A DNA stretch of 64,000 nt. It comes from Tubulanus polymorphus (taxonomy: Eukaryota > Animalia > Nemertea). The stretch is taken from positions 10,767,859 through 10,831,858 of the forward strand of contig NC_134036.1 of assembly GCF_964204645.1 (NCBI RefSeq). The letters run 5' to 3'. Made by a program: the position numbers and the translations under genes. Each line of letters opens with the position of its first letter. The first letter of the stretch is position 1. Below, one piece after another: positions 1 through 64,000 of the stretch. The notes below the pieces were generated by a model. The model searched no databases and had not been told where the DNA came from. It saw only the letters and a list, made by a program, of their open reading frames with translations.

Positions 1-274
1 AAGAATGATAACTTTTTTTTTTTGGTTGTATATTTGTAAAATCGGCAACTATGCTCTAATCCTCAAATTTCCGATGAGTGTTGTAAAATCCAGATATTCC
101 GTTTTATATTCTTATTTCAATATATATCATATGTCACGATCCATATATATACCAGAAGAATGATGAATGAAAAGATGTTTATTCTATATTATTTTTATAC
201 TTTTTATTACGTATTCATAAAGAGATCAATAAATTATACTTTTATTTTTACGCTTATACATATATGATTGTTTT

Positions 275-1188
275 TTACTTAAATGAAATATCGAAGTACT
301 CAGGGCATTGCAGTATATCTGACGTGTCATCATCCGGACAAAATAAACATCGATCCTCCTGATTTTCGTGAAAACAGATTGACATTTCTTCTAGTTCCGG
401 TGCATCGTGCTCGAAATTGATAGCTTCTAAATTTTGCCACTGCGCGAGAGACAACGTTATACCGGTACTGGTGGCTTTTGTTTCACCGACGACAACGTCT
501 CTAGTATATTTTCTAATGTCAACGCAAATATGCCCTGAATGTAGTGAACGGTATATTTTTAAATAGTTATTTCGACCTAAGCTGAACATGCCTTTGTGTA
601 AATGATTGTTTTTTACGGATAAGATATCATCCTCGATGGCTGCTTTTCGACGGTTTAGATTTATCCATTCCTCCAAATACAACGAAATTCCACACTTTGT
701 AGGGAATAGTTTCATTTTACGATTACAATCGTGCAATCGTATGTCGATTCGTTTCTTCCCCTGCCACAATTTTACAGACGCATATACCCTCATTCCTATA
801 TAGTGAGGATCCTGGTTGAAATTCGCCTTGTAGGTTTTACATTCTGTATTGGAGACTTGCCGTAATGACTGCGGTGTTAAAACATTGTCCGTAGCATTTT
901 CATCGTGGAAGCCTGAAAAAGAAAACGAAATAATTATTATTAACAACGACTGTCATGAAAAGTGACCCCGCTACATGATATCCCCCCCTAAGTTAAAAGT
1001 ACAAAGATATTGAAAATTAAATTAAATCAAAAATTTAACGTACCACTAAAATCCAATTTTAGATTGGGGTATTTTCCTCTTCGTTCCTGTAAGTTAAGTT
1101 TTTGACGCTTTTTCGGTGCACACATATCATCGACTTCTACGATATGCAGAGACTGCAGAGAGAGATACGATGAACTAGTCGGCTCCAT
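275..1188 (-). CDS. Spliced tandem PC4/Sub1-domain ssDNA-binding protein (exons 1188-1044 and 912-275), likely element-encoded
   Basis: Two PC4-like repeats (YASVKLWQGKKRIDIR...PTKCGISLYLEEW; YLKI...CVDIRKY...TSTGITLSLAQW) plus a C-terminal Cys/His motif. ATG at 1188; the GT..AG intron 1043-913 joins a 145-nt exon in frame with ORF 275-946. Confidence 0.75.
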
Positions 1189-1454
1189 TTTAATATATTC
1201 CTTTGCGATCGTGACGATGTTTACCCCTTGATGGCTGGTAACTAAATGATAACTTTTCGACCTATGATGTAAATCTATTGCATAAATATTCTTGCCCGCA
1301 CTTGTTTTTGTGTCGTGGCAATGGTTTCACATATGTAACATTGTTTGAAATATATAACTGTCGTTATTTGGTATTGTTTAATCTATTCGAACGCGGATTA
1401 TCGCATGAGTAATCGGGTAACAGCTGGTGTAAGCATCCATCGAAATTTCAAAAT

Positions 1455-1626
1455 CCGCCATCTTTGATCACGTGACCACAACCGCCATCTTGGATCGGGG
1501 TGCCATCTTTGATCACGTGACCACAGTCGCCATCTTGGATCGGGGCGCCATCTTTGATCACGTGACCACAGCCGCCATCTTGGACGGACGCCATCTTGGA
1601 TCACATGACAGCCGCCATCTTGGATT
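1455..1626. promoter_or_regulatory. Tandem array (45-bp unit) of YY1-type GCCATCTT sites and CACGTG E-boxes between divergent PC4 and recombinase genes
   Basis: Eight GCCATCTT copies and three CACGTG read directly; the array lies between head-to-head genes. Confidence 0.6.
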
Positions 1627-1700
1627 TAACCACAACCACAATTTAACCACGGGCCTATAGTAACCCACCATCACTACTCATACATACATACACTGCACGC

Positions 1701-3060
1701 AATGACTAAGGGTGAATTTTTCCTGTCATGTTTACTGTGATGATGTTAAAAAAATTCTACAATCGGAGACATCAAAAGCAGCAGTAGAACTGATAAAGAA
1801 AAAGCCGACGTCGTTGACTGCAGAGGAGTACTGCATTGTACGCAACTTCGTGTTGTTCGTGGTTACTGCGTTGGGAGCAAGCCGCCCTTCGCTAACCGTT
1901 GGCATTACCCCGAGCGCGATTAATGATGCGAAGAAAGATGTCGATAATACGTATACGATCAAGGTATAGCCCATTCATTGTTCAAAGTATCTGAACTATT
2001 CAGCGATTATTATCTATTTTCTTTTTCAGGTTATACCGCACAAGACAACCGCTAAGTATGGTGCCGGGTATATTCACCTTGAATCTGTACCATTTGGATT
2101 TCTGAAAACATTCGCGAAGCGATTCGACAACGAACCAGACCAAACGATTTGGCGTAACTTCGAGGGAGGTGTTCTTCCGTCTCATTACCTCAACCGCTCA
2201 GTAATTGTATCAATCATTTTAGGAAATGAAATTCAGCGACTAATTCATGATATGTTTTTCAGACCTTTACAACAGTACGTAAAGTTGACCATTGGAAAAA
2301 GACAGGTTACGCCTACGATAATCCGAAAATCCATTATGACCGCCATGGCAGATAAGAATCCGCGATTGCGAACGCAATTATCGCACTACATGTTACACAG
2401 TGAAAAGACAGCTCAAAGGTTCTACAACTTAAAGGATGGACACAAAGGAACCATCGACTTGAGCAAAGCCGTAAAACGGACATTCGGGGTAGGCATAATG
2501 GCTGTAATAGACACAATTTTGTTTCATCAAGCATAACCAGTTCTTTCTTTTTGTCAGCTCGAAACAGGTGTCTTAACAAAAAAACCTCGAACGGAATCGG
2601 AGGCCGGAACGAGTGCCCCCCGGAAGAAATAGAAATGGAATCGGAGGCAGGAACGAGTGCCCCCCGGAAGACGCAGATGTCGGCACTGAAGATGTTGAAC
2701 CAGGCGAACGAAGCGAGGAACGAGGTCAAACAAACGATGAAGAAGACGAAGAAGACAGTTCCGACCGAGAACAAAATATAAGCCTAGCCTCATCCAGCAC
2801 AACCGACGTATCGGTGGTAAGTTCATTTTTATTTGTTTCCGCCAACCAAGACAGTTTCAGGATCATTCTTATCCATTTTGTTTTGCAGCGCGTAAAAAAG
2901 CGAACAAGATATGCAACGGAGGAGGTGAAGGCGATTCGGGCCGCGTTCAAAAAGTACATGCCAGCATGGAGAATAGTGCTTGTCGCAGAAAAGAATAAAG
3001 ACATAAAAAAATAGTAAATAAATACGGTGTTGACAAATTGAGGCAATACCTGAGAAACCT
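1701..3060 (+). pseudogene. Spliced tyrosine recombinase (Crypton/large-DNA-element type), partly disrupted
   Basis: Exons about 1712-1963, 2030-2200 and 2276-2488 give R (GASRPS), K (PHKT), TIIRKS, H (HYMLH) and Y (AQRFY) in canonical order, then an acidic linker and a KRTRYATEEVKAIRAAF tail. Frame problems at the 5' and 3' ends. Confidence 0.65.
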
Positions 3061-3204
3061 TTGAATAAATGATTTAGATATATCGAATTTCACTCTTATT
3101 GTTATCACTTTTCGGTCATCAAACGAGGATTTCTAGCAAAAACCCGGACACATCTGAAAAATGAGGAATTATAACGATTTGGATCCTAAAAAAAAATCAC
3201 TCAT

Positions 3205-3410
3205 CCGGGATTCGAACCTGATTGTATAGGGATACTTCTAACAGGATGGACTTTACGCACACGCTAATAATTTAATTCGGGATTCGAACATGATTGTATA
3301 GGGATACTTCTAACAGGATGGACTTTACGCACACGCTAATAATTTAATATGGGATTCGAACATGATTGTATAGGGATACTTCTGATACGATGGACTTTAC
3401 GCACATTCTA
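3205..3410. repeat. Tandem repeat, 3 x 72 bp, each unit containing GGGATTCGAAC and TTTACGCACA
   Basis: GGGATTCGAAC cores at 3207, 3279 and 3351; related copies at about 4390-4510. Confidence 0.85.
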
Positions 3411-4917
3411 CTTTGAGGCTGTCAGTCTCTAACCGGATGGCTTTTGCGCACACTCTATTTCAAAAGCCTTTTTCGAGTACCCGGTCCCGGGGCCGACCCC
3501 TGGGGTCTAACGCGTCGTGCCGCGCATGCGCGGACTCCTGACGACCTCGAGCGGAGTCTAGAGGCCTCGTCCGCTACTGACGTGCGATGGGTCTCATGAA
3601 TAGGCCGGGTACCGTTTTGAGGGGTCCAACAATATTCAGGGCTGTAAAATAAACGAAATAACTCCGGAAGGATACGTCCGACGACGCCCATTTTTTCGTG
3701 TATAGATTCCCTGTGGGACCCTCAACGCGTGACCGGAAGTTCAAATCTCCACACCCGACACTTCCGGCGGAAGAGCTGTTTCGAGAAACCGATTTGGCCC
3801 TTACGCACATCGACCCCCCCCCCCCCCCACCTTTCGGGGGTCACCGCTCCTAAACCCCTGGACCGATTTTCGAGTCACCTAAGCCAAAACGTTCAGGAAG
3901 ACCTGTACTACCGGAACATCCGGTTTATAGACCCCCTAACATAGCCCAGGTCTGCCCTGAATCGGCCAAAAAATGAGGTAAAGGTGAGTATCACCTTTAC
4001 TTGATTCGAAAGTCGAGATCATTTCACAAATTTGATTTTCGCTTTAAACGACTCTAGAGTCCTTATTACTGGACGTAGATCCCCGTTTCCGGTCTCATTT
4101 GAAAGCTCTAATAAAGAGCGACGTTTTCCTTCTACAAATCCAGATTCGGTCCAGGGACTACCGAGAATTCGGACTTCAAAGATTTTTCGTTGCCCTTACG
4201 CACATGCCTTTTTTTCGATCGGAAAATAGTCGGACTAGCTTCTAGTTAGAAAACCGCGATTCTGATCGAAAAACCGATACCACCACGCGATTCTACACAC
4301 CCCAGAGCACCCGAATGTCGTAGTCTGCCCCTTAAGAAATGCGTTTTTAAAAAACATTTTTTCTCGTTTTGGTGTGCTCAACGTCCGATTTAGGGATACC
4401 TTTTACCTAGGGATATTTCTAACCGGATGGCTTATGGGCACACACGATTAATTCGGGATTCGAACCCGACCGTATGGGTATACCTCTAACCGGATGGCTT
4501 TTACGCACACTGTACTTAGAGAAGATTATTCCCGCGAAATGCTGCGCGGGAGTGCCCAAAATACGGGATAGGTCGTTGCCCTAAACGTATCCCCGAACTG
4601 GGGAATCCCCTACTACCGGTAGCAATTTCGGGTATCCAAGGCCTGGGCGATGTTCTCAGGGAGTCATTCGACGTCGTGGGAGGTTTTGATTTTCAATTAT
4701 AGGGGGCGTTTTTTTATGTGCCCATGGGCCGGCTTAACACTTGAGGAAAACAACGAAAAAGGCGAAAACAACGTTCCCTTACGTTCTAAACTGGAAGACA
4801 ATTTTTGCAGAGTTCTCCACGCGAAATGGAACAATTCTATTACCGTAGGGGGCGCTTTAGGGAGAAAAAATTTTTTTTTTTCTGACTTTTTTTTGGACGA
4901 AATTTCGTTCCGACTTA

Positions 4918-7900
4918 TGCACCCGTCAATGAAATCCCTGTACCCCCCCCTATATAGGCATTCGACATAGATACGACTCATACGACTGTCATTCGACCTC
5001 GTATGCCTTACTAATAAAATTCCACTGCGATCGTTTGAAAGTCGTATGTCTCTCTTCAAAACAGCAAAGATTTTCGAATGGATATCGAGTTGCAAGCGAA
5101 TGGATGTCTAATGGTGCATAGATGAAAGCGATTGGATGTCGTATGCCAGTAGAATGCATTTCATGATTTGGGATTCGAACCTTATACATTTGATTAGACT
5201 GGTTCCGTCGATTCTGTTCAGAACTGAAAGTAGAGACCGGGGACCAGTCTAACATAGATGTCGCATCTATACGGACAAGTTCAATCCAATTTACGACTCA
5301 TCCAAAATGGCTGAACTTGCCGAATTGCCGATGAGGTAATTTCTTTTTGCTTTTGGATGCATGTGATGGCAACTTCTTTATGAATTGTTATAGCCTACTT
5401 TTAAACTAGAATAAGTAATTAATTGATATGTGCAGCGTCAGATAAGCGGGCGTGGCCGTCACCATCCTCTACGTATCAGATTTAATGCAAGTCCCAATCT
5501 CAATATTCAATTCAATTCAATAATAAAAACTTTAATGATTTCATTAGAAAAAGTCATGTCTAGGCCTATATTTCTTATATTTCGGTGTTGGTAACTAGAC
5601 TTTGGATCAGTTTCACGATTGGTATTCTTATACAACCTAATAATAATCATGATAATAGTCCAATGGCATAAGTCTAGTATAAAAAAGGCTACCTAGTTTT
5701 TCAGCCTGGTAATGGTAGGCCTATTGGTAATCCCTGTGTGTTGGATTGGTAATCCCTGTGTGTTGTTGATTTGATTGTTGCTTACACCCCTGCCAGAACT
5801 TTGTAAACTATGATTCAAGGGTCGGTTTTTTTTATCCTCTCCTTCACATGCAAGAATAAGATACATTTTCATGAAACTCTGGACTCTCGTCTCAGACGGT
5901 ATCTCAATGTGCAGGCCTAGGCTTATTATTGGAGATCCCGTTGTCATCTGATTAATCAGTTGCTCCCTGTGGTGGAAATTTTTAAACTATTTGAAGTTTT
6001 AAATTTTAGATTTCGTCGTATATGGAACGCCCCTATAACATATCTGAAAACATGGTATTAACTTATAAATTTTTTTCAGGTTTTTCCGGGTACAAATTGG
6101 AGATGAAAGGAAAATAATGAAAGTAACATGTTACGACGAAATCGTCCAAAAAGGTATCTAAATGTCACTGACATTAGTATTACATTGTACAATATCAAAA
6201 TCACCATAGAATTAGGCCTATAGTTGACATAGCTTCATGGCTTGAATTTCATACTATTCTGAGAATATCGCTGATGATTATCCTTTGGTTTCCTGTACCT
6301 GTTACATGAGCCAGCCACCAAAATTATCTCTAATAGGCCCACTTTAAGATTTCTTCTATTTAGGCTTAATATGTTCATTTTTTAGCTGCGTCTAAGCTGA
6401 ATATAGAACCGCAACATGTAAGAGTATATCTCTCAGATAGAAAAACTCAAATAGATGAAGAATCATTCGATGTCATTGCCAATGACAGTGTTCTCGTTAT
6501 CGATGATATAACTACATGTACAGTGAAAGAAGATTCTAGTACTACATGTGGTAGCACCATAATTCTAAGTGAAGATGAAGGTATGTGTTCAAGGCTCCAT
6601 TAAAATTCAGATAGGCCTATGTAGGATAAACTGCATCCGTTTGATTTGTATATTTTGTGTCACGTTTTTGTAGAACCCTTTGAGATATTGTCATGAAACT
6701 TGGTACACATGTTCAGGGTGATCCCTGTTGTTTGCTATTTAGATTCAAGTTGATTCGATTATCGGTTGCACCACCTTGTTGGGACTTTGTATTTTGTGAT
6801 ATATATGATACATTTAAATATAGGCCTACAATGTATTTTGATAAATGTGATATATTTTCTGTATTTTTTCTCATATTGCAGGTTCTGACCCTATTCTGGA
6901 GCCGAGACCAGTCATGTTGTTGAAACAACAAAAATTACCATACAATTTAATGTCATGGGTACAGAAATCTTCAAAGATATATCCTGAGACGGGAAAAAAT
7001 GCGAATTACTATAAACAGATTAACAAAACGTGTGAGGGATTAGCTTTAGATCAACCAGACCTATTGGATAAAAAAGGTGAATTATTAACTAAGGCAAGAA
7101 AAATTGTAAATGAGACATACAAATTTCAGAAAGGTTATACCAAATCAAAATTGGTAGAGAGACCCGAGAATCCAGGAAAACGAAAACGGTGGCTTAATAA
7201 CGCTGTAAGGGCTGAGGTCAAAGCTGAAAAACTGAAAAAAGTTGAACATTTGGAAACAGACATTAAAATTTTAGAGGGCTCGTTAAAGTCAAAAATTGCC
7301 CATGAGAAATGGGAAGATGCCCAGTCTATTCAGGATAAAATTAAGGTTTTATCAAGTGAAAAATTTGGGCTTATAAGAGAATGCAACTTAATCAACAAAG
7401 CTGAGAAAAAAGCGAAAACTGACAAAAAGTGCTTAGCTAAAAGGAAGTCCTGTACTATTACAAAGCCGAGTAACAGTACCAGTGGTTCATCTGATGATAT
7501 AATTCCTCTTGACCAGCAGCTCATTCCAGAAGCAACTTCAGTGATAGAGGTTGCTACAACCGATATTCAACCGAGTACTTCTGGCCATCAGAGCGATCAC
7601 AACTATGTGGACTTTTCTGTCAATGAATATCACAATGATTATGATACTGATGACCAGGTAAGTCAGAGTATATATTATTCTGAACGAAGTGGTGTTCCTC
7701 TCATTAATGGTGATGTCAAGATCTCTCCATTTAAAAAATTAACATTGGATAAATTCATATCAGTAACAAGTTCCATTTGCAAGTCAGAAAATCATGAAAA
7801 CTGTTCTTGCCCAGAGAAATTAAAAGTTGCTCAATATATCTTACAAAATCAGCCTGTAACCATGGAACAGATTAGAAATGTTTGTAAAAAGAATTTATCA

Positions 7901-10900
7901 CCCCACAATTTCGATATGTTCTTGTTAAGATTGCCTGTAGTTATTTTGACATTAGGAAGGGATAATCTCGGTGTTGTTATCAATGGTGCAACCACCAAAT
8001 ACGTAGTAGAAAAAGATCCAGAGATCGATTACTCCAAGCTTTATTTAACACTAGAAAAACTAGGGCTGATACAGAGGCAGAAGCCAACATCCTCGTTTAC
8101 TGGTCTTACCTTAGAAAAACTAAGAGACTTGAAGGCACTAGCATCTTCAGAAATTGATAGACAACTGATTTCCTATGCAGCCACTGCTGGTCTAGGCACT
8201 CGTAAGTCGAGAGAGATTCTTCATGTTACCACTGATAAGAGGCGCATAGATGAAGCCATATTCGAGCATAAGAAATTGGTTGGTATTTATAACAAGTTAG
8301 CCATTTGTGAAGACAAAGTATTTCTCAGTGCCAATGGTATCAGTGATGATGAAAACTTACTGTATAATATGGACTCAGACACAGAAATAGGGAGTATTGT
8401 TGATGAGGATTCAGACAAAAATGATGGCAATTTGGAGGACAACTCGTTTCCTTTGGAATTAAGTAGCTCATCATCCGAAGAAGAGACTGTCGACTGGTCA
8501 AATATGGAAGGTGTATCAGATCCTACTTTCCGTAGTATTGTTATTAATCATCGTAAGAAGATTAAAGCTAAAATGCAGCGACGCATTCAGCGCAAAAAGT
8601 CCGAAATGAGAACATGTGGGCGTAAATACAGGAGGAAAGCTAAAACAATACTACAGCGACATCCAAACATTGGACAGTTCATAGAGGAATGCGTCAGAAA
8701 ATCAGGTGTGGGAGCTGATAAGTGGAGATCCTCCGGAAGCCTTACATGGGAAAGAAAACACGTAGGACAAAAGATGACATTCGAGAAACTACGGAAAAAA
8801 GTGTCTGAAGAAATTAATGAAAAAATCAGTCATGGGACATTAGTCCAGTTATGTTATCCAAAAAATAGAAGGAATAAATCGGCTGAAAGGTATAAAGGGG
8901 TGGCAAATATTCGAAGCAGGAGAGCCAGGAAGGGGTTTGACATCAAGCTCAATGTCGATGAAAAATGGTCAAACGCTCTTTATAAAAGTCTTGACACCCT
9001 TCAAAAAAATAACCCCAAGGAAATACTCTACATAAACCGTGACGACACAACTGGTCACCGACTGGACACCTTGACCACATCAGCAAAGCACAGATCTTTG
9101 ATGGTTCAAGACAACGTAGACATGGCAACCAGGACTGATTTTACAAATAAAGAACAGTCAGTAATACAAACTTCATCATATTATTTTGCTGGGCACAATG
9201 ATTCTACTGTTGATGATCAATATGCTGGTGTGGTCAAGGCTGTCAAACTTACAGCGAAAAATGCATCTCAGCATAGTGCAGACCTCAGAATGTTGAAAGA
9301 TCAACCAGAATTTAAAGGCCGTTTCGATAAACCCATTGATTGCATACGCGTTGATGGGGGCAATGATGAAAGTCCTTCTCACCTAGAGAATCAGTTCATC
9401 TGGGCCGAATGGCACTTGGAACAAAGTAAGTTGGTAACCATGGTAACCACTCGCTGTAGTGGAAACAGTTATTTAAACGAGGTTGAGAGGCTGAATGGAG
9501 AAATCGGCAGGGCAGCAACTAATCTATTTATTCCATCCAACATTCTTGGACCAAACAAAAATCCTCAAACAGGAAAGATAGATGATGAAATGGTTGCCAG
9601 AAATCAACGTGCTGCTGCAGACTATTATGTTGAACGTGTAAATGGTGCTTTATTTAACAACAAGCCTATACTCATGTATAATTGTGCCACAGATCAAAGG
9701 GCAGTTGATTATCAGGAACGCAGGGATTTACTCCTTAATTTTCTGAAATCTGGAACTGAAGCGAGACAGCGGTTAATTGATCAAAGCAATGGCCAAGAAA
9801 GCGATTTACTCATCCATTTTGCTGATGTATGTAAAATTATGTCTACACACCAAGTTCAACCTTCCTCCAAGTACACCTATATTCTCATGTGCTGTTTCCA
9901 AAAGGAATGCATTCATCCAATGTGCAGCAGATATTCAGATAAGAAAATTGAGGACTTCTCTTGGTTCAAAGATGGCCCTCCTATAAACTTCATACCGTGG
10001 CCATTGAAAGATGAGCAACGCTTACCTGAAATGTGCAACAAATGTAAGCCAGTATGCACGGGACACTATCTACAATGGGACAAGTTGTATGACATATGGC
10101 GTACCAACCAGAAAATAGATCCAAATGATACTTTACCCAGCGAAGTATTGAAAAACTATTTCAAAAATGTAACCAAAAAGATTCGAGGGCACGCACAGGT
10201 GAAACCAGTTGATTTCCAGATAAATGACCAAAAAGCCAAGGAGCTAGCTTCACGCCTCTGTATCAGCGAAGCAATGGTCAAATATGAAATAGAACATCTC
10301 AGGCTTGTAGCTATTTCTAGGTCTCAAGGAGCTATTCAAGCTGCATTAACACGAGCAACTCGTAGGGATTAAAAGTTTTATAAATTTTAAAGGTTAAATT
10401 ATCAATATATATGTTATTATGATAGTATGGATTTCTATACCATTGACAAAGAAATTCTGTGATTGTGTGCATGGACCCGACTTGAATATTTTGGAAAAAT
10501 GTCAATGTTTTCGGATAGTCCTGAAGAGCCTGTAAAAAATATTTTGGATATGTGGAAATTGGTTCATGCATCGGGTCACTGAAACCCATCATCCTCTATA
10601 GCTTAATAATTGGCGGTAAACTGATGTGATTGATTACTGTCATTTATTTTGATTTCAGACATGGGCATGATGTGGTAAACAAAGACCTTTGGAGCCTCGT
10701 ATCAACCTTAAAAAGTTGTGACTGTCTCAATTTTGTCAGTTGATGGTTCAGAATCACAGATTTATACTATTCTGGCTTAGGATTAAGCATTTTTAAGCCA
10801 AAATGCGCATTTTCTGTTTTGGCGACATATTCGCCTCTCAGGGAACTGCCACCTATACATGTATGTTGTGCAAGGATCGTGCACTTAATTTTTATTTCCA

Positions 10901-12637
10901 GCCCAAAATGGATATTTTTTTCTTTTCATAATTTTGGTGACGTAACTTCTCAGGGAACTGTGAGAATACATGTATTATGTAATGCTCTTGAATTATAATA
11001 CTGAGATTAGTGTATCATAACCTTGGATGTGAAATTCTGTATTGTGAAGTGTAGTGTTACCATTGGTTTAATATCCGTGATGAACAGTGTGAGGAATCTT
11101 ATTAATTGTATACTATTTGATATCTCTTTTATATTCTGCATTTGAGCATATGGTAGGGGAAGATGAGTAGAATCGAAAAAGGGTGATACTTACTCATGAC
11201 CAAGGATTCAACTGTTGCCTGCCGGAAGTGGGATCTGCTAATTGGGTAAATTTAAAGTTCTTGGTTAAAGTATTATACGTACTCTTAACATCTATCAAAA
11301 CAAGTGACAAATTTAAACAGTTTTAGCCTATGCATTTTTCTTGAACTGTGAAATTGTAGATGATAATACGTTCTGGCAGGAAACAGTTGAAATTTAAATA
11401 ATTGATAATTTTGCATTTAACCAATTAGAATACAATAAGATTTGTTGAATTTATATTTTAATTTTATAAAAGTAATTTTATGATGCCCCAATGGGGATTC
11501 ATTTTAATAGATGATCAATAAAGTTTCATACGGTAGTTATATTAACTCTAATTTTCTGACAAAGAAATTTTTCATTCTGCTGACACAATGCAGGAAGTTG
11601 TGTCAACCAAAATCGGTTAAAATGAGAAATAATTAACTCCTTGCATTGTGTTTCGGCCCTATTATGATAGAGACATCCAAAAATTAGAATTAAGAAATTA
11701 AATTTTAAATCAACTTTGCCAGAAGCTCTGTAACTTTCTAGAGATTGAAAACTATTGTAGTATAATTTAAATCATTTCATGTCTCCATCATAGAAAGGTG
11801 GTTAGGGTGCTTCATCGAGCCGTGGGCCAGCTGTACATGCATTAGTATACGCATCTATTATAGTGAAGAGGTAACTATAACTAAAATATCATCAAGACAA
11901 CAATATTCTTTGAATTTTATTATCTATCTAATGGATATACAGCATCATCATCAGAGCAGAATAACTCGATGATTATAGCACAACGAAGGTTAGTTTAATG
12001 AATGAGATATTATTCTAGTAGCTTTCATCAACTGGTTGTCCAAGCATCTAGCAAGAACAACAAGCCTCTAGGATATATATCTTCGTAATGTAGCCTTGTG
12101 TTTATCATTTGCCAGAAATAATTCATGAACATTTTGGGGCAATTGTGATAAACACCCACTGAAATGAAGAAATGATATGTATTAATTGGCCAGACTAGAG
12201 CCCCTAGGCTACATCACTGCAAAAATGGATGGATGTTAGTGTTATTAGTAGCATGCTGAAAAGGTAGGGTTTTGTTTGTTATCTGCTGGAACTGCTGGCA
12301 TGAAGAATCTAATCAGCTAAGATGCGGCTATGTGCCCCTGCCTCGGGGTCATAGAAGATGATGTCGAATACCTGTAGAGTATGCCTCTTTAACTGTTCTA
12401 CTAGGCCTGCTATGATCGCATGACTGTCGAATGGCCTACACAGGTGATTATGATGTTGAGTCGAACCATGAGCGAATGGCATGTGTAAGTTATATGGCAA
12501 GGAATCTTACACTGGTAGAATACCTGACTATTTAAAATCACACTCTGGTGAAGGATTGTCGAATGCCTGACGTATGAAAATTATTTATAATCGAATGCCT
12601 ATATAGGGGGGGTACAGGGATTTCATTGACGGGTGCA
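4918..12637 (+). mobile_element. Zator-like DDE DNA transposon, 7.7 kb, apparently full length
   Basis: TIRs 4918-4965 and 12591-12637 (TGCACCCGTCAATGAAATCCCTGTAC..., one indel in the C-run); 3-bp TTA duplication at 4915-4917 and 12638-12640; subterminal CATTCGAC/GTCGAATG repeats; intact transposase ORF inside. Confidence 0.8.
5307..10372 (+). CDS. Zator-like transposase, predicted 4 exons (5307-5335, 6080-6153, 6386-6580, 6882-10372), about 1262 aa
   Basis: The 1152-aa ORF has INRDD, KPIDCIRVDGGNDESP and SYLNEVER, matching the Zator/TP36 DDE motifs (QDD / VDGGPDENP / SAFNxVER). GT-AG exon phases (2,1,1) join in frame. Confidence 0.72.
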
Positions 12638-13024
12638 TTAGGGGGGATCCCGAGGGAATTCCCTAACTTGCGCCCGGCCCAGACCCTCGAAAAGGTCGGT
12701 AGCCGTAGTACGGGAGGGGTCTAGCCACCCCCGGAGTTTCGGCCGTTTGCCGCGCCCGTAAGCGCCCGAACGGCCGGGCCCGATACGGACCCGTCGGGAG
12801 AGCGTCGAAACGCGATTAAAAAATTATGTGCCTAAGTCACGTCGATGTGCCCAAGGGAAGAGAAGTGTGCATAAGGGGTGCAGAAGTGTGCACAAAGGCA
12901 AAAAGGTATGTGCCTAAAGGCCGACTTGTCCTTCGGCACATCCTAGGATTCTAACGTTCGTACTTTATGAACACTTTTGGACTATGCGCACATTTTAAAT
13001 GTTCCGATCTCGGTAGGATTCTGG

Positions 13025-13195
13025 CCCTAACCCTATCCCTGCCCCTGCCCCTGCCCCTCCTCCTCCCCTTCCCCCTCCCCCTCCCCCTCCCCCTCCCCCT
13101 CCCTCTCCCTCTCCCTCTCCCTCTCCCTCTCCCTCTCCCTCTCCCTCTCCCTCTCCCTCTCCCTCTCCCTCTCCCTCTCCCTCTCCCTCTCCCTC
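13025..13195. repeat. Hexamer microsatellite (CCCTNN)n, mostly CCCTCT
   Basis: Direct reading. Confidence 0.95.
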
Positions 13196-13291
13196 GTAGC
13201 GCTCGTCGAAGCCGGTCGTACCGCCGAACAGCGAGGCGGCCGAGCCGCCGATAACCCGGACGACGACGACGAGATCAGCGACGCGGAGGAG

Positions 13292-14740
13292 ATGGCTCTC
13301 AAGAAAGGCAACCCGGGCCGCCGCAAGTCGATCACCACCGGCGGACGTCCACGCGCCGTGTGTCCGGTCTGCCTGGAGGAGAAAAGCGACGTGCCGCGGC
13401 ATATAAGGCAGGTCCATCAGCGGGCCGACCTGGCGTTCTATCGCGAGAATCGTTTACGAAACCTGAAGTCGAAAACGCGCGAGTGTCCGCTTTGCGGAAT
13501 TCGGGTAACCAGGCTAGACATACACCTTACCCGACCGACCCCTCACGCCTTGAGAATAGGGTCGCAACGCTTCCGGCTATGAATGAGCGGCCGACGACCC
13601 CGACGACGAGGACGACGCCGACCGAACCAATAACCTCTTGGACGAGGCGCTGCTCGCTTACAGGTAAGGATCTCTTCGCTCGCTCGTTTCTCTGCCCGCC
13701 CTCCCACCCGTCACAGCTCGATCACTCACTCGCTCACTCACCGAATTGCTTTCTTTTCAGCGAAGCTAAGACCGATCGTGCGTCCGGCGCTCCGTACTGA
13801 TCAGTCCCCAGGAAAGATGTTAAAAAATTTTAAAGCAGGCCTAAACTGCAAATAACCATCTTTAACCTCTGTGAAAATTGGAAATAAAGCTTCAAGATAT
13901 ACTTAGATATTTCAAATTAATAAATATCGCGATTTCTTTAACGCGCGATAAGCAATGCGGTCCTTGGTTTCATATCGTCACTGTTCTCAATTGTTGCATT
14001 CTAAAATTCCAAGAATCGCCAACAAATATCTGCATTTTATTTCCTTTAAAATGGTGTATAAATTAAGTTCATGGAGCAAGGGACTGCAGAACTATGTGAT
14101 ATTCAATCTAAACTTATGTTTTAAAAATGAGCTCAAATTATCGCAACAATGGAGACCTCGAGGTACCGCCACAAAATGGCGCCTGGAAACTGGAAACTTC
14201 TTTATTCGAAGCCGGCGTCGTTGACGCAGTCGAAAGCTCTTCGCGCCAGGAACTACCTGATGCTGACGCTAGTCATCAGCGTCGGGAAGCGGGGTGGCGA
14301 CCCGTCGAACGTCGAATACTCGCGGCTGAAGATAGCATGCAAAGTTACCGACGCCGAAAACGAAACCAGATACGTCGTCAGGTTTTAACTCACAAGACGA
14401 CGAAAAGCGGACAGGCGTGCTAACTCATCGTCGACGCCAAAATATATCGCATGCTGAAGAAATACGGGCACAATACGCGCCGATTCTTTCTCGACGGCCG
14501 ACACGAACACGACTATTTGTTCACCACGCGTTACGGGGACAAATTGTCTTCGTTGGTAAGTAACCCGCGGCCGACCGGAGTAGACCGCCGCCGCCGCCGC
14601 CTATAACGTCTCCTCTTTCACGCTTTCAGCTTATGTCCAAGTGCCTCAACGCAGTATGGCGTGAGATATTCAGCAGGCGCTAGCGAAACACCTGGCGCAT
14701 TCCCTGAAAACGGCGGACGCCGCCTACGATCAATGACAGC
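13292..14740 (+). pseudogene. Second, decayed spliced tyrosine recombinase with N-terminal C2H2 fingers
   Basis: CPVC..RHIRQVH and CPLC..IHL..H fingers; RNYLMLTLVISVGKRGG, VLTHKTTKSG and LAKHLAHSLKTADAAY spread across frameshifts and stops. Confidence 0.6.
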
Positions 14741-16699
14741 AGATCGGCTGACAATCCAAATTCAAGGTAAGCTTCGTCGTTCGCGTCGCTCGCCGTAGAA
14801 AGCCGCTGACGGCACGACAGCTAGCTTAACGTTCCCGTCGTACGTTCTTTTCAGGGTGCCGCTGCAACCACGTAGACGCAGCGACCGACCGCCGATGGTA
14901 CGACGACTTTTGTGCTTACCGTTTATACTGTACTACATATTTAAATAACGTTTGTAATAAACCCGTAAATACTCAATCATACCGGTCGTTCGTCGTTCAC
15001 TAGACGCGAACATATATTCTATGTATATGTAACCTAGTTGTAAGTTTGTCTGTTCATGATTTATGCATATATGACCAATAAACTAAACGAAACTAAACAG
15101 AGATTTTCCCCGTTGTTTCAAAACAAGTCCAGGTTATGGCCTGCCTCTATCAATTTTATCTGCATTGACGGTGAGTATGCCATTATGACACCACTACGTC
15201 ATTGGGCTTTACGATATATAAATATCTTGGGTTGAGGGTTTAAAAAATGTAGTATCCATTGTCCTTCAAAGAAATAATGCGCCGTAACGAAAACGACCCA
15301 GATATCAGACGTAGGAGTAGGGGATAACATGAAAACCATTTAACTAATTACTTAACACTATCTTTTTGGTGTACAATATGTTATTTAATATTCTGAAGTT
15401 TGATACTGTCTGAAATGCAAAGCATATTCTATTTCATTCTGGGGTGACAGAAAATTAACCAAAAGGGACTTACCGACCACCAAAAATGCTACGCGTGTGG
15501 GGGTTACGGGAGAAGGTACTTGAGAGGACGTGACCTCCAGAGACACGGAAGCAAGAAGCAGTGAGCATGGATATGAACCCTCGGAACGTATCCCGGTTGT
15601 ATGTTATGAATCTGAATAAGTTTGAACGTAATTGTTTTCGTGGTAATTGTTCAAAATACAGGAAAGAAACATTACAACAGACTAACCAAGCAAGAATTTC
15701 CCCCGTGAAATGTGCAGCAAGGCTTCCATGCAAAGAAGTCGCTAGGTTCACCATAGCAGGAGCCACAGTGGCGGACAGCCATTCAAGTGTACACTTCGCA
15801 AGAATACATACGTGCGGTGAAGCACCTAACGAACAAACATTACACACATGGTGCTTATGATAATGCTAATGAAGAAAGAGCAAGTCATTGGACTTGTTAT
15901 AGTAAATTCGAGCCAGGGGAATAGGTACATGATCGTGGGGGTAGAAGTGAACATAGTCGTCGTTTCGCTGGACGCAACACGCTGCTGCATGGACGAGCAT
16001 TCGTCACGCAGTTTTTTTTTTGCTTAAAACTACGGCGTGGAACAGCAACACCGGTAGAAATCTTTCGTAGTGACTCTACGAGCTGAAATGTCGCTGCCGT
16101 TCTACCGCAGATTGCGCAAACATACGGGCAAGCGAGGCTTTCCGTAGGTTTTAGCTTTATATCGGACTTAACTGGGCGTAATTTTAGGAATATACTTAAT
16201 AAATTCAGTTACATCATTTAATCCCATTAAATGAAGTTTTGTTAACTGCTTTTTAAAAAGCATTGTATCCAGTTCCAAGTCCAAGCTTTTTTAACCTCTT
16301 AATGAGAGGGCAGCCTTCAGAACATACTTCAACTTTTTCTCAGAACTGCTTTCATTCTGCATTCGGACAATGATTAAATATAAAGCTAGCAATCGACAAA
16401 GAGAATTTCCCTTTAACAGGAATAGATACAGCACACGAAATAAAAGTGGCACCTGGAAAGAATAAATGAAGCCTCGTTTTTCAAATATAATACACAGCAT
16501 AGTTCACCGAAGCGTCATACAAAATACAGTAAATTAGACTCGAATGGCTCCGTAGAAACTAAGAAAGAGTTTATATGAAAAGGTCCCTCAAAAGAGAAAA
16601 GTGCAAACGAAAAACGGGAAAGATAACACAAAACCACGCTCACAGTCAACCCTCAAAACACACAATTGCACACATAATAAACAGTTAGATTAACATGTA

Positions 16700-17600
16700 A
16701 TTCTATTTTTTCAATATAACTATAATTTGAGTTTTAATAAGAGGATGAATATATAATGTAATCAAGGGCAAATTTTTTTTTTCTATAATTTCTCAGAAAC
16801 AGTTTTGAATTTTCCAGAAATGGTTCTACTTTGGCTATTGTGAGAAAGTGTGTGTAAATCTTGTCGTCACCGACTATTATGACTGTAGATTTGAAAATTT
16901 TGGCTTCAATCATTTTCGAATGATTTCGACAATTCAGAGTGGACGAATTAGTTGATAAAAGTACCTAACTGGGGGTTATCAATATCTTTGAGCCTGAGGA
17001 AATTTACTGTTTGAATATAGGGTCAGTGTACGTCAAATAATAGGAATTCGAAATGAACCTAATACCTCTTTTCGCAATTCAATTATTGGCTGTAGTTATA
17101 AAACTGGAGGCAAGGATCGATAAGCGAAAAATAAAGTGTACGAAATGAGCTCGCTGGGAGCTTATATTTGAGTCTATTTATTATATCAATGTTTCGAGAA
17201 ACTATTGTGTCGACTGATTTTATGAGATCGTCCCAGTTTAGATATCTGGATAAGAACTCTAACAAAATTTAGGACATTGACTTGTTCAATATTCTCAAGT
17301 TATTTTTCAATAATTAACTGGAAACCATAAATGACGTCTTCTATACATTAAATGGCAACTTGTTTGTTTGAAACCAGGTAAAAATTTTGATAATTCAATA
17401 TGTACAGTACATACTAATCCGTCTAAATTGTTGTAACTATAAAAATGCACTTGCGTCATAAGCAAACAATATAAGTTTTAACACACTAGAAAATTTAATT
17501 CAGTTATTAACGTATAACAAAAAAGCAAGTGACCTACAATTGAGCCTTGGGGAACTCGGATTTCAACAGTTCCGAATGAAGATTTCTAATTTTGAGTTTT
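16700..17600 (-). mobile_element. Decayed CR1/L2-like LINE reverse transcriptase 3' fragment
   Basis: Degenerate PQGS..G.LLFLLYVN, LKLILFAYD (from FADD) and LKYKLPASSFRTLYFSLIDP remnants on the minus strand. Confidence 0.7.
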
Positions 17601-18429
17601 AGAAAATATGTTTGATATTAGGAGTATGCAGGTTTCGTGAGATTAGCAATTTATAATAGCATAGCTGTCATATACGGCTCCGCGTCCTCTGATGGCATGT
17701 ATATTAGGTGACAATTTAATTCAATTCTTTATTGATCCTTATTACATTGAAATTCCGGGATAAAATTCCCAAATTCAATAAATACAAATTTTAAAATAAA
17801 TTAATACAACATACATGACACACGGGTAATTCATACAGAACAACATAAGCATGTTATTTCAAATGACAATGTCTACTTCAACCCACCCAGACTCAAGACT
17901 CTAGGATATCGAGTGACAGCCAAACCCGTGGCCCGGGCCCGGGGACCGGGCCGGCTGGCTAGGCCACACGATATGCTCGAAGTCATGATGAAGCAGACAT
18001 CAGAAGAGCTCTTTCTTCAACCATGGAGGCAATGAAGTTGCAGGCCAGCTTAGAGGCCTAAGTAAATGAAGTCGGTCGCAAGTTCGCGATCAATTATTGA
18101 GAATTTTCAATAAAAAAAATTTAAACCACTACTAGAGTCGAAGACCTGTATCATCTACCCAATCGCCAAATCTCATCATTCCCCAAATTTCTTAAAAACT
18201 TCGATTTCAAATTTGCAATTCCACATTAGCTTAGCCCAGAAATTCTACATTTTTTTCGCAGGCGTCAAATAATTTTCTAAAATTAATTTTCTTGTTTCTT
18301 TCTAAATTTTATGAAATTTCGTCACTTATCAAGGTTACGGCCATGGCAGTTGAATGGTTCTTTTGAAAAGCCAAACTGGTTTGGTTGCATACTGATCCGC
18401 AGCAAGATTTCGTAGTAGCTAAAAATGTT

Positions 18430-19685
18430 TGTAATGTTGATTTCCTGAATGCGTTGGTGGTTATTAATGGTTTCAGACAACAAACGTAGTAAGATGTAGT
18501 AAGCAGGTTGTTGTTTGATGCTTTGATCTATCAGCGCTGACCATAAATCAGCCTGGTGTAAAAATAATTCTTTCTCGGTTCTTCTGCTTCGTTATCTGGC
18601 AAACATTCAGAAATCTTTTTATAAACTTAAGAATAGACGGAACCGTATTTGTTCGGAACAATGGGTTGCATTAATTATGCGGCTGGTGAAAGAATCACGC
18701 TGTTACTTCATGATACTCCCAACTACTTTCTTTAAAAAGGAAAACGGAAGTATGGGGAGACATTGTTGTTTTGCTTTATCCCGTATTGTAATCAAATTTA
18801 TTTAGCATAACAATTATTGAATGATTTTAAGAATGATAATGGATCATAATGAAGTTTCGACTCAAAAGTATTTATAATAATTCAAAAAGAAATAATCAGT
18901 GGTACCCTAATTTGAGACAAATACTAAAGTTTCGAAAATACATTTAATTTGAATATCCTAGATGTTATTGAGAACAAATGCTCTATAATCGCTAAAGTTT
19001 TAAGAAAACTAATTTGTGTTAAATGCTATTACTAGCTCCCTAAAGTTTCTCTTGTTGTATACGTCTGTTGGTAACTCGCAGAGAATAGCTGTTCTCTCAA
19101 CGATGATAAGCAAGGAGTGAGTAAATCATTCCGCGTCACGACAGGAGGGTTGGAAGGAAAAAGTTAGTTCAGCAAATCAGTTTTGAAAATAATTTTTCAT
19201 CAGCGAATCATTAAGGCTAAATTCTATATGACCAAAACAGTCATGGCAGTTAGGTTGCTGCTTCTTGCCAAAAGTCGAGTGGGAGAGTCGGTATTTTAAG
19301 AATGCCGACTCTTTCTATAAAAGGGACCCGCATCTTGAGAGAGCAGACACTCAAGAGACACTCAAAAGACACTCGATAGAGATTCGATAGTTACTTGTTA
19401 AAAGCTTGTTTGGGACTTGATTCAAGACGGGTTACCAGCAGGAGAGTGCAATAGGAATTTAGAGCTAGGATTTGGATTGTGTTAAACTGGAGAGCTGTGT
19501 TTAAATATTAAGGTAAATAAATTCATCTTGTATTGTAATATCCATTCAAAATTTCCGGTATTCTAGTTTTACGTGGGTTTGTGCGCGGACATGTTCTCTC
19601 GCCAGGGACCGATTATTGCTTATATTATCATACGACTAAGGAGAGGATTGTGACCGGCGTATCAATACTATGAAACTGTGTTACA
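18430..19685 (+). mobile_element. Possible solo LTR
   Basis: TGTAA...TTACA ends, TATAAAAG at about 19316, AATAAA at about 19516; flanks ATGTT and ATATT match at 4 of 5. Left boundary uncertain. Confidence 0.35.
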
Positions 19686-19863
19686 ATATTCCGTTAATCG
19701 ATTATATACGATATTTTCCAGAATTCTGGAAAAGCAAGGCAGTACAGATATCGGTTTGTTATTATCAGAAGAGTCATTATTGCCTGCTTTGTAAAGTGGA
19801 CGTACCCGCACAAACTTCAGTTCACTAGATAATATACGTGCCTTCAAACTACAATTAAATATA

Positions 19864-20416
19864 CAGTCAACCCCGCATAAGTCGTAGCCCTCGGGACTGA
19901 CGATTTTTCTACGACTTAGTTACGAGTCATGTGTAAGTCGTATTTTACAAATTATTTATATATCGCAGTTTTATACGAATTCAGCGAATAATCCGTGAAA
20001 ATACAATATATACTACGCTCAGATTCCAGCAGAGGTCGTATCACTGAGCTGACCTGACAGTGCAGATATATATTGCTGAAATCTCCTCTCAATCAATCAT
20101 CTAAAGCTGTCAAGTGCACCACGTAGACAACGTCACAAGGAGGTTACATTGTAACTGTCTAAACACTTGACAATATTGCAGGGTATTTTCATCTGATACC
20201 GGCATATCGGGCTACGACCTACGCGAGGTATTTTGAATGGAATTAGAAGATTTGGCCCCTAAAATTGATACGACTAACGTGAAAATACGACTTATAAGGT
20301 ATGAGTAATAAGCATAATATTATATGGTACAAAGAAAAAATCGAGACCGAAATAGTTATACGAGAGATGTGATCACACGACTACTAATTCAATGACGACT
20401 TATGCGGGGTTGACTG
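19864..20416. mobile_element. Tc1/mariner (pogo-type) MITE
   Basis: Perfect 22-bp TIR CAGTCAACCCCGCATAAGTCGT with TA on both sides; internal ACGACTTA repeats. Confidence 0.88.
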
Positions 20417-20574
20417 TACGTACTATTTTTACAGAGATCCCGTCAGCGCCAGCGTCTTTAATGGCTGAAAAATCATTTTCAATTTGATTAATTCTATTAG
20501 AGCGAGTCGAGAAAATGTCTTCATTCACTGAGTATCATGCATGTGAATGGAAACATAAGTCTTTAGAAAGCATG

Positions 20575-22280
20575 CATTGAATGACAGGACGTTGTCTCAA
20601 AATCACATTTCTGCATTACAAGGATTCTCAAGGTAATATGCATTTCATATGTCTAAAAGCCGTAGATATTTATAGCAGGCATGCTATATGCAAAGGAATA
20701 AGAGACATGTATCATAAGGGTGATGAGGGCAGATTATATGTCATCGGGGTAATAGGACACAGCACAAAACAGAGCGATGGCCACAACTAGAGAAGATCCA
20801 GGCAAGTAGACCAGTGAAAAATTGGATGATAATCATTGACAGATGACACAAATCATCCACACATTTAACCACAAAATCCAACACCGCAGTAAACGACAAT
20901 TCAGAGTAATGTAACCTGTAGAAATATATACGGGGAATTAACACCAATAAATCGTTTCCAGAACGCTCCAAATTACTCGATTCCCTCGACGGGTCGGAAT
21001 GAGACACACAGACAACAAACAAAAGAACCTCCCCGTGAGTACACGATCGATGTGTATGCTACTACCGTATCCAACAAACGTGGAACGAGATTCGTAGACG
21101 TTTAAGGCTGCCTGCAATAGGTCTACTGAAATTGTATCTGTGAACGGAAGAGTAAATCCTAATCATCAAAAATAGATCAAACCGTTCAAACTGTCAACTT
21201 CCAGATCAACAGACAAGCGAAAAGTTAACGTACATCAGCCGAATGTAGTTAGATGTACTAGGGATCCGGTATTTTAAGTTAAGTCATTGTTTTTTAATGT
21301 CTCTTTCATCTATGTATTTTGATATTTATGTTCGTCACCATTCTACAAGTTGACAACGAAATACCACCTGGAACATCGACTTATCACGCAGGATTAGACA
21401 CCGATCAGCATCAACTGTAGCTAGCGGAATTTCAATTCAATTTTCTAGCCCGCTGCATGCTTGAATGCACATCGCATTTCAATGACCATGTTTTGAATAG
21501 TTTAACAGTCTAGTGCCGGCTTACCTGAGTTCATGCTGAATATCCGCAACGGTTCTATCAAAATGCACCAGACTTTTCTTCACGTTTCCTATACACGTGC
21601 TTGTGATGTTGTTCGATTTTTCATGGCCAAGTCGGACAGAAATTGCCGAAAAGACCCAAATATCAGTTTTTTACATAAATTCATTGATTTTTCTTTTGCA
21701 GGTGTCATCAAAGAACTGAACTACACCTGCCGGTATATCGGGCAACCACTCACGCGAGAATGCACGAGTGCCTGCGTAAAACTAGATTCATGTATTTACG
21801 CACTCAACGTACGTTATGAACTTACTGCTGAACCGAACGTTTTTAGCAAATGGAAACAGGGACCTACCTTATTGGCTTTGAAATAGTGAGCCTAAACCCC
21901 GGACCTGACCAATGAACGTGGCTCCATGAGAAATTCACCGTCACAAGCCATGTGCACGCGAAACGATTTTGTAACGGCTGTATTTTTTGTTCTAGGTTAT
22001 ATGCCGAAAATCGCGTCTCAACGCACCGGTGAGCAATGAAAAATAATTTTTTTTTTTTGGAAAAAAATCGATCGACTTGTGGTACGGCCTCGAAAATTCG
22101 GAGAGACTCGGGAGAAGTTATTTTCAGAATTTGAAGCCAAAAAGTATCCGTTGATATGGGGACTGATGTGCGCCAGACGGCTGCGCGCGGTCCAATCAGT
22201 CGGACCGATACGCACGCCACTTTTGGCAGAGGTGGTAACTTCACGAAGCAATTTCGAGCGATCGACGCATTAATTCCGCT
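20575..22280 (-). pseudogene. Duplicated segment copy 1, including a decayed rhodopsin-GPCR-like sequence
   Basis: Collinear similarity to 27010-29790; minus-strand remnants (NDLLVLIP, LCHLSMIIIQFFTGLLAWI) resemble TM2-TM3. Confidence 0.4.
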
Positions 22281-22914
22281 CGAGACCGCCTTGAAAACAT
22301 CGTATTCATAATTACGGTAGTATGTGCTAAGTGCAAAATATATAAGAAAAAGATTAACGAAACAGACGCCGAATAAATAACCAACTATGAAATAAAACGT
22401 AATACAATTTACTTTTAAATAATTTGCTTGCATGACACTACTACTACACTCTGTTATTTTTATGGCTGCATATACACAGTGAGACTAAAAGGTAAACTGT
22501 CTGTGGCGACCGATACTGACAGTCAGTTCAGTTAACGGTCACATTTGTATTTTCAACAAACCTATGGTTCGCTTTTGATAATCACCAGCTGATGATCTTT
22601 TAACGCTACTATTTTGTATTGTGTCTTTCTTATCTATATGATGCATTATGATTATCACAACATTTTGGGCATCGTTTTAAGTAACTCAAATAGGAGATTC
22701 TTACATTACGACAGTTTCTTTGTGTGCACATTCACAAACTGTTTCAGTACTACGTACTACTCGGTTATCATAAAACTGCCCAGCCACCACTATTAGAATG
22801 TCGATAAATTGTGCTGTCCATGATTGGCCTCTCGTGAAAATGTCTATAGAAATGGGGCACACTTTTTATTTGGATGGTCCCGAGATCTTATTTTTCACTC
22901 TCCCCCTCCCCAAC

Positions 22915-23015
22915 ACTCGCTCACTCACTCTCCCCCTCCCAAACATTCGCTCACTCACTCACTCGATCACTCACTCACTCACTCACTCACTCACTCACTC
23001 ACTCACTCACTCACT
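22915..23015. repeat. (TCAC)n microsatellite
   Basis: Direct reading. Confidence 0.95.
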
Positions 23016-24562
23016 AAGTTTTCAATAGATTGACAACACTTATCTCGGAAAAAGTCTACTGCCAAACAAATTCTGAGGTAGGCAAGTTCTACTGTATTCC
23101 ATTTTGCCAGCAAATACGAGTCCCAAAATTTGGCAAAATTTTAATCTGTTGTTGTGTTTAAATTTTTAGATTGATGGCAATGAGGCCAAAATCAACAAAG
23201 GCTAGAATAAACCATTAACGCCATTAATTGCTGTTATGGGTAAGTGTAAACACCAGCAAACTACCAGTCAAAGTCCTCAAACCATAATTCAAGGTTAACC
23301 TAGATGCTAGAGGATTCCCATTCAACACAGGGTTAAATTTGAATGAATTTGTCTTCAAAATTGCTTCAAGATTTAGTTTTTCATTTTTTTCTTATAAGCA
23401 GCTTGATAACCCTCTAAACAAGTGTGCAATATTTTGTGCATAATGTATATGAAAGATCTAATATATGTTTTTAGCTTATTTAACTAGTTAAACATCTTTT
23501 TACAGGGGATTCAACATTCGCAGCTGATACGTTCTATATATTGTTATTTATGGTGCAGTTTTCTCGAGCATGATGATAAGTGATTACAATGATGCAGTTA
23601 AACTGCTATTCATCTGTTTCTTTGTGTTCAATATCGAGTATCCACAGGGACACTAGACACTGGATAAAGACACTGGAGTTTATTCAGAGGTTAGTCTTCT
23701 TTCTACTATACATAGGGGACGGAGTCAAAATTGTGCCAACATTCCTATGTACTATAATGCTTACGAATGTGTACACAAACAGGTCAAACATTAGCAAAAA
23801 TGTTCTTACAGAATGAATAAATGGAGGATACCCTTGGACAAAGTGTTATGTTTGAACGTGTTTGACAGATCTAAAAAATGACAACTAAAAAATGACAACG
23901 TTTTAATTAAATATTTCATTGAAAATTTGTAACATTTTGATCATCTCATTCTTTGATTTCCAGTCAGCTTTTCTTTGTTTCAATCATCGAAAGTAAATTT
24001 ACGAATGAAAAAAAAATATTGGGCGAAACCTGCATACACAAAGGCTTAGAATGTTGAACTGGCTATACATTTATTAGAATTCCATACACTAATTAGCAAC
24101 TGGGATTCAGTCGGAATATACATGTATCAATATCTGCAAATTTTCAATTCCTCTGTTCATCCAAATATGTATTTTTCAATTCCAGCCTTTGTGTATCGGC
24201 CTTTAAGTTTTCAGAAACATCAGAAACTGGTTCAAATTTTTAAGAATTTGATTCAAAGCCATTAATTTAAGAAATTACGCAAAAATACTTGTTTCTTCTG
24301 TCAGTGGTTAGGGTGCATTACCGAGTCATGGGCCAGTTTTATATGCAAAAACAAAAAAGCATATACGGCATCAATGCAGATAAACTTGGCTACTCACGAC
24401 ATGTAACTCAAACCACAAATTATTAGTATTATGAAATATATAACGCATCGAGTGTACTGTCATTACACACTCAGTTTTTTGCGAATAATTATTTTTTAAG
24501 GTTTTTTGAAAATCCTTTTAAGTTATGATTTCCTTTCGTTTTCTTTTAGATGTTTCCTGTCA

Positions 24563-24830
24563 ATTAATTCAGGAAGTCCATCGCCACGGGTGGTGTCACT
24601 CTTCCGTGAGCTGGCAGATTTCGAGACCGACTGCATATGATCTGATGATGTGACATTATTAATTCGAGAAGTCCATTGACGCGCGTTGTGTTGCTTGTCG
24701 GCAAGCGGGCAGATTTCGAGACCGATTGGCTATCATCCGGTGACTTTACAATGTGTTAATTCGAGAAGTCCATCGACGCGAGTTGTGTTGCTTGTCGGCA
24801 AGCGGGCAGATTTGAGGAGTGAATGGGAAA
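24563..24830. repeat. Imperfect tandem repeat, about 100-bp unit x3
   Basis: TTAATTC(G/A)..GAAGTCCAT..GCAGATTTCGAGACCGA recurs. Confidence 0.7.
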
Positions 24831-27009
24831 TAACCTGTTGATTTTAAAAATTAATTCAGGAATTCCATGGAATGTATTGGAAATAATCTATGGACTCATG
24901 CTATAAAGACACTGAAGAAATATTTGTTTCTATTAGTACGCATCATTTCATTAGGCCTATTTTATATATCATTTGTCCATTTTGACGGTTAGTTCAACCA
25001 TGGACGTATAATCTAGTTTATACGTCCATGGTTTAACCCATCACTTCCGTATTTCTGCGTGTCGCACGCCTTCTTGGTATTTTGATTGGTAAAACTACAT
25101 TTTACTTTTGAAATAATTTTGACAGTTTCCCCTGATTTGTTCTTGAATTTCATTGTTGAAAAGAATTTCATCTTTACAAATTATGTTTGAATATGACCAG
25201 AGGTTATGACTAAACTTGATATATTAGAATTGAAAGTGGAAGAGTGCTGTTTCATTTCCATAAACTGGTAGATTTTGAGATTGAATGGAAATAATCCGTT
25301 GACTTAGCAAATTAATTAATTCCATCGGCGCGAGGTGTGTCACTTTTCTGCGAGTTAGTAGATTAAAAGTAGTTTGAAATGATATTTTGAGTTGAAGTGT
25401 TTTGAGCATGGAAAACTGTCAAAATTAATTTACCTTTCATATTATCACGCCTACTGGGTATTTTGATGTGTAAAACTACTAACAGTAATTTTGACAGGTT
25501 TTTCATACAATATTACTTGAAAGCTAGTTAAATGACTGAAGTGCAGTACCTTTTTTCTAAAATATTATTGTTGTAATAGTTTAAAAATGTTTGTTCTTCT
25601 TTGGCTGTGCTGAATCACGAGAGATTAGATTTATCTTAGGCTTTAATATTGGATGTTTTTGTGCCATACCAGTACTTAGCAGTTCGTACTTCGTCTTAAT
25701 ATATGTAATTTACATGTAAAAGTTTCACATGTGAGTTCAAGTTTAGACCGTTGTGTTGAGAGTTTTGTATTCGATTTTAGTTGTAAATATATAACTATTT
25801 CACTTGTCTGGCTTTATTATGAATTTTCTCATATTTTACTGCCTAAGCTCAAATTGATTTAGCTCATCAATTGTTTCGGTAAACAGCTTTGGCCCTTTTC
25901 TGGGATATGCCTAGTTGCATGTTTTTGATATCCAAGCTCTGTTTAAAAAAAATCTGATGTCATAGAATATTGAGACATGCACAATTTCAGCTCCTTCTCT
26001 TTTCTATTTTTTGAGAAAATTTAAATTCACTTCAGACTTGGGCATATGAAATATAGAGTAATCGGATACCTGAAAGAAGTCGGTTTGTTTTGCAATCAAT
26101 GTAATTGTATCTTGATTATAGGTTTATAATGGGCAGTCATGATTTTTTGGCCCACTAAAATCATTTGTTGATGTTTTGATACTTAAATATTATTATTGTT
26201 ATTTTGCACTGATTTATGGTAACTCTAGAGGTTTCATTGGATTTACACTAAAATAATTGGGTACATTTACCAGTTCTTTAAATTGGTAGTAGGACCATGA
26301 AAATTGGTTTTACACCATATTATTTGTATTTAACATTGTCTATAAAGAAGTAAATTAACTATATGATAATGTAAATATACTCGCTCTATGTATGTAAATT
26401 CGCTTATCATTGGTGTTTAAGATTGACAATTAAGCCAGTAAATTTACTATATAGGTAATGTAAAATTACTTACTGTATGTTAATTAACTATCATTGGTGT
26501 TTAAGCATAACGATTAAGTCAGTAAATTTACTATATGTCGTAATTTTACTACACCTATGGGTCAAATTTCCTGCCAATTTTTTTGGTTAATTTACCAATT
26601 TATTTTTAACAGTGTACTTCAGTCACGATGTTTGTATCAACAGCTCGACAATTTTACTACATTTGTGATGCGTCATCGCGCACTGATAAGCTGATGATAT
26701 ATTTATTCCATTATTAGTACATCAGTAGTTTGCATGGTGGCCTCCAGATGGAGGGAGTGGACAGGTGCTGTAGAGTGAGCACATGGTCCGAGTCACCTCT
26801 AAGGTGTTCACGGGTGTATTTGCACGGATTTCTACTCATTGAAGGTAAGATATCATATGATTGTGATACTAATGATTGTAATTGGTTCTATGTCCCGAAA
26901 ATTACCACTACGGCAAGATGTTAACTGTCCTTTAACAGAAAAAAAAAGATACAGCACACGAAAAGTAAGCGGCGCTTTGAATGGAAAAATATGTCATGGG
27001 TAAGTAAAC

Positions 27010-29790
27010 CTTTAATGACGGGACGGTGTCTCAAAAGCACATTTCCGCATAACAGGGATTATTCAGGCAATATCCATCTCACATATCTAGAAGCAGTACA
27101 TATTTATAGCAAGCATGTTATGTGCAAAAAGAATAAGATACAGATATCACGAGGGTGATGCAGCTAATTATATATCATCGGGGTAATATGACATGATACA
27201 GAACATACCGATGGCCACAGACAAGTTCCAGGCAAGCAGATTAGTAAAAAGTTGGATGATAAACATTGATAAAGGACACAATATCACAAGTGTAACCACA
27301 AAATCCAATACCGCAGTAAACGACAATGCAGAGTATGTAACCTGCAGAACTTATATACGGGGAATTAACACCAATAAAACATTTCCCGAACACTCCAAAT
27401 TACTCGATTCTCTCGACGTATCGGAGTGCGACACACGGACAACTACAGTCGACCTGGCCCAAGTCGGACGGCTTTAAATAGGAAAATCAGCAAAATCGGC
27501 CGAATCCAAGGACCCGATTTTTTCAGTTCATTTTCCTATCAAAATCTGTCTCATAGTTAGAAATTAGAATATATGTTCCGAAGGTTTCAAAGCAATGCAT
27601 TTTTCAATCTCTAAGTCAGTCGTCCAATTTCAGTTATTTCTAAACAAATCGAAACCGGCGCGCATCGTATTATACACCGGTAGATCGATTTTTCTTTTGA
27701 CGGACACACATGTTTGCAATTGTAGTCGGCTATATAATAGAATATTGACCCCGTGCACCCATTTGTTAGGGTTAGGGTCTTAGTATTAGTAGCTAACTCG
27801 GATTTTTCTTAGAAAACCCCAAAAACCCGACTTACTCATAATATAATCGGAATTTTTCTGAGTCGGACATTTGACCGTGGTCCTAGCGTGACCGACTAGC
27901 TACTTACTACTGTAACACATGTATATAAAGTGAACGCAATATTTTGGCGTTACACTTCGTGGCTCGAGTATACGATTGATGTACATGCTACTGGAATAAT
28001 ACGCGCAGTATCCAAAGGTATGAGATCTGTAGACATAATAAGACTGACTGGAACAGGTCGAGTTATAATGTATGTATCTAAGAACGGACCTATAACTCAT
28101 AAACATCAACAACAGATCGAAACGTTAGTCGAAATCGGGAAATAATTTGATATCGTCGACTCCCGGACAAACAGACAAGAGAAAAGTGAACGCACACAAG
28201 CCAAATGCAGAGTAGGTGTACCAGGGATCTTAAGAAAATCGTCATGAAGCCGATGTTTTTCTTTCATCTACCCATTTTTTCGTTTATGTACGTCACCGTT
28301 GGCAACAAAAGACAATCTAAAACATCGACGTTAGGCTAAAAAAAAATTGATACCTTGTTTCTCCGCTCTGCTGAGCTTAAATGTTGACCCGGTCGGCCGC
28401 CTATCTACCCTATACATTACTTTTTTTTAAAATCGTGATCAATTTTACCATAACAGACCCGGACGCTATAGAAATGAACTGTTTATAAATTTTATCATAT
28501 TTTACAAAAATGACCCTGCCGCTGCGGAGAAACAAGGTATCATTTTTATCCAGCCTTATCATGCAGCATAAGACACAGATCAACATCGGCTTTAGCTAGT
28601 GGAATTTTAATTCACTTTCTTAGCCCGCTGCAACCTTGAATTTTACCACATTTCAACGATGACTTTGTGAATTTAGTCGTATGCCAGCTTAATTGAAGTT
28701 ATACTGAATATCCGAAAAGGTGCTATCAAAATGCAATCAGTATTTTTTCTACCTTTTTTTCTATGTGCTAGCAATGTTGTTAGATTTTTCAAGGCCAAGT
28801 CTGACAAAAATCCAATTTCCGGAAAAGACCCAAATATCAGTTTATTAACATATATTCATTGCTTTATGTTTTTAACAGATGTCATCTAAGAACTGAACTA
28901 TAAATTCGGTGTAGTATGTGAGGTACAGGATATACAATTAGGCCAAATTATTTTATTTTTACCAACAACAGTAGGTGATATTAAAAACAAAAACACATGA
29001 ACGGTTTAGGACGCTTTTACGGTCCAGCATCGCCTGCTGCTTGAGGAGCGAGAAACATTCAATGTATCCATCAATCGATACATTATGCCTACACTTAACC
29101 TGATCTCATAACTAGATATATGTAAACATTGTGGAAGTAATCCGTCGGCAATTTCAGTTGACATAAAGTAGAATAGAAGAACGTTTCTATAATTGATAAA
29201 GAATTAATGCATGTAAGTTTTCTTATTAACCCTTTTACCCGATGAAGCATCAGTGAAGCCCCTTACACACTACGTTATTTTCGCAGCGAATTTATTCGCA
29301 CAGCGTGTTTCGCTAGAATGCGCGAGTGTCTGCGTAACACTAGCTACATATATTTGCTCACCGTTCGTTTAGGGACCTACCTTTTGGTTGAGAAGTCGTG
29401 CGTCTAATCCCGCTCGCATCGACCGGTCTGATACAGTACACGGCCCAATGAGTGATTCAGCGACGCTAGAACAATTATTATAAAGCCAACTTAAACATCG
29501 ATGTTTGTTCCTAGCTTATATACCAAAAATCGACTCTTAACGCACTGGTGATCACTGAACAATGGTTTTGTGGAGAAAAAAATCGATCGACCGGAAGTAC
29601 GGCCTCGAAAATTTAGGGAGACCCGGAAGAAATTATTTCCAGAATTTGGCGGAAAAAATGTTCGTTCATATAGGCACCAATATGCGCGAGACGGCTGCGC
29701 GCGGTTGAATCAGTCAGACCGATACACACGCCACTTTTTGGCCGAGACAGTAACTACTCGAAGTAATTTAGAGCGATCGACACGTTACCT
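27010..29790 (-). pseudogene. Duplicated segment copy 2, with extra insertions
   Basis: Shared blocks with 20575-22280, e.g. ACCGCAGTAAACGACAAT, TATACGGGGAATTAACACCAATAAA, AAAAGACCCAAATATCAGTTT, GTACGGCCTCGAAAATT. Confidence 0.55.
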
Positions 29791-32782
29791 GCGTTTAGGC
29801 GATTATTTCGCTGCGTTTAGGCAATAAATTTAGTTCAGCGTTCTCACTATAAGAATAGCCGTTTGCCGTCGTATGTGTCTAACACCCTAAATTTAACAAT
29901 CTAATTTCTACATGAATCACCTACATTCGGCTGTTAGTGCTACTTCAGACCAGTAGAAAACTTCGTAATCAACAGTAACGGTTTCAAGAAAATTATTGTG
30001 TAAACTTGGGATGATTCGTATCCGTGGATGATTGTTAAATTATTGATTGTATACACTATAATCTAGAGTACCATAAAACTCAATGGAATATCGTTTTTCA
30101 ATCTTCCGTACACAGATTATCCTTATATGAAAATAAAAAGTACTTCAATGTACTACTTCAAATTATACTGTATATTTATTAAGTAGTATAAAAATAGTGG
30201 ATCAGCAGGCCACCTGAGACCAATCTACGACCTAAGGTCAGTTGCCTAAAGTTGTTTGGAATTCACCAGTGGATTGTTGATATTTGTAATTGCAATTAAA
30301 ACTTCATTGCTAAAATAACTTTTTATTTGTAGTATAGTCGCACTCAAATGTAGATAATTGACAAAACAATTAAACCCGCTGCGTATAAATTTAGAAAGAT
30401 GACCTCTAGTGTGAGATCGAACGTCGTGTCGTAATTTTCAAATGATAAGTCATGGTTCGAAATTTGAAATGTGCGCGTAGTGGGTCTTATTTATATTAAA
30501 CGTGTATTTGGTCATGTATCATATTGTTTAATGCTTAATCATTCATGTAATACAGGATGCAATATTTCACTGAAAACAGTGGAAATAGCTAGAAAAGGTA
30601 ACAATGTGCTTGCTTATGTACTAATAATAAGTGCATTGGTAAACGCAAAGCACACAGACATTGGTTGCTTAGGTTTTTCGAAGGGGAGACTTTTTGGGAA
30701 AATTAATGGTCAATCAGAATATTAATGGTCAATCATTATCGAGATATCTAAAGGGAAGCTTCTTCGGGGATCTTAAATGTTGGACTTGTACACAAGGAAT
30801 CTTTTTTTTTTATTTGTAGTCCAATGTATAAATCCGTTATTACCTCTGGCGTGTAGATACAATACAAAAACATGAAACGAAATTCTTAATATTGACTTTC
30901 CTAAATTTACATGAGTGTATGTTTAATCAGCATCAAAATTAAGCATTGGTACTCTAGATTAGATATTGTAAGCAGAATAAATTAAAAATAGTGAAACTAT
31001 TGGATTGAATTCAAATCATGAACGAAGACTGAGGTTTTACAGACAATTAGATCGAAAATAAGTGATAGATAATGAAAGTTGAAAGAATCTTCTCCACTTG
31101 CTATAATAAGCTTTTATTCACAGATGTATATTCGCTCTGGCTGTTCTCTTTCCAGTCTCGTTGTTTCTTTGCTACTTTTAATGTTTCCCGGTGTCTCATT
31201 TTAAATCATTTTACTCTTTAAAAGAAGGCTGGAGGAATGTTGTATCGTGTGTCGAAATCAGACGCCGGTATTGGGGATTATTAGGTCTTGCTTGCACGCG
31301 CGTTGCAGGTGGATATAAAGACCACCCGCTTACGGCAGAGTGGGTACGTGTATCTTGGCATAACCGTGTTCAACAATTTGTATTTTTGATTCGGACCAGA
31401 TTATCTGGACAATGTACGCCACGTATTTGCCGCGGGATGTTGAATTTCTCTGCACACCGGACACGCGATCGGTTTTCATGTTGAATCGTTGCGGCGTTTC
31501 TTCGTCTTCTGGTCGTGAACGATTGTCATTATTTCGTCCGATATTTGAACAGAAAAACGAACAACGAATACAGATAACCAGTGGAGATTATCATTCAAGA
31601 ATGGAATTATAAGTTCGTGGAATCAGTTGAAAAGCTAACTTGAAAGCAGTCCAGGTCTGACCGAGGCAACAATAATGTAACTACATAATATTTGCAGTAA
31701 TTGCTGATCCGAACTCAAACGGTTGATTTACGCAGTGTTTGGTTGTTATTGACCGCATCTTATGATCATGGCTAACATCAATTTGTTCGTGTAGTAACGA
31801 CGGGTATAGTTTATCCTTTGAATCGGTTCCACTTATTTAACAAAACTTTGTTTGAAATAAGTTACATTATATATTGGAACAGTTTAGGTCACTTTTTTAA
31901 GTATTAGAATATTATACGGTATGTGATATCCCGTACTGCAAGAGAGGTCTCAGTAACTTGGATAACACGTGCCCTTGGTAACTGGTTCTTTCGTTGGTGT
32001 TCAAACACCGGCCCATCGCCAATTGAAGAAATTGAAATTACCCGTTGAGGCCACAGGTAGCAACATTGTAGCAAGATATATATGCAGTATCAGTGAGAAT
32101 ATATTTCTTAACTACTGGAACATTTGTTGTATATGTTAAGTCGTTGACGCAGATGTTGTGATTTGTTTTCGGAGTGTAACACGGTCCCGTATTTGTTTCA
32201 ACTGACGAATAGCCGTTGGATATTTCAAACAGATAGCTATGTGCACAAATCACTAAGATAAGCACAGAAATCTCGTTTAGCATATTATCTTATATCTTAT
32301 CCCACTAAAAAATTAAAATCCCTTTGATATTCTCAGAAATGTATGCTTATTTGAATGTGAAAAAAGTCCGACCCAGTGTTTTATGGTAATACCAAGCGAG
32401 TAGCGCACTGAAATAATTTCTCCATAATGTAAAATATTGTACCAATTGGTGTTACTATTTTTGTAGCATTTATTGTAAATCTATGTATTATTCATATTTT
32501 TGATTCATGAGATTTTATAATAACAAATTTTATAAAATATTAATTTGACGCGATTTGATTAATTTTTCTGAGGATTGGTATAACTAAAAATAAATAACCT
32601 ATAATCGTTCCCCAAAGAACCCGGTCTAGAACCATCTGATGATATTGAAAAGGTTTCTTACGTAAATATTTTAAAGGAAATGGTTCCTCAAAGAACCTTT
32701 ACCGGGGATTCTTTCAAAGCACCCCACAAAATAGGTTTTTTGAGGTACATACCCTAAAGGGTGGAACCCTTCGTTCTAAGAG

Positions 32783-32854
32783 AGTAATTGGAATATGTGG
32801 GTTTCATACCAGAGGGCGAGAGGGCGAGACACCACTCATCACCACAAGTAATTT
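32783..32854 (+). repeat. Left TIR
   Basis: Exact reverse complement of 49462-49533. Confidence 0.95.
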
Positions 32855-32867
32855 GTTTTCCTTATAA

Positions 32868-33131
32868 ATGGGAGACAGTGAGTTCCAAACAGAAAAAAGT
32901 GATGTTAATGAAAATCAATATTATTGTCCATATTGTAAAAAATACATCGATAAACCTTACATGGAAAATGTTAGAAATTATATTGATTCACTAGAAATAA
33001 AAGATACAATTGAAATTTCAGAAATATGCCGTAGTAAAATTGTGACACACATAAACAGTGAGAACTGTATCTGGATAAATAGATGCTTGTTATATACAAG
33101 GGGAAGTAATCCCACTCATCACCACAAGTAA
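32868..33131 (+). pseudogene. Internally deleted duplicate of the pPolB N-terminus
   Basis: NQYYCPYCKKYID is fused to KPYMENVRNYIDSLEIKDTIEI; both blocks occur about 100 aa apart in ORF 47334-49418. Confidence 0.85.
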
Positions 33132-33147
33132 TTTGTTTTCCTTATAA

Positions 33148-33474
33148 ATGGGAGATAGAAAAGCATTCTTAGCAACAATAAATAACAGAATAAAACCAGC
33201 AAAAAAACAATTTGAAATAAAAAAGTTAGTTGATGTTACAAAAGAAATTGAACATAAAATATTGAAATTAGAAAAGATAAAAACTAAATATGGAGAGAAA
33301 GTATCAGCTAATTTAAGCTACTGTAATGTTAGTACATCACGAGAATTTAAAGTGTTTTTACCCGATAAATGGGTTTCATTGAGTACTGAGGAATTGAAAG
33401 ATTTAGTAGGATTTAAAATAATCTATCATGGGAAAAATGAAGATGGCCATCTTGATTTAGAAATTATTGATTAA
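33148..33474 (+). CDS. Small conserved Polinton protein, possibly OB-fold ssDNA-binding
   Basis: KKL..KTKYG..VFLPDKW..IYHGK pattern; homologue in the second element at about 62000-62340. Confidence 0.55.
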   Translation: MGDRKAFLATINNRIKPAKKQFEIKKLVDVTKEIEHKILKLEKIKTKYGEKVSANLSYCNVSTSREFKVFLPDKWVSLSTEELKDLVGFKIIYHGKNEDGHLDLEIID

Positions 33475-33668
33475 ATTAAAAAAAAATAAATTAATAAAAA
33501 TAATGAATATCTAGAATCCGAAATGACTTATCTGAACAATTTAATTGCTCCGCATAGATGGTGCCATAAACGGCACCCACACAGTGATAGACAAAAGTAG
33601 TGAGATGGTGCCGTACGGCACCCACACGGTGATATTCAATTATTTTTTTTTGCTTTTTTTCTAAAATA

Positions 33669-34037
33669 TTAATCCTTTTTTTTTATTATCAATTTTGGAA
33701 TTTCAGAAGTATTTTCATTTTTGATAGCAGTTGTTTCAGAATTACTAATATCATGAATTTTATTTGATTTCTTATACCAATTACACCCAATCAAAATGAA
33801 TACAATTACAAATCCAACTGTAAAATATAAATATTTATCAAATATTCTGTTATCAGAAGGAGTAGAAATAACAATATTTTCACCATTTTTATTAACATTT
33901 TTATTACTTATTTTTTCTTTTACAGCTTTTTTATATTCTTGTGATTTAATTCCTAATTGTCGAGACCATTCAATTTGTTTCTGAGTTCTCGGTTTTTTCT
34001 TCACAGTTAATTCCTTCACTTCTTTCACCTCGCTCAT
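33669..34037 (-). CDS. Small basic protein with one transmembrane segment
   Basis: 122-aa ORF, TAAATG start, hydrophobic YLYFTVGFVIVFILIG. Confidence 0.65.
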   Translation of the reverse strand: MSEVKEVKELTVKKKPRTQKQIEWSRQLGIKSQEYKKAVKEKISNKNVNKNGENIVISTPSDNRIFDKYLYFTVGFVIVFILIGCNWYKKSNKIHDISNSETTAIKNENTSEIPKLIIKKKD

Positions 34038-34575
34038 TTATTATAGAAATATTTTTACTTTCAATATTTGAAAATGTTATAACCCCAGTTGATAATAATG
34101 TCATAAATCCACCTAATTGAAATGATAAATATCCAATACATTTATTTAATTCAGTCATAACTAAATAATCATTTTTTAAATCGGAATATAATTTATTTTC
34201 ATTTTCAATTGGTAGTATATAATTACATAATTTACTTTAACCTTTTACTACATTTTCTGATATCGCGTCATTAATTCTAGCTGTTCTCGCGGCTTCATAA
34301 ATTTTAAATAATCTAATAATTTCATCTGATTTCATTGTATCTAATTCATTATAAGTTAAATTTTTACCGACAAAATTTTTACATTTTCCAGATGCTATTA
34401 ATATTTCTAATTGATGTTTACAATAAAGATAATATTCATAATTATTATTTGTTGTAACATTATTTAAAGCACCATCATCTGGAGTTAATTTTGTTTCTGT
34501 TATTCCTAAATCATCTAAAGTTTTTTCAATTGGAACATCACCATTTTTAGATTTTATTTTCTTTTCACCTACCAT
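33970..34575 (-). pseudogene. Polinton-like hypothetical gene interrupted by an in-frame TAA at 34237-34239
   Basis: ORFs 34237-34575 and 33970-34158 share a frame and read through VVKG*SKLCNYILPIENE. Confidence 0.65.
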
Positions 34576-34607
34576 TTATATAACAAAAAAATTAGTTGTG
34601 ATGTTGC

Positions 34608-34845
34608 AACTAGAATTTAACTAGAATTTAACTAGAATTCAACTAGATTAACAAGCTAGTTGAAATATTGTTGTTTTTATTTATTTATTGTTAAATCTAG
34701 TTGATTTTTGTTTCAACTACTAACAACTAGAATTCAACTAGAATTAAAATAGATTAACAAGCTAGTTAAAATATTGTTAAATCTATTTGATTTTTGTTAC
34801 AACTACCAATAACTAGAATTCAATTAGATTAACAAGCTAATTGAA
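34608..34845. repeat. Internal non-coding array of AACTAGA / CTAGTT motifs in both orientations
   Basis: About three larger units of AACTAGAATTCAACTAGATTAACAAGCTAGTT. Confidence 0.8.
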
Positions 34846-34846
34846 T

Positions 34847-35455
34847 TTAAATAAATTCATATTTAAATGGGTGTTGTAATCTAAATAGTAATTTTGATCT
34901 TTTAATATTTTTCAACTCATCCATATATTCATTATGTAAATCATGTGGAATAATATCATTTTCCTCAAGTGCATTTTTCATCGATTTTCTATCTTTATTG
35001 TAGAATAAAACTAGAAATCTAATGTTTTCTCTAAAGTCTTTAACAATTGAATTATATTTCTGATTTAAAACCCAAGTTGTTATCCCAAAATGTCTACCAG
35101 AGAAAGCTAAATAACATAACTCACTTTCTCTAATTTTAGAATCATGTAAATTTGCACAATCATCTATGATAAATAATGTATTTGATCCTTTATAAATATC
35201 AATTGCTATTTTTATACAATTATCTAAATTTTCTTTTACTGTTTTAGGATCTAATATAATAAATTTATTATTTCTAGTAATATTTCTATCATAAGTTTGA
35301 TTAAATTCATATGTTGGACAAAATAATACTATATTATCAAAATAGTTTTTGTAAATAGTTTCTAATAAATTTAATATAAAATAAGTTTTTCCACAATTTG
35401 TTACACCAGAAATTAACATATTATGAGGCTCAAATATAAATAATTCCTTATTCAT
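34847..35455 (-). CDS. Genome-packaging ATPase (A32/FtsK-like)
   Basis: Walker A SGVTNCGKT, Walker B LFIIDD, SGRHFGIT..LNQ. Confidence 0.92.
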   Translation of the reverse strand: MNKELFIFEPHNMLISGVTNCGKTYFILNLLETIYKNYFDNIVLFCPTYEFNQTYDRNITRNNKFIILDPKTVKENLDNCIKIAIDIYKGSNTLFIIDDCANLHDSKIRESELCYLAFSGRHFGITTWVLNQKYNSIVKDFRENIRFLVLFYNKDRKSMKNALEENDIIPHDLHNEYMDELKNIKRSKLLFRLQHPFKYEFI

Positions 35456-36583
35456 TTATATATTTTTAATTTTACTTGATAATATCCATTCATTGAATTT
35501 ATCTGGCCATCCAACCCATTTTACTAAAGAATATTTTTTTCTTTTAATAGTTTTTGTTTTTAATACTTTTTCAATTTTATATTCTTGTTCTAGATTTTCA
35601 GTAGTTAAACTTAATTCTTCTTCGTAAAAGTAACCATCAACTTCTTCACCATCTAAATCTTCTAATTTATAGACATATGGTTTTGTTGTTATTACCTTTT
35701 TTATTTTATATATTTCTCTAGTAAAATTTCGATCGTATCCTTTATCAAATATCTTTTTATACTTAGAAATTCTAACATTTTGACCAACTTTAAATTTAGG
35801 TTCACCAAAATCATCTACAAGAAATGCTCCATATAAATTATTCCAAACAATTTCAGCATTTTCAGGTTTTCTAGCATCAATAGGTTTCATTCCAATAGAA
35901 GAATGATAAGAATTATTATATCCTTCTATCAATTTTGGTAAAACATCAATCCATTTAAAAGTATTATTTGCTGTAAAATATTTCCACATTCTTGTTCTTA
36001 ATGTTCTATTAAATCGTTCAACAACTGCTGCTTTTTTATCTGATTTTGTTGAAAAATATTTAATATTATGATTATCTAAGAGTTCATGAACAAGTGAATT
36101 ATCAAATTCTTTTCCATCATCAAATTGTATTTTTTCTGGTTTTAGTTTATCATCCGAAAGAAATTTTCTTAAAACATTTGATGTTTGTACAGCATCTTTT
36201 CTATAAAGTGGGAAGCTCCATACATAACGACTAAAAATATCAATTATATTCAATAACCACCAATAATCATCATTATCTTTCTTAACATTTTTCATATCAA
36301 TTAAATCTCCTTGCCACTGTTGATCTACATAACTTACCATAGTTTTACGAGTTTTATATTTTCTAACAATTTTTTTATGTGTTGTATATGTTGGTTGTTC
36401 TAACATAAATTCATTTATATCTTTATATTTAACTAAATTTTGTGGGATTATCTTATCTAATTTATCTTGTTTTACTTTACGCCATATATTTTTAGTAGAA
36501 GAATAAGCAACCGAACTCTCAGGGTTGTAATATAAATTTCTTAAATATTGTTCTTTAGTATTAGGAGTTTTTTTACCACTCAT
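35456..36583 (-). CDS. Retroviral-like (rve) integrase with C-terminal chromodomain
   Basis: QWQGDLIDM, IDIFSRY, QFDDGKEF, VVERFNRTL; YKIEKVL...LVKWVGWPDKFNEWI. Confidence 0.96.
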   Translation of the reverse strand: MSGKKTPNTKEQYLRNLYYNPESSVAYSSTKNIWRKVKQDKLDKIIPQNLVKYKDINEFMLEQPTYTTHKKIVRKYKTRKTMVSYVDQQWQGDLIDMKNVKKDNDDYWWLLNIIDIFSRYVWSFPLYRKDAVQTSNVLRKFLSDDKLKPEKIQFDDGKEFDNSLVHELLDNHNIKYFSTKSDKKAAVVERFNRTLRTRMWKYFTANNTFKWIDVLPKLIEGYNNSYHSSIGMKPIDARKPENAEIVWNNLYGAFLVDDFGEPKFKVGQNVRISKYKKIFDKGYDRNFTREIYKIKKVITTKPYVYKLEDLDGEEVDGYFYEEELSLTTENLEQEYKIEKVLKTKTIKRKKYSLVKWVGWPDKFNEWILSSKIKNI

Positions 36584-36613
36584 TTATATATCCTTAATTT
36601 TAACTTTATATTT

Positions 36614-37861
36614 CTAATATTGAATACTATTTAATTGTGAATTTACAATATTTAATTGCGCGTCAGATATAATATAAATCTGCATTTTAAAATTTTTGAT
36701 TCCTTTATTCTTTTTCATGAATAATTGTATTCCATCTTTAGTGTTTTGTAGTTTTTTTCCAGAACCATGTAATGAATTATCTTCAGTTGTTCTAAAATCT
36801 AACCATAATGCATATTTATTACCGGTATAATAATCAATTTGATTAATATTACAATTTTCAAATGATTTTACTTTTTCATTCATAAAATGTTTTCTAATTT
36901 CTGGCCATTGATCAATCATTCTCATTCCTTGACAAAATATTTTATTCGCTATTCCTTCGATAGTTATTTCTACTTTTGTTATTTCAGGATTATAATAATT
37001 ATCAACATTTATTGCACCATTAGAATATGTTGCAATAGTAAAAAATATTAATATACCTTTAATAGATCTTCTTGGGAAGTTAATATTCTCATTAATAATT
37101 TCATCATTTGCATTAATAGTTACAGTTTTAAATTTATCAATATAATCATATAATAATGAAAATCCTTGATTGTATTGAGTTTGAATTGTGCTAGCAATAT
37201 TTTCATTAGTTACTGTGTTATATTCTAAACATATATTCGATAATTTATAACCCATATCTTTAACAACGCTAGATAATACAATTTCATTTACAGGAGCAAA
37301 TGTTATCTCAAATATAATATCTTCTTGAATTGCGTATTTATATAAAGGTGCATTATTATTTATCAATTCAAAGTCTAATGGAATTTTATATTTGCTTCCA
37401 TATATACTTTTAATCAAATTATCTACACCATTATTTACTACTGCGTTATTGGCTTCAGATCTTAATTTATTTTGGTTTTCTGATTGAATACCCTGAAATA
37501 TCATATTATTTCTATTTTCTTTAGTTAACCATAAATCTTTATAATGTGAAAATAAATTATAATCATCTAATGAGAAAACTGTTTCTGGACCAATCTTTAT
37601 TGTTAACTTTTTAATCAAATATCTTCCAACATTATCAACAACATAATTATTATTATTACCGATTACTTTTATATCAGCTGATAAATAAATACTATTTGGA
37701 ACATAAAAAGTATTTTGTGTTAATCGAGGAATCCTCACGTATAAAGTTTCATCGGGATTAATATTTGAAGGGTTATGAGTAATTATATGATGTGATCTTT
37801 CTGCTTTAATAGCATTAGATATTCTATGATTCTTCGAAGGACTTATATAACTCCCACTCAT
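36614..37861 (-). CDS. Major capsid protein (double jelly-roll, adintovirus-type)
   Basis: 415 aa, beta-rich; THNPSNINP, NICLEY, RSIKGIL, YALWLDFRT..D..LHGSG and YIISDAQLNI motifs typical of this capsid family. Confidence 0.85.
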   Translation of the reverse strand: MSGSYISPSKNHRISNAIKAERSHHIITHNPSNINPDETLYVRIPRLTQNTFYVPNSIYLSADIKVIGNNNNYVVDNVGRYLIKKLTIKIGPETVFSLDDYNLFSHYKDLWLTKENRNNMIFQGIQSENQNKLRSEANNAVVNNGVDNLIKSIYGSKYKIPLDFELINNNAPLYKYAIQEDIIFEITFAPVNEIVLSSVVKDMGYKLSNICLEYNTVTNENIASTIQTQYNQGFSLLYDYIDKFKTVTINANDEIINENINFPRRSIKGILIFFTIATYSNGAINVDNYYNPEITKVEITIEGIANKIFCQGMRMIDQWPEIRKHFMNEKVKSFENCNINQIDYYTGNKYALWLDFRTTEDNSLHGSGKKLQNTKDGIQLFMKKNKGIKNFKMQIYIISDAQLNIVNSQLNSIQY

Positions 37862-37905
37862 TTATTTAACAAAAAAATTAATTATTTATTTTTTGATATC
37901 ATGGT

Positions 37906-39348
37906 TTACTTGATATTTTTTGATATCATGTTTACTAAACCAAAAATAATAGCACTTACAACTGTAATTAAAAATAAAATAATATGTTCAGCAGCAAAGT
38001 TAAGAATGTTTCCTGCAGATTTCAATATAAAACCAACAATTGATGCAATAACTCCTGGTAATGCTGCAGCAGATTTCTTTGACAGTTCCCATAAATATTT
38101 TGCTAATTTCATTAAACCATCCTTAACTTTATCTTGTATAGAATTATTGCCTGGAGGTTTATCTGGTTTATTGGGAGTGGGAGTAGGAGTAGATTTCAAA
38201 GCATTTGATATTGCTAAACCAATTGTTGTAAATAACATAGTTACAGCTGTTAGAATTGAAAGAATTGTTATTCCTTCTAATTTAAATAATAACTTCATCC
38301 TGTCTTTTAATGATATTTCAGAATTTGGTTTAATCAACAAATCTTTAAAAATAATATTTAATCTATTAATATTATAATCATTTGATTTTAATAATAATTT
38401 AATTTCTTCTTTCTGTACTTCTAAATTATCTTTTAAATTACTAATTTCTTTTTCTAAAAGTAATTCTTTTTGCCTATATTCTATTTCATCAATTACTTGA
38501 TGATCTAAATCAGACTTTAATTGTTCTATTTCTTTATTTTTATCAGTTAATTCTTTTTCCAAATACATAATTTTTTGATCTCTTATACTTTTATTATGTG
38601 CAATTTTATCAGATGCAAGTCTTATACTAATAATTTCTCTAATTGCTTTATCAGAAAATATATCTAAATCTTCTAATTCTTGATCTGTTGCATCAAATAA
38701 TCCATTCGGTAAAAGTTTTTCAATTGGAACTTTATTTGATCTAAATTTACTATTTTTGGAAGTTATATTCTGTTCAGAAGTTGTTTCTGTTTCTGATTTC
38801 TTTTTGATTATTTCAAATAATTCATTAATTCTTTGTTTAAATACATCTATATTATCATCTATTTCTTTTTGTGTAACATCAGTTATTTCATTACTATTAC
38901 TTATTATTTTAATTCTATCTGGTTTTAATTTTTCTAAAGTTGATTCTAATAATATTTTATTTTTATTATTTTTATAAGTGATATAAATATAATAATCACC
39001 TTTCAAACGATAATAACATTTACCATTATTTAAAAATTTCAATTGATCTGCTAAAAGTCCAACGTCTTCATCATTTATGTTAAAATTAGATTTTTCAATT
39101 AAATCTTCTAATTTAGGTATTTTGTTTAAATTATCTAAATCTTGTTTTACTAAATTTGGGTCTAAATTTTCAGGATTTAATTGTGATTCAGCATTTTTAA
39201 TATAATCAGGCATATTTAAATTATTATTATATTCTGGTTCATTACCATCATTAAAACTTGTTTCATCAAAATCAGGTGGTTGTTCATCAGTTATGTTAGG
39301 TTCATCAAAAGGATCCATTCCAATATCTTCTCCACCTTCTACATCCAT
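37906..39348 (-). CDS. Coiled-coil protein with C-terminal hydrophobic helices (putative membrane-active virion protein)
   Basis: Acidic N-terminus, heptad region, EGITILSILTA and KSAAALPGVIASIVGFILK segments, C-terminal TM. Confidence 0.7.
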   Translation of the reverse strand: MDVEGGEDIGMDPFDEPNITDEQPPDFDETSFNDGNEPEYNNNLNMPDYIKNAESQLNPENLDPNLVKQDLDNLNKIPKLEDLIEKSNFNINDEDVGLLADQLKFLNNGKCYYRLKGDYYIYITYKNNKNKILLESTLEKLKPDRIKIISNSNEITDVTQKEIDDNIDVFKQRINELFEIIKKKSETETTSEQNITSKNSKFRSNKVPIEKLLPNGLFDATDQELEDLDIFSDKAIREIISIRLASDKIAHNKSIRDQKIMYLEKELTDKNKEIEQLKSDLDHQVIDEIEYRQKELLLEKEISNLKDNLEVQKEEIKLLLKSNDYNINRLNIIFKDLLIKPNSEISLKDRMKLLFKLEGITILSILTAVTMLFTTIGLAISNALKSTPTPTPNKPDKPPGNNSIQDKVKDGLMKLAKYLWELSKKSAAALPGVIASIVGFILKSAGNILNFAAEHIILFLITVVSAIIFGLVNMISKNIK

Positions 39349-39364
39349 TTACATAATGAAAAAA

Positions 39365-40702
39365 TTAAAATTTAAAATATAATATTCCTCCTATAACAAT
39401 TCCTATACAAGTTATAGCTAATTTAGTATTTTCATGGGATTTATTATCATCATTTAGTTTAATTATATCATGTTGAATTTTATCGGTTTTAATATCACCG
39501 TGTGGATGCCGTACGGCACCATTTTCTATAGTATTGTAATCTTTTATTTTGGAATCATTATTTAATTTAATATTATTAGTTTTAGTTTCTGTTGATTGAA
39601 TATGTTTTTTATTTTTTTCACCTTCCATTAATTTTGGAGCAGTAATAATCTTTTTATTTATATCATTTAATCCAATTGAATTATTTATTGTTGCAGTTTT
39701 AATTAGATTATTATAACCAATTATATTTCCCATCTTTAATACTAAATCATTAGAAATAATTAATAGATTAGGTCCTATACAATAATTTAATCTAATATGT
39801 GATTTATCTAAATAATTTTGATATCTAACAATGTTTTCTGGAATCGATCTATTTTTATCATTATGAATGGAATCTTCAAATAATACTTTGAATTGTTTCT
39901 GCGCATCAAATGAAGTACTATTATTTCCAACTATTGGTGATCTTGTTTCAACTTGTGCACCTAAAATACATATCAAATAAGTTCTAATTGATTGATTTAT
40001 TCTTTGTATACCGGGTTTTGTAAATCCTTCACTATAAGATTCAATAAAATAAACCCAACCATTATTATTATGAATTTTATAATTATGATAAGCTCCAATT
40101 CTATGCATATAATCAATTCTTTTTATTTCATACTGTTCACCAACACCTTGCAATTTACCATGCGCTCTAAAATCGAAATTAATATTTATATTAAATTCAT
40201 TACATATTTTATAAAACTTGGATATATTAATATTATTATCCAATTCTTTAAAATATTTTGATCCAGGTAAAGGGCATTCTAATTCATTTAATATAATTCT
40301 AATTTGAAATTATACATGAAATCTAAATATTGTATGAATGAATTTTAAATCAGAATATTTCAAATTTTTATCTAAGTTATTCAAGTGATCATGCCAACTT
40401 ACACCACAACCAGCTGTTGCACAATGAACAGCAAAATTTAATTGATTCTGCCAATATTTCATATTAGATTTTACTTTATATATATTATATTCATCTCGAG
40501 TAAAAGTAACTTCATATGTATTAAATATATTTTCCATTTTAGAAATAAAATAGTTTGTTTCAGTAACATAAATTTCTAAATTAATCAATGAAGGTAAAAC
40601 TAAATTTTTATATATTATCATGTTACTAAAATCTATTGCTGGAGTATTATATTTATAATATTCATGTGATTTATTATATTGGAAAACTTTTGGAAACCCC
40701 AT
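39365..40702 (-). pseudogene. Conserved adintovirus-type hypothetical gene with an in-frame TAA at 40310-40312
   Basis: ORFs 40310-40702 and 39365-40243 are in frame: WQNQLNFAVHCATAGCGVS...FRFHV*FQIRIILNELECPLP. Confidence 0.75.
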
Positions 40703-40830
40703 TTATATAACTAAAAAATTAATAATTTATTAATTCTTTTAATAATTTATCTTGTTCTTCAACTGTTATATGGCCATTTAAACTTATTATATAATCTAGT
40801 GTGTTCTTTAATTTATTAATTTCTTTTATA

Positions 40831-41154
40831 TTAGATTTTATTTTTTTCTTTATTACTTTTTATATTTAATTTTGAACTTATACCAGTTAAAACACTTGAA
40901 CTTAATCCTAATACACCAATTGATATAGCTAAATGTGTTAATGGACTGAATATTGCTAGAAATGTTATTACAGAACTAATTGTAACCGAACCACTGATAA
41001 TAAGATAATATATAATTTTACTTTTTAAATATTTTTTCTTTTTTATCTTTAAGTCACTTTCAAATTCTAATATTTGTTTTTCTAAATATATTTTTAATTT
41101 AGTTTTATTTATATCATGAGGAATAATATCAATACTATCAACTTTATCTTCCAT
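40831..41154 (-). CDS. Two-TM small membrane protein, probably truncated by a frameshift in an A-run
   Basis: Two hydrophobic segments; an alternative frame continues KEINKLKNTLDYIISLNG. Confidence 0.6.
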   Translation of the reverse strand: MEDKVDSIDIIPHDINKTKLKIYLEKQILEFESDLKIKKKKYLKSKIIYYLIISGSVTISSVITFLAIFSPLTHLAISIGVLGLSSSVLTGISSKLNIKSNKEKNKI

Positions 41155-41174
41155 TTATTTAGCAAAAAAAATTA

Positions 41175-41597
41175 CTAATTAGTAAACTTATAAGCAACAA
41201 ATATAACAATAACTGTTCCACCTAAAATCCAAATTATTTCATATTTCTGTTGTTCTTTACTTGGGGTATAATAATCTGATAATTTAGGTTTGTATAGATG
41301 TAATTTTTCTTTATTTGTTACTGCGTTATATAAACTCATTGCATCATCAACTGATTGAAAATCTCTATGTGAAATCTTCTGATCATATAATTCTTTATTG
41401 ATGTAATCCATATAGTTTTGTCTCTTTTCTCTATATTCTTCTGCAGCTTTATTGTATTTCTCTAACGCTAAGTTATGTCTTCTTTGTTCTCCTAATGAAC
41501 TATTTTTATCAATATGTTTAAATAAATATCCACCACCAGTAAATGCTAAAGCGTTAACAATTGCTGATCCTATAATAGTTATAATTGCAGAAGCCAT
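41175..41597 (-). CDS. Conserved small virion-type protein
   Basis: IGSAIVNALAFTGGGYLF, EQRRHNLALE and KLSDYYTPS motifs; C-terminal TM. Confidence 0.75.
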   Translation of the reverse strand: MASAIITIIGSAIVNALAFTGGGYLFKHIDKNSSLGEQRRHNLALEKYNKAAEEYREKRQNYMDYINKELYDQKISHRDFQSVDDAMSLYNAVTNKEKLHLYKPKLSDYYTPSKEQQKYEIIWILGGTVIVIFVAYKFTN

Positions 41598-41622
41598 TTA
41601 TTTAGCAAAAAAAATTATGCAT

Positions 41623-41838
41623 TTATATGGGAGGAATATATTTTTGTTTTTCCAAATAATCAATAGTTAAATTAGATAAAGTAACTGCTAATGTTAATTT
41701 TAAAATATCATTTATATCAAATCTATCAACATTAACACTTTTGAATACTTTTTTTAATACCATTGAATAACCAACCGTTCCAACTGATAGTAATGCGCCA
41801 TTATATAATCCAGTTATTATCCACTTATTATCACTCAT
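41623..41838 (-). CDS. Small hydrophobic protein
   Basis: 71 aa, TAAATG start, tightly packed with its neighbours. Confidence 0.7.
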   Translation of the reverse strand: MSDNKWIITGLYNGALLSVGTVGYSMVLKKVFKSVNVDRFDINDILKLTLAVTLSNLTIDYLEKQKYIPPI

Positions 41839-41841
41839 TTA

Positions 41842-42195
41842 TTAATTAAAAAAATTACTATCATTAAAATATTTAGTTAACTTAGTGACTATTAATTCAA
41901 CATTTATTTTATTACTAGTTTCATTTGTATATATTTCAATTATTATTTTTTTAATATCATCGATGATAAAATCTTCATCTAATTCATAAAATCTTAAAGA
42001 TTCTCTAATTAAATTAGTAATCTTTTCTACATTTAAAGTTTCTTTATCTATTGTTGTTTCATACTCAAATGTTGTTTCATTAGAAAATGCAATATTTTTG
42101 ATATGTGTAATTACATCATTAATGTTAAATTTCATTTCTTTCTCACGTTTAAAATCAAACCCAAAACATATACTCGGTCCAACAGTTATATTCAT
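41842..42195 (-). CDS. Hypothetical protein
   Basis: 117 aa, TAAATG start, in the gene array. Confidence 0.65.
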   Translation of the reverse strand: MNITVGPSICFGFDFKREKEMKFNINDVITHIKNIAFSNETTFEYETTIDKETLNVEKITNLIRESLRFYELDEDFIIDDIKKIIIEIYTNETSNKINVELIVTKLTKYFNDSNFFN

Positions 42196-42211
42196 TTATA
42201 TAGGTGAAAAA

Positions 42212-42964
42212 TTACTCTTTACATCTTACAACTAATTCATAAATTATAGGAAAGTTATTCAAATCAATTAAGTATCCATTATGATTTCTAATTTCTAATC
42301 TAAAATTATTAAATTGAGGAATACAAGGTTTGAAATCACATTCAGCTAAATTATAATTTATTTGCGTTCCAAATTGTTTAACATTCTTCATTGGTAAAAT
42401 GTTTAGTAAACCAGAATAACAAGTTATATCTTTAGTTGCTTCGAATGTTTTTGTAGGATCGATTAAATTGCAATAAATATAAAAGTGTGTAAAAGGTATT
42501 ATATTTGGTGTAGTATCAACATTTGAATAATATTTATCTGGTGTAATTCCTAATAGTTTAGCTATAGGTTTTTTAACTGAAAATTGATATTTTTCATTAT
42601 GAGCTAACCTTATCTTCATTTTATTAGAATTATCACTTTTCAAAAATCTAATGTTAAATTCAGCATCACTACCTAATTTGATCCGAGCTTTTTTATTAAT
42701 TTCCTGCGCTAATGTATCTAAATTATATAATCCTGGTTTTAAAAATAGATAATTCCATTTATCCTTACTCTTGTTTGAAAAAAATAAATGTTCAAGACTT
42801 TTAGCTGTTATATTATAAAATGAGTTACAAAAACTTATATTAACTAATTTTAAATCTACGCAATTCTTAAATTCTCTATCTAATTGTACTAATAAATTAT
42901 GTGATTTATAATTTGTAAGTTTTCTAGAATCAATAAATATTCTGTATTCTTTCAATTCTACCAT
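42212..42964 (-). CDS. Minor capsid (penton-like) protein
   Basis: IFIDSR, LKPGLYNLDTL, FYIYCNLID, FRLEIRNHNGYLIDLNNFPIIYEL. Confidence 0.8.
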   Translation of the reverse strand: MVELKEYRIFIDSRKLTNYKSHNLLVQLDREFKNCVDLKLVNISFCNSFYNITAKSLEHLFFSNKSKDKWNYLFLKPGLYNLDTLAQEINKKARIKLGSDAEFNIRFLKSDNSNKMKIRLAHNEKYQFSVKKPIAKLLGITPDKYYSNVDTTPNIIPFTHFYIYCNLIDPTKTFEATKDITCYSGLLNILPMKNVKQFGTQINYNLAECDFKPCIPQFNNFRLEIRNHNGYLIDLNNFPIIYELVVRCKE

Positions 42965-43032
42965 TATTTATAACATAAAAAAATTACCGCTCATCACTAA
43001 AAATTAATTTTAATAAAATTTTTCCTTAATAA

Positions 43033-44346
43033 ATGGAAGTGAAGATAGCATGCGAAATTTGTGGTGAACTTCTAAGAAAAAGTAATATGGCTCGACATAT
43101 GAAAAAACATGATGAAAATTATAAACCCCCTAAAATAAACTGTCCAAATTGTAATAAAACATTCTCTAGAAATTATTTCAAAAAACATTTAGAGAAGTGT
43201 AAAAATAATAACTTAATAGTTAATGTTGACAGTAACGAAAGTAATAATAATTCTGTTGAAGTTGAACCTGAAATTATTTGGAAAAGACCTTTCTTATTCT
43301 ATGATAAGGATAATATAAAAGATCATTTCTGTGAGCCTTGTCGAATAAAATATAACCCTGAAAATATAGAAGATTGGGAGAATCATCAATTTCGTAAAGT
43401 ACATATAGATAAAATTTCTAATAAATTTGAAACTGAATTCAATGCAAGAAAAAATAATTTATTAGAAAAAATAAAATATGAGAAAACGTTACCAGATAAT
43501 GAAGAAACAGTTGAAAAGTTAGAAAAACAATATAATGAATTAACAAGAAAAACATATTATTGTAAATATTGTAAATTGATTATTACAACAAGTAATTCAA
43601 ATCTACATGATAGAACAATAAAACATAAAGAAAACGTAAGAAAATACCAAGAGCTTAATGAAGATCTATTACTAATAGATTATAAACAAAAATGCCCACA
43701 ATGTATTTATGCGACCTTAAGGCAAGAAGGTACTGTGTTATTTTGTGTTGATTGTGGATGGCAAAGGAATTTATGGGGTGAAGAAAAAACTAGAAATTTT
43801 CTTATAGAACCAAAATTAAATTATCTTGATGAAATTTTTAAAATATTTTCTATAGAAGATCATACACCAGAATATATGCAATGGCTTGAAAAAATGAAAA
43901 TAATAGAAAATAAAAATGGTGAAATAACTAAAAAAGATATTATAAAAACAATTATTCCACCAACATTTAACAAAAAACAAAAGAAAATGTATTTATATTT
44001 ATTATTTAACGATTATTATGAAAAACCTAAATTAACAGAAGAAGATATGGAAAATATAAAAAAAATATTTAAACAAATATTAATGTATCATTTGGAAAAT
44101 AGAATAACAGATTCAATAAATTATGAATTCTTTTTAAATAAGATTGTAAATTATTTAAACCTAGATATTATAATTCCATTTGATGAATTAACAAACAAAA
44201 AGAAACAAAGAGAGCGAGATGAAATGTGGAACAAGATAGAACTTTATTTAAATGAGAAAAATGGAATGGAAGAAGAACCTGAACAATTAAATGAAAATGA
44301 AGAAGCCAATAGTGATTTCGAGTTTGATGATATAGATCCATTTTAA
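43033..44346 (+). CDS. Zinc-finger protein with C-terminal VLTF3 (poxvirus A2)-like late transcription factor domain
   Basis: Four N-terminal C2H2/matrin-like fingers, a CPQC-x12-CVDCG ribbon, then SINYEFFLNKI...KKQRERDEMWNKI. Confidence 0.7.
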   Translation: MEVKIACEICGELLRKSNMARHMKKHDENYKPPKINCPNCNKTFSRNYFKKHLEKCKNNNLIVNVDSNESNNNSVEVEPEIIWKRPFLFYDKDNIKDHFCEPCRIKYNPENIEDWENHQFRKVHIDKISNKFETEFNARKNNLLEKIKYEKTLPDNEETVEKLEKQYNELTRKTYYCKYCKLIITTSNSNLHDRTIKHKENVRKYQELNEDLLLIDYKQKCPQCIYATLRQEGTVLFCVDCGWQRNLWGEEKTRNFLIEPKLNYLDEIFKIFSIEDHTPEYMQWLEKMKIIENKNGEITKKDIIKTIIPPTFNKKQKKMYLYLLFNDYYEKPKLTEEDMENIKKIFKQILMYHLENRITDSINYEFFLNKIVNYLNLDIIIPFDELTNKKKQRERDEMWNKIELYLNEKNGMEEEPEQLNENEEANSDFEFDDIDPF

Positions 44347-47300
44347 TAACCATAAGGTAATGTTTTTATACCATCATCTGAAATATGCCTTTTATCATCA
44401 AATGGATTTAAACTAGTTTTTTCAACTTCATTAATGTACATCTCATGATCTTCTGATCTTAAACAATTCATCTTGTGTTTCATTACAATTGATTTATATA
44501 AACACTTTATATAATCTTGAAATTCTATATGTTTATCAACCACATGTTTTGTTATTCCTTTTAACTTTTTAGCTTCATGATCTTTTGTTCTGTAACTATA
44601 CATTTTACTTCCTATCCCAACAAATTCAATCATTTCATCACCTCCTAATTCATCTTTAAACTTACCAGGAATCTTTTTATTATCATTACTAAACAATTCA
44701 TGATCTTTGGGGTAATTGCTAAAATCAAAATAATGTTTTAATGTTTTTAAGTCTTTTGTTATATCATTTGTCTTGATTTTTAGTATGTAGGCGTCAGTAT
44801 TGACCGCTATTAATGGAAATCCACAGTTAAATGTACCATCTTCAGTTGATAAATCATAAACATAATCTGTTGGGTTATATATTTCAAATAAATCCTTATC
44901 TTCTTCTGTTAACTCATTTTCTACATGGCTTAAATTAAAGCAATTTGGTTTAGATTTAATCAATCCAATATTCATATTGAAGCCTAATGAATTACATAAT
45001 ATATTTAATCCTGATATAGCAACTTTTCCTTTTTGAGCTAAAGATATTGTTTTGCGGTTTTTGAAACTTTTTGAACCATCTGCAGCATAGAACCGAATGA
45101 AGAACCATTTTCTTAAATTATTTTTTGCATTTAATACATAATCTGGAACTATCTTTTCTTTAGTTGAAGTATTACTTTTCACTATTGCATGAGTGTAGAA
45201 TTCGTTATTATATATATATTTATAGCAAAATCTTTAGGATTATTCACATGTATTCTATAACATTGCGATGATTTCATAACATCTATGATTTTAAATGTTT
45301 TATGTGAATAAACTTCTTCACAGAATTTCTTAATTCTTTCTAATAATTTTAAGTCTTGATTGCATAAATACCAACAATATTTAGTTCCACTAACATAATT
45401 ATACACACCTGCTGAACCATCACCCATGAAAAATCCTTTGATAAAATATTCTTTTTCTTCTAATGTTTCGGGTTCTATATTATAAATATTATTAATTATT
45501 TCATCAAATGACATATGATTCATTCTTGGGAAAAATCTTTTATGTAATAATTCATCTCCAATTTTTATATCAGTTGGTTTTATTTCATTACCATTTTGTT
45601 TAATCAAACTATGGTCTTCAGTAACATCTACAAATCCTAATTTAGTTCTAACTCTATAGATTTTCTTATTTGTTTTATGTCTAATAATATTCTTTAATTT
45701 TTTCCATCCATTTCTTGTCCAAACATCCATTAAACCATTTATTTGTATAAGTTCTTTTTCACCATATGAAATATAAGATTTATTTTGATTAGGAATTATT
45801 TGTGAAATTCTTCTTACCAATATTTTATTATTACATTTTAATAATATTGGGGTGTCAGCCGTTACAGAATCAAAATATAATATTTCTATATGTTTTTCCC
45901 CAAAAAGTGGCTGCAAAACATTGTAATAAAAATTATACATCAATAATTTTTATATTTGCAAAACAGTTGAACCTATAAATATAGGTTTATTAAATTTTAA
46001 TGATGTTCTTTTTAATTTAACTGCTGTTAAATAATCTTCAAATCTTTTATTTCCTAAATGTCTAGGACTTGATTGTAAATGTCTTAATCTTTCAGAATTA
46101 TTTACTAATTCAATATCATTTCTATTTCTAATATTTTCACATGTTTTACCATAAAAACTATTATTCATTAATTTGAAGAAATCTTTTTCAAAATCTGTTT
46201 TTGATATGGTTCTCTGTTGAGTATTGAAATCTATATATTTTTCTAACCACTTCGATTGATTAAATTCAATATATCTATGTACTTTCTTTAATTTCATTCC
46301 TTGTTTTAGATAAAATTTTAACATTCTATAATGAACAATATAATTGTATTTATTATTTTGAGTAAGTATTAATTTTTCTGTAAAAACATGATCTTTCGGT
46401 TTTATTTTCTTCTGGTATTCACTTAAATAACTATCATCTACAGTTAAATGTTCTGGGCAATAAGGTAAGTTTCTTGTTTTAAACTTTATATTTTCAGGAT
46501 ATTCTAAATCAACTACAAAGAAATAACCAATTGGTGCTTCATCTTTTAAACTAATAATTGCGCTTTCCCAATCAGTTTTATCACCATTTTCAACTTCTGT
46601 TAATATAAAATTTTTATATGGTTGAGGTTGCATCATTGCCCAACCATATAAATTATTGGCGTCAATATATAATAATTTATATTCATCATTTGCTTTAAAA
46701 TACCTATCTCCCATAACACCACTAATTCCACCTCTAATTGATTTTTCAAATAATAAAACCATATCTGCTTCTTTTAATAAATCTAATTCTACATTTGTAT
46801 ATTTTAAACCACATTGCCAGGTTAAACCAGGACTAGAATAACAATAACAAGGATCAACATTAAAATGATTCAAATTAACTTCTCTAAATTTTTCAAATAT
46901 GTCAGCTAATATCATAACATCTGATTTTAAATATAAATCAACTAATTCGCCATGATTTTTCATCTTAAAATAGTTCCAAATATTTAATGTTCTATTAAAC
47001 ACTTCGTCTTTCACATACTCCTCTTTTAATTTATCATAAAATTGATCTTTTAATAATTCTGTTACATTAAAATCATTATGTGTTTTATAAAATGAATAAG
47101 GAATTGCGCCTTTATATCTCAATAATTTAAAATCTTGTTCATTTGGATAATAATATCGAGTTATAACAAAATCATTATCAACTAAACTTTTTGATAAATT
47201 ATCTAATGAACTTGCTAGAAATCTATAAGAATCTAAAAATCTAATGCAACCAAATTGAAATGAAATATAATTTTCAGATGTTTTAGCTAATAGTTTAAAA

Positions 47301-49418
47301 TCATATTTTCTTACATTTACACCATTCATAGCATTATATTCTTCTATTTTCTTGATTAATTGCACCCAATTTTCCCGATAATTGTTTTATAAATAGATGG
47401 GTATCATAGCCTGATAAATTATGAAATAATATTGGTACGAAATTAACTTTCTTAGCTTGTAAATTGCAATCTTCATGAGCAGCTCCACGATATTTTGAAT
47501 TCAAATGATCATGATCTCTAACTCTTTTATCAAATGAATAAAAACGTTTTTCACAATAACAACAATGAGTTGCATAATTAAAATCAATTTCATCTTCTTT
47601 TGTCATAACTATTCTTTTATTTTTGTTCAATAATTTTGCAAAATCACTTTTTAATTCAATAATTTTATCACAAAAATCATTAACTACATTTTCACCTCTA
47701 AAAGAAATATATTGACTTTCATATAATTCGGGATAATTTGATTTTATGTAAATTCCATAAGCAGCAGCTCTTAGATGAACTTTTTTAATTGTATTTATAA
47801 TTGGTGGGTCTTGTATTGTGTCTTCATTTAATTCATTTCCTTTATCCATTGATTTTAATAATTGCTTTTTGTTATATATTTCTTTTCTATCTTGATCAGT
47901 TAATTCTTTATTCAACGATTCAAAATCCCCATAAATTACAAATGGAACAATATTTTTAAATTTATGATTAGTAAATTTCAATTTATAATCTTTTTCTGTT
48001 GGCATTATTAATTTACAAAAATCTTTATTATCACATAATTCTTTATGTTTTAATAATGTATTCTCGGTCATAAATTTAGATAAACATTTTCTACATAGAT
48101 AAATTTTACGATGATGATCACTTTCTGTTCTAAAGAATAAATCAATTTGTTTTAACCACACATAATGTTCATTTTCATCTTTTTTATAATATAACAAATC
48201 TATAGCATTTTCATCATCATAATATTCTGTTAAATATAAAGCTTCCAATGTATAATCTTTAATATTTTCACCTTTTGTCTTTGGTAATTGCATTAATTCG
48301 AATACATTTATTTTTAAATTATTAATTTTTTCTATTTTAGGAATCATTTTTATAGTTACTGGATATTGATCAATTTTATATAATGTTTCATATTTCCGGT
48401 AATTTGTTATTCTAAAACTATGCGTCATATCTTCTGTTTGTTGTAAACAACTAATAATTGACCATAGAAAACATTTATTATCTTCATTTTGAACATTTAT
48501 TACTGCTTTTGTTGTAAATGGTAATTTAATATAAGATGATGCTTTAATATCCTTTTCTGTTGTAAAGTTTGAATCATTTTTAAACATTTTATTACTTTTT
48601 GATGTTTTATTCCTTTTTGTATTATAAACATTTAAATCTAAATATATTATTTCATTCAATGTTAAGCCAGAACCCTCAAAATATCTTTCTTCAATATGAC
48701 GTTTAAATTCATTAAATATTTTTTCTAACTTCTCTTTTATTTGTGTTTTTGAAATTATTTCTTCAGAGTGTGTTTGAATATTATAATTCATTTTTTCTTC
48801 TGACTTTATAAAACTTACTTTCCCAGAGATACTAATTTTTGGATATTCAACATCTGTTATCAAATCTAGTATTTTTTCTATTATTTCATTAAATTTACTA
48901 TAATCTTCTATTGTTGTACCTTTAAAAAATCTAAATATAATAGCTGCAGGACCAATTTTACTATGTAATGTTTCTAAGATTTCAATTGTATCTTTTATTT
49001 CTAGTGAATCAATATAATTTCTAACATTTTCCATGTAAGGTTTATTTGAAATGGATTTAGTTTTTGAAGTTGATTCTTTTACTTTTTGAGGTTTATTATC
49101 AAAATAATCTTTTCCTAAAACATTATTACTCAAATTTTGGTGGTGTTTTTGTGATTCGAGATGTCTATTATAATTCCTTTTTACTATAAATTCATTACAA
49201 ACTTCACATTTTATTTCATCCACATTCATATTTTCTAATCGTTCTTTTCTTTCATTGGAATTTTCTGGAGTTTCAAAATCTATTACATTTTTTATATGAT
49301 TTGCAGTTTTTTCATGTCGTGTTTTATGAGATGTATCGATGTATTTTTTACAATATTGACAATAATATTGATTTTTATTGACATTATTGTTTTCTAGTTG
49401 GTGTTCATTCTCCCCCAT
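44343..49418 (-). pseudogene. polB: Protein-primed family B DNA polymerase (OTU-like and Endo VII-like domains), intein-containing, with three lesions
   Basis: DNKCFLWSII..HYVW; VIYGDFES; VRDHDH..YRGAAHEDCNL; FHNLSGYDTH; LYIDANNLYGWAM; KLMNNSFYGK; YFD|TD; KLKGI; PFDDKR. Lesions: 22-bp insertion at about 47357-47384, TAA at 45950-45952, 2-nt slip at about 45210. Confidence 0.95.
44799..45868 (-). mobile_element. Intein with LAGLIDADG homing endonuclease in PolB motif C (about 356 aa after removing a 2-nt slip)
   Basis: Block A SVTADTPILL, block B VDVTEDHSL, KGFFMGDGS and RFYAADGS, block F YVYDLSTEDGTF, terminal Asn followed by Thr. Removal restores ILYFD-TDAYIL. Confidence 0.93.
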
Positions 49419-49461
49419 TTATTAGGAAAAAAATTACTTGTGGTGATGAGTGTTAGGAAAA

Positions 49462-49533
49462 AAATTACTTGTGGTGATGAGTGGTGTCTCGCCCTCTCGC
49501 CCTCTGGTATGAAACCCACATATTCCAATTACT
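49462..49533 (-). repeat. Right TIR
   Basis: Exact reverse complement of 32783-32854. Confidence 0.95.
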
Positions 49534-52500
49534 TAAGAGTGTATTAAAAATGTTCAACCCAACAGGTATTGGATGTTTCAGTAAAATTTCCGGACCAACG
49601 AAAGTTATGAATGAGGAGATACTAAATTCCTAATAAGAAGAATAATTCGATGCTGTTCGATTTTTCAATCAGTTGTATTGATTTGTTTCTTTTTTATTGC
49701 TTATGTTGTCACAATGGAGATTTCAGCAGTTTAGGATATTTTCATCGGACGTAAATTGCCATCTGTTCAGCTTTCTGCCAATTCTTGATTACTGAAATCG
49801 ATGCAACGGTTATAGAATCTTCATACAATTTGCAAATATTTTCAGACATAGACAGGCTTTTTATATGCATTGGATAAACTGAATTTATATAAGTTGTGAA
49901 ATGCTTACATGACGCTTCGAAATTTGGCGCGTAGTAGATATTTGGCCATCCACAATGAATCTACTTCACACCCTCCGTAGTTACGATTAATGAAAAATCG
50001 TCTATTCTCAGTTGTTGAAATAACACTGAAATGCATGAATTTATAATAGGATGTCTTACATAAATACAGAGCCTTTGCGAAAGCAACTGATATATGATAC
50101 ACAAGAAATTGAAAACAAAATATTTCAGACAAAAAGAAACATGTTTACTGTCGTGTAGTGAAAACATATTATTTGAAAATCGGTTTTACAAGCAGATACA
50201 CATACTTACTATCCTTCCATTGAAAAAATGTTAGATTCTGATTCTTTTGATAAATCGTTCCAACTACTAATCATCAATCGTTCCTTATTGAACCAATTAG
50301 TTATTGAAGAACCCGCTCCATTAAATCTGGCTTAGGCAACGGTTTTTCCAGCCTGGTAGAGCTCTACTTGTACCTTGATAGACATAATGTAAATTGTAAC
50401 TGTCATTACTATGAACCTATATTATGATGGTTGGTTTTCACGATAGTTTTATATCTTTTAATGACAAATGTTGCTATAAATGACAATAATTTTGAAAACG
50501 ACGCCACGTCGAACTATCAACACCACGTGATTAAAACACTGACCTCTTTAACATTCATGCTGCCCCATGCATCCACATGAGGACTCTTCCAAACACAGTT
50601 ACATTTTATCGTCGGTTCGAGTCTACTTGGCGGGCATTGGTCATTGTATGGTTTTGTCCACGCTTCATAAACACCTTTATTTGTCCCTTCACTGGCAACA
50701 AACACCAGTCTCCAAGGGGTATCGCCGTACGTAGTCTCGCTAATTTTTACAAGCGGTTTTACATTAACATGTATACAATATATTCCGTATCCGGGATTTC
50801 AATAAATAAACACTTACAGCAGTAATCGTAGACTAACTTACCGCATGATGACCCTAAAATATGAAAAAGGAGTTATCGAAATCGGACAAAAAAAATTATA
50901 ATGCAACATGTTGGGGTTTCTGAACTTCGCGGAATATCCGGATTCTACGGAATTCCCGGATTTTTGTCGGAATCACCGGAATTTATCTAATATTCCCGGA
51001 TTCTTAGTAAAACCCAGAAAAGATCTCGGATGGCGAGCGGACAATTCAATTCAATATTCTATTGATGCAAATTTGGCAGAAAATGTATACAGCGGCAATA
51101 AACAATTTTGCCTCTCACGCAGCTCGTCCAGTCGACCGATTTCCTTCAGTCATTTTAATTTCATCGTTATTGAGGTATGTATAGAATTGGACATCTAAAT
51201 TTACAGAAAATCTTCATTACTGGCGTTGGCGTTTAAATGTCAACTATTATTAGTGCTTAACGTCGATATGTCATGAAACTGTATGCACTCTATGTATGTC
51301 GGTCGTACGACGTAGAAGCTAGTACTACTCTTCTAGGGCCGGTAGGCCTAAGCTTACTTACAAGTTATATCAGGCATTCCTCCAAGGCCAGCTTCCTGAA
51401 CTTTTTAGCTAGCGGTACATTTTATTATTTTTTACTCATTTGAACTAGACCTTCATTCATTTTGCAGGATGCAGGAGAGGCTAGGCCTATGTCATCCAAC
51501 CAGTCTGAGTCAAATTGAATGCGATATATCATGGCCTGATTATTCAACTAATATGTTTTATTAATTCATTCCAGTTAATCACAGACCAACATGTTGCGCC
51601 TTCCAAATTTAAACGCCACAAGCTGTTACACGAACAGCATTTTACAATGCTTTCACAACTTGTTCAGTTTAAGAAGAGTGTTTGAATTCTTGTCCTCCTC
51701 TCAAGGAACAGGTACCATAAGGTAGCGTTGACGCGTTGGACGGCGGAACTTATCACTAGCAATTTTCGCGATTCATGTTTCGCGTAATGTTCGAGAATTA
51801 TGGAACTCTCTTTAACAAAGAACGTTGACAAAGTAGTTCTTCGTTTATTCGAAATCCCAATTCTTCATAGTGTAATTGCATCGGTTGCGTTAGCTTTTTC
51901 CTATGATTGCCTTTGGATTGAACCAGTCGAAATAGGGCCATCCCGTTTGCCAATATCATTGGTCTCGGGTCACGGATATTTTTATTGTGATGGTTAGCCG
52001 AAATCAATAAACGAATCGGGTCCGCTACTGCGAGAGATGATGAATTACAAACCGTAGAACCTGCCGCTCTACGATCATCAATGCGGCGTGTTTTACAAGG
52101 ATTTGATCTCGGTTCATCTCTACACTCGTCGTTAAGTTTATGTTTACTCACAATATATGTACCATTAGAGCTATTCTCGGAGAGTTTATAACCTACGCGA
52201 TGTCTATACATTTCCACTTATTTCGAATATGAACTGAATTTTTATCGGACCTTCCGATTATATCGTACACCGTGCACTAGGGTGGAAGTGACCTGACAAC
52301 AAGCGTACACGACGAACCAAACAGGGCGGACAGTGTTTTACGAGCGAACAAGGTTTCAAAAATCAAACCCAGCGGACAGTGGTGTGATAACGGTATTATT
52401 GATTTATGTTATTGATTTCAAACAGCAGTTCGGTCCATAAATAGAACTGCTGCTGCAAAAGATAACTCAAACTTTGTGACATAAATTAATGTTAAAATGT

Positions 52501-54794
52501 CGGATTTTTGGATCAACAACTACTGTGGCAAACTATAATTCAAACTTTATGTCAGGATTTAATGAGAAAATGTCACGTATATAGACAGAAATTAATGAGA
52601 AAATGTCAAGTTTATAGTCACGTCACTTTGGATTGAACGGTTTTTCGTCCAACGCAGGTTGAGCTAACGACAATTTTTACTGTTTTGGTAATGTCTTTAT
52701 TGATAAGAAGTGAACTATATATACTAGTTGTTTTGTACTGTTGAGGGAGACCGCTATAACCATCTAGATCGTTGAGATCAGTTCACTGAATAAAGAACTA
52801 CTGAAGACAGGAACTCTGTGTGCTGTGACTTGTTTTATTTTTGGATGTTTTGTGGTATTTTCACTCACTCAAGCGAAATTCAAAGATCCCGTTGGTGACA
52901 GTGGTATGAATGTTCGGTTCTTCAAACAATTACGCTAATCATCGTTTTTATACGTAGTCGTGGGAGTGAATTTATAATGATAATGATAAATATAGCTGCA
53001 TAGCAGCGATAACGGGTTTCTGCCTAAGTGGTTCATATATTGCACTGGAAGCGTCATCGAAATAATTCTACAGTTCATAACATATAAATTATTTCCAAGA
53101 AGCGCAACCTGGGTCAACAATATGCCGGATATATGGATCCAGCTACATACAAGGGCTACCATATAAAAAGTATCGATGTACCAAAATGGCTTAACCGAAG
53201 ATATGGTTCTTTCAAAGTCTCTAAGCTGTCGCACAAGCCCTCCTTGCGCGTTTTGATCCATAATTTCGTTAATACTACCGGTAGGTTGGTCTACTTTTAT
53301 GCATCAATTTGTTAAGTGCGGAATTTGCATTCAGAAATATACAACGATTTCTAGAAAAAATTTAGTTTTCATTTATTAGTGACAGTTTACATATTTGAAC
53401 TACACAACTTTCAAAACGACCTTAACAACGTATAATCAATGAAAATTAATTTACTTTAATCACAAAGAAGGAATTATAGGTAACAAAATTATTGCATTGT
53501 CGGGATTCGAACACGATGTGGCATCGACGTCTTTGAAGCGATTAAGGTAATGTTGAGGTCATCTGCCAAACGGAAGATGGTACAAAATGGCGGCGATAGA
53601 TGAAACAAAAACAGGAAATGACGGATCGGGACTTATATCAGTCTGATTACGTGATTTGCGAAAACAAAATGGCGGCTTTTTGAATCGCTCATATATGAAT
53701 CAGATATCGTGAATTGACGTGTCCGGACTAATGTGAGTCCGAATCCGAACGTTCAAGGTCGTCTGGTAAATTTTAGGCTTTTCGGGGTGCACTTCTATCG
53801 ATGGTGACGATTCTTTGTGTTATTCTTGTCGCTGTTTAGACCTGGTAATTACGCGGGATTAATTCATAACAAATTACTATATTCGAAATAGTCAGGCGCT
53901 GAGTTATATTTCTGACAGAATTGAAAATTACGTTTATAAGGTGTTGGTAGTCGAATCTGAGAGGATATACATTTTATGAAAAAATTTATGATAATAATAA
54001 TCATCATCAGAATTACAAGAGGGTTTCTGCAAAAGCAACAGAAACTCTAATTAATTAGTTGCAGAAGGCCGTCAGGAAATTATCCGGCTCTAACGTACTC
54101 GATGATGGCTCGTTATCAAATTTAGACGTACACGATCGGCAGGAACTGAAACAAGTCCTTTTCGTGGTTTCCGGCGCCAGTGTCTTTGACGGAAAGATAA
54201 TAAACGGAGTCAATGGTTCGTAGATAGTGGCTGCCCTCACCTATTACTAGCCTTGATTTTCGATTTCTAAATTAATTTATTTTGTCGTATTGTTTTGCTT
54301 AAATTACATGTCTCGGTAAACTATATTATGACGGCTTTCTGACAGGTTTAATTATGTTCGCTTGATTGTTTCTATATTTGTATTTGGGGTAGTTTGGGCT
54401 TGTCCGTAATGTTTTTCTTTAATTTTAATCCCTTATGGATTTTTGATGGTAGATTGCAATTTTGGGTGTGTGTATACTGTCTTTTTCCAATCACGAGGCA
54501 TGATGGTTTCCTTTGTGGCGTAGCTTATGATAGACATAGTCCACGTTTAGCATTATTGTCGTATAGGACGCTTGTAAAGTACTTTCACCAGAAGATGTGC
54601 TGTTTTGGATATCCAATTCTTAGTTTTAAAAGTATCTATTAAGCTTGATTATCTATCATACATGTATTCCCTAAACCATGGTGGCTTTTTAAACTGGTTT
54701 TTCATGCGCGGCTCAAATGAGCTGAGGACTCAAATCTACAGATTACTAATCTTGAATGAACGTTTTACAATGCGTCCTGAAATCTGGTAAAGCA

Positions 54795-55060
54795 AATACT
54801 AAAATGAGTTTTAATACTGGAATCGAATGATTCATTAGGTGAACGTTTTAGAACGTTAGAGTCCTAGGACGCAATTTAGAAATTCCGATACTAAGTGAGT
54901 CTCAAGACTCGAATCTAACGATAAATGAGTCATAGGACGCAATTTAGAAAAGCAGATACTAAAATGAGTCTTAAGACTCGCATCTAACGATGAATGAGTC
55001 CGATGACGGAATTTAGAAAAGTAGATACAAAAATTAGTCTCAGGACTCGATTCTAATTTC
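54795..55060. repeat. Imperfect tandem repeat rich in GAGTC/GACTC
   Basis: GATACTAA..GAGTC..AAGACTCG..TCTAACGAT recurs about three times. Confidence 0.7.
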
Positions 55061-56174
55061 TTATCATATCAATATTTCAATTCCTAAAATGCATGTTTTA
55101 AGACCCAATACAAATAATACATCAAACTAATTTTTGAAAATGTGTCCTGAGACTCAATTTCTTGTATTAACTACAAAACTGGAATCGTGTAACCCGATTC
55201 AGGACTCAAAGCTCTTGATTTTGTATATAAGATTCTGGTTTATGTGAACTAATAAATGACATTTGTACTCTATAGTAGACGCGATTCAGTTGTTTTTGGC
55301 TATGGAGAAGTGTATTCTGTGTTTATATTCATATTGCAGGATTTAGGACAAAAAAGGGAACTAAGACGAAATTCCCTTTTTATTTGGGAAGGCCTTCACC
55401 CTAGTCGGCGAACGAAGGTAATCATCATACGTATTATTTCGATGTGTTGTTTGCGAAATTTGTGAAACTACTGTCCCCGAACTTCCTTGATGACAAATAT
55501 ATGTCTTTGTTACTGGAATTCATTATTATACCATTTTGATTTCTCCGTCGATGGGTTTAGATTAACCCAAAACTGTTAAAATCTAAACTTTCATATCAAC
55601 TGCGGGGTCTTACTTAGCAATGAAACAGAGTATCTACAGAAACTCAGATGATGTTTATGATAATGACATGAGTGATAAATTTTAAGTCGAGAAAGTTTCT
55701 CAGTTTTCATTATTTAATTGTCCTCTTTTACGCACGGAAATTCGTTTGAATTCAAAATAACATCCGCCGGAATTATATGTGCTGGTAATGAGGTCCACGA
55801 ATCAAAACGTATCACGTGAAATATATATGTAAAAGGAAATTTGGTAAATAATTTAATGCAGAGTTAAAAGGACTGATGCTTAACCAGTAAAAATTAGAAA
55901 TACAAAATATACGTGTAAGTATATATGATATTTAAGACCACCATTAAACAATAAACCGTTGCAAACCATTTCAGCTCAATTTTCAAAATTAGTCACCCGT
56001 TTCATCTTCAGATTCCAATTTCCACAATATCAGCTCGATGGATACTCATCGTGAATTTAATATTCATATCGAGTAATTCTGTTTTTTTTTCTCTATTAGC
56101 AGTAGCACAGGGAGCCCAACAGTCGAAACCCTAGCCTATGCAGAAAAACACTGTTCACCTTATCCCAGCATCAG

Positions 56175-57319
56175 CGGTGTTGTCATATCGCGGAAAGACG
56201 GAATCGCGGAATTTTCCAAAAACGCGGAATTTCTTCATTTTTACTTTAAATAGAAAACGGGTTTTCCCACGGGGATACCCACTGTCGGACAGGGCACCGC
56301 ACCGATCGATGCAACGAGTTAGGTTCGAGTCCCATTATTTGCAGGCAATTTTATATGGAATTATTATATTACGATACCGTTGACTGGCTGCCATCTGTAA
56401 AAGAAGTCAGAATCAAGTGGGGTGAAAGAGACCAGGCACCTAATGTCTATTTCTACTGGGCAAACTTCGGTTATCGAAGTTCATCGACTTTTTGAGAACT
56501 TCAGAAACGAATATTATCAGATAAATATTGAGCACGTTCGCGGTGTCGGACCGTAGCTGTAGATGGTTGCAAACATGAAATCCTAAGACCAAACAAGTAC
56601 CGGTTCAAATTCCTTCGTCAAATTCGTCCAGTACCGGTACCAATGAGATTCTTTTGATCCAAATAATCAGCATAGGAACATATATGTTATAGCAGTCACA
56701 AAGAAAACATTAAAAAAACGAAACCATTTTATAATCTTTCATATCATTTAATTCTAAAAGATAAACCACATTCGCTTATAACAACAATGTAGACACACAA
56801 CACGCATCAACAATCCTAAGCCAGAATGAAATATACATAATGTATATTTATTTTCGTGTGACATCGATCCAGTTCCACAGTTGTGAGTTAACTCTGAGTT
56901 ACTTAGAATCAATTCATTTCCAATGTTTTAAATCCAGAGACCAGAGTCAAATCTTAACTCGGAACTGAGTCCTGGAGAATGACCCAGAATGACCCATGGT
57001 GTCATCACAAATCCTACGTTTACGTACCATCGATTTGTATTCCTTCAGTTAATGCAGCGATACTCTGTATCACTGAATTCGCAAAGCACGTATTGCCTAT
57101 AGGTTCTACATTATTTGGAACAGTATCGTTAAGTTGTTGACTGGCGATATAATAAATTATCAAATACTAATTCCCGTGGTTGAAAACCTGGGTCCGATGC
57201 CCTGTCCGACAGTGGGTATCCCCGTGGGAAAACCCGTTTACTATTTATAGTTAAAATGAAGAAATTCCGCGTTTTTGGAAAATTCCGCGATTCCGTCTTT
57301 CCGCGATATGACAACACCG
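56175..57319. mobile_element. Non-autonomous Mutator-like element
   Basis: About 125-bp TIRs (CGGTGTTGTCATATCGCGGAAAGACGG...) and a perfect 9-bp TSD CAGCATCAG (56166-56174 and 57320-57328). Confidence 0.88.
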
Positions 57320-59472
57320 CAGCATCAGACACTGCTGCTGCTTAGAATCGATTCAGGTCAAGTGCCCTCTGATTCCTACTTTTTAGAGTATAATAGGATG
57401 ATTGATAAAAAACATTGAAAATGTTTGGGAACTCTGAAGAGTTGTGTTTAAAGGTAGAGGCATGTTTAGCTTCTTCCATGGTATTTTAAGTTTATTCAGT
57501 TAAGGTTGAGAAATTGTGTACATGACAATGTCAAGACAGTGGTTATTAGTATTATGTCTATTTATCAGAAGATATTGCTGTGGTATACTGAACAAAATTC
57601 ATCATTATTGGTGTTGGTGTTTGAAGCTTGGTATTTTGATTCATTAAGCCAGTCTTGTGAAATTTTTGTGATTAGTATCTTTAAGGTGCATTGTCATATA
57701 CATTTTAATTATTGTAAGGGAGTCATGCATTTGTAATAGACAATTTTCATAAGGCAATGTGTTCTATTGTAGATCAAGGTTAAATCTTAAACGTGTGTCT
57801 TTAGAGTAATCGCAGTATCTAATAGTATTTGGTCATATGATTTCATTTCCAAATTCATGTATTGATATATATCAACGGTCGTGTATTTTAGCGTGTTAGG
57901 TACCATTCTTCGCGCCGCGGAGTGTATCGTTGAATCTTTGAATTATTTTTTTGGTGCAATTCAGACTAGGAATTTTCATTTTGAGTCTCCAAAGGCTATA
58001 GAAGTACAAGTTTTCATTTTTTTCATTTACTTCATTGATATATTGAGTAAAATGAGGGATATCGCGTATGGATATCGCGTAGGGACAAAGCGCCGACCAC
58101 GTGAAACTTCATAATGGAGTGATTCTGAGAAGATATACATACAGTTTTGAGAGGGACAACTTGGTAAGAAACATTACATTTTAAAGGATAAATAAACAAT
58201 TATACTGAGATTAGTATGTTAACCTGTTAAGTGTCAAAATCATCTGTTAGAAGTACTGAAATATTATTTAAAACCAGGTCAAAACATATATTTAGTGTGT
58301 TTACAACATGTGTATTTGTAGATTTGAATCGCCGCTGTTTATTAGATGCCATAGTGCTGTACTGAAAATGAACTATGTATATACGTTAAGTTCATCTCGC
58401 TGGTCGTAATTTATTTCGCTAGTCCTGTACACAGCTACCCGTTCAGCACCAGCCGCATCCAAACAAGTTGAATTCCATTCTCACCAGTCCAGATAGAACT
58501 ATTCAACTACAACTCCGTCTGAATATTTAATATTTAACTTTTCCATATCATCATAGGATATTCTAGAATATAAAACACGAGAAAGATATTGGAGGAATAC
58601 CCTCAAACTATCAAGGAAATAGTGTAAGCAAAATATCGACGAATATCGAATATCAACTTACCCCACGACGCGACCACAACCACGCTCGTCATTGCATGAG
58701 TGTACACGTGCAGGCTTATGGCGAAATGCGGTTACAAATTGAACCAGAGAAATATATAATACCCGTTATTGTAACGGTTCATAGAATATGAAAGATATCG
58801 GCAGAGTGGAGGACACAAACCTACCCTACCGGTCGTGACAAGCATCCACAAGTGAAGAAGGCAAGGCGCAAGATCAAACTATGGCTCCAAGGTCTTTTAG
58901 TTCTGGAGTGTTATACACGTTAACGGTAATTGTTTTTTACTGAAGTGTTACCGGAATATGCGGATTTAAGTTTTATGAAGTCAATCAAACTATGAATCAA
59001 TGATTAATAAATGATTACATGACTTCATTTCTTCAGCGGATTTTCATACAGAAATATTTCTCGTCCAGCTACAATAAAGTTTTGATGAACTACTGTTTGT
59101 ATTTGTGTGTTGTATACAAAATGACCAACGAAAATGAAAAGATTCAACAATTTGTAGAAAGAACATTTAGATTTTCCAAACTGTTTTATTATATATTTGC
59201 AGCTGTATAACAATCGAATTTAACTAACTGAATATTACACTGTTACCAGGCCACAGTAAATACGGTTTCAAGTTGTATGACTACGTGGGGTGGGGGATAA
59301 GGGGGCAGGGGACTATATTTAATGATTAAAAGGCTGCGGTTCATAGTAACCATTTTACACTAATAGGTCTATCGACACGATTTTCAAGGGCAGTGATTTC
59401 TTGATTAATTTCCAATTTTCAAACAAAAATGTCCTACTGTGAATCGATGTGAATAAAACTTTAAATCAGTGG

Positions 59473-60420
59473 TTATTTGATTGAATTTCTACAGCAGATT
59501 TTCATACAGAAATATTCACGAATTTCTCGTCCCATTAAAAGATATATGTAGAAATTTACCACATAATTACACATTACGAATTGTGTGAAAATGTCATATA
59601 GAAATTCTTTCTGTTCCGTAAGGATTGGTAAAAATGCAGCAATAGTGGTTGGAAGTGTGAATATTGCAAATGCGAGTGAAACTGTTACAAGCATCATCGT
59701 TGTACGTTTCGATTTTGTAGTTTTCTTATCAGACGAAAGCATTTTTGTACCTCTGAATAACTGAATAATTATGATAGAATTTGATATCAGAATCGACGAT
59801 AAAGGCAAAACAAAAGCGTAGACACCAAGTGGAGTAAGAAATTTCATTTGGACAATTAATTCATAGTAACATCCGAAAAACTGGTCGGAAAAATGTATCG
59901 ACAAAGTAGCGGGAAGTTGAACCAGTACAGTCACTGTAGTAATTATCAATATAGCAAATCTAGCGAATCTAGGTGTGCATATCAAACGAGAAGTGAACGG
60001 AAAGAGAACAACTGCCGCACGTTCTAGAGATATAGCTACCAATAACCAGGAACTGCTAGAATTGGCAACTGCCATCAATATTTCATATATCTTACAACTG
60101 ATCAGTGAATTCATGATATATACAAGACTAGTATTTAGATTCAATAGAATAAACTGTAAAACAGGCATCAGTGTAAAATTTATGCAGTACAAGAAATCAC
60201 AGACTGACAAAATGACAAGATAGTTAGCGTAAGATAAACTGCGGAATTTGCGACTTGTCATTATAAGAAAAGTAGCTGAATTTCCAAAGACTCCAAACAG
60301 AAACACGATAGGCAGAATGACCAACGACACAGTACGGTAAGTTCCAGACCTGTTCTCCACCGACATTAGAATGATGTAACTGCTATACGTTCGACCAATT
60401 CGAATCTTAGTTGAATTCAT
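59473..60420 (-). CDS. Single-exon class A (rhodopsin-like) GPCR, peptide/chemoreceptor-like
   Basis: Seven hydrophobic segments; GN, LSVCD, C in TM3, SLER..V.FP, FTLP, NFYIY. Confidence 0.92.
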   Translation of the reverse strand: MNSTKIRIGRTYSSYIILMSVENRSGTYRTVSLVILPIVFLFGVFGNSATFLIMTSRKFRSLSYANYLVILSVCDFLYCINFTLMPVLQFILLNLNTSLVYIMNSLISCKIYEILMAVANSSSSWLLVAISLERAAVVLFPFTSRLICTPRFARFAILIITTVTVLVQLPATLSIHFSDQFFGCYYELIVQMKFLTPLGVYAFVLPLSSILISNSIIIIQLFRGTKMLSSDKKTTKSKRTTMMLVTVSLAFAIFTLPTTIAAFLPILTEQKEFLYDIFTQFVMCNYVVNFYIYLLMGREIREYFCMKICCRNSIK

Positions 60421-61434
60421 GATTCACGAGAATTAACTCAGTTCGGTATGCTCCAGACCTGTTCACTACACGCATTATAGCAATGTAACTGTTAAACTGC
60501 ATCTGAGCTGAATTCATGATTCGATTAAGTGTCAGCGGTATGTGGACTGATTGTATCAATAGACTGAAGCTACGTGCAAGCCATGACGTATATTCATTAA
60601 CGCAAGCAATTTATTGTTCGCATCAAATGAAAAACAAATTTTCAGAAATCTGACTCAATTTACCCAGATTCAGAAATTAAAAAATTTATCACCCCATTGG
60701 CACTCAAGCCGCCCCTATCCGCCCAGACTTACACTACTCAAACCACCCGAATCCGCCCGGCAATTTTTTCGTATGCTGCACGAAAACGGTTATAGTAGGA
60801 TTCGAGCCCAATAGCTTATGATAAACTGCACACCTAAATCCTTGAAATACCGTACAGAAATCAACATCCTCCTATTTCAATTTCTCGAGTATTTCAAGTT
60901 TGAACATGACACATCTGAGCGCTCACTTCGAATCCAAGTAAGTTTGGATTAATTTCGGGGGCGAAAAGGACATGATTTTGGTGGCCCGCCTCATCAAATC
61001 TTACATCATATGAAAACGTTGACTATTTACTACAAATTAACACTAACTTGTTATGCATGGAAATCGAGATCGGAATAGAACTCTGCTCCCCCGAGACTGC
61101 GAACCCCTTTTGTAGAAAGAAGCGGCATTCTTTAAAATCAGATTCTCCCACTCAACTTTTGGCAAGAAGCAGCGACCTAGCTGCCATGACAGTTTTTGGT
61201 AAAGTATATAGCCCTAATGATCTCAAATTAATTTGAAAACTGATTCGCATAACTTAACTGTGGAAATCATGAATTGGAATTGTATTTTACCTATGGAATA
61301 CCGATAGATCTATGCATTTTAATCCAAGTCTTTACAGCACTTCGATGACCGCGTTGTGCTTGTCACGTGATTTTGGTAACAGCGGAAGTTTCGTTCCTTT
61401 ACCTCGTTAGTAGTGATAGGGGATTGCTATACAC

Positions 61435-61810
61435 GAGTGGTTAAAATTGTGGTTGGGGTTAAATCCAAAATGGCGGCTGTCATGTGATCCAAGATGGCAC
61501 CCCGTTCCAAGATGGCGGCGGACGCGTGACCCCCGTATGATTCAAAAATTGCGATAGATGCTCCCAACAGCTGTTACACCATTACTGATGCGATAACCCG
61601 CGTTCGAATAGAACATTATACAATATTGATTAACGGCTGTTATATATTTCAAATAATGCTTTTTATTTCGAAAAACATATCACAATCGATTTTACGTCAC
61701 AAAACAAGTGCGGGCAAGAATATTTATGCAATCGATATACATCATAGGTTGAAAAGTCATCATTTAGTTACCAGGGGGTAAACATCATCACGACGACGAT
61801 CCGATCGCGA
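61435..61810 (-). repeat. Inverted partial copy of 1205-1652 (YY1 array and PC4 upstream region)
   Basis: Shared AAACAAGTGCGGGCAAGAATATTTATGCAAT, CCGCGTTCGAATAGA, ATGGCGGCTGTCATGTGATCCAAGATGGC. Confidence 0.85.
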
Positions 61811-62000
61811 TAGACTATAAGTAATAGGGAATAAGTTGTTTCAAGCCAAAGGTCGAAGGGTCGAAAAATAAATTCTCGCACACTCGAACTTATTTTTCGA
61901 CCCTTCAACCTTTAACTTGAAACAACTTATTCCCTATTACTCTTATAATTTTCATATAATAACTTCTAAAATCAATTTTAATAAAAAATATGTTATTAAA

Positions 62001-62345
62001 ATTGAGAGTAAACAAATACACGGTAAATTCTTAGATAGAATCAAAAATACTACAAATGTCAAATCTGTAGATTACAAATTTAAGAAGTTAACAGAATTAA
62101 CAATTCATAAGAAATATATAATTACCAACATTGATACAGTTTCTAATAAACATGGAGATAAATTAATAATTCACTCTAGAATATGAAGGATTAAAAGGAA
62201 ATAAATATAAATTCAGAACTTATTTACCAGATAGATTTCATAGGTTATCTAGTGAAGATTTAGAACAATTATGTTCTGGTGATTTCTATTTCATATATTA
62301 GGGTAAGAATGAAAAAAGGGCACCATGAAATAGATTTCGAATAAT
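62001..62345 (+). pseudogene. Frameshifted homologue of ORF 33148-33474
   Basis: FLDRIKN..KKLTEL..NKHGDK / FRTYLPDRF..IYLGKNE. Confidence 0.65.
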
Positions 62346-62379
62346 ATAAAATCAATTTTAATAAAAAATTTAGTATTAA

Positions 62380-64000
62380 AATGGAAGCAAATAAGAAGTA
62401 CTATTGTCCAACATAAATGTAAATAAACATTGTAAATAAATATAGATAAATCCCAAAAAGCAAGACACAATACAACTAAAACGAATTTAGAGAATAGATT
62501 GAAATTAGAATATAAAGATGATACATTAGAAACTAAATTAGAAGAATTAAAGAATGAAAAAGAAATATATAAATGTGATACATGTAATCAATCACTCAGT
62601 AACAAAAGATATTATAAAGAACATTTAAAATCTAAAAGTCATATTAGAAATATGAATGATGATATTTTAGGTGAAGATTTTTTTGATAAAGATAATGATA
62701 AGAATTAAAAGACAATTAAAAGAATAAAAATAAATTAAACAATAAAAGATCATACATGGAAGATGTTAGAAATTATATTAATTCATTAGCTAATAAAAAA
62801 GAAATAGATATAACTGAAGCATTTAAAAGTGATATTGGTCCAGCAGCTATCGAGTTTAAATTTCATAAAGGTAAAACATTAGAAGAAAAAAAAAACATTT
62901 AGAAAATATGAAAAATATGATAAGGATAATTACAGATGTAGAAAACCCTAAAATTAGTATATCTTGTAAAGTTAAATTTATAAAATCTGAAGATAAACCA
63001 ATATATAATATAAATTCCCATTCACAAAATATCATATCTAAACATGTTGTTAGATTAGATAAATGTTATAATGAAATAAAAAGTAAAATAGAAGAGAAAT
63101 ATTTTGAAGGATCAGGTTTAATATTCAAAGAAATGATATTTATGGCTTTACATGTTTATAACACAAAATATAATAAGTTAACTAAATCAAAACCAATTGA
63201 TGAAAATAATTTATCATATTATAAAGATGATAATATAGATGGATCAAGTTATATCAAAATACAATTTAAAACTAATGTTATAAATGTACAAAATGAAGAT
63301 GATAAATGTTTTCTATGGTCAATAATTAGTTGCTTACACCCAGTTGAAGATTATAAACAACATAGTTTTAGATTAACACATTATAAACCATTTGAAAATA
63401 ATTATAAGATAGATAATTATCCTGTTAGAATTAAAAATATCCCAAAAATAGAAAGAGATAATAATTTAAAGATTAATGTGTTTGATTAAATCAAATTACC
63501 AAAAACAAAAGGTAACAATATAAAACATTTTACATTAGAGCCTTTGTATTTATCAAAAGATTATGATTTAAATGGTGTTATAGATATATTATATTATGAA
63601 AATCATTATATGTGGATTAAAAGAATTGATTTATTTTTTAAATCAGAAGATGATTTTGATAATAAAATATATCTATGTAGAAAATGTATAACTAAATTCA
63701 AAACTGAAAGTGCATTATAAAATCATAAACAATTATGTGAAAATCATGATTATTGTAAAATATTTTTACCAAATGAAAAAGTTAAAGTATTAGAATTAAA
63801 AAAATATGATTACAAGAATAAAGTACCATTTGTAATACATCGAGATTTTGAATCATTAAATAAAGAATTAACTGATCAAGATAGAAAAGAAATATATTAT
63901 AAAAGAAAGAAATTGAATTGTACTGAAAATGATGTAATTGATTATTCAGATCCTCTGATAACAAATACTATTAAAAAGATTCATCAATCAGCTGCAGCTT
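62380..64000 (+). pseudogene. polB: pPolB N-terminal region, multiply disrupted
   Basis: ILGEDFFD, YMEDVRNYI, IGPAAI, YFEGSGL, INVQNEDDKCFLWSIISCL and DFESLNKELTDQDRKEIY match ORF 47334-49418. Confidence 0.88.

Follow-up and report, generated by a model that had tools for sequence, protein, structure and literature searches.

Polinton-like viruses are known from entomopoxvirus occlusion bodies (Barth et al. 2024, PMC11296320), and poxvirus-associated viruses of this kind had been published before our analysis; promoter, TAAAT, VLTF3 and intein are all absent from the main text of that paper. Mavirus, Sputnik and Gezel-14T share a promoter motif with their helper viruses, according to the portions of the sources consulted. 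In the poxviruses themselves, the vaccinia late promoter is described as a TAAAT(G) that overlaps the start codon and is preceded, at a distance of 10 nt, by a conserved T with further Ts around it (PMC11980589; PMC5294985, both in the sections cited). VLTF3 in animal polintons was also already published: a subgroup, among coral polintoviruses, carries the gene, as stated in the available part of PMC11131425. Mriyaviruses keep VLTF3 without an RNA polymerase and, in the part of PMC11253617 seen, are proposed to replicate in nuclei, so VLTF3 does not in itself imply a helper. The element described here touches on how animal Polintons are expressed and on whether any of them depend on a helper virus.

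A pseudogenised Polinton-like provirus

The element occupies 16.75 kb (32783..49533) of the window, by which we mean the whole 64,000-nt stretch of Tubulanus polymorphus contig NC_134036.1 that was analysed. Its ends are as follows:

32777..32782, no strand: left target-site duplication TAAGAG, flanking the element
32783..32858, plus: left terminal inverted repeat, 76 nt, beginning AGT
49458..49533, minus: right terminal inverted repeat, 76 nt
49534..49539, no strand: right target-site duplication TAAGAG, 6 bp, the same as the left

The two arms of the terminal repeat are 99% complementary, the element ends 5'-AGT...ACT-3', and inward of the left arm an imperfect inverted similarity runs on to about 33042. 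Within the element GC is 0.21-0.27, as against about 0.31-0.47 in most flanking bins, and coding density is 91%. The hallmarks of Maverick/Polinton architecture are present: terminal inverted repeats starting AG(T) with a 6-bp target-site duplication, a protein-primed PolB and an rve integrase, whose profile matches both exceed the cut-off, and an A32-like ATPase and a major capsid protein of double-jelly-roll type. The earlier note on this DNA had described a TSD-flanked, capsid-encoding element with no evident introns, and both points hold: the boundaries are exact, TAAGAG stands on both sides, the capsid fold is that of a double jelly-roll, and given the coding density and the uninterrupted ORFs of the orthologues in the relative L001, introns are not evident. 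What that note missed is that this copy is a pseudogenised provirus, with the polymerase in four pieces and three further genes broken, and with four broken genes it cannot be autonomous. The family is amplified about 11-fold (4-35-fold) in the host; the chromodomain-like tail of the integrase and the multiple copies in the germ line show that it has a nuclear phase.

Apart from the polymerase and the VLTF3-like gene, the element contains:

32868..33131, plus: short inverted copy of the promoter and N-terminal end of the polymerase, probably no separate gene
33148..33474, plus: conserved 108-aa protein, 72% to L001; a sibling element has a decayed homologue
33669..34037, minus: conserved 122-aa protein with a hydrophobic segment; homologues in L001, L002 and L004
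33970..34575, minus: gene for a conserved protein of ~206 aa with an in-frame stop near 34237, recognised from its L001 orthologue
34573..34852, no strand: short imperfect direct repeats (AACTAGAATT-like) arrayed between genes, from repeat comparison
34847..35455, minus: A32-like genome-packaging ATPase (PF04665, E 1.3e-13)
35456..36583, minus: rve (retrovirus-like) integrase with a C-terminal chromodomain-like region (PF00665, E 2.5e-10)
36614..37861, minus: major capsid gene (AlphaFold/Foldseek double jelly-roll)
37906..39348, minus: 480-aa coiled-coil protein with C-terminal hydrophobic helices, no family match
39365..40702, minus: gene for a conserved protein of ~442 aa with an in-frame stop at 40310-40312, recognised from its L001 orthologue
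40722..41154, minus: membrane protein with two helices, weakly SLATT-like; a stop and a frameshift cut it short in comparison with its 144-aa orthologue in L001
41175..41597, minus: conserved 140-aa protein with hydrophobic helices at its termini, 79% to L001
41623..41838, minus: conserved 71-aa hydrophobic protein, 89% to L001
41842..42195, minus: 117-aa ORF, conserved only over its first 24 residues in comparison with relatives
42212..42964, minus: putative minor capsid (penton) protein, from size and context; 41% to L001

The L001 orthologue of the ~206-aa protein aligns over 34575-33988 in one frame, straight across the stop. Two assignments come from profile matches below the cut-off: the C-terminal region of the integrase matches PF00385 at E 8e-4, and the L001 orthologue of the two-helix membrane protein matches PF18142 at E 0.0013. 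The putative minor capsid protein has no significant family match, and for the 108-, 442- and 480-aa proteins PHROG, Pfam and the Atlas gave no match that would indicate a function. No RNA polymerase or capping enzyme is recognisable among the element's genes.

The AlphaFold model of the capsid protein (pLDDT 87) is a double jelly-roll that Foldseek matches at E 2e-16 to the major capsid proteins of iridovirus and PBCV-1. Nucleocytovirus capsids rank first in this fold search, with one adintovirus entry at rank 21 and the mavirus protein only at rank 49 (TM 0.56), so that the capsid is not of virophage type. Sequence homologues of the capsid number 920 at E ≤ 0.001 and range from marine metagenomes to megabase contigs. 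No adenain/Ulp1 maturation protease was found, either as a Pfam match in the 20 ORFs or as a Q-x(4-7)-CG motif in six frames, and no virophage-type cysteine protease was found in the element. Scans of IMG/VR with the capsid, the capsid alignment, the ATPase, P0125 (a relative of the intein described below) and the VLTF3 alignment, and of GTDB with the capsid alignment, returned no relatives; a PDB sequence search with the capsid profile gave nothing meaningful.

A bipartite motif at nearly every gene start

TAAATG stands at 15 of the 16 gene starts of the element, and the remaining one, that of the minor-capsid candidate, has TAATG. The earlier note had reported this count and had set enrichment over background beforehand as one of the checks on which the claim could fall. 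It survives: TAA stands before 39 of the 635 ATGs that are not starts and before 13 of the 178 other frames taken from the first ATG after a stop (6-7%; p ~ 1e-16). These composition and ORF-calling controls also led us to reject ORF-calling bias as the source of the motif. Three of the 15 starts are copies of one terminal sequence; counting independent starts gives 13 of 14 (p 2e-14). The relatives behave in the same way (15/15 in L001, 7/7 in L002 and 5/6 in L004, or 27/28), which brings the four loci together to 42/44, and a deoxynucleoside kinase gene present in one relative is led by the same motif.

The motif has a second part, which we report as a new observation, and the capsid gene gives an example:

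37856..37885, minus: T-tract at -16..-10, 6-nt spacer, and TAAATG overlapping the start codon

Across the 44 starts of the four loci, T occupies positions -14, -13 and -12 in 37, 33 and 39 cases, respectively, and the mean T count at -16..-10 is 5.5 of 7 at start TAAATGs, compared with 2.5 at the 39 TAAATGs that are not starts (p 3e-6). ATPase starts have an A-rich stretch in place of the T-rich core. The element has two features of poxvirus late promoters, TAAAT(G) at the start codon and a T-rich core about 10 nt upstream. The polymerase and VLTF3-like genes are led by the same motif, so that a distinct "early" promoter is not obvious at any gene. On the sense strand TTTTTNT is less frequent (9 vs 88); that strand is A-rich and we draw nothing from this bias.

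The controls for the motif consisted of 37 giant-virus-type polymerase loci and one nine-ORF entomopoxvirus-type locus. TAAATG precedes 22 of 268 ORFs in the giant-virus-type loci, and 6 of 66 in the nine of them with GC ≤ 0.27. By the same mechanical rule it precedes 4 of 9 ORFs in the entomopoxvirus-type locus, and 14/15, 7/7 and 5/6 in the relatives. We found no description of a genome-wide promoter of poxvirus late type in polintons in the literature searched.

A VLTF3-like protein

43033..44346, plus: VLTF3-like protein, with N-terminal zinc fingers followed by a zinc ribbon and a helical VLTF3 domain (about 43690-44260)

We take this factor to be TFIIB-related. The whole protein has no VLTF3 match in Pfam, but its C-terminal 212 aa alone match PF04947 at E 3.3e-5 and 24.1 bits, just below the 25-bit cut-off. 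A search of 1.84 billion proteins gave four matches, among which P0124 is the only canonical VLTF3; phmmer (E 2.9e-5) and a family HMM (58 bits, including a bias of 23.9) tie the two together, and common low GC could favour this entomopoxvirus match. P0124 shares 63% identity with the VLTF3 encoded by a virus genome of 232 kb and 17% GC that carries MSV199 genes, an NAD-dependent ligase and pol-beta, which marks its kin as entomopoxvirus-type. The Atlas gives 0.88, with VLTF3 in 10 of 10 named matches, and its neighbours are general Nucleocytoviricota VLTF3 clusters. A single-sequence structural model of the domain is poor (pLDDT 44) and has no Foldseek match at E ≤ 0.001; a word-indexed search with the VLTF3 region found nothing, and PDB sequence searches with the domain and with P0124 gave nothing meaningful. 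Taken together, the sub-cut-off PF04947 match, the links to P0124 and the Atlas result uphold the VLTF3-like gene of the earlier note.

An intein in polymerase motif C

44343..49418, minus: protein-primed family B polymerase, a pseudogene in four pieces (PF03175, E 1e-16)
44799..45868, minus: intein with a LAGLIDADG-like endonuclease region at the pol-c site (motif C), frameshifted (TIGR01445)

The intein lies within motif C with junctions YFD / S...N / TDA. It has a Ser start, an Asn end followed by Thr, the N-terminal block of Hint domains and an insertion point in a conserved motif; TIGR01445 matches at 32.6 bits (cut-off 24.5), and the LAGLIDADG match is weak. The score and the junction residues bear out the intein of the earlier note. 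In this intein, in its uninterrupted relative P0125 and in P0127, the residue preceding the terminal Asn is not His. The inteins nearest to it (49-65%) sit in three further polinton-type polymerases, which fall into two distinct types, and the intein is 35-45% identical to those of many Delta-like (giant-virus-type) polymerases. These, rather than poxvirus polymerases, make up most of its relatives, and one is 97% identical to a giant-virus MAG. From their sequences, and with the grouping taken from a quick tree, the inteins of polinton polymerases appear to form a common clade drawn from a pool of giant-virus, T4-like phage and topoisomerase hosts. A pool so mixed points to no particular helper: polinton polymerases have long carried the intein as a passenger, and it is no marker of the present helper. 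The claim that the element carries three independent signatures of poxviruses or giant viruses is overstated, since the three are neither independent nor concordant. A giant-virus-type intein is shown to circulate in elements whose copies enter the germ lines of animals, and in the literature searched we found no description of a splicing-type LAGLIDADG intein in polinton motif C.

Who transcribes the genes?

A late-promoter-shaped signal at 15 of 16 starts, together with a poxvirus-like transcription factor, suggests that the family borrows pox-type transcription machinery. Our best reading, which we consider probable, is that the element is a decayed Polinton-like provirus whose family relies for transcription on the post-replicative (late/intermediate) machinery that a co-infecting poxvirus-type virus supplies, and would be a satellite of that virus. 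The earlier note had named a poxvirus-like or giant virus in this role; dependence on poxvirus-type transcription is strengthened by the conserved bipartite motif, its rarity in giant-virus loci and the entomopoxvirus-type VLTF3, whereas the intein names no helper. In such a cycle, the free linear genome would reach the helper's cytoplasmic factory, and the helper's RNA polymerase would start within the AAA of TAAATG and add a poly(A) leader by slippage. The VLTF3-like protein may redirect the helper's late factor or compete with it; copying of the genome from its terminal repeats would fall to the protein-primed polymerase, packaging into the element's own capsid to the ATPase, and insertion of copies into the host germ line to the rve integrase. 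On this reading a poxvirus-type virus is to be expected in the host group, although our search came upon none: an IMG/VR scan with the motif gave 64 scattered matches, 11 of them leading ORFs of at least 60 aa, and no contig rich in motif-led genes.

The family might instead be an autonomous nuclear virus, or a self-synthesising transposon, in which a VLTF3-like factor of the element's own brings host RNA polymerase II to a private, compact promoter; the likeness to the poxvirus promoter would then be due to the shared ancestry of factor and promoter. The element does encode a candidate factor, an integrase and many genomic copies fit a nuclear life, and mriyaviruses (in the part of the source seen) offer a precedent for VLTF3 without an RNA polymerase in a proposed nuclear setting. 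However, the motif lies directly against the ATG, at a fixed spacing, and messages would be leaderless unless a poxvirus-type poly(A) leader were added; the genes for the factor and the polymerase use this same motif, leaving no bootstrap promoter; and L002-L004, partial relatives on incomplete contigs, keep the motif with no VLTF3-like ORF in 4.8-7.4 kb. We consider this account unlikely. A helper that is no poxvirus but another large DNA virus (a nucleocytovirus, or a relative, that has escaped sampling and has a late promoter of TAAATG type) would agree with the Delta-like affinities of the intein, the general Nucleocytoviricota VLTF3 clusters among the Atlas neighbours and the iridovirus/phycodnavirus-type capsid fold. 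It is made distinctly improbable by the control loci of giant viruses, where the motif is missing from all but 22 of 268 ORFs, by the different late promoters of mimiviruses, CroV and ASFV (according to the section cited of the review PMC5294985) and by the entomopoxvirus type of the nearest canonical VLTF3 found.

TAAATG is also, literally, a stop codon followed by a start codon, and at the integrase-ATPase junction, where the gap is 0, its TAA serves as the stop of the upstream gene. That the motif acts instead in translation or RNA processing (as stop-start coupling, a Kozak-like context, a trans-splice acceptor or a terminator), in a genome that is compact and AT-rich, is nonetheless hardly credible: in 11 of 12 cases the same-strand gaps are 3-271 nt, so that TAA ends no gene there, the first gene of each block is also led by the motif, and AG occurs within 12 nt at only 2 of 16 starts. 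On the gaps and the AG count we reject stop-start coupling and a trans-splice acceptor.

Returning to transcription by a poxvirus-type helper, a broader proposal is possible, if doubtful: that a widespread animal-integrated Polinton-like lineage consists of endogenous satellites of poxvirus-type viruses, its promoters and stolen late factor recording an unsampled pox-like virus of the invertebrate lineage to which the host belongs, and its intact germ-line copies being inducible provirophages, the animal counterpart of mavirus. Antiviral defence by the element is unsupported. Because the promoter can be written as 25 bases, the question of expression reduces to a reporter and 5'-end-mapping test, and the motif could serve as a sequence signature for telling helper-dependent from autonomous members among thousands of animal Polintons.

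Comparison with known systems

The element resembles Mavericks/Polintons (Polintoviricetes, "adintoviruses"; PMC4028283, PMC8502044) in its TIRs, 6-bp TSD, pPolB, rve integrase, A32 ATPase and DJR capsid, and in its multi-copy integration into an animal germ line. Unlike adintoviruses, it has no adenain/Ulp1 protease that we could find, and its best capsid fold matches are to nucleocytoviruses rather than to adintovirus hexons. The viruses of Barth et al. 2024 (PMC11296320), compared here by description, are likewise proposed hyperparasites of poxviruses in animals, with one relative in a beetle chromosome, but they are ~12 kb long, either have a tyrosine recombinase or lack any known integrase, and were physically co-sequenced with their helper. 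With the mavirus/EMALE provirophages of Cafeteria and Gezel-14T the element shares pPolB and rve integrase, host integration and, on the proposed reading, a promoter motif in common with the helper (as given for those systems in the portions of the sources consulted). Those systems differ in their protist hosts, mimivirid helpers, other motifs and virophage-type capsid and protease; reactivation and host protection were shown there by experiment, whereas this element is known from its sequence.

Compared with the late promoters and A2L (VLTF3) of vaccinia and mpox viruses, the element has the same TAAATG on the start codon, the T-rich core about 10 nt upstream, and the zinc ribbon and VLTF3 domain; it differs in using the motif for nearly all genes, polymerase and integrase included, in the extra N-terminal zinc-finger region of its factor, and in having no recognised RNA polymerase or capping genes. 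Finally, its intein agrees with the pol-c inteins of giant-virus family B polymerases in the motif C site, Ser start, Asn end and LAGLIDADG-like core, but its host is a protein-primed polymerase.

Element structure and relatives

The element spans 32783-49533 between 76-nt terminal inverted repeats (99% complementary), with AGT...ACT termini and TAAGAG duplicated on both flanks; its GC content is 21-27%, versus mostly >31% in the host surroundings, and 91% of it is coding. Pfam recognizes an A32 ATPase, an rve integrase and a protein-primed PolB, and a 415-aa ORF is predicted to adopt a double jelly-roll fold (pLDDT 87; iridovirus and PBCV-1 capsids match at E ~1e-16). No protease was recognized among the ORFs. 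The duplications, inverted repeats and predicted capsid fold bear out the earlier note's description of a TSD-flanked, capsid-encoding element. Other features of the window are:

275-952: two PC4 (PF02229) domains in one frame, probably derived from another mobile element
6851-10372: transposase-like open frame, 1173 aa, with no Pfam match at E<=0.01
34573-34852: intergenic, imperfect 11-nt repeats arrayed with 75-106-nt higher-order spacing; a possible origin or regulatory site
59473-60423: intronless host rhodopsin-family GPCR (7tm_1, E 1e-18), the basis for taking the host to be an animal
61820-61941: ~122-bp imperfect palindrome with AGTAAT...ATTACT ends, abutting the start of a decayed sibling element; a possible hairpin-type terminus or pair of adjoining ends
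~61950-64000: the sibling, which extends past the window edge and has a 108-aa gene homologue, then a broken pPolB with 57% identity in protein and 71% in DNA

This second, decayed relative starts at ~61.9 kb and is 71% identical in nucleotides across 1.5 kb of polymerase. In the main copy, the polymerase is split into four pieces by two frameshifts and one stop, and three further genes are broken, judged against orthologues in the metagenomic relative L001; this copy is therefore not autonomous. In raw DNA reads carrying the same species label (12% of run X6, 90% likeness), mean depth is 27 across four flank bins, and across 26 element bins the median is 305 (range 103-943), corresponding to ~11-fold (4-35-fold) amplification of the family if the flanks are single-copy.

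At E<=0.001, we found 920 capsid homologues, the nearest (71-77%) on short contigs and a group at 37-40% on contigs of 0.1-11 Mb. Four relatives were taken from metagenomes, of which L003, a near-duplicate of L002, was excluded from counts. In L002-L004 the genes stand in a different order from that of the window element and L001.

The start motif

Among starts that we chose using ORF lists and orthology, TAAATG is found at 15/16 in the window element, 15/15 in L001, 7/7 in L002 and 5/6 in L004. A purely mechanical start rule gives 13/19, 14/15, 7/7 and 5/6, respectively, the window count being lower because broken gene pieces add false starts. The motif noted earlier at 15 of 16 gene starts is enriched over all three backgrounds: 39/635 for non-start ATGs, 6.4% as predicted by upstream composition, and 13/178 for other first-ATG frames. 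With the terminal promoter's three copies counted once, the figure is 13/14 (p 2e-14). The same motif precedes a deoxynucleoside kinase (PF01712, E 2e-31) in L001 at 10340-10981, which is missing from the window element, and an HNH-like ORF (weak Pfam match) in L002 at 5568-6083; the sibling's polymerase starts with TAAAATG. Stop-start coupling and a splice-acceptor reading were both rejected as explanations. Our controls were giant-virus-type and entomopoxvirus-type loci rather than ordinary animal Polintons: TAAATG occurs at 22/268 ORFs in 37 giant-virus-type polymerase loci (6/66 at GC<=0.27) and at 4/9 ORFs of one entomopoxvirus-type locus.

The motif has two parts: a T-tract (-16..-10) nearly devoid of G or C and preceded by A at -18/-17, and, after a short spacer, ATAAATG. 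Mean T content at -16..-10 is 5.5/7 for start TAAATGs versus 2.5 for the 39 others (p 3e-6). Capsid cores are T-rich (6-7 T of 7 in 4/4 loci), whereas ATPase cores have 2-3 T and are A-rich in all four, at these starts:

Window 35455: ATPase start
L001 8470: ATPase start
L002 4467: ATPase start
L004 3892: ATPase start

This difference suggests two temporal promoter classes, and is reminiscent of a late/intermediate split.

The VLTF3-like gene

43033..44346 (+): VLTF3-like gene

The full-length protein has no PF04947 match in a Pfam search; its C-terminal 212 aa score 24.1 bits, just under the cut-off of 25. Searched without an index, 1.84 billion proteins yielded four matches, three without a VLTF3 Pfam match and the fourth, P0124, a canonical VLTF3 with an A2L zinc ribbon. 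For two of the three non-canonical matches, P0121's cluster and P0123, contigs equal in length those bearing capsid homologues. An HMM built from the four non-canonical rows scored P0124 at 58 bits (bias 24). Atlas features score 0.88, a lead-level value, and 10/10 named matches are VLTF3.

P0124 shares 63% identity with the VLTF3 encoded by a 232-kb, 17%-GC genome that also has MSV199-family genes, an NAD-dependent ligase and pol-beta, a combination known from entomopoxviruses. The window protein matches that genome's VLTF3 at 36% over 74 residues, a match to which common low-GC bias may contribute.

The intein

The intein noted earlier in PolB motif C is confirmed: it passes TIGR01445, its first residue is Ser, its last is Asn with Thr following, and its LAGLIDADG region is weak. 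We classed the best 120 of 326 matches by the nearest of six reference C-exteins, giving 105 Delta-like, 3 protein-primed, 1 T4-like and 6 unclassified hosts, plus 5 in topoisomerase II (by Pfam). One verified Delta-like reference is 97% identical to a giant-virus MAG over 598 residues, and the phage reference C-extein matches RB69 gp43.

In a quick tree built on the intein's N-terminal part (90 rows of near-full coverage), the window intein groups with the three protein-primed ones in a single clade (SH-aLRT 99). That clade sits within a larger one of 45 rows (96), otherwise made up of Delta-like hosts and the phage. A polymerase cluster with 121 members (P0126) carries the same allele, as does another polinton polymerase type (P0127), implying homing between polinton lineages. 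The nesting, and the differing polymerase types of P0127 and P0125, argue that polinton polymerases probably acquired the intein once, from the large-virus pool, and then passed it among themselves. We read it as a record of past contact, not of the present helper.

A probable poxvirus-type helper

All gene classes, polymerase and factor included, use the motif, and no RNA polymerase or capping enzyme is recognizable in the element. We lean towards the family being a satellite of a poxvirus-type virus, whose post-replicative machinery would transcribe the element's genes from the motif. Poxvirus post-replicative transcription adds a poly(A) leader; messages of the element would have no encoded leader, because the motif adjoins the ATG. 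According to PMC5294985, initiation lies in the AAA of TAAAT(G). The main rival, an autonomous nuclear cycle driven by the element's own factor, seems to us rather unlikely, even with the precedent that mriyaviruses retain VLTF3 without an RNA polymerase (PMC11253617). With a poxvirus-type satellite preferred, the earlier note's interpretation is partly supported, and the helper it proposed, a poxvirus-like or giant virus, narrows to a poxvirus-type one on promoter and VLTF3. Of three supposedly independent signatures, these two lines remain; the intein falls away as the third, its clade being common to polinton polymerases.

Comparison with known systems

Among the papers listed in the literature searched, which covered few subscription papers and main texts rather than supplements, none coupled polintons with TAAATG and none described a splicing intein at motif C of any polinton polymerase; annotated maps outside that literature could already show either. 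Wider background came from PMC8502044, PMC4028283, PMC12220804 and bioRxiv 2026.06.19.733378, 2026.10.13.758929 and 2024.03.23.586382. Polinton polymerases are reported to carry homing-endonuclease insertions, which PMC11161782 suggests stem from invading inteins. Coral polintoviruses with VLTF3 have been reported (PMC11131425, citing an earlier report), as has promoter sharing with a helper (bioRxiv 2022.07.28.501842, PMC10945749), and Polinton-like viruses accompany entomopoxviruses (PMC11296320). Vaccinia late promoters, as described in PMC11980589 and PMC5294985, place TAAAT(G) over the start codon and a conserved T 10 nt upstream amid Ts; the element's T peak lies 9-11 nt upstream.

Follow-up and report, generated by a model that had tools for sequence, protein, structure and literature searches.

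Who reads the genes of a Polinton that sits in the genome of an animal? The question is posed by a locus of the marine ribbon worm Tubulanus polymorphus, where the first-pass annotation of our window (the whole stretch of DNA analysed, 64,000 nucleotides) had pointed to a motif resembling poxvirus late promoters at nearly every gene start. It touches on a larger issue. According to the main text of bioRxiv 10.64898/2026.06.19.733378, it is not settled if Polintons of animals live as autonomous viruses or as parasites of large DNA viruses, and virions have yet to be observed. The word 'promoter' occurs neither there nor in the main text of PMC8502044; across the main texts of the Polinton literature examined, promoters are never mentioned.

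An integrated Polinton and its genes

The element (Table 1) has what one looks for in a Maverick/Polinton: terminal inverted repeats and a perfect 6-bp target-site duplication, a protein-primed PolB (broken here) with an rve integrase, and a double-jelly-roll capsid with an A32-like ATPase. These features, along with an animal host and a length of 17 kb, it shares with the Maverick-Polintons and adintoviruses of the Polintoviricetes as described in PMC8502044 and bioRxiv 10.64898/2026.06.19.733378. It differs from them in that no cysteine protease was found and that all its genes lie under a start motif of poxvirus-late type. The cysteine maturation protease family that marks Group 1 Polintons and adenain-bearing adintoviruses is absent from its 20 ORFs, and the element probably belongs to Polinton group 2. 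The model of the major capsid protein (pLDDT 86) matches the capsids of iridovirus, PBCV-1 and mavirus (Foldseek E 6e-16). We rejected a place among the Lavidaviridae, the true virophages: there is no protease, and the relatives of the capsid, which was compared with those of Polinton relatives, are Polintons. No capsid relatives were found in viral contigs.

Nothing among the 20 ORFs resembles an RNA polymerase subunit, TBP, TFIIB or a capping enzyme, and the 38 scanned proteins of relatives include no poxvirus RNA polymerase subunit. Like a virophage-like satellite, the element has no transcription apparatus of its own, and the scanned proteins of its relatives include none either. As assembled, this copy has at least one interrupted gene besides the polymerase; a single stop interrupts gene 40702-39365, whose version in the relative L003 is 442 aa, and the ORF at 40108 is the second half of the gene starting at 40702.

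Table 1. Features of the element and its start motifs (positions in the window)
Feature	Position	Strand	Remarks
Integrated Maverick/Polinton	32783..49533	.	16,751 bp, 23.6% GC; host ~37% GC
Target-site duplication, left copy	32777..32782	+	6 bp
Target-site duplication, right copy	49534..49539	+	6 bp
Terminal inverted repeat, left	32783..32854	+	72 bp, perfect; extends into first promoter-like motif
Terminal inverted repeat, right	49462..49533	-	72 bp
A32-like packaging ATPase	34847..35455	-	Pfam Pox_A32, E 1e-13
Retrovirus-type integrase with chromodomain	35456..36583	-	Pfam rve, E 2.5e-10
Double-jelly-roll major capsid protein	36614..37861	-	predicted fold, Foldseek
Putative penton	42212..42964	-	weak DUF5901 match, E 0.019; label from first-pass annotation
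Zinc fingers fused to VLTF3 (poxvirus A2L family)-like domain	43033..44346	+	domain ~43687-44295
DNA polymerase gene (protein-primed PolB)	44343..49418	-	broken in this copy as assembled
Promoter-like motif (T-tract + TAAATG)	32849..32870	+	87-aa ORF, resembles polymerase N-terminus
Promoter-like motif	33129..33150	+	108-aa ORF; within 44-bp identical copy of left-end unit
Promoter-like motif	34035..34056	-	122-aa ORF
Promoter-like motif	34573..34594	-	112-aa ORF; relatives 206-218 aa
TAAATG of ATPase gene	35453..35474	-	TAA doubles as integrase stop codon
TAAATG of integrase gene	36581..36602	-	
Promoter-like motif of major capsid gene	37859..37880	-	
Promoter-like motif	39346..39367	-	480-aa ORF
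Promoter-like motif	40700..40721	-	gene 40702-39365, interrupted by one stop
Promoter-like motif	41152..41173	-	SLATT-like membrane ORF
Promoter-like motif	41595..41616	-	140-aa ORF
Promoter-like motif	41836..41857	-	71-aa ORF
Promoter-like motif	42193..42214	-	117-aa ORF
T-tract + TAAAT, 3 nt before ATG of putative penton gene	42962..42986	-	
Promoter-like motif of VLTF3-like gene	43014..43035	+	head-to-head with putative penton
Promoter-like motif of DNA polymerase gene	49416..49437	-	close to right terminal repeat

One motif at the start of every gene

TAAATG overlaps the ATG at all 15 coordinates where it had been noted, and the putative penton gene (42964, minus strand) does read TAAATAATG at its start. 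Of the 20 ORFs of at least 70 aa, 15 have the hexamer at their start, as against 39/633 non-start ATGs within the element (Fisher p 9e-14) and 39/428 control ORFs taken from the first ATG after a stop (p 2e-11). Because four of the five ORFs without it are fragments from within broken genes (three from the polymerase, and the one at 40108), the tally for true gene starts is 15/16 for TAAATG and 16/16 for TAAAT. Over the whole window the hexamer is found 104 times where 95.9 are expected, so the signal is positional. A preceding run of T had been claimed for most of these sites, and most, not all, have one: at least five T precede 10/15 TAAATG starts and also the penton start, compared with 5/39 non-start TAAATG, and T stands at -14 in 15/15. 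The proposed comparison with internal in-frame ATGs proved unusable, since an in-frame TAA there is a stop codon (0/75 by construction); out-of-frame and antisense ATGs served in its stead, with TAAATG at 22/299 and 12/212. Composition as the source of the motif was also set aside, the background being only 6% and the motif being retained in relatives' loci of 40-44% GC.

Could the motif speak to the ribosome instead, as an in-frame stop before each ATG or an odd start context in an AT-rich element? We think this very unlikely. TAA directly 5' of ATG is in frame, it is the most frequent stop (58/75), and a purine at +4 is compatible with Kozak; yet TAG or TGA almost never takes its place (1/14 exceptions). 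What the exceptions keep is TAAAT shifted upstream (5/14 against a background of 95/2647, p 9e-5), and the upstream T-tract is fixed: T has a frequency of 0.92 at -12 and 0.78 at -13 in the element clade, and a matrix trained on relatives separates starts from non-starts with an AUC of 1.00. In a sister clade of Polintons TAAATG is found at 2/48 starts, and a purine stands at -3 in 38/48, a Kozak-like context; the one host gene checked has a purine at -3 as well. Stop-start coupling is ruled out, TAA being the upstream gene's stop at just two of 68 starts. From sequence, then, the motif behaves like a promoter or initiator at the DNA level, unlike a Kozak context and unlike a stop-start overlap.

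Nor does it look like a leftover. Promoters inherited from a helper-dependent ancestor and now without function would sit well with a copy whose polymerase is broken and in which at least one other gene is interrupted, but both the terminal repeats and the target duplication remain perfect. Close relatives carry TAAATG at 37/42 homology-validated starts, although their capsids share only 50-76% identity and their genes have been rearranged, which argues for continued selection in the lineage. We consider the relic explanation highly improbable.

Poxvirus or iridovirus?

Vaccinia late promoters, as set out in PMC11980589 and PMC5294985, place TAAAT(G/A) over the start codon, with a T about 10 nt upstream and a short spacer. 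The element shows the same anatomy: TAAAT(G/A) covers the start codon at 15/16 starts, and a conserved T, with other T residues around it, lies some 10 nt ahead of TAAAT. In this respect it resembles the late promoters of vaccinia and mpox (PMC11980589, PMC5294985), from which it differs in having the motif on every gene, with no early or intermediate class seen, and in its longer, more regular T-tract and an A at -18/-17. The poxvirus-late-promoter reading of the first-pass annotation thus holds for anatomy, in vaccinia and in the poxvirus loci we compared, whereas the motif is not exclusive to poxviruses among large DNA viruses and the preference for them is moderate. In large-virus records TAAATG also stands at 29/80 starts of iridovirus-like loci (a label read from gene content), at 11/19 in L348 and at 9/29 in G001, where T occupies -12 and -13 in 8/9.

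Such counts raise the prospect of a satellite with a different master, a large DNA virus outside the poxviruses, iridovirus-like or otherwise, with TAAATG late starts. A matrix trained on iridovirus-like starts separates starts from non-starts with an AUC of 0.86, against 0.95 for the poxvirus matrix. Iridoviruses have a nuclear phase (PMC5294985), so activation of an integrated copy would be easier. The details pull the other way. The iridovirus-like motif is AATAAATG, present in 28/29 iridovirus-like starts and 29/65 of the element clade, and it is without the T-tract (mean T 0.30 vs 0.72). A purine at +4 is found in 64/65 starts of the element clade and 33/33 in poxvirus loci, but is relaxed to 21/29 in iridovirus-like loci; T at -12, where element clade and poxvirus loci alike have their T peak, is found in 60/65, 24/33 and 12/29, respectively. 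On both counts, T at -12 and purine at +4, we therefore regard poxviruses as a moderately better fit than iridovirus-like genomes, and a non-pox helper as rather unlikely. The finer measures are in keeping with a moderate preference. The profile correlates with that of poxviruses at r 0.37 (p 0.017, among orthologues that are non-independent), and by score 10/15 and 38/51 promoters lie nearer to poxviruses, but so do 22/39 non-start sites. T5NT occurs 22 times in the element where 60 are expected; this was not used as evidence because it is unspecific, T5, T6 and A6 being depleted too and distant motif-positive loci showing no avoidance.

A putative late transcription factor of its own

ORF 43033 appears to carry a divergent VLTF3-like late transcription factor domain, newly recognized here. 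The Pfam match (E 3e-5) scores 24.2 bits, below the cut-off of 25; identity is 26-28% over about 200 aa (Atlas 0.88). The layout is that of the VLTF3/A2L family, a zinc ribbon with a C-terminal VLTF3 domain, and a search of 1.84 billion proteins put first, among typical homologues, a VLTF3 of 226 aa that has an A2L zinc ribbon at its N-terminus. In fold comparison, a model of pLDDT 64 built on a VLTF3 alignment had cowpox as its top VLTF3 match. Other searches were less generous: our own profile, made from 72 giant-virus VLTF3 proteins, did not pick up the full-length ORF and gave a weak score to the trimmed domain alone, solved structures gave no match to the model, a word-index search found no VLTF3 relatives, and an Atlas lookup for the domain returned no family.

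VLTF3 homologues have already been reported in Polintons and Polinton-like viruses (PMC11131425, PMC8502044, 10.64898/2026.06.19.733378, in the parts consulted); the VLTF3 citation given in the coral paper had 0 matches in PMC5499653. The present case differs from those in that the domain is fused to zinc fingers, co-occurs with pox-type promoters and stands apart from the giant-virus and L042 type, a grouping drawn from a tree with long branches that includes no named poxvirus.

With such a protein the element might need no helper. As an autonomous nuclear element it would use its own VLTF3-like zinc-finger protein to bring RNA polymerase II of the host to a TAAAT initiator private to the element, the pox likeness being inherited or convergent. 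Mriyaviruses, which have no RNA polymerase but do retain VLTF2 and VLTF3, are believed to be nuclear (PMC11253617), and the zinc-finger–VLTF3 fusion recurs in L003 and other relatives. There is also a CTCATCAC box, with five copies in the element beside four promoters, but it is found in just 2/29 relative loci and so is not conserved. The promoter of the VLTF3-like gene is that of every other gene, which leaves no early class to begin a cascade. L042 encodes a clear VLTF3, yet has TAAATG at only 1/11 starts. Head-to-head TAAATG pairs have start codons 15-30 nt apart in 9/10 cases, leaving almost no room for a templated UTR. An autonomous element is, on balance, unlikely.

A probable satellite in search of its helper

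The reading we favour, and hold to be somewhat probable, is that this Polinton lives as a virophage-like satellite: a large DNA virus of poxvirus type, infecting the same cell, would transcribe its genes with late-phase machinery. We point to a poxvirus-like helper because a pox late signal stands at all 16 starts and a VLTF3 relative is encoded alongside. The helper's late transcription machinery would read the T-tract and TAAAT(G) promoters of an element that has no RNA polymerase, and a 5' poly(A) leader would stand in for the missing 5' UTR and permit translation with T at -3. Since polymerase, integrase, capsid and VLTF3-like gene share one late-type promoter, the element, by analogy with mavirus, would lack an early phase and stay silent until a helper enters the cell. 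Its own polymerase would then replicate it, and it would package itself inside the factory that the helper sets up. More speculatively, the VLTF3-like domain, which probably came from a pox-like virus by capture, would serve to divert or jam late transcription in the helper. Poxvirus transcription is cytoplasmic and the integrated copy is nuclear, which leaves the activation step unexplained.

There are precedents. A CroV late promoter precedes all genes of mavirus, the CroV virophage of Cafeteria, which like our element integrates and has a pPolB and an rve integrase (PMC6723459, in the part consulted). Mavirus, however, is a protist lavidavirus with a demonstrated helper, whereas the element is an animal Polinton with the motif TAAATG and a proposed one. 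Polinton-like viruses in entomopoxvirus occlusion bodies have likewise been proposed to parasitize poxviruses (Barth et al. 2024, PMC11296320); in that case the viruses were physically present in insect occlusion bodies, whereas here the element is integrated in a marine worm and the evidence is its promoter code. The main text of PMC11296320 holds no promoter or transcription analysis. The yeast linear virus-like elements pGKL share the pPolB and a TAAAN initiator, which in their case yields 5' poly(A) leaders (PMC6211774, in the part consulted), but they bring an RNA polymerase and a capping enzyme of their own, and the element encodes neither. Against a poxvirus-type helper stands the host range that PMC4542343 gives for poxviruses, vertebrates and insects.

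More tentatively, and as a possibility we would not put higher, this widespread clade of marine-animal Polintons may consist of integrated virophages of an undiscovered poxvirus lineage of marine invertebrates, reading the helper's late code on every gene, hijacking or blocking the helper with a captured late factor and forming a heritable antiviral reservoir like mavirus in protists. If the favoured reading is right, marine worms should host a poxvirus-like virus that has so far gone unseen. A 22-base promoter common to the whole clade makes the lifestyle question testable by reporter assay, and Polintons could be sorted by lifestyle from sequence only, a TAAATG clade against a Kozak clade. 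Two motif scans of viral contigs (at least 120 loci each) placed no marine poxvirus among the matches listed; among those matches were one orthopoxvirus locus, with the motif at 4/4 starts, two iridovirus-like records and one giant virus.

A motif at every true gene start

Our first-pass annotation had placed TAAATG at 15 gene starts of the integrated Polinton, and all 15 coordinates proved correct. The motif is not enriched across the window as a whole (104 copies against 95.9 expected). It is, as proposed, concentrated at gene starts, found at 15 of the element's 20 ORF starts and at 39 of its 633 remaining ATGs (p 9e-14). Of the five exceptions, four are fragments from within broken genes, and in the fifth TAAAT lies three bases ahead of the ATG, so TAAAT is present at 16 of 16 true starts. 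The motif extends upstream into (G/T)TAATTTTTT, at about -20 to -10, and a matrix trained on relatives only separated the window's 15 starts completely from the 39 non-start TAAATG sites (AUC 1.00). Beside four of these putative promoters sits a CTCATCAC box, in five element copies (32835, 33115, 42990, 49443 and 49474). The window holds six against 1.2 expected, some derived from duplication of the terminal unit, and the box is a possible site for zinc-finger proteins.

Promoter or translation signal

Across 68 motif starts (a near-duplicate locus, L002, was left out), the TAA of the motif serves as the upstream gene's stop in two, and a divergent gene lies opposite in 17. Ten head-to-head pairs carry TAAATG on both strands; in nine, the start codons are 15-30 nt apart, leaving almost no space for templated 5' UTRs. 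Where the full motif is missing, 5 of 14 starts keep TAAAT moved off the ATG, against a background of 95 in 2647 (p 9e-5), which is the pattern expected if TAAAT marks transcription initiation. A signal for translation is thus a very unlikely reading; judged from sequence, the motif looks promoter-like.

We found no report of TAAATG promoters in Polintons in the literature searched (main texts, few from subscription journals), and four papers, PMC11296320, PMC8502044, PMC11131425 and 10.64898/2026.06.19.733378, do not use the word 'promoter' anywhere in their main text. Polinton-like parasites of entomopoxviruses, and virophages that use helper promoters, are already known.

Conservation among related Polintons

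Capsid alignment gathered 81 related loci. TAAATG occurs at 31 of 37 starts where capsid identity is at least 70% (one mis-binned short match included), at 25 of 30 where it is 48-69% and at 29 of 326 where it falls below 48%, against background rates under 5%; related loci at 40-44% GC retain it. In a quick capsid tree (62 rows, 20 short loci dropped, motif labels assigned by us from start counts), the rows divide into a side of 30 with 20 positive and a side of 32 with a single positive. The window falls within a 15-row clade with 14 positive rows. The tree needs eight label changes, partly because several negative rows are decayed copies. When only starts validated by N-terminal homology are counted, TAAATG stands at 37 of 42 in the close clade and at 11 of 17 in the remainder of the side to which it belongs. 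The other clade has it at 2 of 48, and 38 of these 48 starts show a purine at -3. That a motif so distributed is a relic strikes us as highly improbable. Five motif-negative Polintons (L042, L037, L032, L031 and L014) are TATA-rich directly 5' of the ATG and may be adapted to helpers of another family.

The closest near-complete relative, L003, has a deoxynucleoside kinase gene with a TAAATG start (10340-10981, minus strand). A second, decayed relative begins within the window (61820-64000, plus strand); it is ~57% identical over the N-terminal part of the polymerase, and its first starts lack TAAATG. Capsid relatives at 54% identity (cluster P0046) are filed in the database under Bartonella; they come from contigs shorter than 2 kb and are probably host contamination.

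Which virus the motif resembles

Vaccinia late promoters, in the accessible text of PMC11980589 and PMC5294985, carry TAAAT, usually with G as the next base, and a T is conserved ten bases ahead of the motif; polymerase slippage gives their transcripts 5' poly(A) leaders (PMC6211774, likewise). The likeness to them claimed at first pass is partly supported: it held for the anatomy of the motif, but TAAATG at starts is not exclusive to poxviruses. In poxvirus loci (7 of 10 fetched were used), TAAATG marks 39 of 125 starts. The T peak at -12 is 0.73 there and 0.92 in the element clade, and a purine at +4 follows in 33 of 33 and 64 of 65, respectively, against 235 of 327 internal methionines. TAAATG is also found at 29 of 80 starts in iridovirus-like loci (4 of the 14 entered the count; we assigned the family from gene content), as AATAAATG without the T-tract, at 11 of 19 in L348 and at 9 of 29 in a giant virus, G001. 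Five iridovirus-like genomes (L334, L335, L339, L345 and L348) have AATAAATG at about one third of starts, a motif that the accessible text of the promoter review PMC5294985 does not list for iridoviruses. Compared with poxviruses, the element's profile has a correlation of 0.37 (p 0.017, with orthologues that are not independent), and compared with the others, 0.19-0.27; the poxvirus-trained matrix reached an AUC of 0.95 and the iridovirus-trained one 0.86. These sequence comparisons favour, but do not prove, a poxvirus-type helper; a large DNA virus of another kind is an unlikely one.

A VLTF3-like gene

The C-terminal half of the ORF at 43033-44346 matches Pox_VLTF3 just below the cut-off (E 3e-5), and this half shares 26% identity over ~200 residues with one giant-virus VLTF3. 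Its nearest Atlas matches are VLTF3 clusters (0.88, a lead only). An in-house profile of giant-virus VLTF3 missed the full-length ORF. Four proteins emerged from a full HMMER search: three zinc-finger-bearing relatives, one a 96% match to a truncated ORF of L003, and P0183, a VLTF3 of 226 aa that bears an A2L ribbon at its N-terminus and may resemble entomopoxvirus A2L. Together with the element's ORF, these four form a group separate from the VLTF3 of giant viruses and of L042, with a support of 97 and long branches. Cowpox is the top VLTF3 fold match of a weak predicted model, itself built on a VLTF3 alignment. Polinton VLTF3 has been published (accessible text of PMC11131425, PMC8502044 and 10.64898/2026.06.19.733378). 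L042 encodes a giant-virus-type VLTF3 and lacks the motif, so VLTF3 alone does not specify TAAATG.

A possible satellite

The satellite reading, which we hold with moderate confidence, builds on a promoter-like motif on every gene, the absence of an RNA polymerase of the element's own, clade-wide conservation and the VLTF3-like gene. The 20 ORFs scanned include no protease, RNA polymerase subunit, TBP, TFIIB or capping enzyme, and a scan of 38 proteins from the relatives likewise gave no poxvirus RNA polymerase subunit. An autonomous element, using host Pol II through its VLTF3-like protein, seems doubtful to us; mriyaviruses do retain VLTF3 without a polymerase (PMC11253617, accessible text). 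As a satellite, the element would have transcription started within TAAAT by the helper's late machinery, which would add poly(A) leaders, and the integrated copy would stay silent until infection, by analogy with mavirus. Against the proposal stands that the integrated copy is nuclear and the helper machinery cytoplasmic. Mavirus has the CroV late promoter ahead of all its genes (PMC6723459), and other Polinton-like viruses also use helper promoters (10.1101/2022.07.28.501842), as far as the accessible texts go. The element would thus resemble mavirus in having a single helper-type late promoter on all genes.

Element architecture and host flanks

The element has 23.6% GC against ~37% in its flanks. 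One flanking gene, a GPCR, is the single clue to the host and makes a ribbon worm or a relative likely. The element encodes an rve integrase, an A32-like ATPase and a double-jelly-roll capsid, recognised from a structure model with pLDDT 86 and Foldseek matches at E 6e-16. Its DNA polymerase is protein-primed, lies broken into four ORFs and contains an intein that, by our reading, sits at polymerase motif C. Giant-virus polymerases likewise carry inteins at motif C. The intein has a weak match in one giant-virus bin, and the polymerase of an intact relative, L065, has none.

Features of the window
Feature	Position	Strand	Remarks
PC4-domain frame	275-952	-	host flank
Open frame, 1173 aa	6851-10372	+	host flank; no Pfam match
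Zinc-finger-like frame	13031-13582	+	host flank; adjoins simple repeat
Maverick/Polinton, integrated	32783-49533		16,751 bp; perfect 72-bp terminal inverted repeat; 6-bp target duplication
Intein with LAGLIDADG-like domain, in polymerase	45182-45940 and start of 44975-44343	-	Pfam E 1e-5; PI-PkoII E 7e-6
Rhodopsin-family GPCR, intronless	59473-60423	-	62% identity to Tubulanus polymorphus protein

Between the ATPase and a 112-aa ORF lie short, degenerate, non-coding repeats (34610-34845).

Follow-up and report, generated by a model that had tools for sequence, protein, structure and literature searches.

We describe a nemertean Polinton/Maverick element that carries an intact gene for a fusion of four zinc fingers with a domain related to VLTF3 (vaccinia A2), a poxvirus factor for late transcription, and in which nearly every gene starts at a promoter of the poxvirus late type. 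VLTF3 as a Polinton gene class is already published (available part of PMC11131425); what is new is the conserved finger fusion together with the element-wide pox-type promoters, and the promoter result is stronger than the gene result. Judging from sequence and a structural model, we propose tentatively, at slightly less than an even chance, that the fusion protein is the element's own late activator, acting on the RNA polymerase of a putative co-infecting pox-like virus.

The window (the whole 64-kb stretch of DNA that was analysed) is animal DNA, with a rhodopsin-family receptor gene at 59473–60420 (Pfam). A low-G+C island at ~33–49.5 kb was identified as a Polinton/Maverick because TIRs, a 6-bp target duplication, protein-primed DNA polymerase (pPolB), rve integrase and packaging ATPase are all present; the element spans 32783–49533 (16.75 kb), and its features are listed in Table 1. 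For a double jelly-roll capsid protein there was only a weak Capsid_N match (Pfam, E 0.026); the capsid gene, assigned by size and place, is called probable. SLATT appears as an accessory gene of such elements in figure legends of 10.64898/2026.06.19.733378 and PMC8502044. Among the Pfam matches of the element (20 + 9 proteins scanned) there was no cysteine protease, no RNA polymerase and no A1/G8-like family; the apparent lack of a cysteine protease fits group 2 Maverick-Polinton elements (10.64898/2026.06.19.733378).

Table 1. Features of the Polinton/Maverick element (window coordinates)
Feature	Position	Strand	Evidence or remark
Left 6-bp target-site duplication	32777-32782	.	Right copy at 49534-49539
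Left TIR, with partly deleted copy of PolB 5' end	32783-33042	.	Pairs with 48953-49533
A32-like packaging ATPase	34847-35455	-	Pfam Pox_A32, E 1e-13
rve integrase with chromodomain	35456-36583	-	Pfam
Probable major capsid protein, T-run TAAATG start	36614-37861	-	Size and place; weak Capsid_N match, E 0.026
SLATT-like gene, broken	40831-41154	-	Weak SLATT match, E 0.034
Putative promoter: A-rich stretch, T-run, TAAATG overlapping start codon	43011-43035	+	
Zinc-finger-VLTF3 fusion gene, 437 aa, intact	43033-44346	+	ORF
Zinc fingers 1 (C2H2, aa 7-26) and 2 (C2HC, aa 37-56)	43051-43200	+	Finger 1 resembles second PolB finger
Zinc finger 3 (CCHH, aa 100-124), spaced like U1/matrin fingers as judged by eye	43330-43404	+	Ligands kept in P0002, P0006, P0007, P0003
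Zinc finger 4 (U1-type, aa 177-198), homologous to first PolB finger	43561-43626	+	Pfam zf-U1, E 2.7e-6
C4 zinc ribbon; aligns with the A2L ribbon in VLTF3 of entomopoxviruses	43693-43755	+	
VLTF3 helical domain, predicted single cyclin (TFIIB-like) fold	43795-44274	+	
PolB, protein-primed, two N-terminal zinc fingers and LAGLIDADG intein, three breaks	44343-49418	-	

Copies of the element were studied through raw reads of the same species. Read depth over the element is 8–38 times that of the flanks, and thus the element is a multi-copy family in the genome. Depth falls from ~17–38 times flanks at 40.5–42.5 kb to 7–9 times past ~42965, where 269 loose read ends mark a point at which reads depart from the reference. 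In other copies the capsid side is shared and the VLTF3/PolB side is different. With reads at 90% likeness, the capsid module reaches ~28 times flanks versus 8–9 times for the VLTF3 gene, a ~3-fold difference; the depth of PolB is similar to that of the VLTF3 gene.

The PolB and VLTF3 genes are convergent (tail-to-tail). The intein of PolB (~44814–45868, minus strand) sits in the catalytic motif, between YFD and TD, and is absent from the PolB of a close relative at locus L001, whose PolB core is 84% identical. At the left end of the element (32783–33474) a 47-nt duplication of a promoter drives an ORF of 108 aa that fits no known family, and a 35-nt G+C-rich inverted pair (33605–33639 and 39488–39522) lies inside the otherwise A+T-rich element, with one copy in a coding region. 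Outside the element we observed a 1152-aa ORF without a Pfam match (6914–10372, plus strand) and a second, heavily decayed Polinton-like piece at ~61950–64000 (plus strand); the PolB DNA of this piece is ~78% identical to that of the main element, and its gene starts have an A-rich motif upstream, like the promoter of the VLTF3 gene.

An open VLTF3-like reading frame for a protein of 437 aa was confirmed on the plus strand. The CxxC..CxxCG ribbon, expected at about 43690, starts at nt 43693 (C221, C224, C238 and C241), and the SINYEFFLNKI...W motif starts at nt 44113, with W399 at nt 44227. The original prediction described this as the only large plus-strand gene, which is true within the element but not within the window, given the 1152-aa ORF on the same strand. 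Its statement that four other genes are broken was correct: breaks occur in PolB (three), in the genes at 34575–33970 and 40702–39365 and in the SLATT-like gene at 41154. The weight that it put on the VLTF3 gene remaining open is not supported. At a rate of ~6 breaks per ~15.6 kb of coding sequence, a gene of this length has a probability of 0.60 of being open, and five other genes of at least 200 aa (ATPase, integrase, capsid, a 480-aa and a 250-aa gene) are open too. Comparison across copies, suggested earlier as a check, gave no significant purifying selection: the best-supported 40 of ~80 read variants in the gene comprise 10 synonymous and 30 non-synonymous changes, with omega of ~0.6–0.9, not significant. 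For these reasons the argument from intactness to selection was rejected. None of the same 40 variants changes a zinc ligand; raw reads cover the gene evenly, and the single indel listed for them falls in its last codons.

The C-terminal half of the protein is VLTF3 (poxvirus A2-like) by profile and model, with a zinc ribbon followed by a predicted cyclin/TFIIB-like domain. Three C-terminal cuts matched Pox_VLTF3 (PF04947) at E 3e-6 to 2e-5 with 27.5, 25.8 and 24.7 bits, the first two above the gathering cut-off of 25 bits; the match spans profile positions 83–164 of 168 only, and PF04947 was not listed when the full-length protein was scanned against Pfam. The four ribbon cysteines align with those of P0005, a protein that matches PF08792; PF08792 was not listed for the element's own ribbon in the Pfam scans of the C-terminal cuts. 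NCBIfam gave no match for the fusion protein and the PDB sequence search no significant one. Atlas features gave 0.88 (180 shared) in favour of the VLTF3 identity, which we take as a lead only; an Atlas search with aa 80–215 returned only unnamed or generic zinc-finger clusters, all below 0.9.

An AlphaFold model of the protein built from nine aligned rows reached a pLDDT of 78.6 (a single-sequence model was poor, with pLDDT 44.7, and its fold search was uninformative). The top Foldseek match of the model in BFVD was cowpox VLTF3 (E 4e-7, TM 0.63), and five of the 10 matches at E<=0.001 were named VLTF3 or late transcription factor, a ranking that leans pox-ward because entomopox rows were included in the model's alignment. 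Foldseek against PDB gave nothing at E<=0.001, and PDB searches brought up no solved structure of A2. The top VIA match was yeast TFIIB (Z 7.3, under the caution line of Z 8; rmsd 3.1, 92 aligned), with cyclin folds in most of the top rows. The kinship with poxvirus A2 claimed at the outset is upheld by the two PF04947 matches above cut-off and by the best Foldseek match, and the fold comparison recommended with it recovered VLTF3 and, under the VIA caution line, TFIIB-like folds rather than an unrelated family.

A fold of this kind would also suit a helper-free nuclear factor, in which host RNA polymerase II would be brought in, together with host TBP, by the TFIIB-like domain, and the fingers would give sequence specificity. 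That the element integrates and is multi-copy is in keeping with such a role; TFIIB, however, has two cyclin repeats, and the model has one. Mriyaviruses, which keep VLTF3 and have no RNA polymerase, are proposed to be nuclear (available part of PMC11253617), a precedent that favours the nuclear factor and weakens the case for a late activator.

The closest source of the domain was addressed by profiles built without Polinton rows. Four related domains scored 33, 31, 27 and 18 bits with the pox profile versus 14, 7, 3 and −4 with the giant-virus profile, while shuffled sequences scored at most 7.5. The pox set was chosen through the VLTF3 fusion protein and is rich in A+T codons; the giant-virus set was chosen by one motif, with 15 of its 77 rows kept after thinning. 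Iridovirus, asfarvirus, mriyavirus and PLV VLTF3s are left out of the sampling for both the profiles and the tree, and the tree of 25 rows is an unrooted three-group star with long branches. The pox affinity of the domain is suggestive only.

Turning to the N-terminal half, finger 4 and its PolB counterpart are 38% identical over 39 aa (E 7e-7), and in comparisons of fingers 1 and 4 with the PolB fingers none of 5000 ligand-fixed shuffles reached the score in either case. Finger 3 has no special likeness to the PolB fingers (2244 of 5000 shuffles reached its score); the predicted resemblance of the N-terminal fingers to those of PolB thus stands for fingers 1 and 4 and fails for finger 3. An exchange of fingers between PolB and the VLTF3 gene, in either direction, is likely from these sequence comparisons.

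A homologue search over 1.84 billion representatives returned four matches (P0002, P0003, P0004 and P0005). P0002 and P0003 have the whole architecture in common with the fusion protein. Identity to it is 46–47% for P0002, P0006 and P0007 and 34% for P0003, and all 20 ligand positions are kept, one of them with a Cys-to-His change in P0003; for the VLTF3 domain the values are 50% (P0002) and 37% (P0003). Recurrence of the architecture and ligands at such distances indicates that the fusion is old. The possibility of a chance fusion in one copy was rejected, given the even read depth along the gene and the same fusion in relatives. At L001 the gene for P0002 and an intact PolB gene lie tail-to-tail, in the same layout as in our element. 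P0005 is a canonical VLTF3 (PF04947 E 1e-24), ~62–67% identical to an entomopoxvirus VLTF-3. P0004 (281 aa) contains the VLTF3 helical domain and is without fingers 1, 2 and 4, an aligned ribbon and most of the N-terminal part. Single-protein homologue searches yielded none of 796 and none of 228 candidates and no phage record, and the viral contigs searched held no relative of the VLTF3 domain, the capsid protein, P0002 or the alignment 'A2'. In the marine metagenome run X5 a small share of matches was found, in short pieces only; hence no habitat is claimed.

The common history with PolB raises another explanation: a captured VLTF3 with PolB-derived fingers could travel with the PolB module and serve replication or RNA binding, leaving the TAAATG promoters wholly to helper factors. 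The genes are tail-to-tail in both the element and L001, with similar depths here; fingers 1 and 4 are PolB-like; U1-type fingers often bind RNA, and the protein has one; and the Polinton contig L009, described below, has the promoters without a visible VLTF3. A mere passenger would not lead one to expect, however, that no part of the protein is better conserved than the VLTF3 domain (in P0002 and P0003) or that all four ribbon cysteines are kept, and we consider this explanation improbable.

The promoters are the most distinctive property of the element. TAAATG was found at 14 of the 15 gene starts versus 39 of 637 other ATGs (p 1e-16); the fifteenth start is TAAATAATG. T occupies position −10 in 12 of the 14 TAAATG starts, and gene starts have a richer T-run upstream than background TAAATG sites do (p 4e-6). 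The element's starts thus have the form of poxvirus late promoters, TAAAT(G) over the start codon and T at −10 among Ts; in vaccinia, late promoters have the consensus TAAAT with G after it, and the T at −10 is conserved (available part of PMC11980589). The TAAATG promoters assumed in the original prediction are therefore real, and they are much rarer in other Polinton-like contigs. In 12 other contigs bearing pPolB or integrase, TAAATG occurred at two of 127 ORFs (L008 and L016, repeats of L017 and L007, left out; shadow ORFs included in the counts); in 120 giant-virus loci it occurred at 18 of 177 ORFs, and in two entomopox-like loci at 3/8 and 3/7. Two trivial sources of the motif were rejected, namely stop-start overlap (1/14) and A+T richness (39/637 in the background, 38% G+C in L009 and 4/64 in low-G+C giant-virus loci).

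Sorting the 15 starts by eye, we distinguished two promoter subtypes: an A-rich stretch at −15 to −12 (VLTF3 gene, ATPase, integrase and a 122-aa gene) and a long T-run (capsid gene and most other genes of the element). The VLTF3 starts of the L001 and L002 relatives have the same promoter shape upstream, including the A-rich stretch. In vaccinia, A2L and A32L are intermediate genes, and intermediate promoters are A/T-rich further upstream (the latter from the available part of PMC11980589).

The partial Polinton contig L009:1-9034 (38% G+C) has TAAATG at six of eight ORFs and, by sequence, is a second member of the TAAATG type; VLTF3 was not found in these 9 kb. Its PolB start is finger-like and its integrase is preceded by a protease-like extension (both by eye). 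The link between promoter and VLTF3 is made less tight by this contig and by the ~3-fold higher depth of the capsid module; TAAATG promoters may work without the fusion factor.

Several gene starts are TATAAATG, with a TATA-like hexamer inside, a point for the nuclear factor with its polymerase II. With a TATA box just before the ATG, polymerase II transcripts would start ~25–30 nt downstream of the start codon, so that this placement suits polymerase II poorly, whereas T at −10 and TAAATG fit the poxvirus late consensus. On balance we regard a helper-free nuclear factor as rather unlikely.

The late-type promoters also bear on the dominant-negative decoy that had been offered as a second possible role, in which the protein would compete with the helper's A2 and damp the helper's late transcription, which would protect the host or free resources. 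Such a decoy would silence the element's own capsid gene and most of its other genes along with those of the helper; moreover, neither the ribbon nor the helical domain is truncated, and three lineages conserve both. The distance to entomopox VLTF3 (~24% identity), divergence from the L001 protein (46% identity) that is faster than that of the PolB core (84%) and extra fingers that could sequester partners speak for a decoy, yet the idea is disfavoured and its probability appears low.

The reading that we favour, an own late activator, draws on the VLTF3 identity, the conserved fusion, TAAATG at nearly all starts and the finding of no RNA polymerase family in the element. Transcription of the element would be by a polymerase of the pox type, with start sites inside TAAAT. 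The VLTF3 gene would be made first, from an A-rich intermediate-like promoter of the kind also seen at the ATPase and integrase genes; the VLTF3 protein would then join the helper polymerase and further late factors wherever a T-run TAAATG promoter precedes a gene, as at the capsid and others. Through the fingers, of which two were probably copied from PolB or to it, the factor could be held on nucleic acid of the element or on protein partners, and such tethering would bias transcription toward the element. The original suggestion that the polymerase of a putative helper is redirected to TAAATG promoters is thus consistent with the promoters. A wider proposal, possible but held with distinctly less confidence, is that this lineage of animal Polintons consists of virophages of undescribed pox-like invertebrate viruses, with pox-type intermediate and late promoters and a captured A2 re-aimed by PolB-derived fingers to turn the helper polymerase onto capsid genes.

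No virions of animal Polintons have been seen, according to the available part of 10.64898/2026.06.19.733378. Late promoters of the pox type at nearly all genes, combined with a conserved late factor of the element's own, name a candidate class of helper, and dependence of animal Polintons on a helper becomes testable by 5'-end mapping and reporter assays. The result would suggest that poxvirus-like viruses occur in animals from which none have been described, and the protein offers a natural A2 variant for studies of poxvirus late transcription. If the virophage proposal is true, TAAATG starts would serve as a sequence flag for sorting Polintons by helper type.

Reports of VLTF3 in related elements cover polintoviruses of stony corals (PMC11131425, with reference to Krupovic and Koonin 2016), PLV groups (10.64898/2026.06.19.733378) and a MELD virus (figure legend of PMC8502044). 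As in our element, VLTF3 appears there as accessory cargo of a Polinton-type element; the available parts of these sources give no domain architecture, zinc-finger fusion or promoter analysis. The available parts of PMC11161782, 10.64898/2026.10.13.758929, 10.1101/2023.08.22.554363 and 10.1101/2024.03.23.586382 contain no passage on a Polinton promoter or VLTF3. In the accessible literature, outside subscription journals, Repbase reports and bioRxiv supplements, we found neither pox-type promoters nor the zinc-finger fusion in animal Polintons.

Among canonical VLTF3s, those of poxviruses (VLTF3/vaccinia A2, PF04947 and PF08792; for example the entomopox proteins P0010–P0012) are the best Foldseek and phmmer matches of the element's protein and have in common with it a C4 ribbon followed by the same helical domain. 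The element's protein differs from them in sequence (~24% identity), in its 210 extra N-terminal residues with four fingers and an acidic tail, and in being encoded by a Polinton in which no RNA polymerase family was found. To TFIIB and the cyclin fold its likeness is a suggested one (VIA Z 7.3): a zinc ribbon and, behind it, a predicted bundle of cyclin-box helices, in a single repeat in the model. TAAAN initiators are used by yeast linear plasmids that have their own polymerase (available part of PMC6211774).

Among Polinton-like elements of animals, the PLVs found with entomopoxviruses (PMC11296320) are likewise tied to poxviruses; in the portions available, VLTF, transcription factor and promoter are absent from the main text and VLTF, late transcription and promoter from the supplement. 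These PLVs encode an adenovirus-type protease, whereas none was detected in the nemertean element. Mavirus and CroV have late promoters in common (available part of 10.1101/068312). Like the nemertean element, mavirus integrates, encodes pPolB and rve integrase and has promoters modelled on the late motif of a large virus. Mavirus is proposed to rely on the late factor of its helper, while the nemertean element carries a late factor of its own, in an animal and with a motif of the pox type.

Follow-up and report, generated by a model that had tools for sequence, protein, structure and literature searches.

In family B DNA polymerases (PolBs), both aspartates of motif C are catalytic. To our knowledge, the viral inteins known from eukaryotes come from large DNA viruses. 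The closest described system to the locus reported here is the PolB intein of Mimivirus, which according to the accessible part of its description (PMC549080) occupies site III in motif C, is about 350 aa long and combines Ser1, a Thr-x-x-His motif, a terminal Asn and Thr at +1 with a LAGLIDADG endonuclease, and all of these features are shared by the insert described below. The Polintons and adintoviruses, as portrayed in the accessible parts of PMC8502044 and PMC8097293, likewise share with our locus a protein-primed PolB (pPolB), an rve integrase, an A32 ATPase, inverted ends and a 6-bp duplication. Inteins of the eukaryotic nucleus are described from Anaeramoeba and fungi, for which arrival via large DNA viruses is proposed in the available portions of PMC10710043 and PMC5784728. 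For animals, the supplement of PMC5784728, as far as available, counts 0 metazoan inteins, and inteins are stated to be absent from metazoan genomes in the accessible text of PMC8529194. Nuclease domains inside Polinton pPolBs are nevertheless on record as HNH/VSR inserts (PMC10748475, PMC11071308, both in part), which are suggested to come from intein invasions (PMC11071308, accessible text).

The window, which is the whole 64,000-nucleotide stretch of DNA that was analysed, very probably carries a canonical intein in motif C of a Polinton pPolB, predicted to be self-splicing and likely to have spread by cutting intein-free alleles. The pPolB gene lies on the minus strand at 44343..49418 (PF03175, E 1e-16; tblastn with P0001; open reading frames) and is probably of Beta type, the Alpha and Beta class names being inferred from the accessible part of PMC8502044. 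The intein lies on the same strand at 44799..45868 and consists of a Hint domain and a double-LAGLIDADG endonuclease, with Ser1, TEDH in block B, an Asp in block F and a terminal Asn. The polymerase reads HIEILYFD up to the N-side junction, ILYFD/SVTADTP at 45869/45868, and resumes at the C-side junction, GFPLIAVN/TDAY at 44799/44798; the C-extein (44343..44798, minus strand; 58% identical to P0001) begins with Thr+1 and the second Asp of motif C. An earlier note had described a motif C split with Ser1, terminal Asn and Thr+1, and this is borne out, as both junctions can be read and intein-free relatives align across them. The boundaries are fixed by the closest three pPolBs (70-72% identity), in which this place is uninterrupted and reads YFDTDS. 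Relative to the empty P0138-P0140 and to the P0124/P0127 pair, the insertion is precise and in frame, while the window copy is internally frame-broken: its insert is 1070 nt long, which is not divisible by 3, and tblastn with P0001 places the break in the intein frame between 45203 and 45245. Since the insert parts D from TD of the active site, splicing would be obligatory.

The motifs VTEDHSL, GFFMGDGS, FYAADGS and YVYDLSTEDG are found in the window intein. Its nucleophile, Ser1 at 45868, is likewise Ser in 140 of 140 members of the intein family, and the His of the block B Thr-x-x-His (TEDH) and the Asp of block F (VYDL) stand in columns that are invariant over 70 rows. The intein ends N/T, with a terminal Asn and Thr at +1. 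The penultimate residue is Val, not His; the 140 family members mostly end in KN (KN 104, HN 26, SN 8, VN 2), so that a His at this position is not typical of the family. Of 27 family-invariant columns (70 rows), 24 are retained, the three missing ones all lying in the second endonuclease half, and both endonuclease Asp residues are kept, one per LAGLIDADG motif. The earlier note made its claim depend on a Hint or LAGLIDADG profile match, a test which was passed by the N part of the window copy for the intein N-terminal profile TIGR01445 (33.1 bits, over the cut-off of 24.5) and by unbroken relatives for PF14890 (P0152, P0003) and PF14528 (P0001, P0152, P0003, P0005); the broken halves of the window copy themselves fall under the Pfam cut-off (PF14890, Intein_splicing, E 1.2e-5; LAGLIDADG_3, E 0.04). 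The Hint and endonuclease fold was modelled on the nearest unbroken relative, the P0001 intein (61% identical), rather than on the window copy. The predicted fold (pLDDT 93, pTM 0.92) has as its top structural matches the endonuclease-bearing inteins TliVMA, PI-PkoII, PhoVMA, PI-PfuI and PI-SceI. All rows compared at PolB site III show the D/TD site, and the intein profile matches NEQ068 weakly (E 0.006). On its sequence, and on the predicted fold of its relative, the window insert is thus confirmed as a Ser/Asn (class 1) intein with a double-LAGLIDADG endonuclease in the motif C of a pPolB.

Other identities for the insert were considered. A spliceosomal intron is rejected, as the insert is coding, allelic and without GT-AG bounds, and a free-standing nuclease insert is also rejected. 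Animal Hedgehog/Hint domains share the Hint fold with the window intein. We know, however, of no Hedgehog-type Hint with an internal endonuclease, paired splice junctions or allelic empty sites, and a Hint of this type is rejected for the window insert, which has all three.

The element around the polymerase is a whole Polinton/Maverick of 16,751 bp at 32783..49533, with a GC content of 23.6%, whereas most of the bins on either side lie at about 30-45%. It is bounded by terminal inverted repeats, the left one at 32783..32858 (plus strand, starting AGTAATT) and the right one at 49458..49533 (minus strand; 76 nt, 99% match to the left end), and these ends resemble the (AGT)2 type in the accessible part of PMC8097293. 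Outside them stand two exact 6-bp copies of the target-site duplication TAAGAG, at 32777..32782 and 49534..49539 (both given on the plus strand). On the minus strand are found an rve integrase with a chromodomain-like C-terminal part (35456..36583; PF00665, E 2.5e-10), an A32-type packaging ATPase (34847..35455; PF04665, E 1.3e-13) and a weak candidate for the major capsid protein (36614..37861; Capsid_N, E 0.026, under the cut-off), for which a PDB sequence search gave no match; no maturation protease was detected in the Polinton by the Pfam scan. A zinc-finger ORF at 43033..44346 on the plus strand (zf-U1, E 7e-6) is convergent with the pPolB gene. A short ORF at 32868-33131 duplicates the N-terminus of the polymerase with an internal deletion and lengthens the inverted repeat at the left end, and short tandem repeats at 34608-34835 lie in the non-coding gap between the ATPase and the left gene block.

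About 10 kb to the right of the Polinton lies an intronless class-A GPCR gene (59473..60423, minus strand; PF00001, E 1.4e-18), whose top PDB matches are peptide receptors, and the host is therefore an animal. The pPolB, the rve integrase, the inverted ends, the TAAGAG pair and this GPCR flank together uphold the view of the earlier note that a protein-primed Polinton polymerase is present in an animal genome. Its wider claim of an intein in an animal nuclear genome holds in that the chromosome is an animal one, for which the prior metazoan count was 0 in the available part of PMC5784728, and does not extend to a host gene, the carrier being an endogenous virus-like element. Elsewhere in the window, the first part of a second Polinton polymerase gene lies at about 62500-64000, has 71% DNA identity to the first gene over 1.5 kb and is truncated by the window edge before motif C; an 1173-aa ORF at 6851-10372 has no Pfam match and possibly belongs to another DNA transposon, and an ORF at 275-952 has two PC4 domains (E 2e-16).

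The same intein is found at the same site in at least 18 other pPolB clusters (P0001-P0005, P0008, P0011, P0013, P0015, P0152, P0155, P0223, P0257, P0258, P0263, P0267, P0268 and P0271), which are protein records, the animal flanks being those of the window copy; many of the 18 are fragments, and about 10 come from one lineage. P0263 comes from a contig of 2.5 kb that is filed under a bacterial symbiont, and is probably eukaryotic contamination of that bin. When the N half of the intein was used as query, 207 of 1148 candidates passed, and among the best 120 of these 207 pPolBs come first (P0001 at 65%, others at 49-53%), followed by RNA-primed PolBs at up to 45%. The extein as query let 3850 of 7992 scored sequences pass, the best 120 of which comprise 4 with the intein, 94 empty and 22 not callable. 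From the intein profile search the best 120 of 2500 were taken, and a search at the 50%-cluster level (best 150 of 3034) gave no further row classed as pPolB. In viral contigs the intein half of the window found one locus, a further search kept 80 of 516 and P0001 as query gave 0 of 57 candidates; 80 of 292 were kept from metagenome contigs, and 0 of 351 candidates were confirmed in prokaryote genomes. Among 147 intein junctions in the 161 viral and metagenome loci, 138 are nearer to RNA-primed PolB, 9 are unclassed and none is nearer to pPolB.

The 94 empty motif C sites (P0138-P0256) read YMD/CDS in 32 cases, YMD/TDS in 24, YID/TDA in 6 and GFD/TDS in 4, with others making up the rest; sites that have Cys instead of Thr within this catalytic motif may represent escape variants. 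Seven phage-type polymerases (P0014, P0016, P0022, P0326, P0331, P0338 and P0343) carry the same motif-C intein family, their inteins forming two separate clades that are intermixed with giant-virus-type ones, and the four that were scanned match phrog_262. Close relatives of the intein also stand at non-allelic sites (P0006, P0007, P0082, P0089, P0093 and P0096), of which two are in topoisomerase II and one is a further site in PolB.

A total of 197 motif-C inteins were extracted, and the 140 of them that are 320-380 aa long were placed in a FastTree phylogeny, in which 10 pPolB inteins form one side of a branch with a support of 100; in a mixture-model tree of 40 rows, 12 pPolB inteins stand together (100/100). 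These results support a single putative entry of the intein into the pPolBs. With inteins of other sites as the outgroup, the pPolB clade nests among the RNA-primed motif-C inteins, and its sister group (support 89) combines giant-virus-type with T4-like phage polymerases. The AU test does not reject a tree in which 20 of the 22 RNA-primed rows stand together and the pPolB clade lies outside them (p 0.52). The common C-terminal GFPL motif suggested a single sister group, but its support was only 89, and nesting was not required by the AU test. The earlier note assigned the insert to the site and family of the Mimivirus-type PolB intein (PMC549080, accessible part), with which the D/TD site and the trees agree. 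It also proposed a transfer between an RNA-primed giant-virus PolB and a pPolB, of which the relatedness stands on the best tree, while the direction and the donor do not follow from it (AU p 0.52).

Accordingly, the donor has to be weighed against another possibility, that it was a phage-type or cellular family-B polymerase or that the intein flowed outwards from pPolBs. The T4-like phage polymerases P0014 and P0022 (phrog_262) in the sister group, the presence of the same intein family in a green-algal Pol delta (P0071) and the AU result for pPolB inteins outside the RNA-primed ones all speak for this possibility, which we nonetheless regard as unlikely. Most of the relatives found are giant-virus-type PolBs, and since related inteins occupy further sites there (topoisomerase II and the second PolB site), the family is more diverse in the giant-virus-type setting; contact of a Polinton with eukaryotic viruses would also be easier than with phages. 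We propose instead a single, ancient entry of the intein into the pPolBs, out of the pool of motif-C inteins that RNA-primed family-B polymerases carry, the donor most likely being a giant virus in the same cell as the Polinton. The DNA flanking the insertion was compared with 93 distinct viral sites and is identical at a mean of 12-13.6 of 24 nt and at 16 in the best case (without a shuffle baseline); with such low identity to giant-virus sites, a present-day exchange looks unlikely and the entry looks old.

Among Beta-type pPolBs the intein tree largely mirrors the extein tree by eye, and intein and extein identities run in parallel (65/59, 53/48, 54/46 and 50/49%). This parallelism points to long residence, and vertical descent with many losses explains much of it. 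The exception is P0005, which is of Alpha type to judge from its strong PF03175 score and a VSR-like motif in its sequence. Its intein is 49.5% identical to that of the window, whereas the exteins barely align (23 aa; 32% over 116 aa). The P0005 intein groups with the window intein (96/90), and a tree that keeps it out of the Beta-type clade is rejected by a narrow margin in the AU test (p 0.048). The comparison of intein and extein phylogenies proposed by the earlier note thus bears on horizontal movement through the cross-class placement of P0005, while the Beta-type trees largely agree. The extein tree has 41 rows (14 with the intein and 27 empty, 23 uncalled rows being excluded), and the intein state is scattered over it with 12 changes, 10 of them forced by starred branches, against a shuffled mean of 11.8; the empty rows were thinned at 78% identity, which favours scatter. 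In 12 of the 14 intein-bearing rows the nearest matched relative is empty rather than intein-bearing. The data are consistent with a single, old entry and later spread from one Polinton to another, and not with a recent jump into the window copy.

Sister copies with and without the intein, for which the earlier note suggested looking, are found among the pPolB records. P0124, which has the intein, and P0127, which lacks it, share 99.5% of residues on one side of the site and 98.3% on the other, and no local divergence was found at the site in this pair. In the P0152 cluster, which has 136 members, 7 of the 15 listed are unbroken intein-bearing proteins of 1537-1539 aa, located on contigs that range in length from 95 kb to 1 Mb; the empty sisters are 1121-1193 aa long. 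Compared with eight empty sisters, 9 to 12 of the 40 residues nearest to the site differ in this family; one pair has 9 of 40 differences near the site vs 9 of 400 elsewhere (p 5e-6) and a second has 11 of 40 vs 7 of 400 (p 2e-8), such plus/empty pairs not being independent of each other. Three different empty variants occur in the family. Differences centred on the site are as expected if co-conversion, or the survival of uncuttable (escape) alleles, had left them. Six other pairs give a site-centred hint in P0003/P0211 and P0258/P0216 only, with no clear peak for P0257, P0001 and P0263. Near-identical plus/empty sisters, site-centred divergence and an Alpha-class intein may all be read as signs of homing.

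These signs weigh on a further explanation, in which the intein is real and splices but no longer homes, having been acquired once in the Beta type and passed on by vertical descent with many precise losses. The agreement by eye of the Beta-type trees, the way intein identity follows extein identity and the three invariant columns missing in the window copy are what it would predict. It would, however, require at least 10 precise losses without re-invasion, which is unlikely, and it is at odds with the site-centred divergence in the P0152 family, with the intein of the Alpha-type P0005 and with the retention of both endonuclease motifs across inteins that are only about 45-65% identical. Hence we consider it improbable. 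On the preferred reading, a working polymerase would arise only through splicing, excision of the intein bringing both catalytic aspartates of motif C together again. The endonuclease would act on Polinton copies with an empty site, whether sisters or newcomers, and repair of the cut would install the intein there. After its entry the intein would have gone through cycles of homing and loss among Beta-type pPolBs and crossed at least once into the Alpha type, and the window copy would be a decayed member in which the polymerase cannot be read through and the second endonuclease half has drifted.

The window copy of the pPolB is broken near 47334-47386, by a stop at 45950-45952 and inside the intein. 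Four of ten runs under the species label contain the stretch, all from a single study. In X5, a raw read run from another sample and study of the same species, the length differs in 83 of 87 reads at the intein break and in 234 of 288 at the break upstream of it, while all 180 reads over the stop have another base there. Because its three polymerase breaks are mostly absent from the reads of other copies, the window copy is decayed. The X5 depth is about 30 in the right flank, 231 and 225 in the inner intein bins, 231 in the adjacent N-extein bin and 246-362 in extein bins farther away; it is lower over the C part of the intein (179 and 125), the region where the window copy diverges more. These depths give about eight close Polinton copies, most of them intein-bearing. 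No joint skipping the intein was seen in X5 among the 15 of 64 joints listed. From the right Polinton end, 335 X5 reads exit into unlike flanks (agreement 0.38), and many insertion sites thus exist. The join of the element to animal DNA, on which the earlier note made its claim depend, is supported by TAAGAG on both sides and by the coverage of element and right flank in X5. Contamination or a misassembly that would place the Polinton outside the animal chromosome, to which the GC contrast (24% in the element, about 35% in the flanks) and the lack of a read across the exact junction seen in the window might point, is extremely improbable given the exact 6-bp duplication around matching inverted ends and the independent same-species run that covers the element (about 230 deep) and the right flank (about 30) with those 335 exiting reads.

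The starts of the Polinton genes (32783-49533) bear on the setting in which the intein was gained. Among the 21 ATG-started ORFs of at least 65 aa, 15 begin with TAA/ATG (binomial p 2e-12), in most cases preceded at a distance of 8-15 nt by a T-run core. As background, TAAATG accompanies 54 of 655 ATGs in the element (8%) and 41 of the 1704 ATGs of the flanking DNA. The six ORFs without it comprise three inner polymerase fragments, one antisense ORF, one likely fragment and one with TAAAT 3 nt upstream. TAAATG is the late start element of poxviruses (PMC4542343, accessible part), and Polinton-like viruses are described as known companions of entomopoxviruses in the accessible part of PMC11296320. 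The TAAATG starts would fit a cytoplasmic helper virus, which need not be the intein donor, and an AT-rich translation context could be part of the signal. The earlier note had concluded that the two polymerases resided together in one replication compartment. The tree does not imply this, as it requires no more than a single encounter of two DNAs within one cell; the TAAATG starts would lend separate, indirect support to a shared compartment.

Based on these observations, we tentatively put forward a broader proposal, to which we give not quite an even chance: animal Polintons may host their own actively homing, giant-virus-derived intein lineage, gained while they were satellites of cytoplasmic viruses (as TAAATG suggests), integrated into chromosomes and spread among copies and both pPolB classes, where it would drive escape variants of the motif, and germ lines would already carry splicing inteins. 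If this were true, animal germ lines would carry an endonuclease aimed at a motif that is common to host polymerases. The locus also shows how a complete intein, together with its endonuclease, can reach animal chromosomes. The intein, shared by Polintons and large DNA viruses, is a lasting record of their former contact, and as such is relevant to the question of whether the Polintons of animals are viruses that depend on a helper. Families with multiple plus and empty copies make homing and target escape measurable within one genome, and they make it testable why the polymerases of animal hosts stayed intein-free.

Among the openly accessible papers that were searched, none describes an intein in a pPolB or an intein located in an animal chromosome; the scope includes term searches in the accessible supplements of PMC8502044, PMC10748475, PMC10710043 and PMC5784728, and comparison extended to the accessible parts of PMC12220804, PMC3671162, PMC13768754 and bioRxiv 10.64898/2026.10.13.758929. 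Relative to the Mimivirus PolB intein, the host protein here is a protein-primed PolB of a Polinton in an animal chromosome, and the pPolB inteins make up a clade of their own; giant-virus-type relatives are 36-45% identical, the Mimivirus sequence itself not being among the aligned rows. For the polymerases of the Polintons in PMC8502044 and PMC8097293, the accessible text and supplements mention no intein, whereas the window Polinton has one. The Anaeramoeba and fungal inteins lie in microbial host genes, in contrast to the window intein, whose carrier is a virus-like element endogenous to an animal. Unlike the HNH/VSR inserts, which have neither a Hint domain nor LAGLIDADG in the accessible parts of PMC10748475 and PMC11071308, the insert reported here is a full intein, placed in the catalytic motif and with plus and minus alleles. 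The intein family as such is known; what is new is the class of protein that hosts it, the protein-primed polymerases, and its genomic setting.
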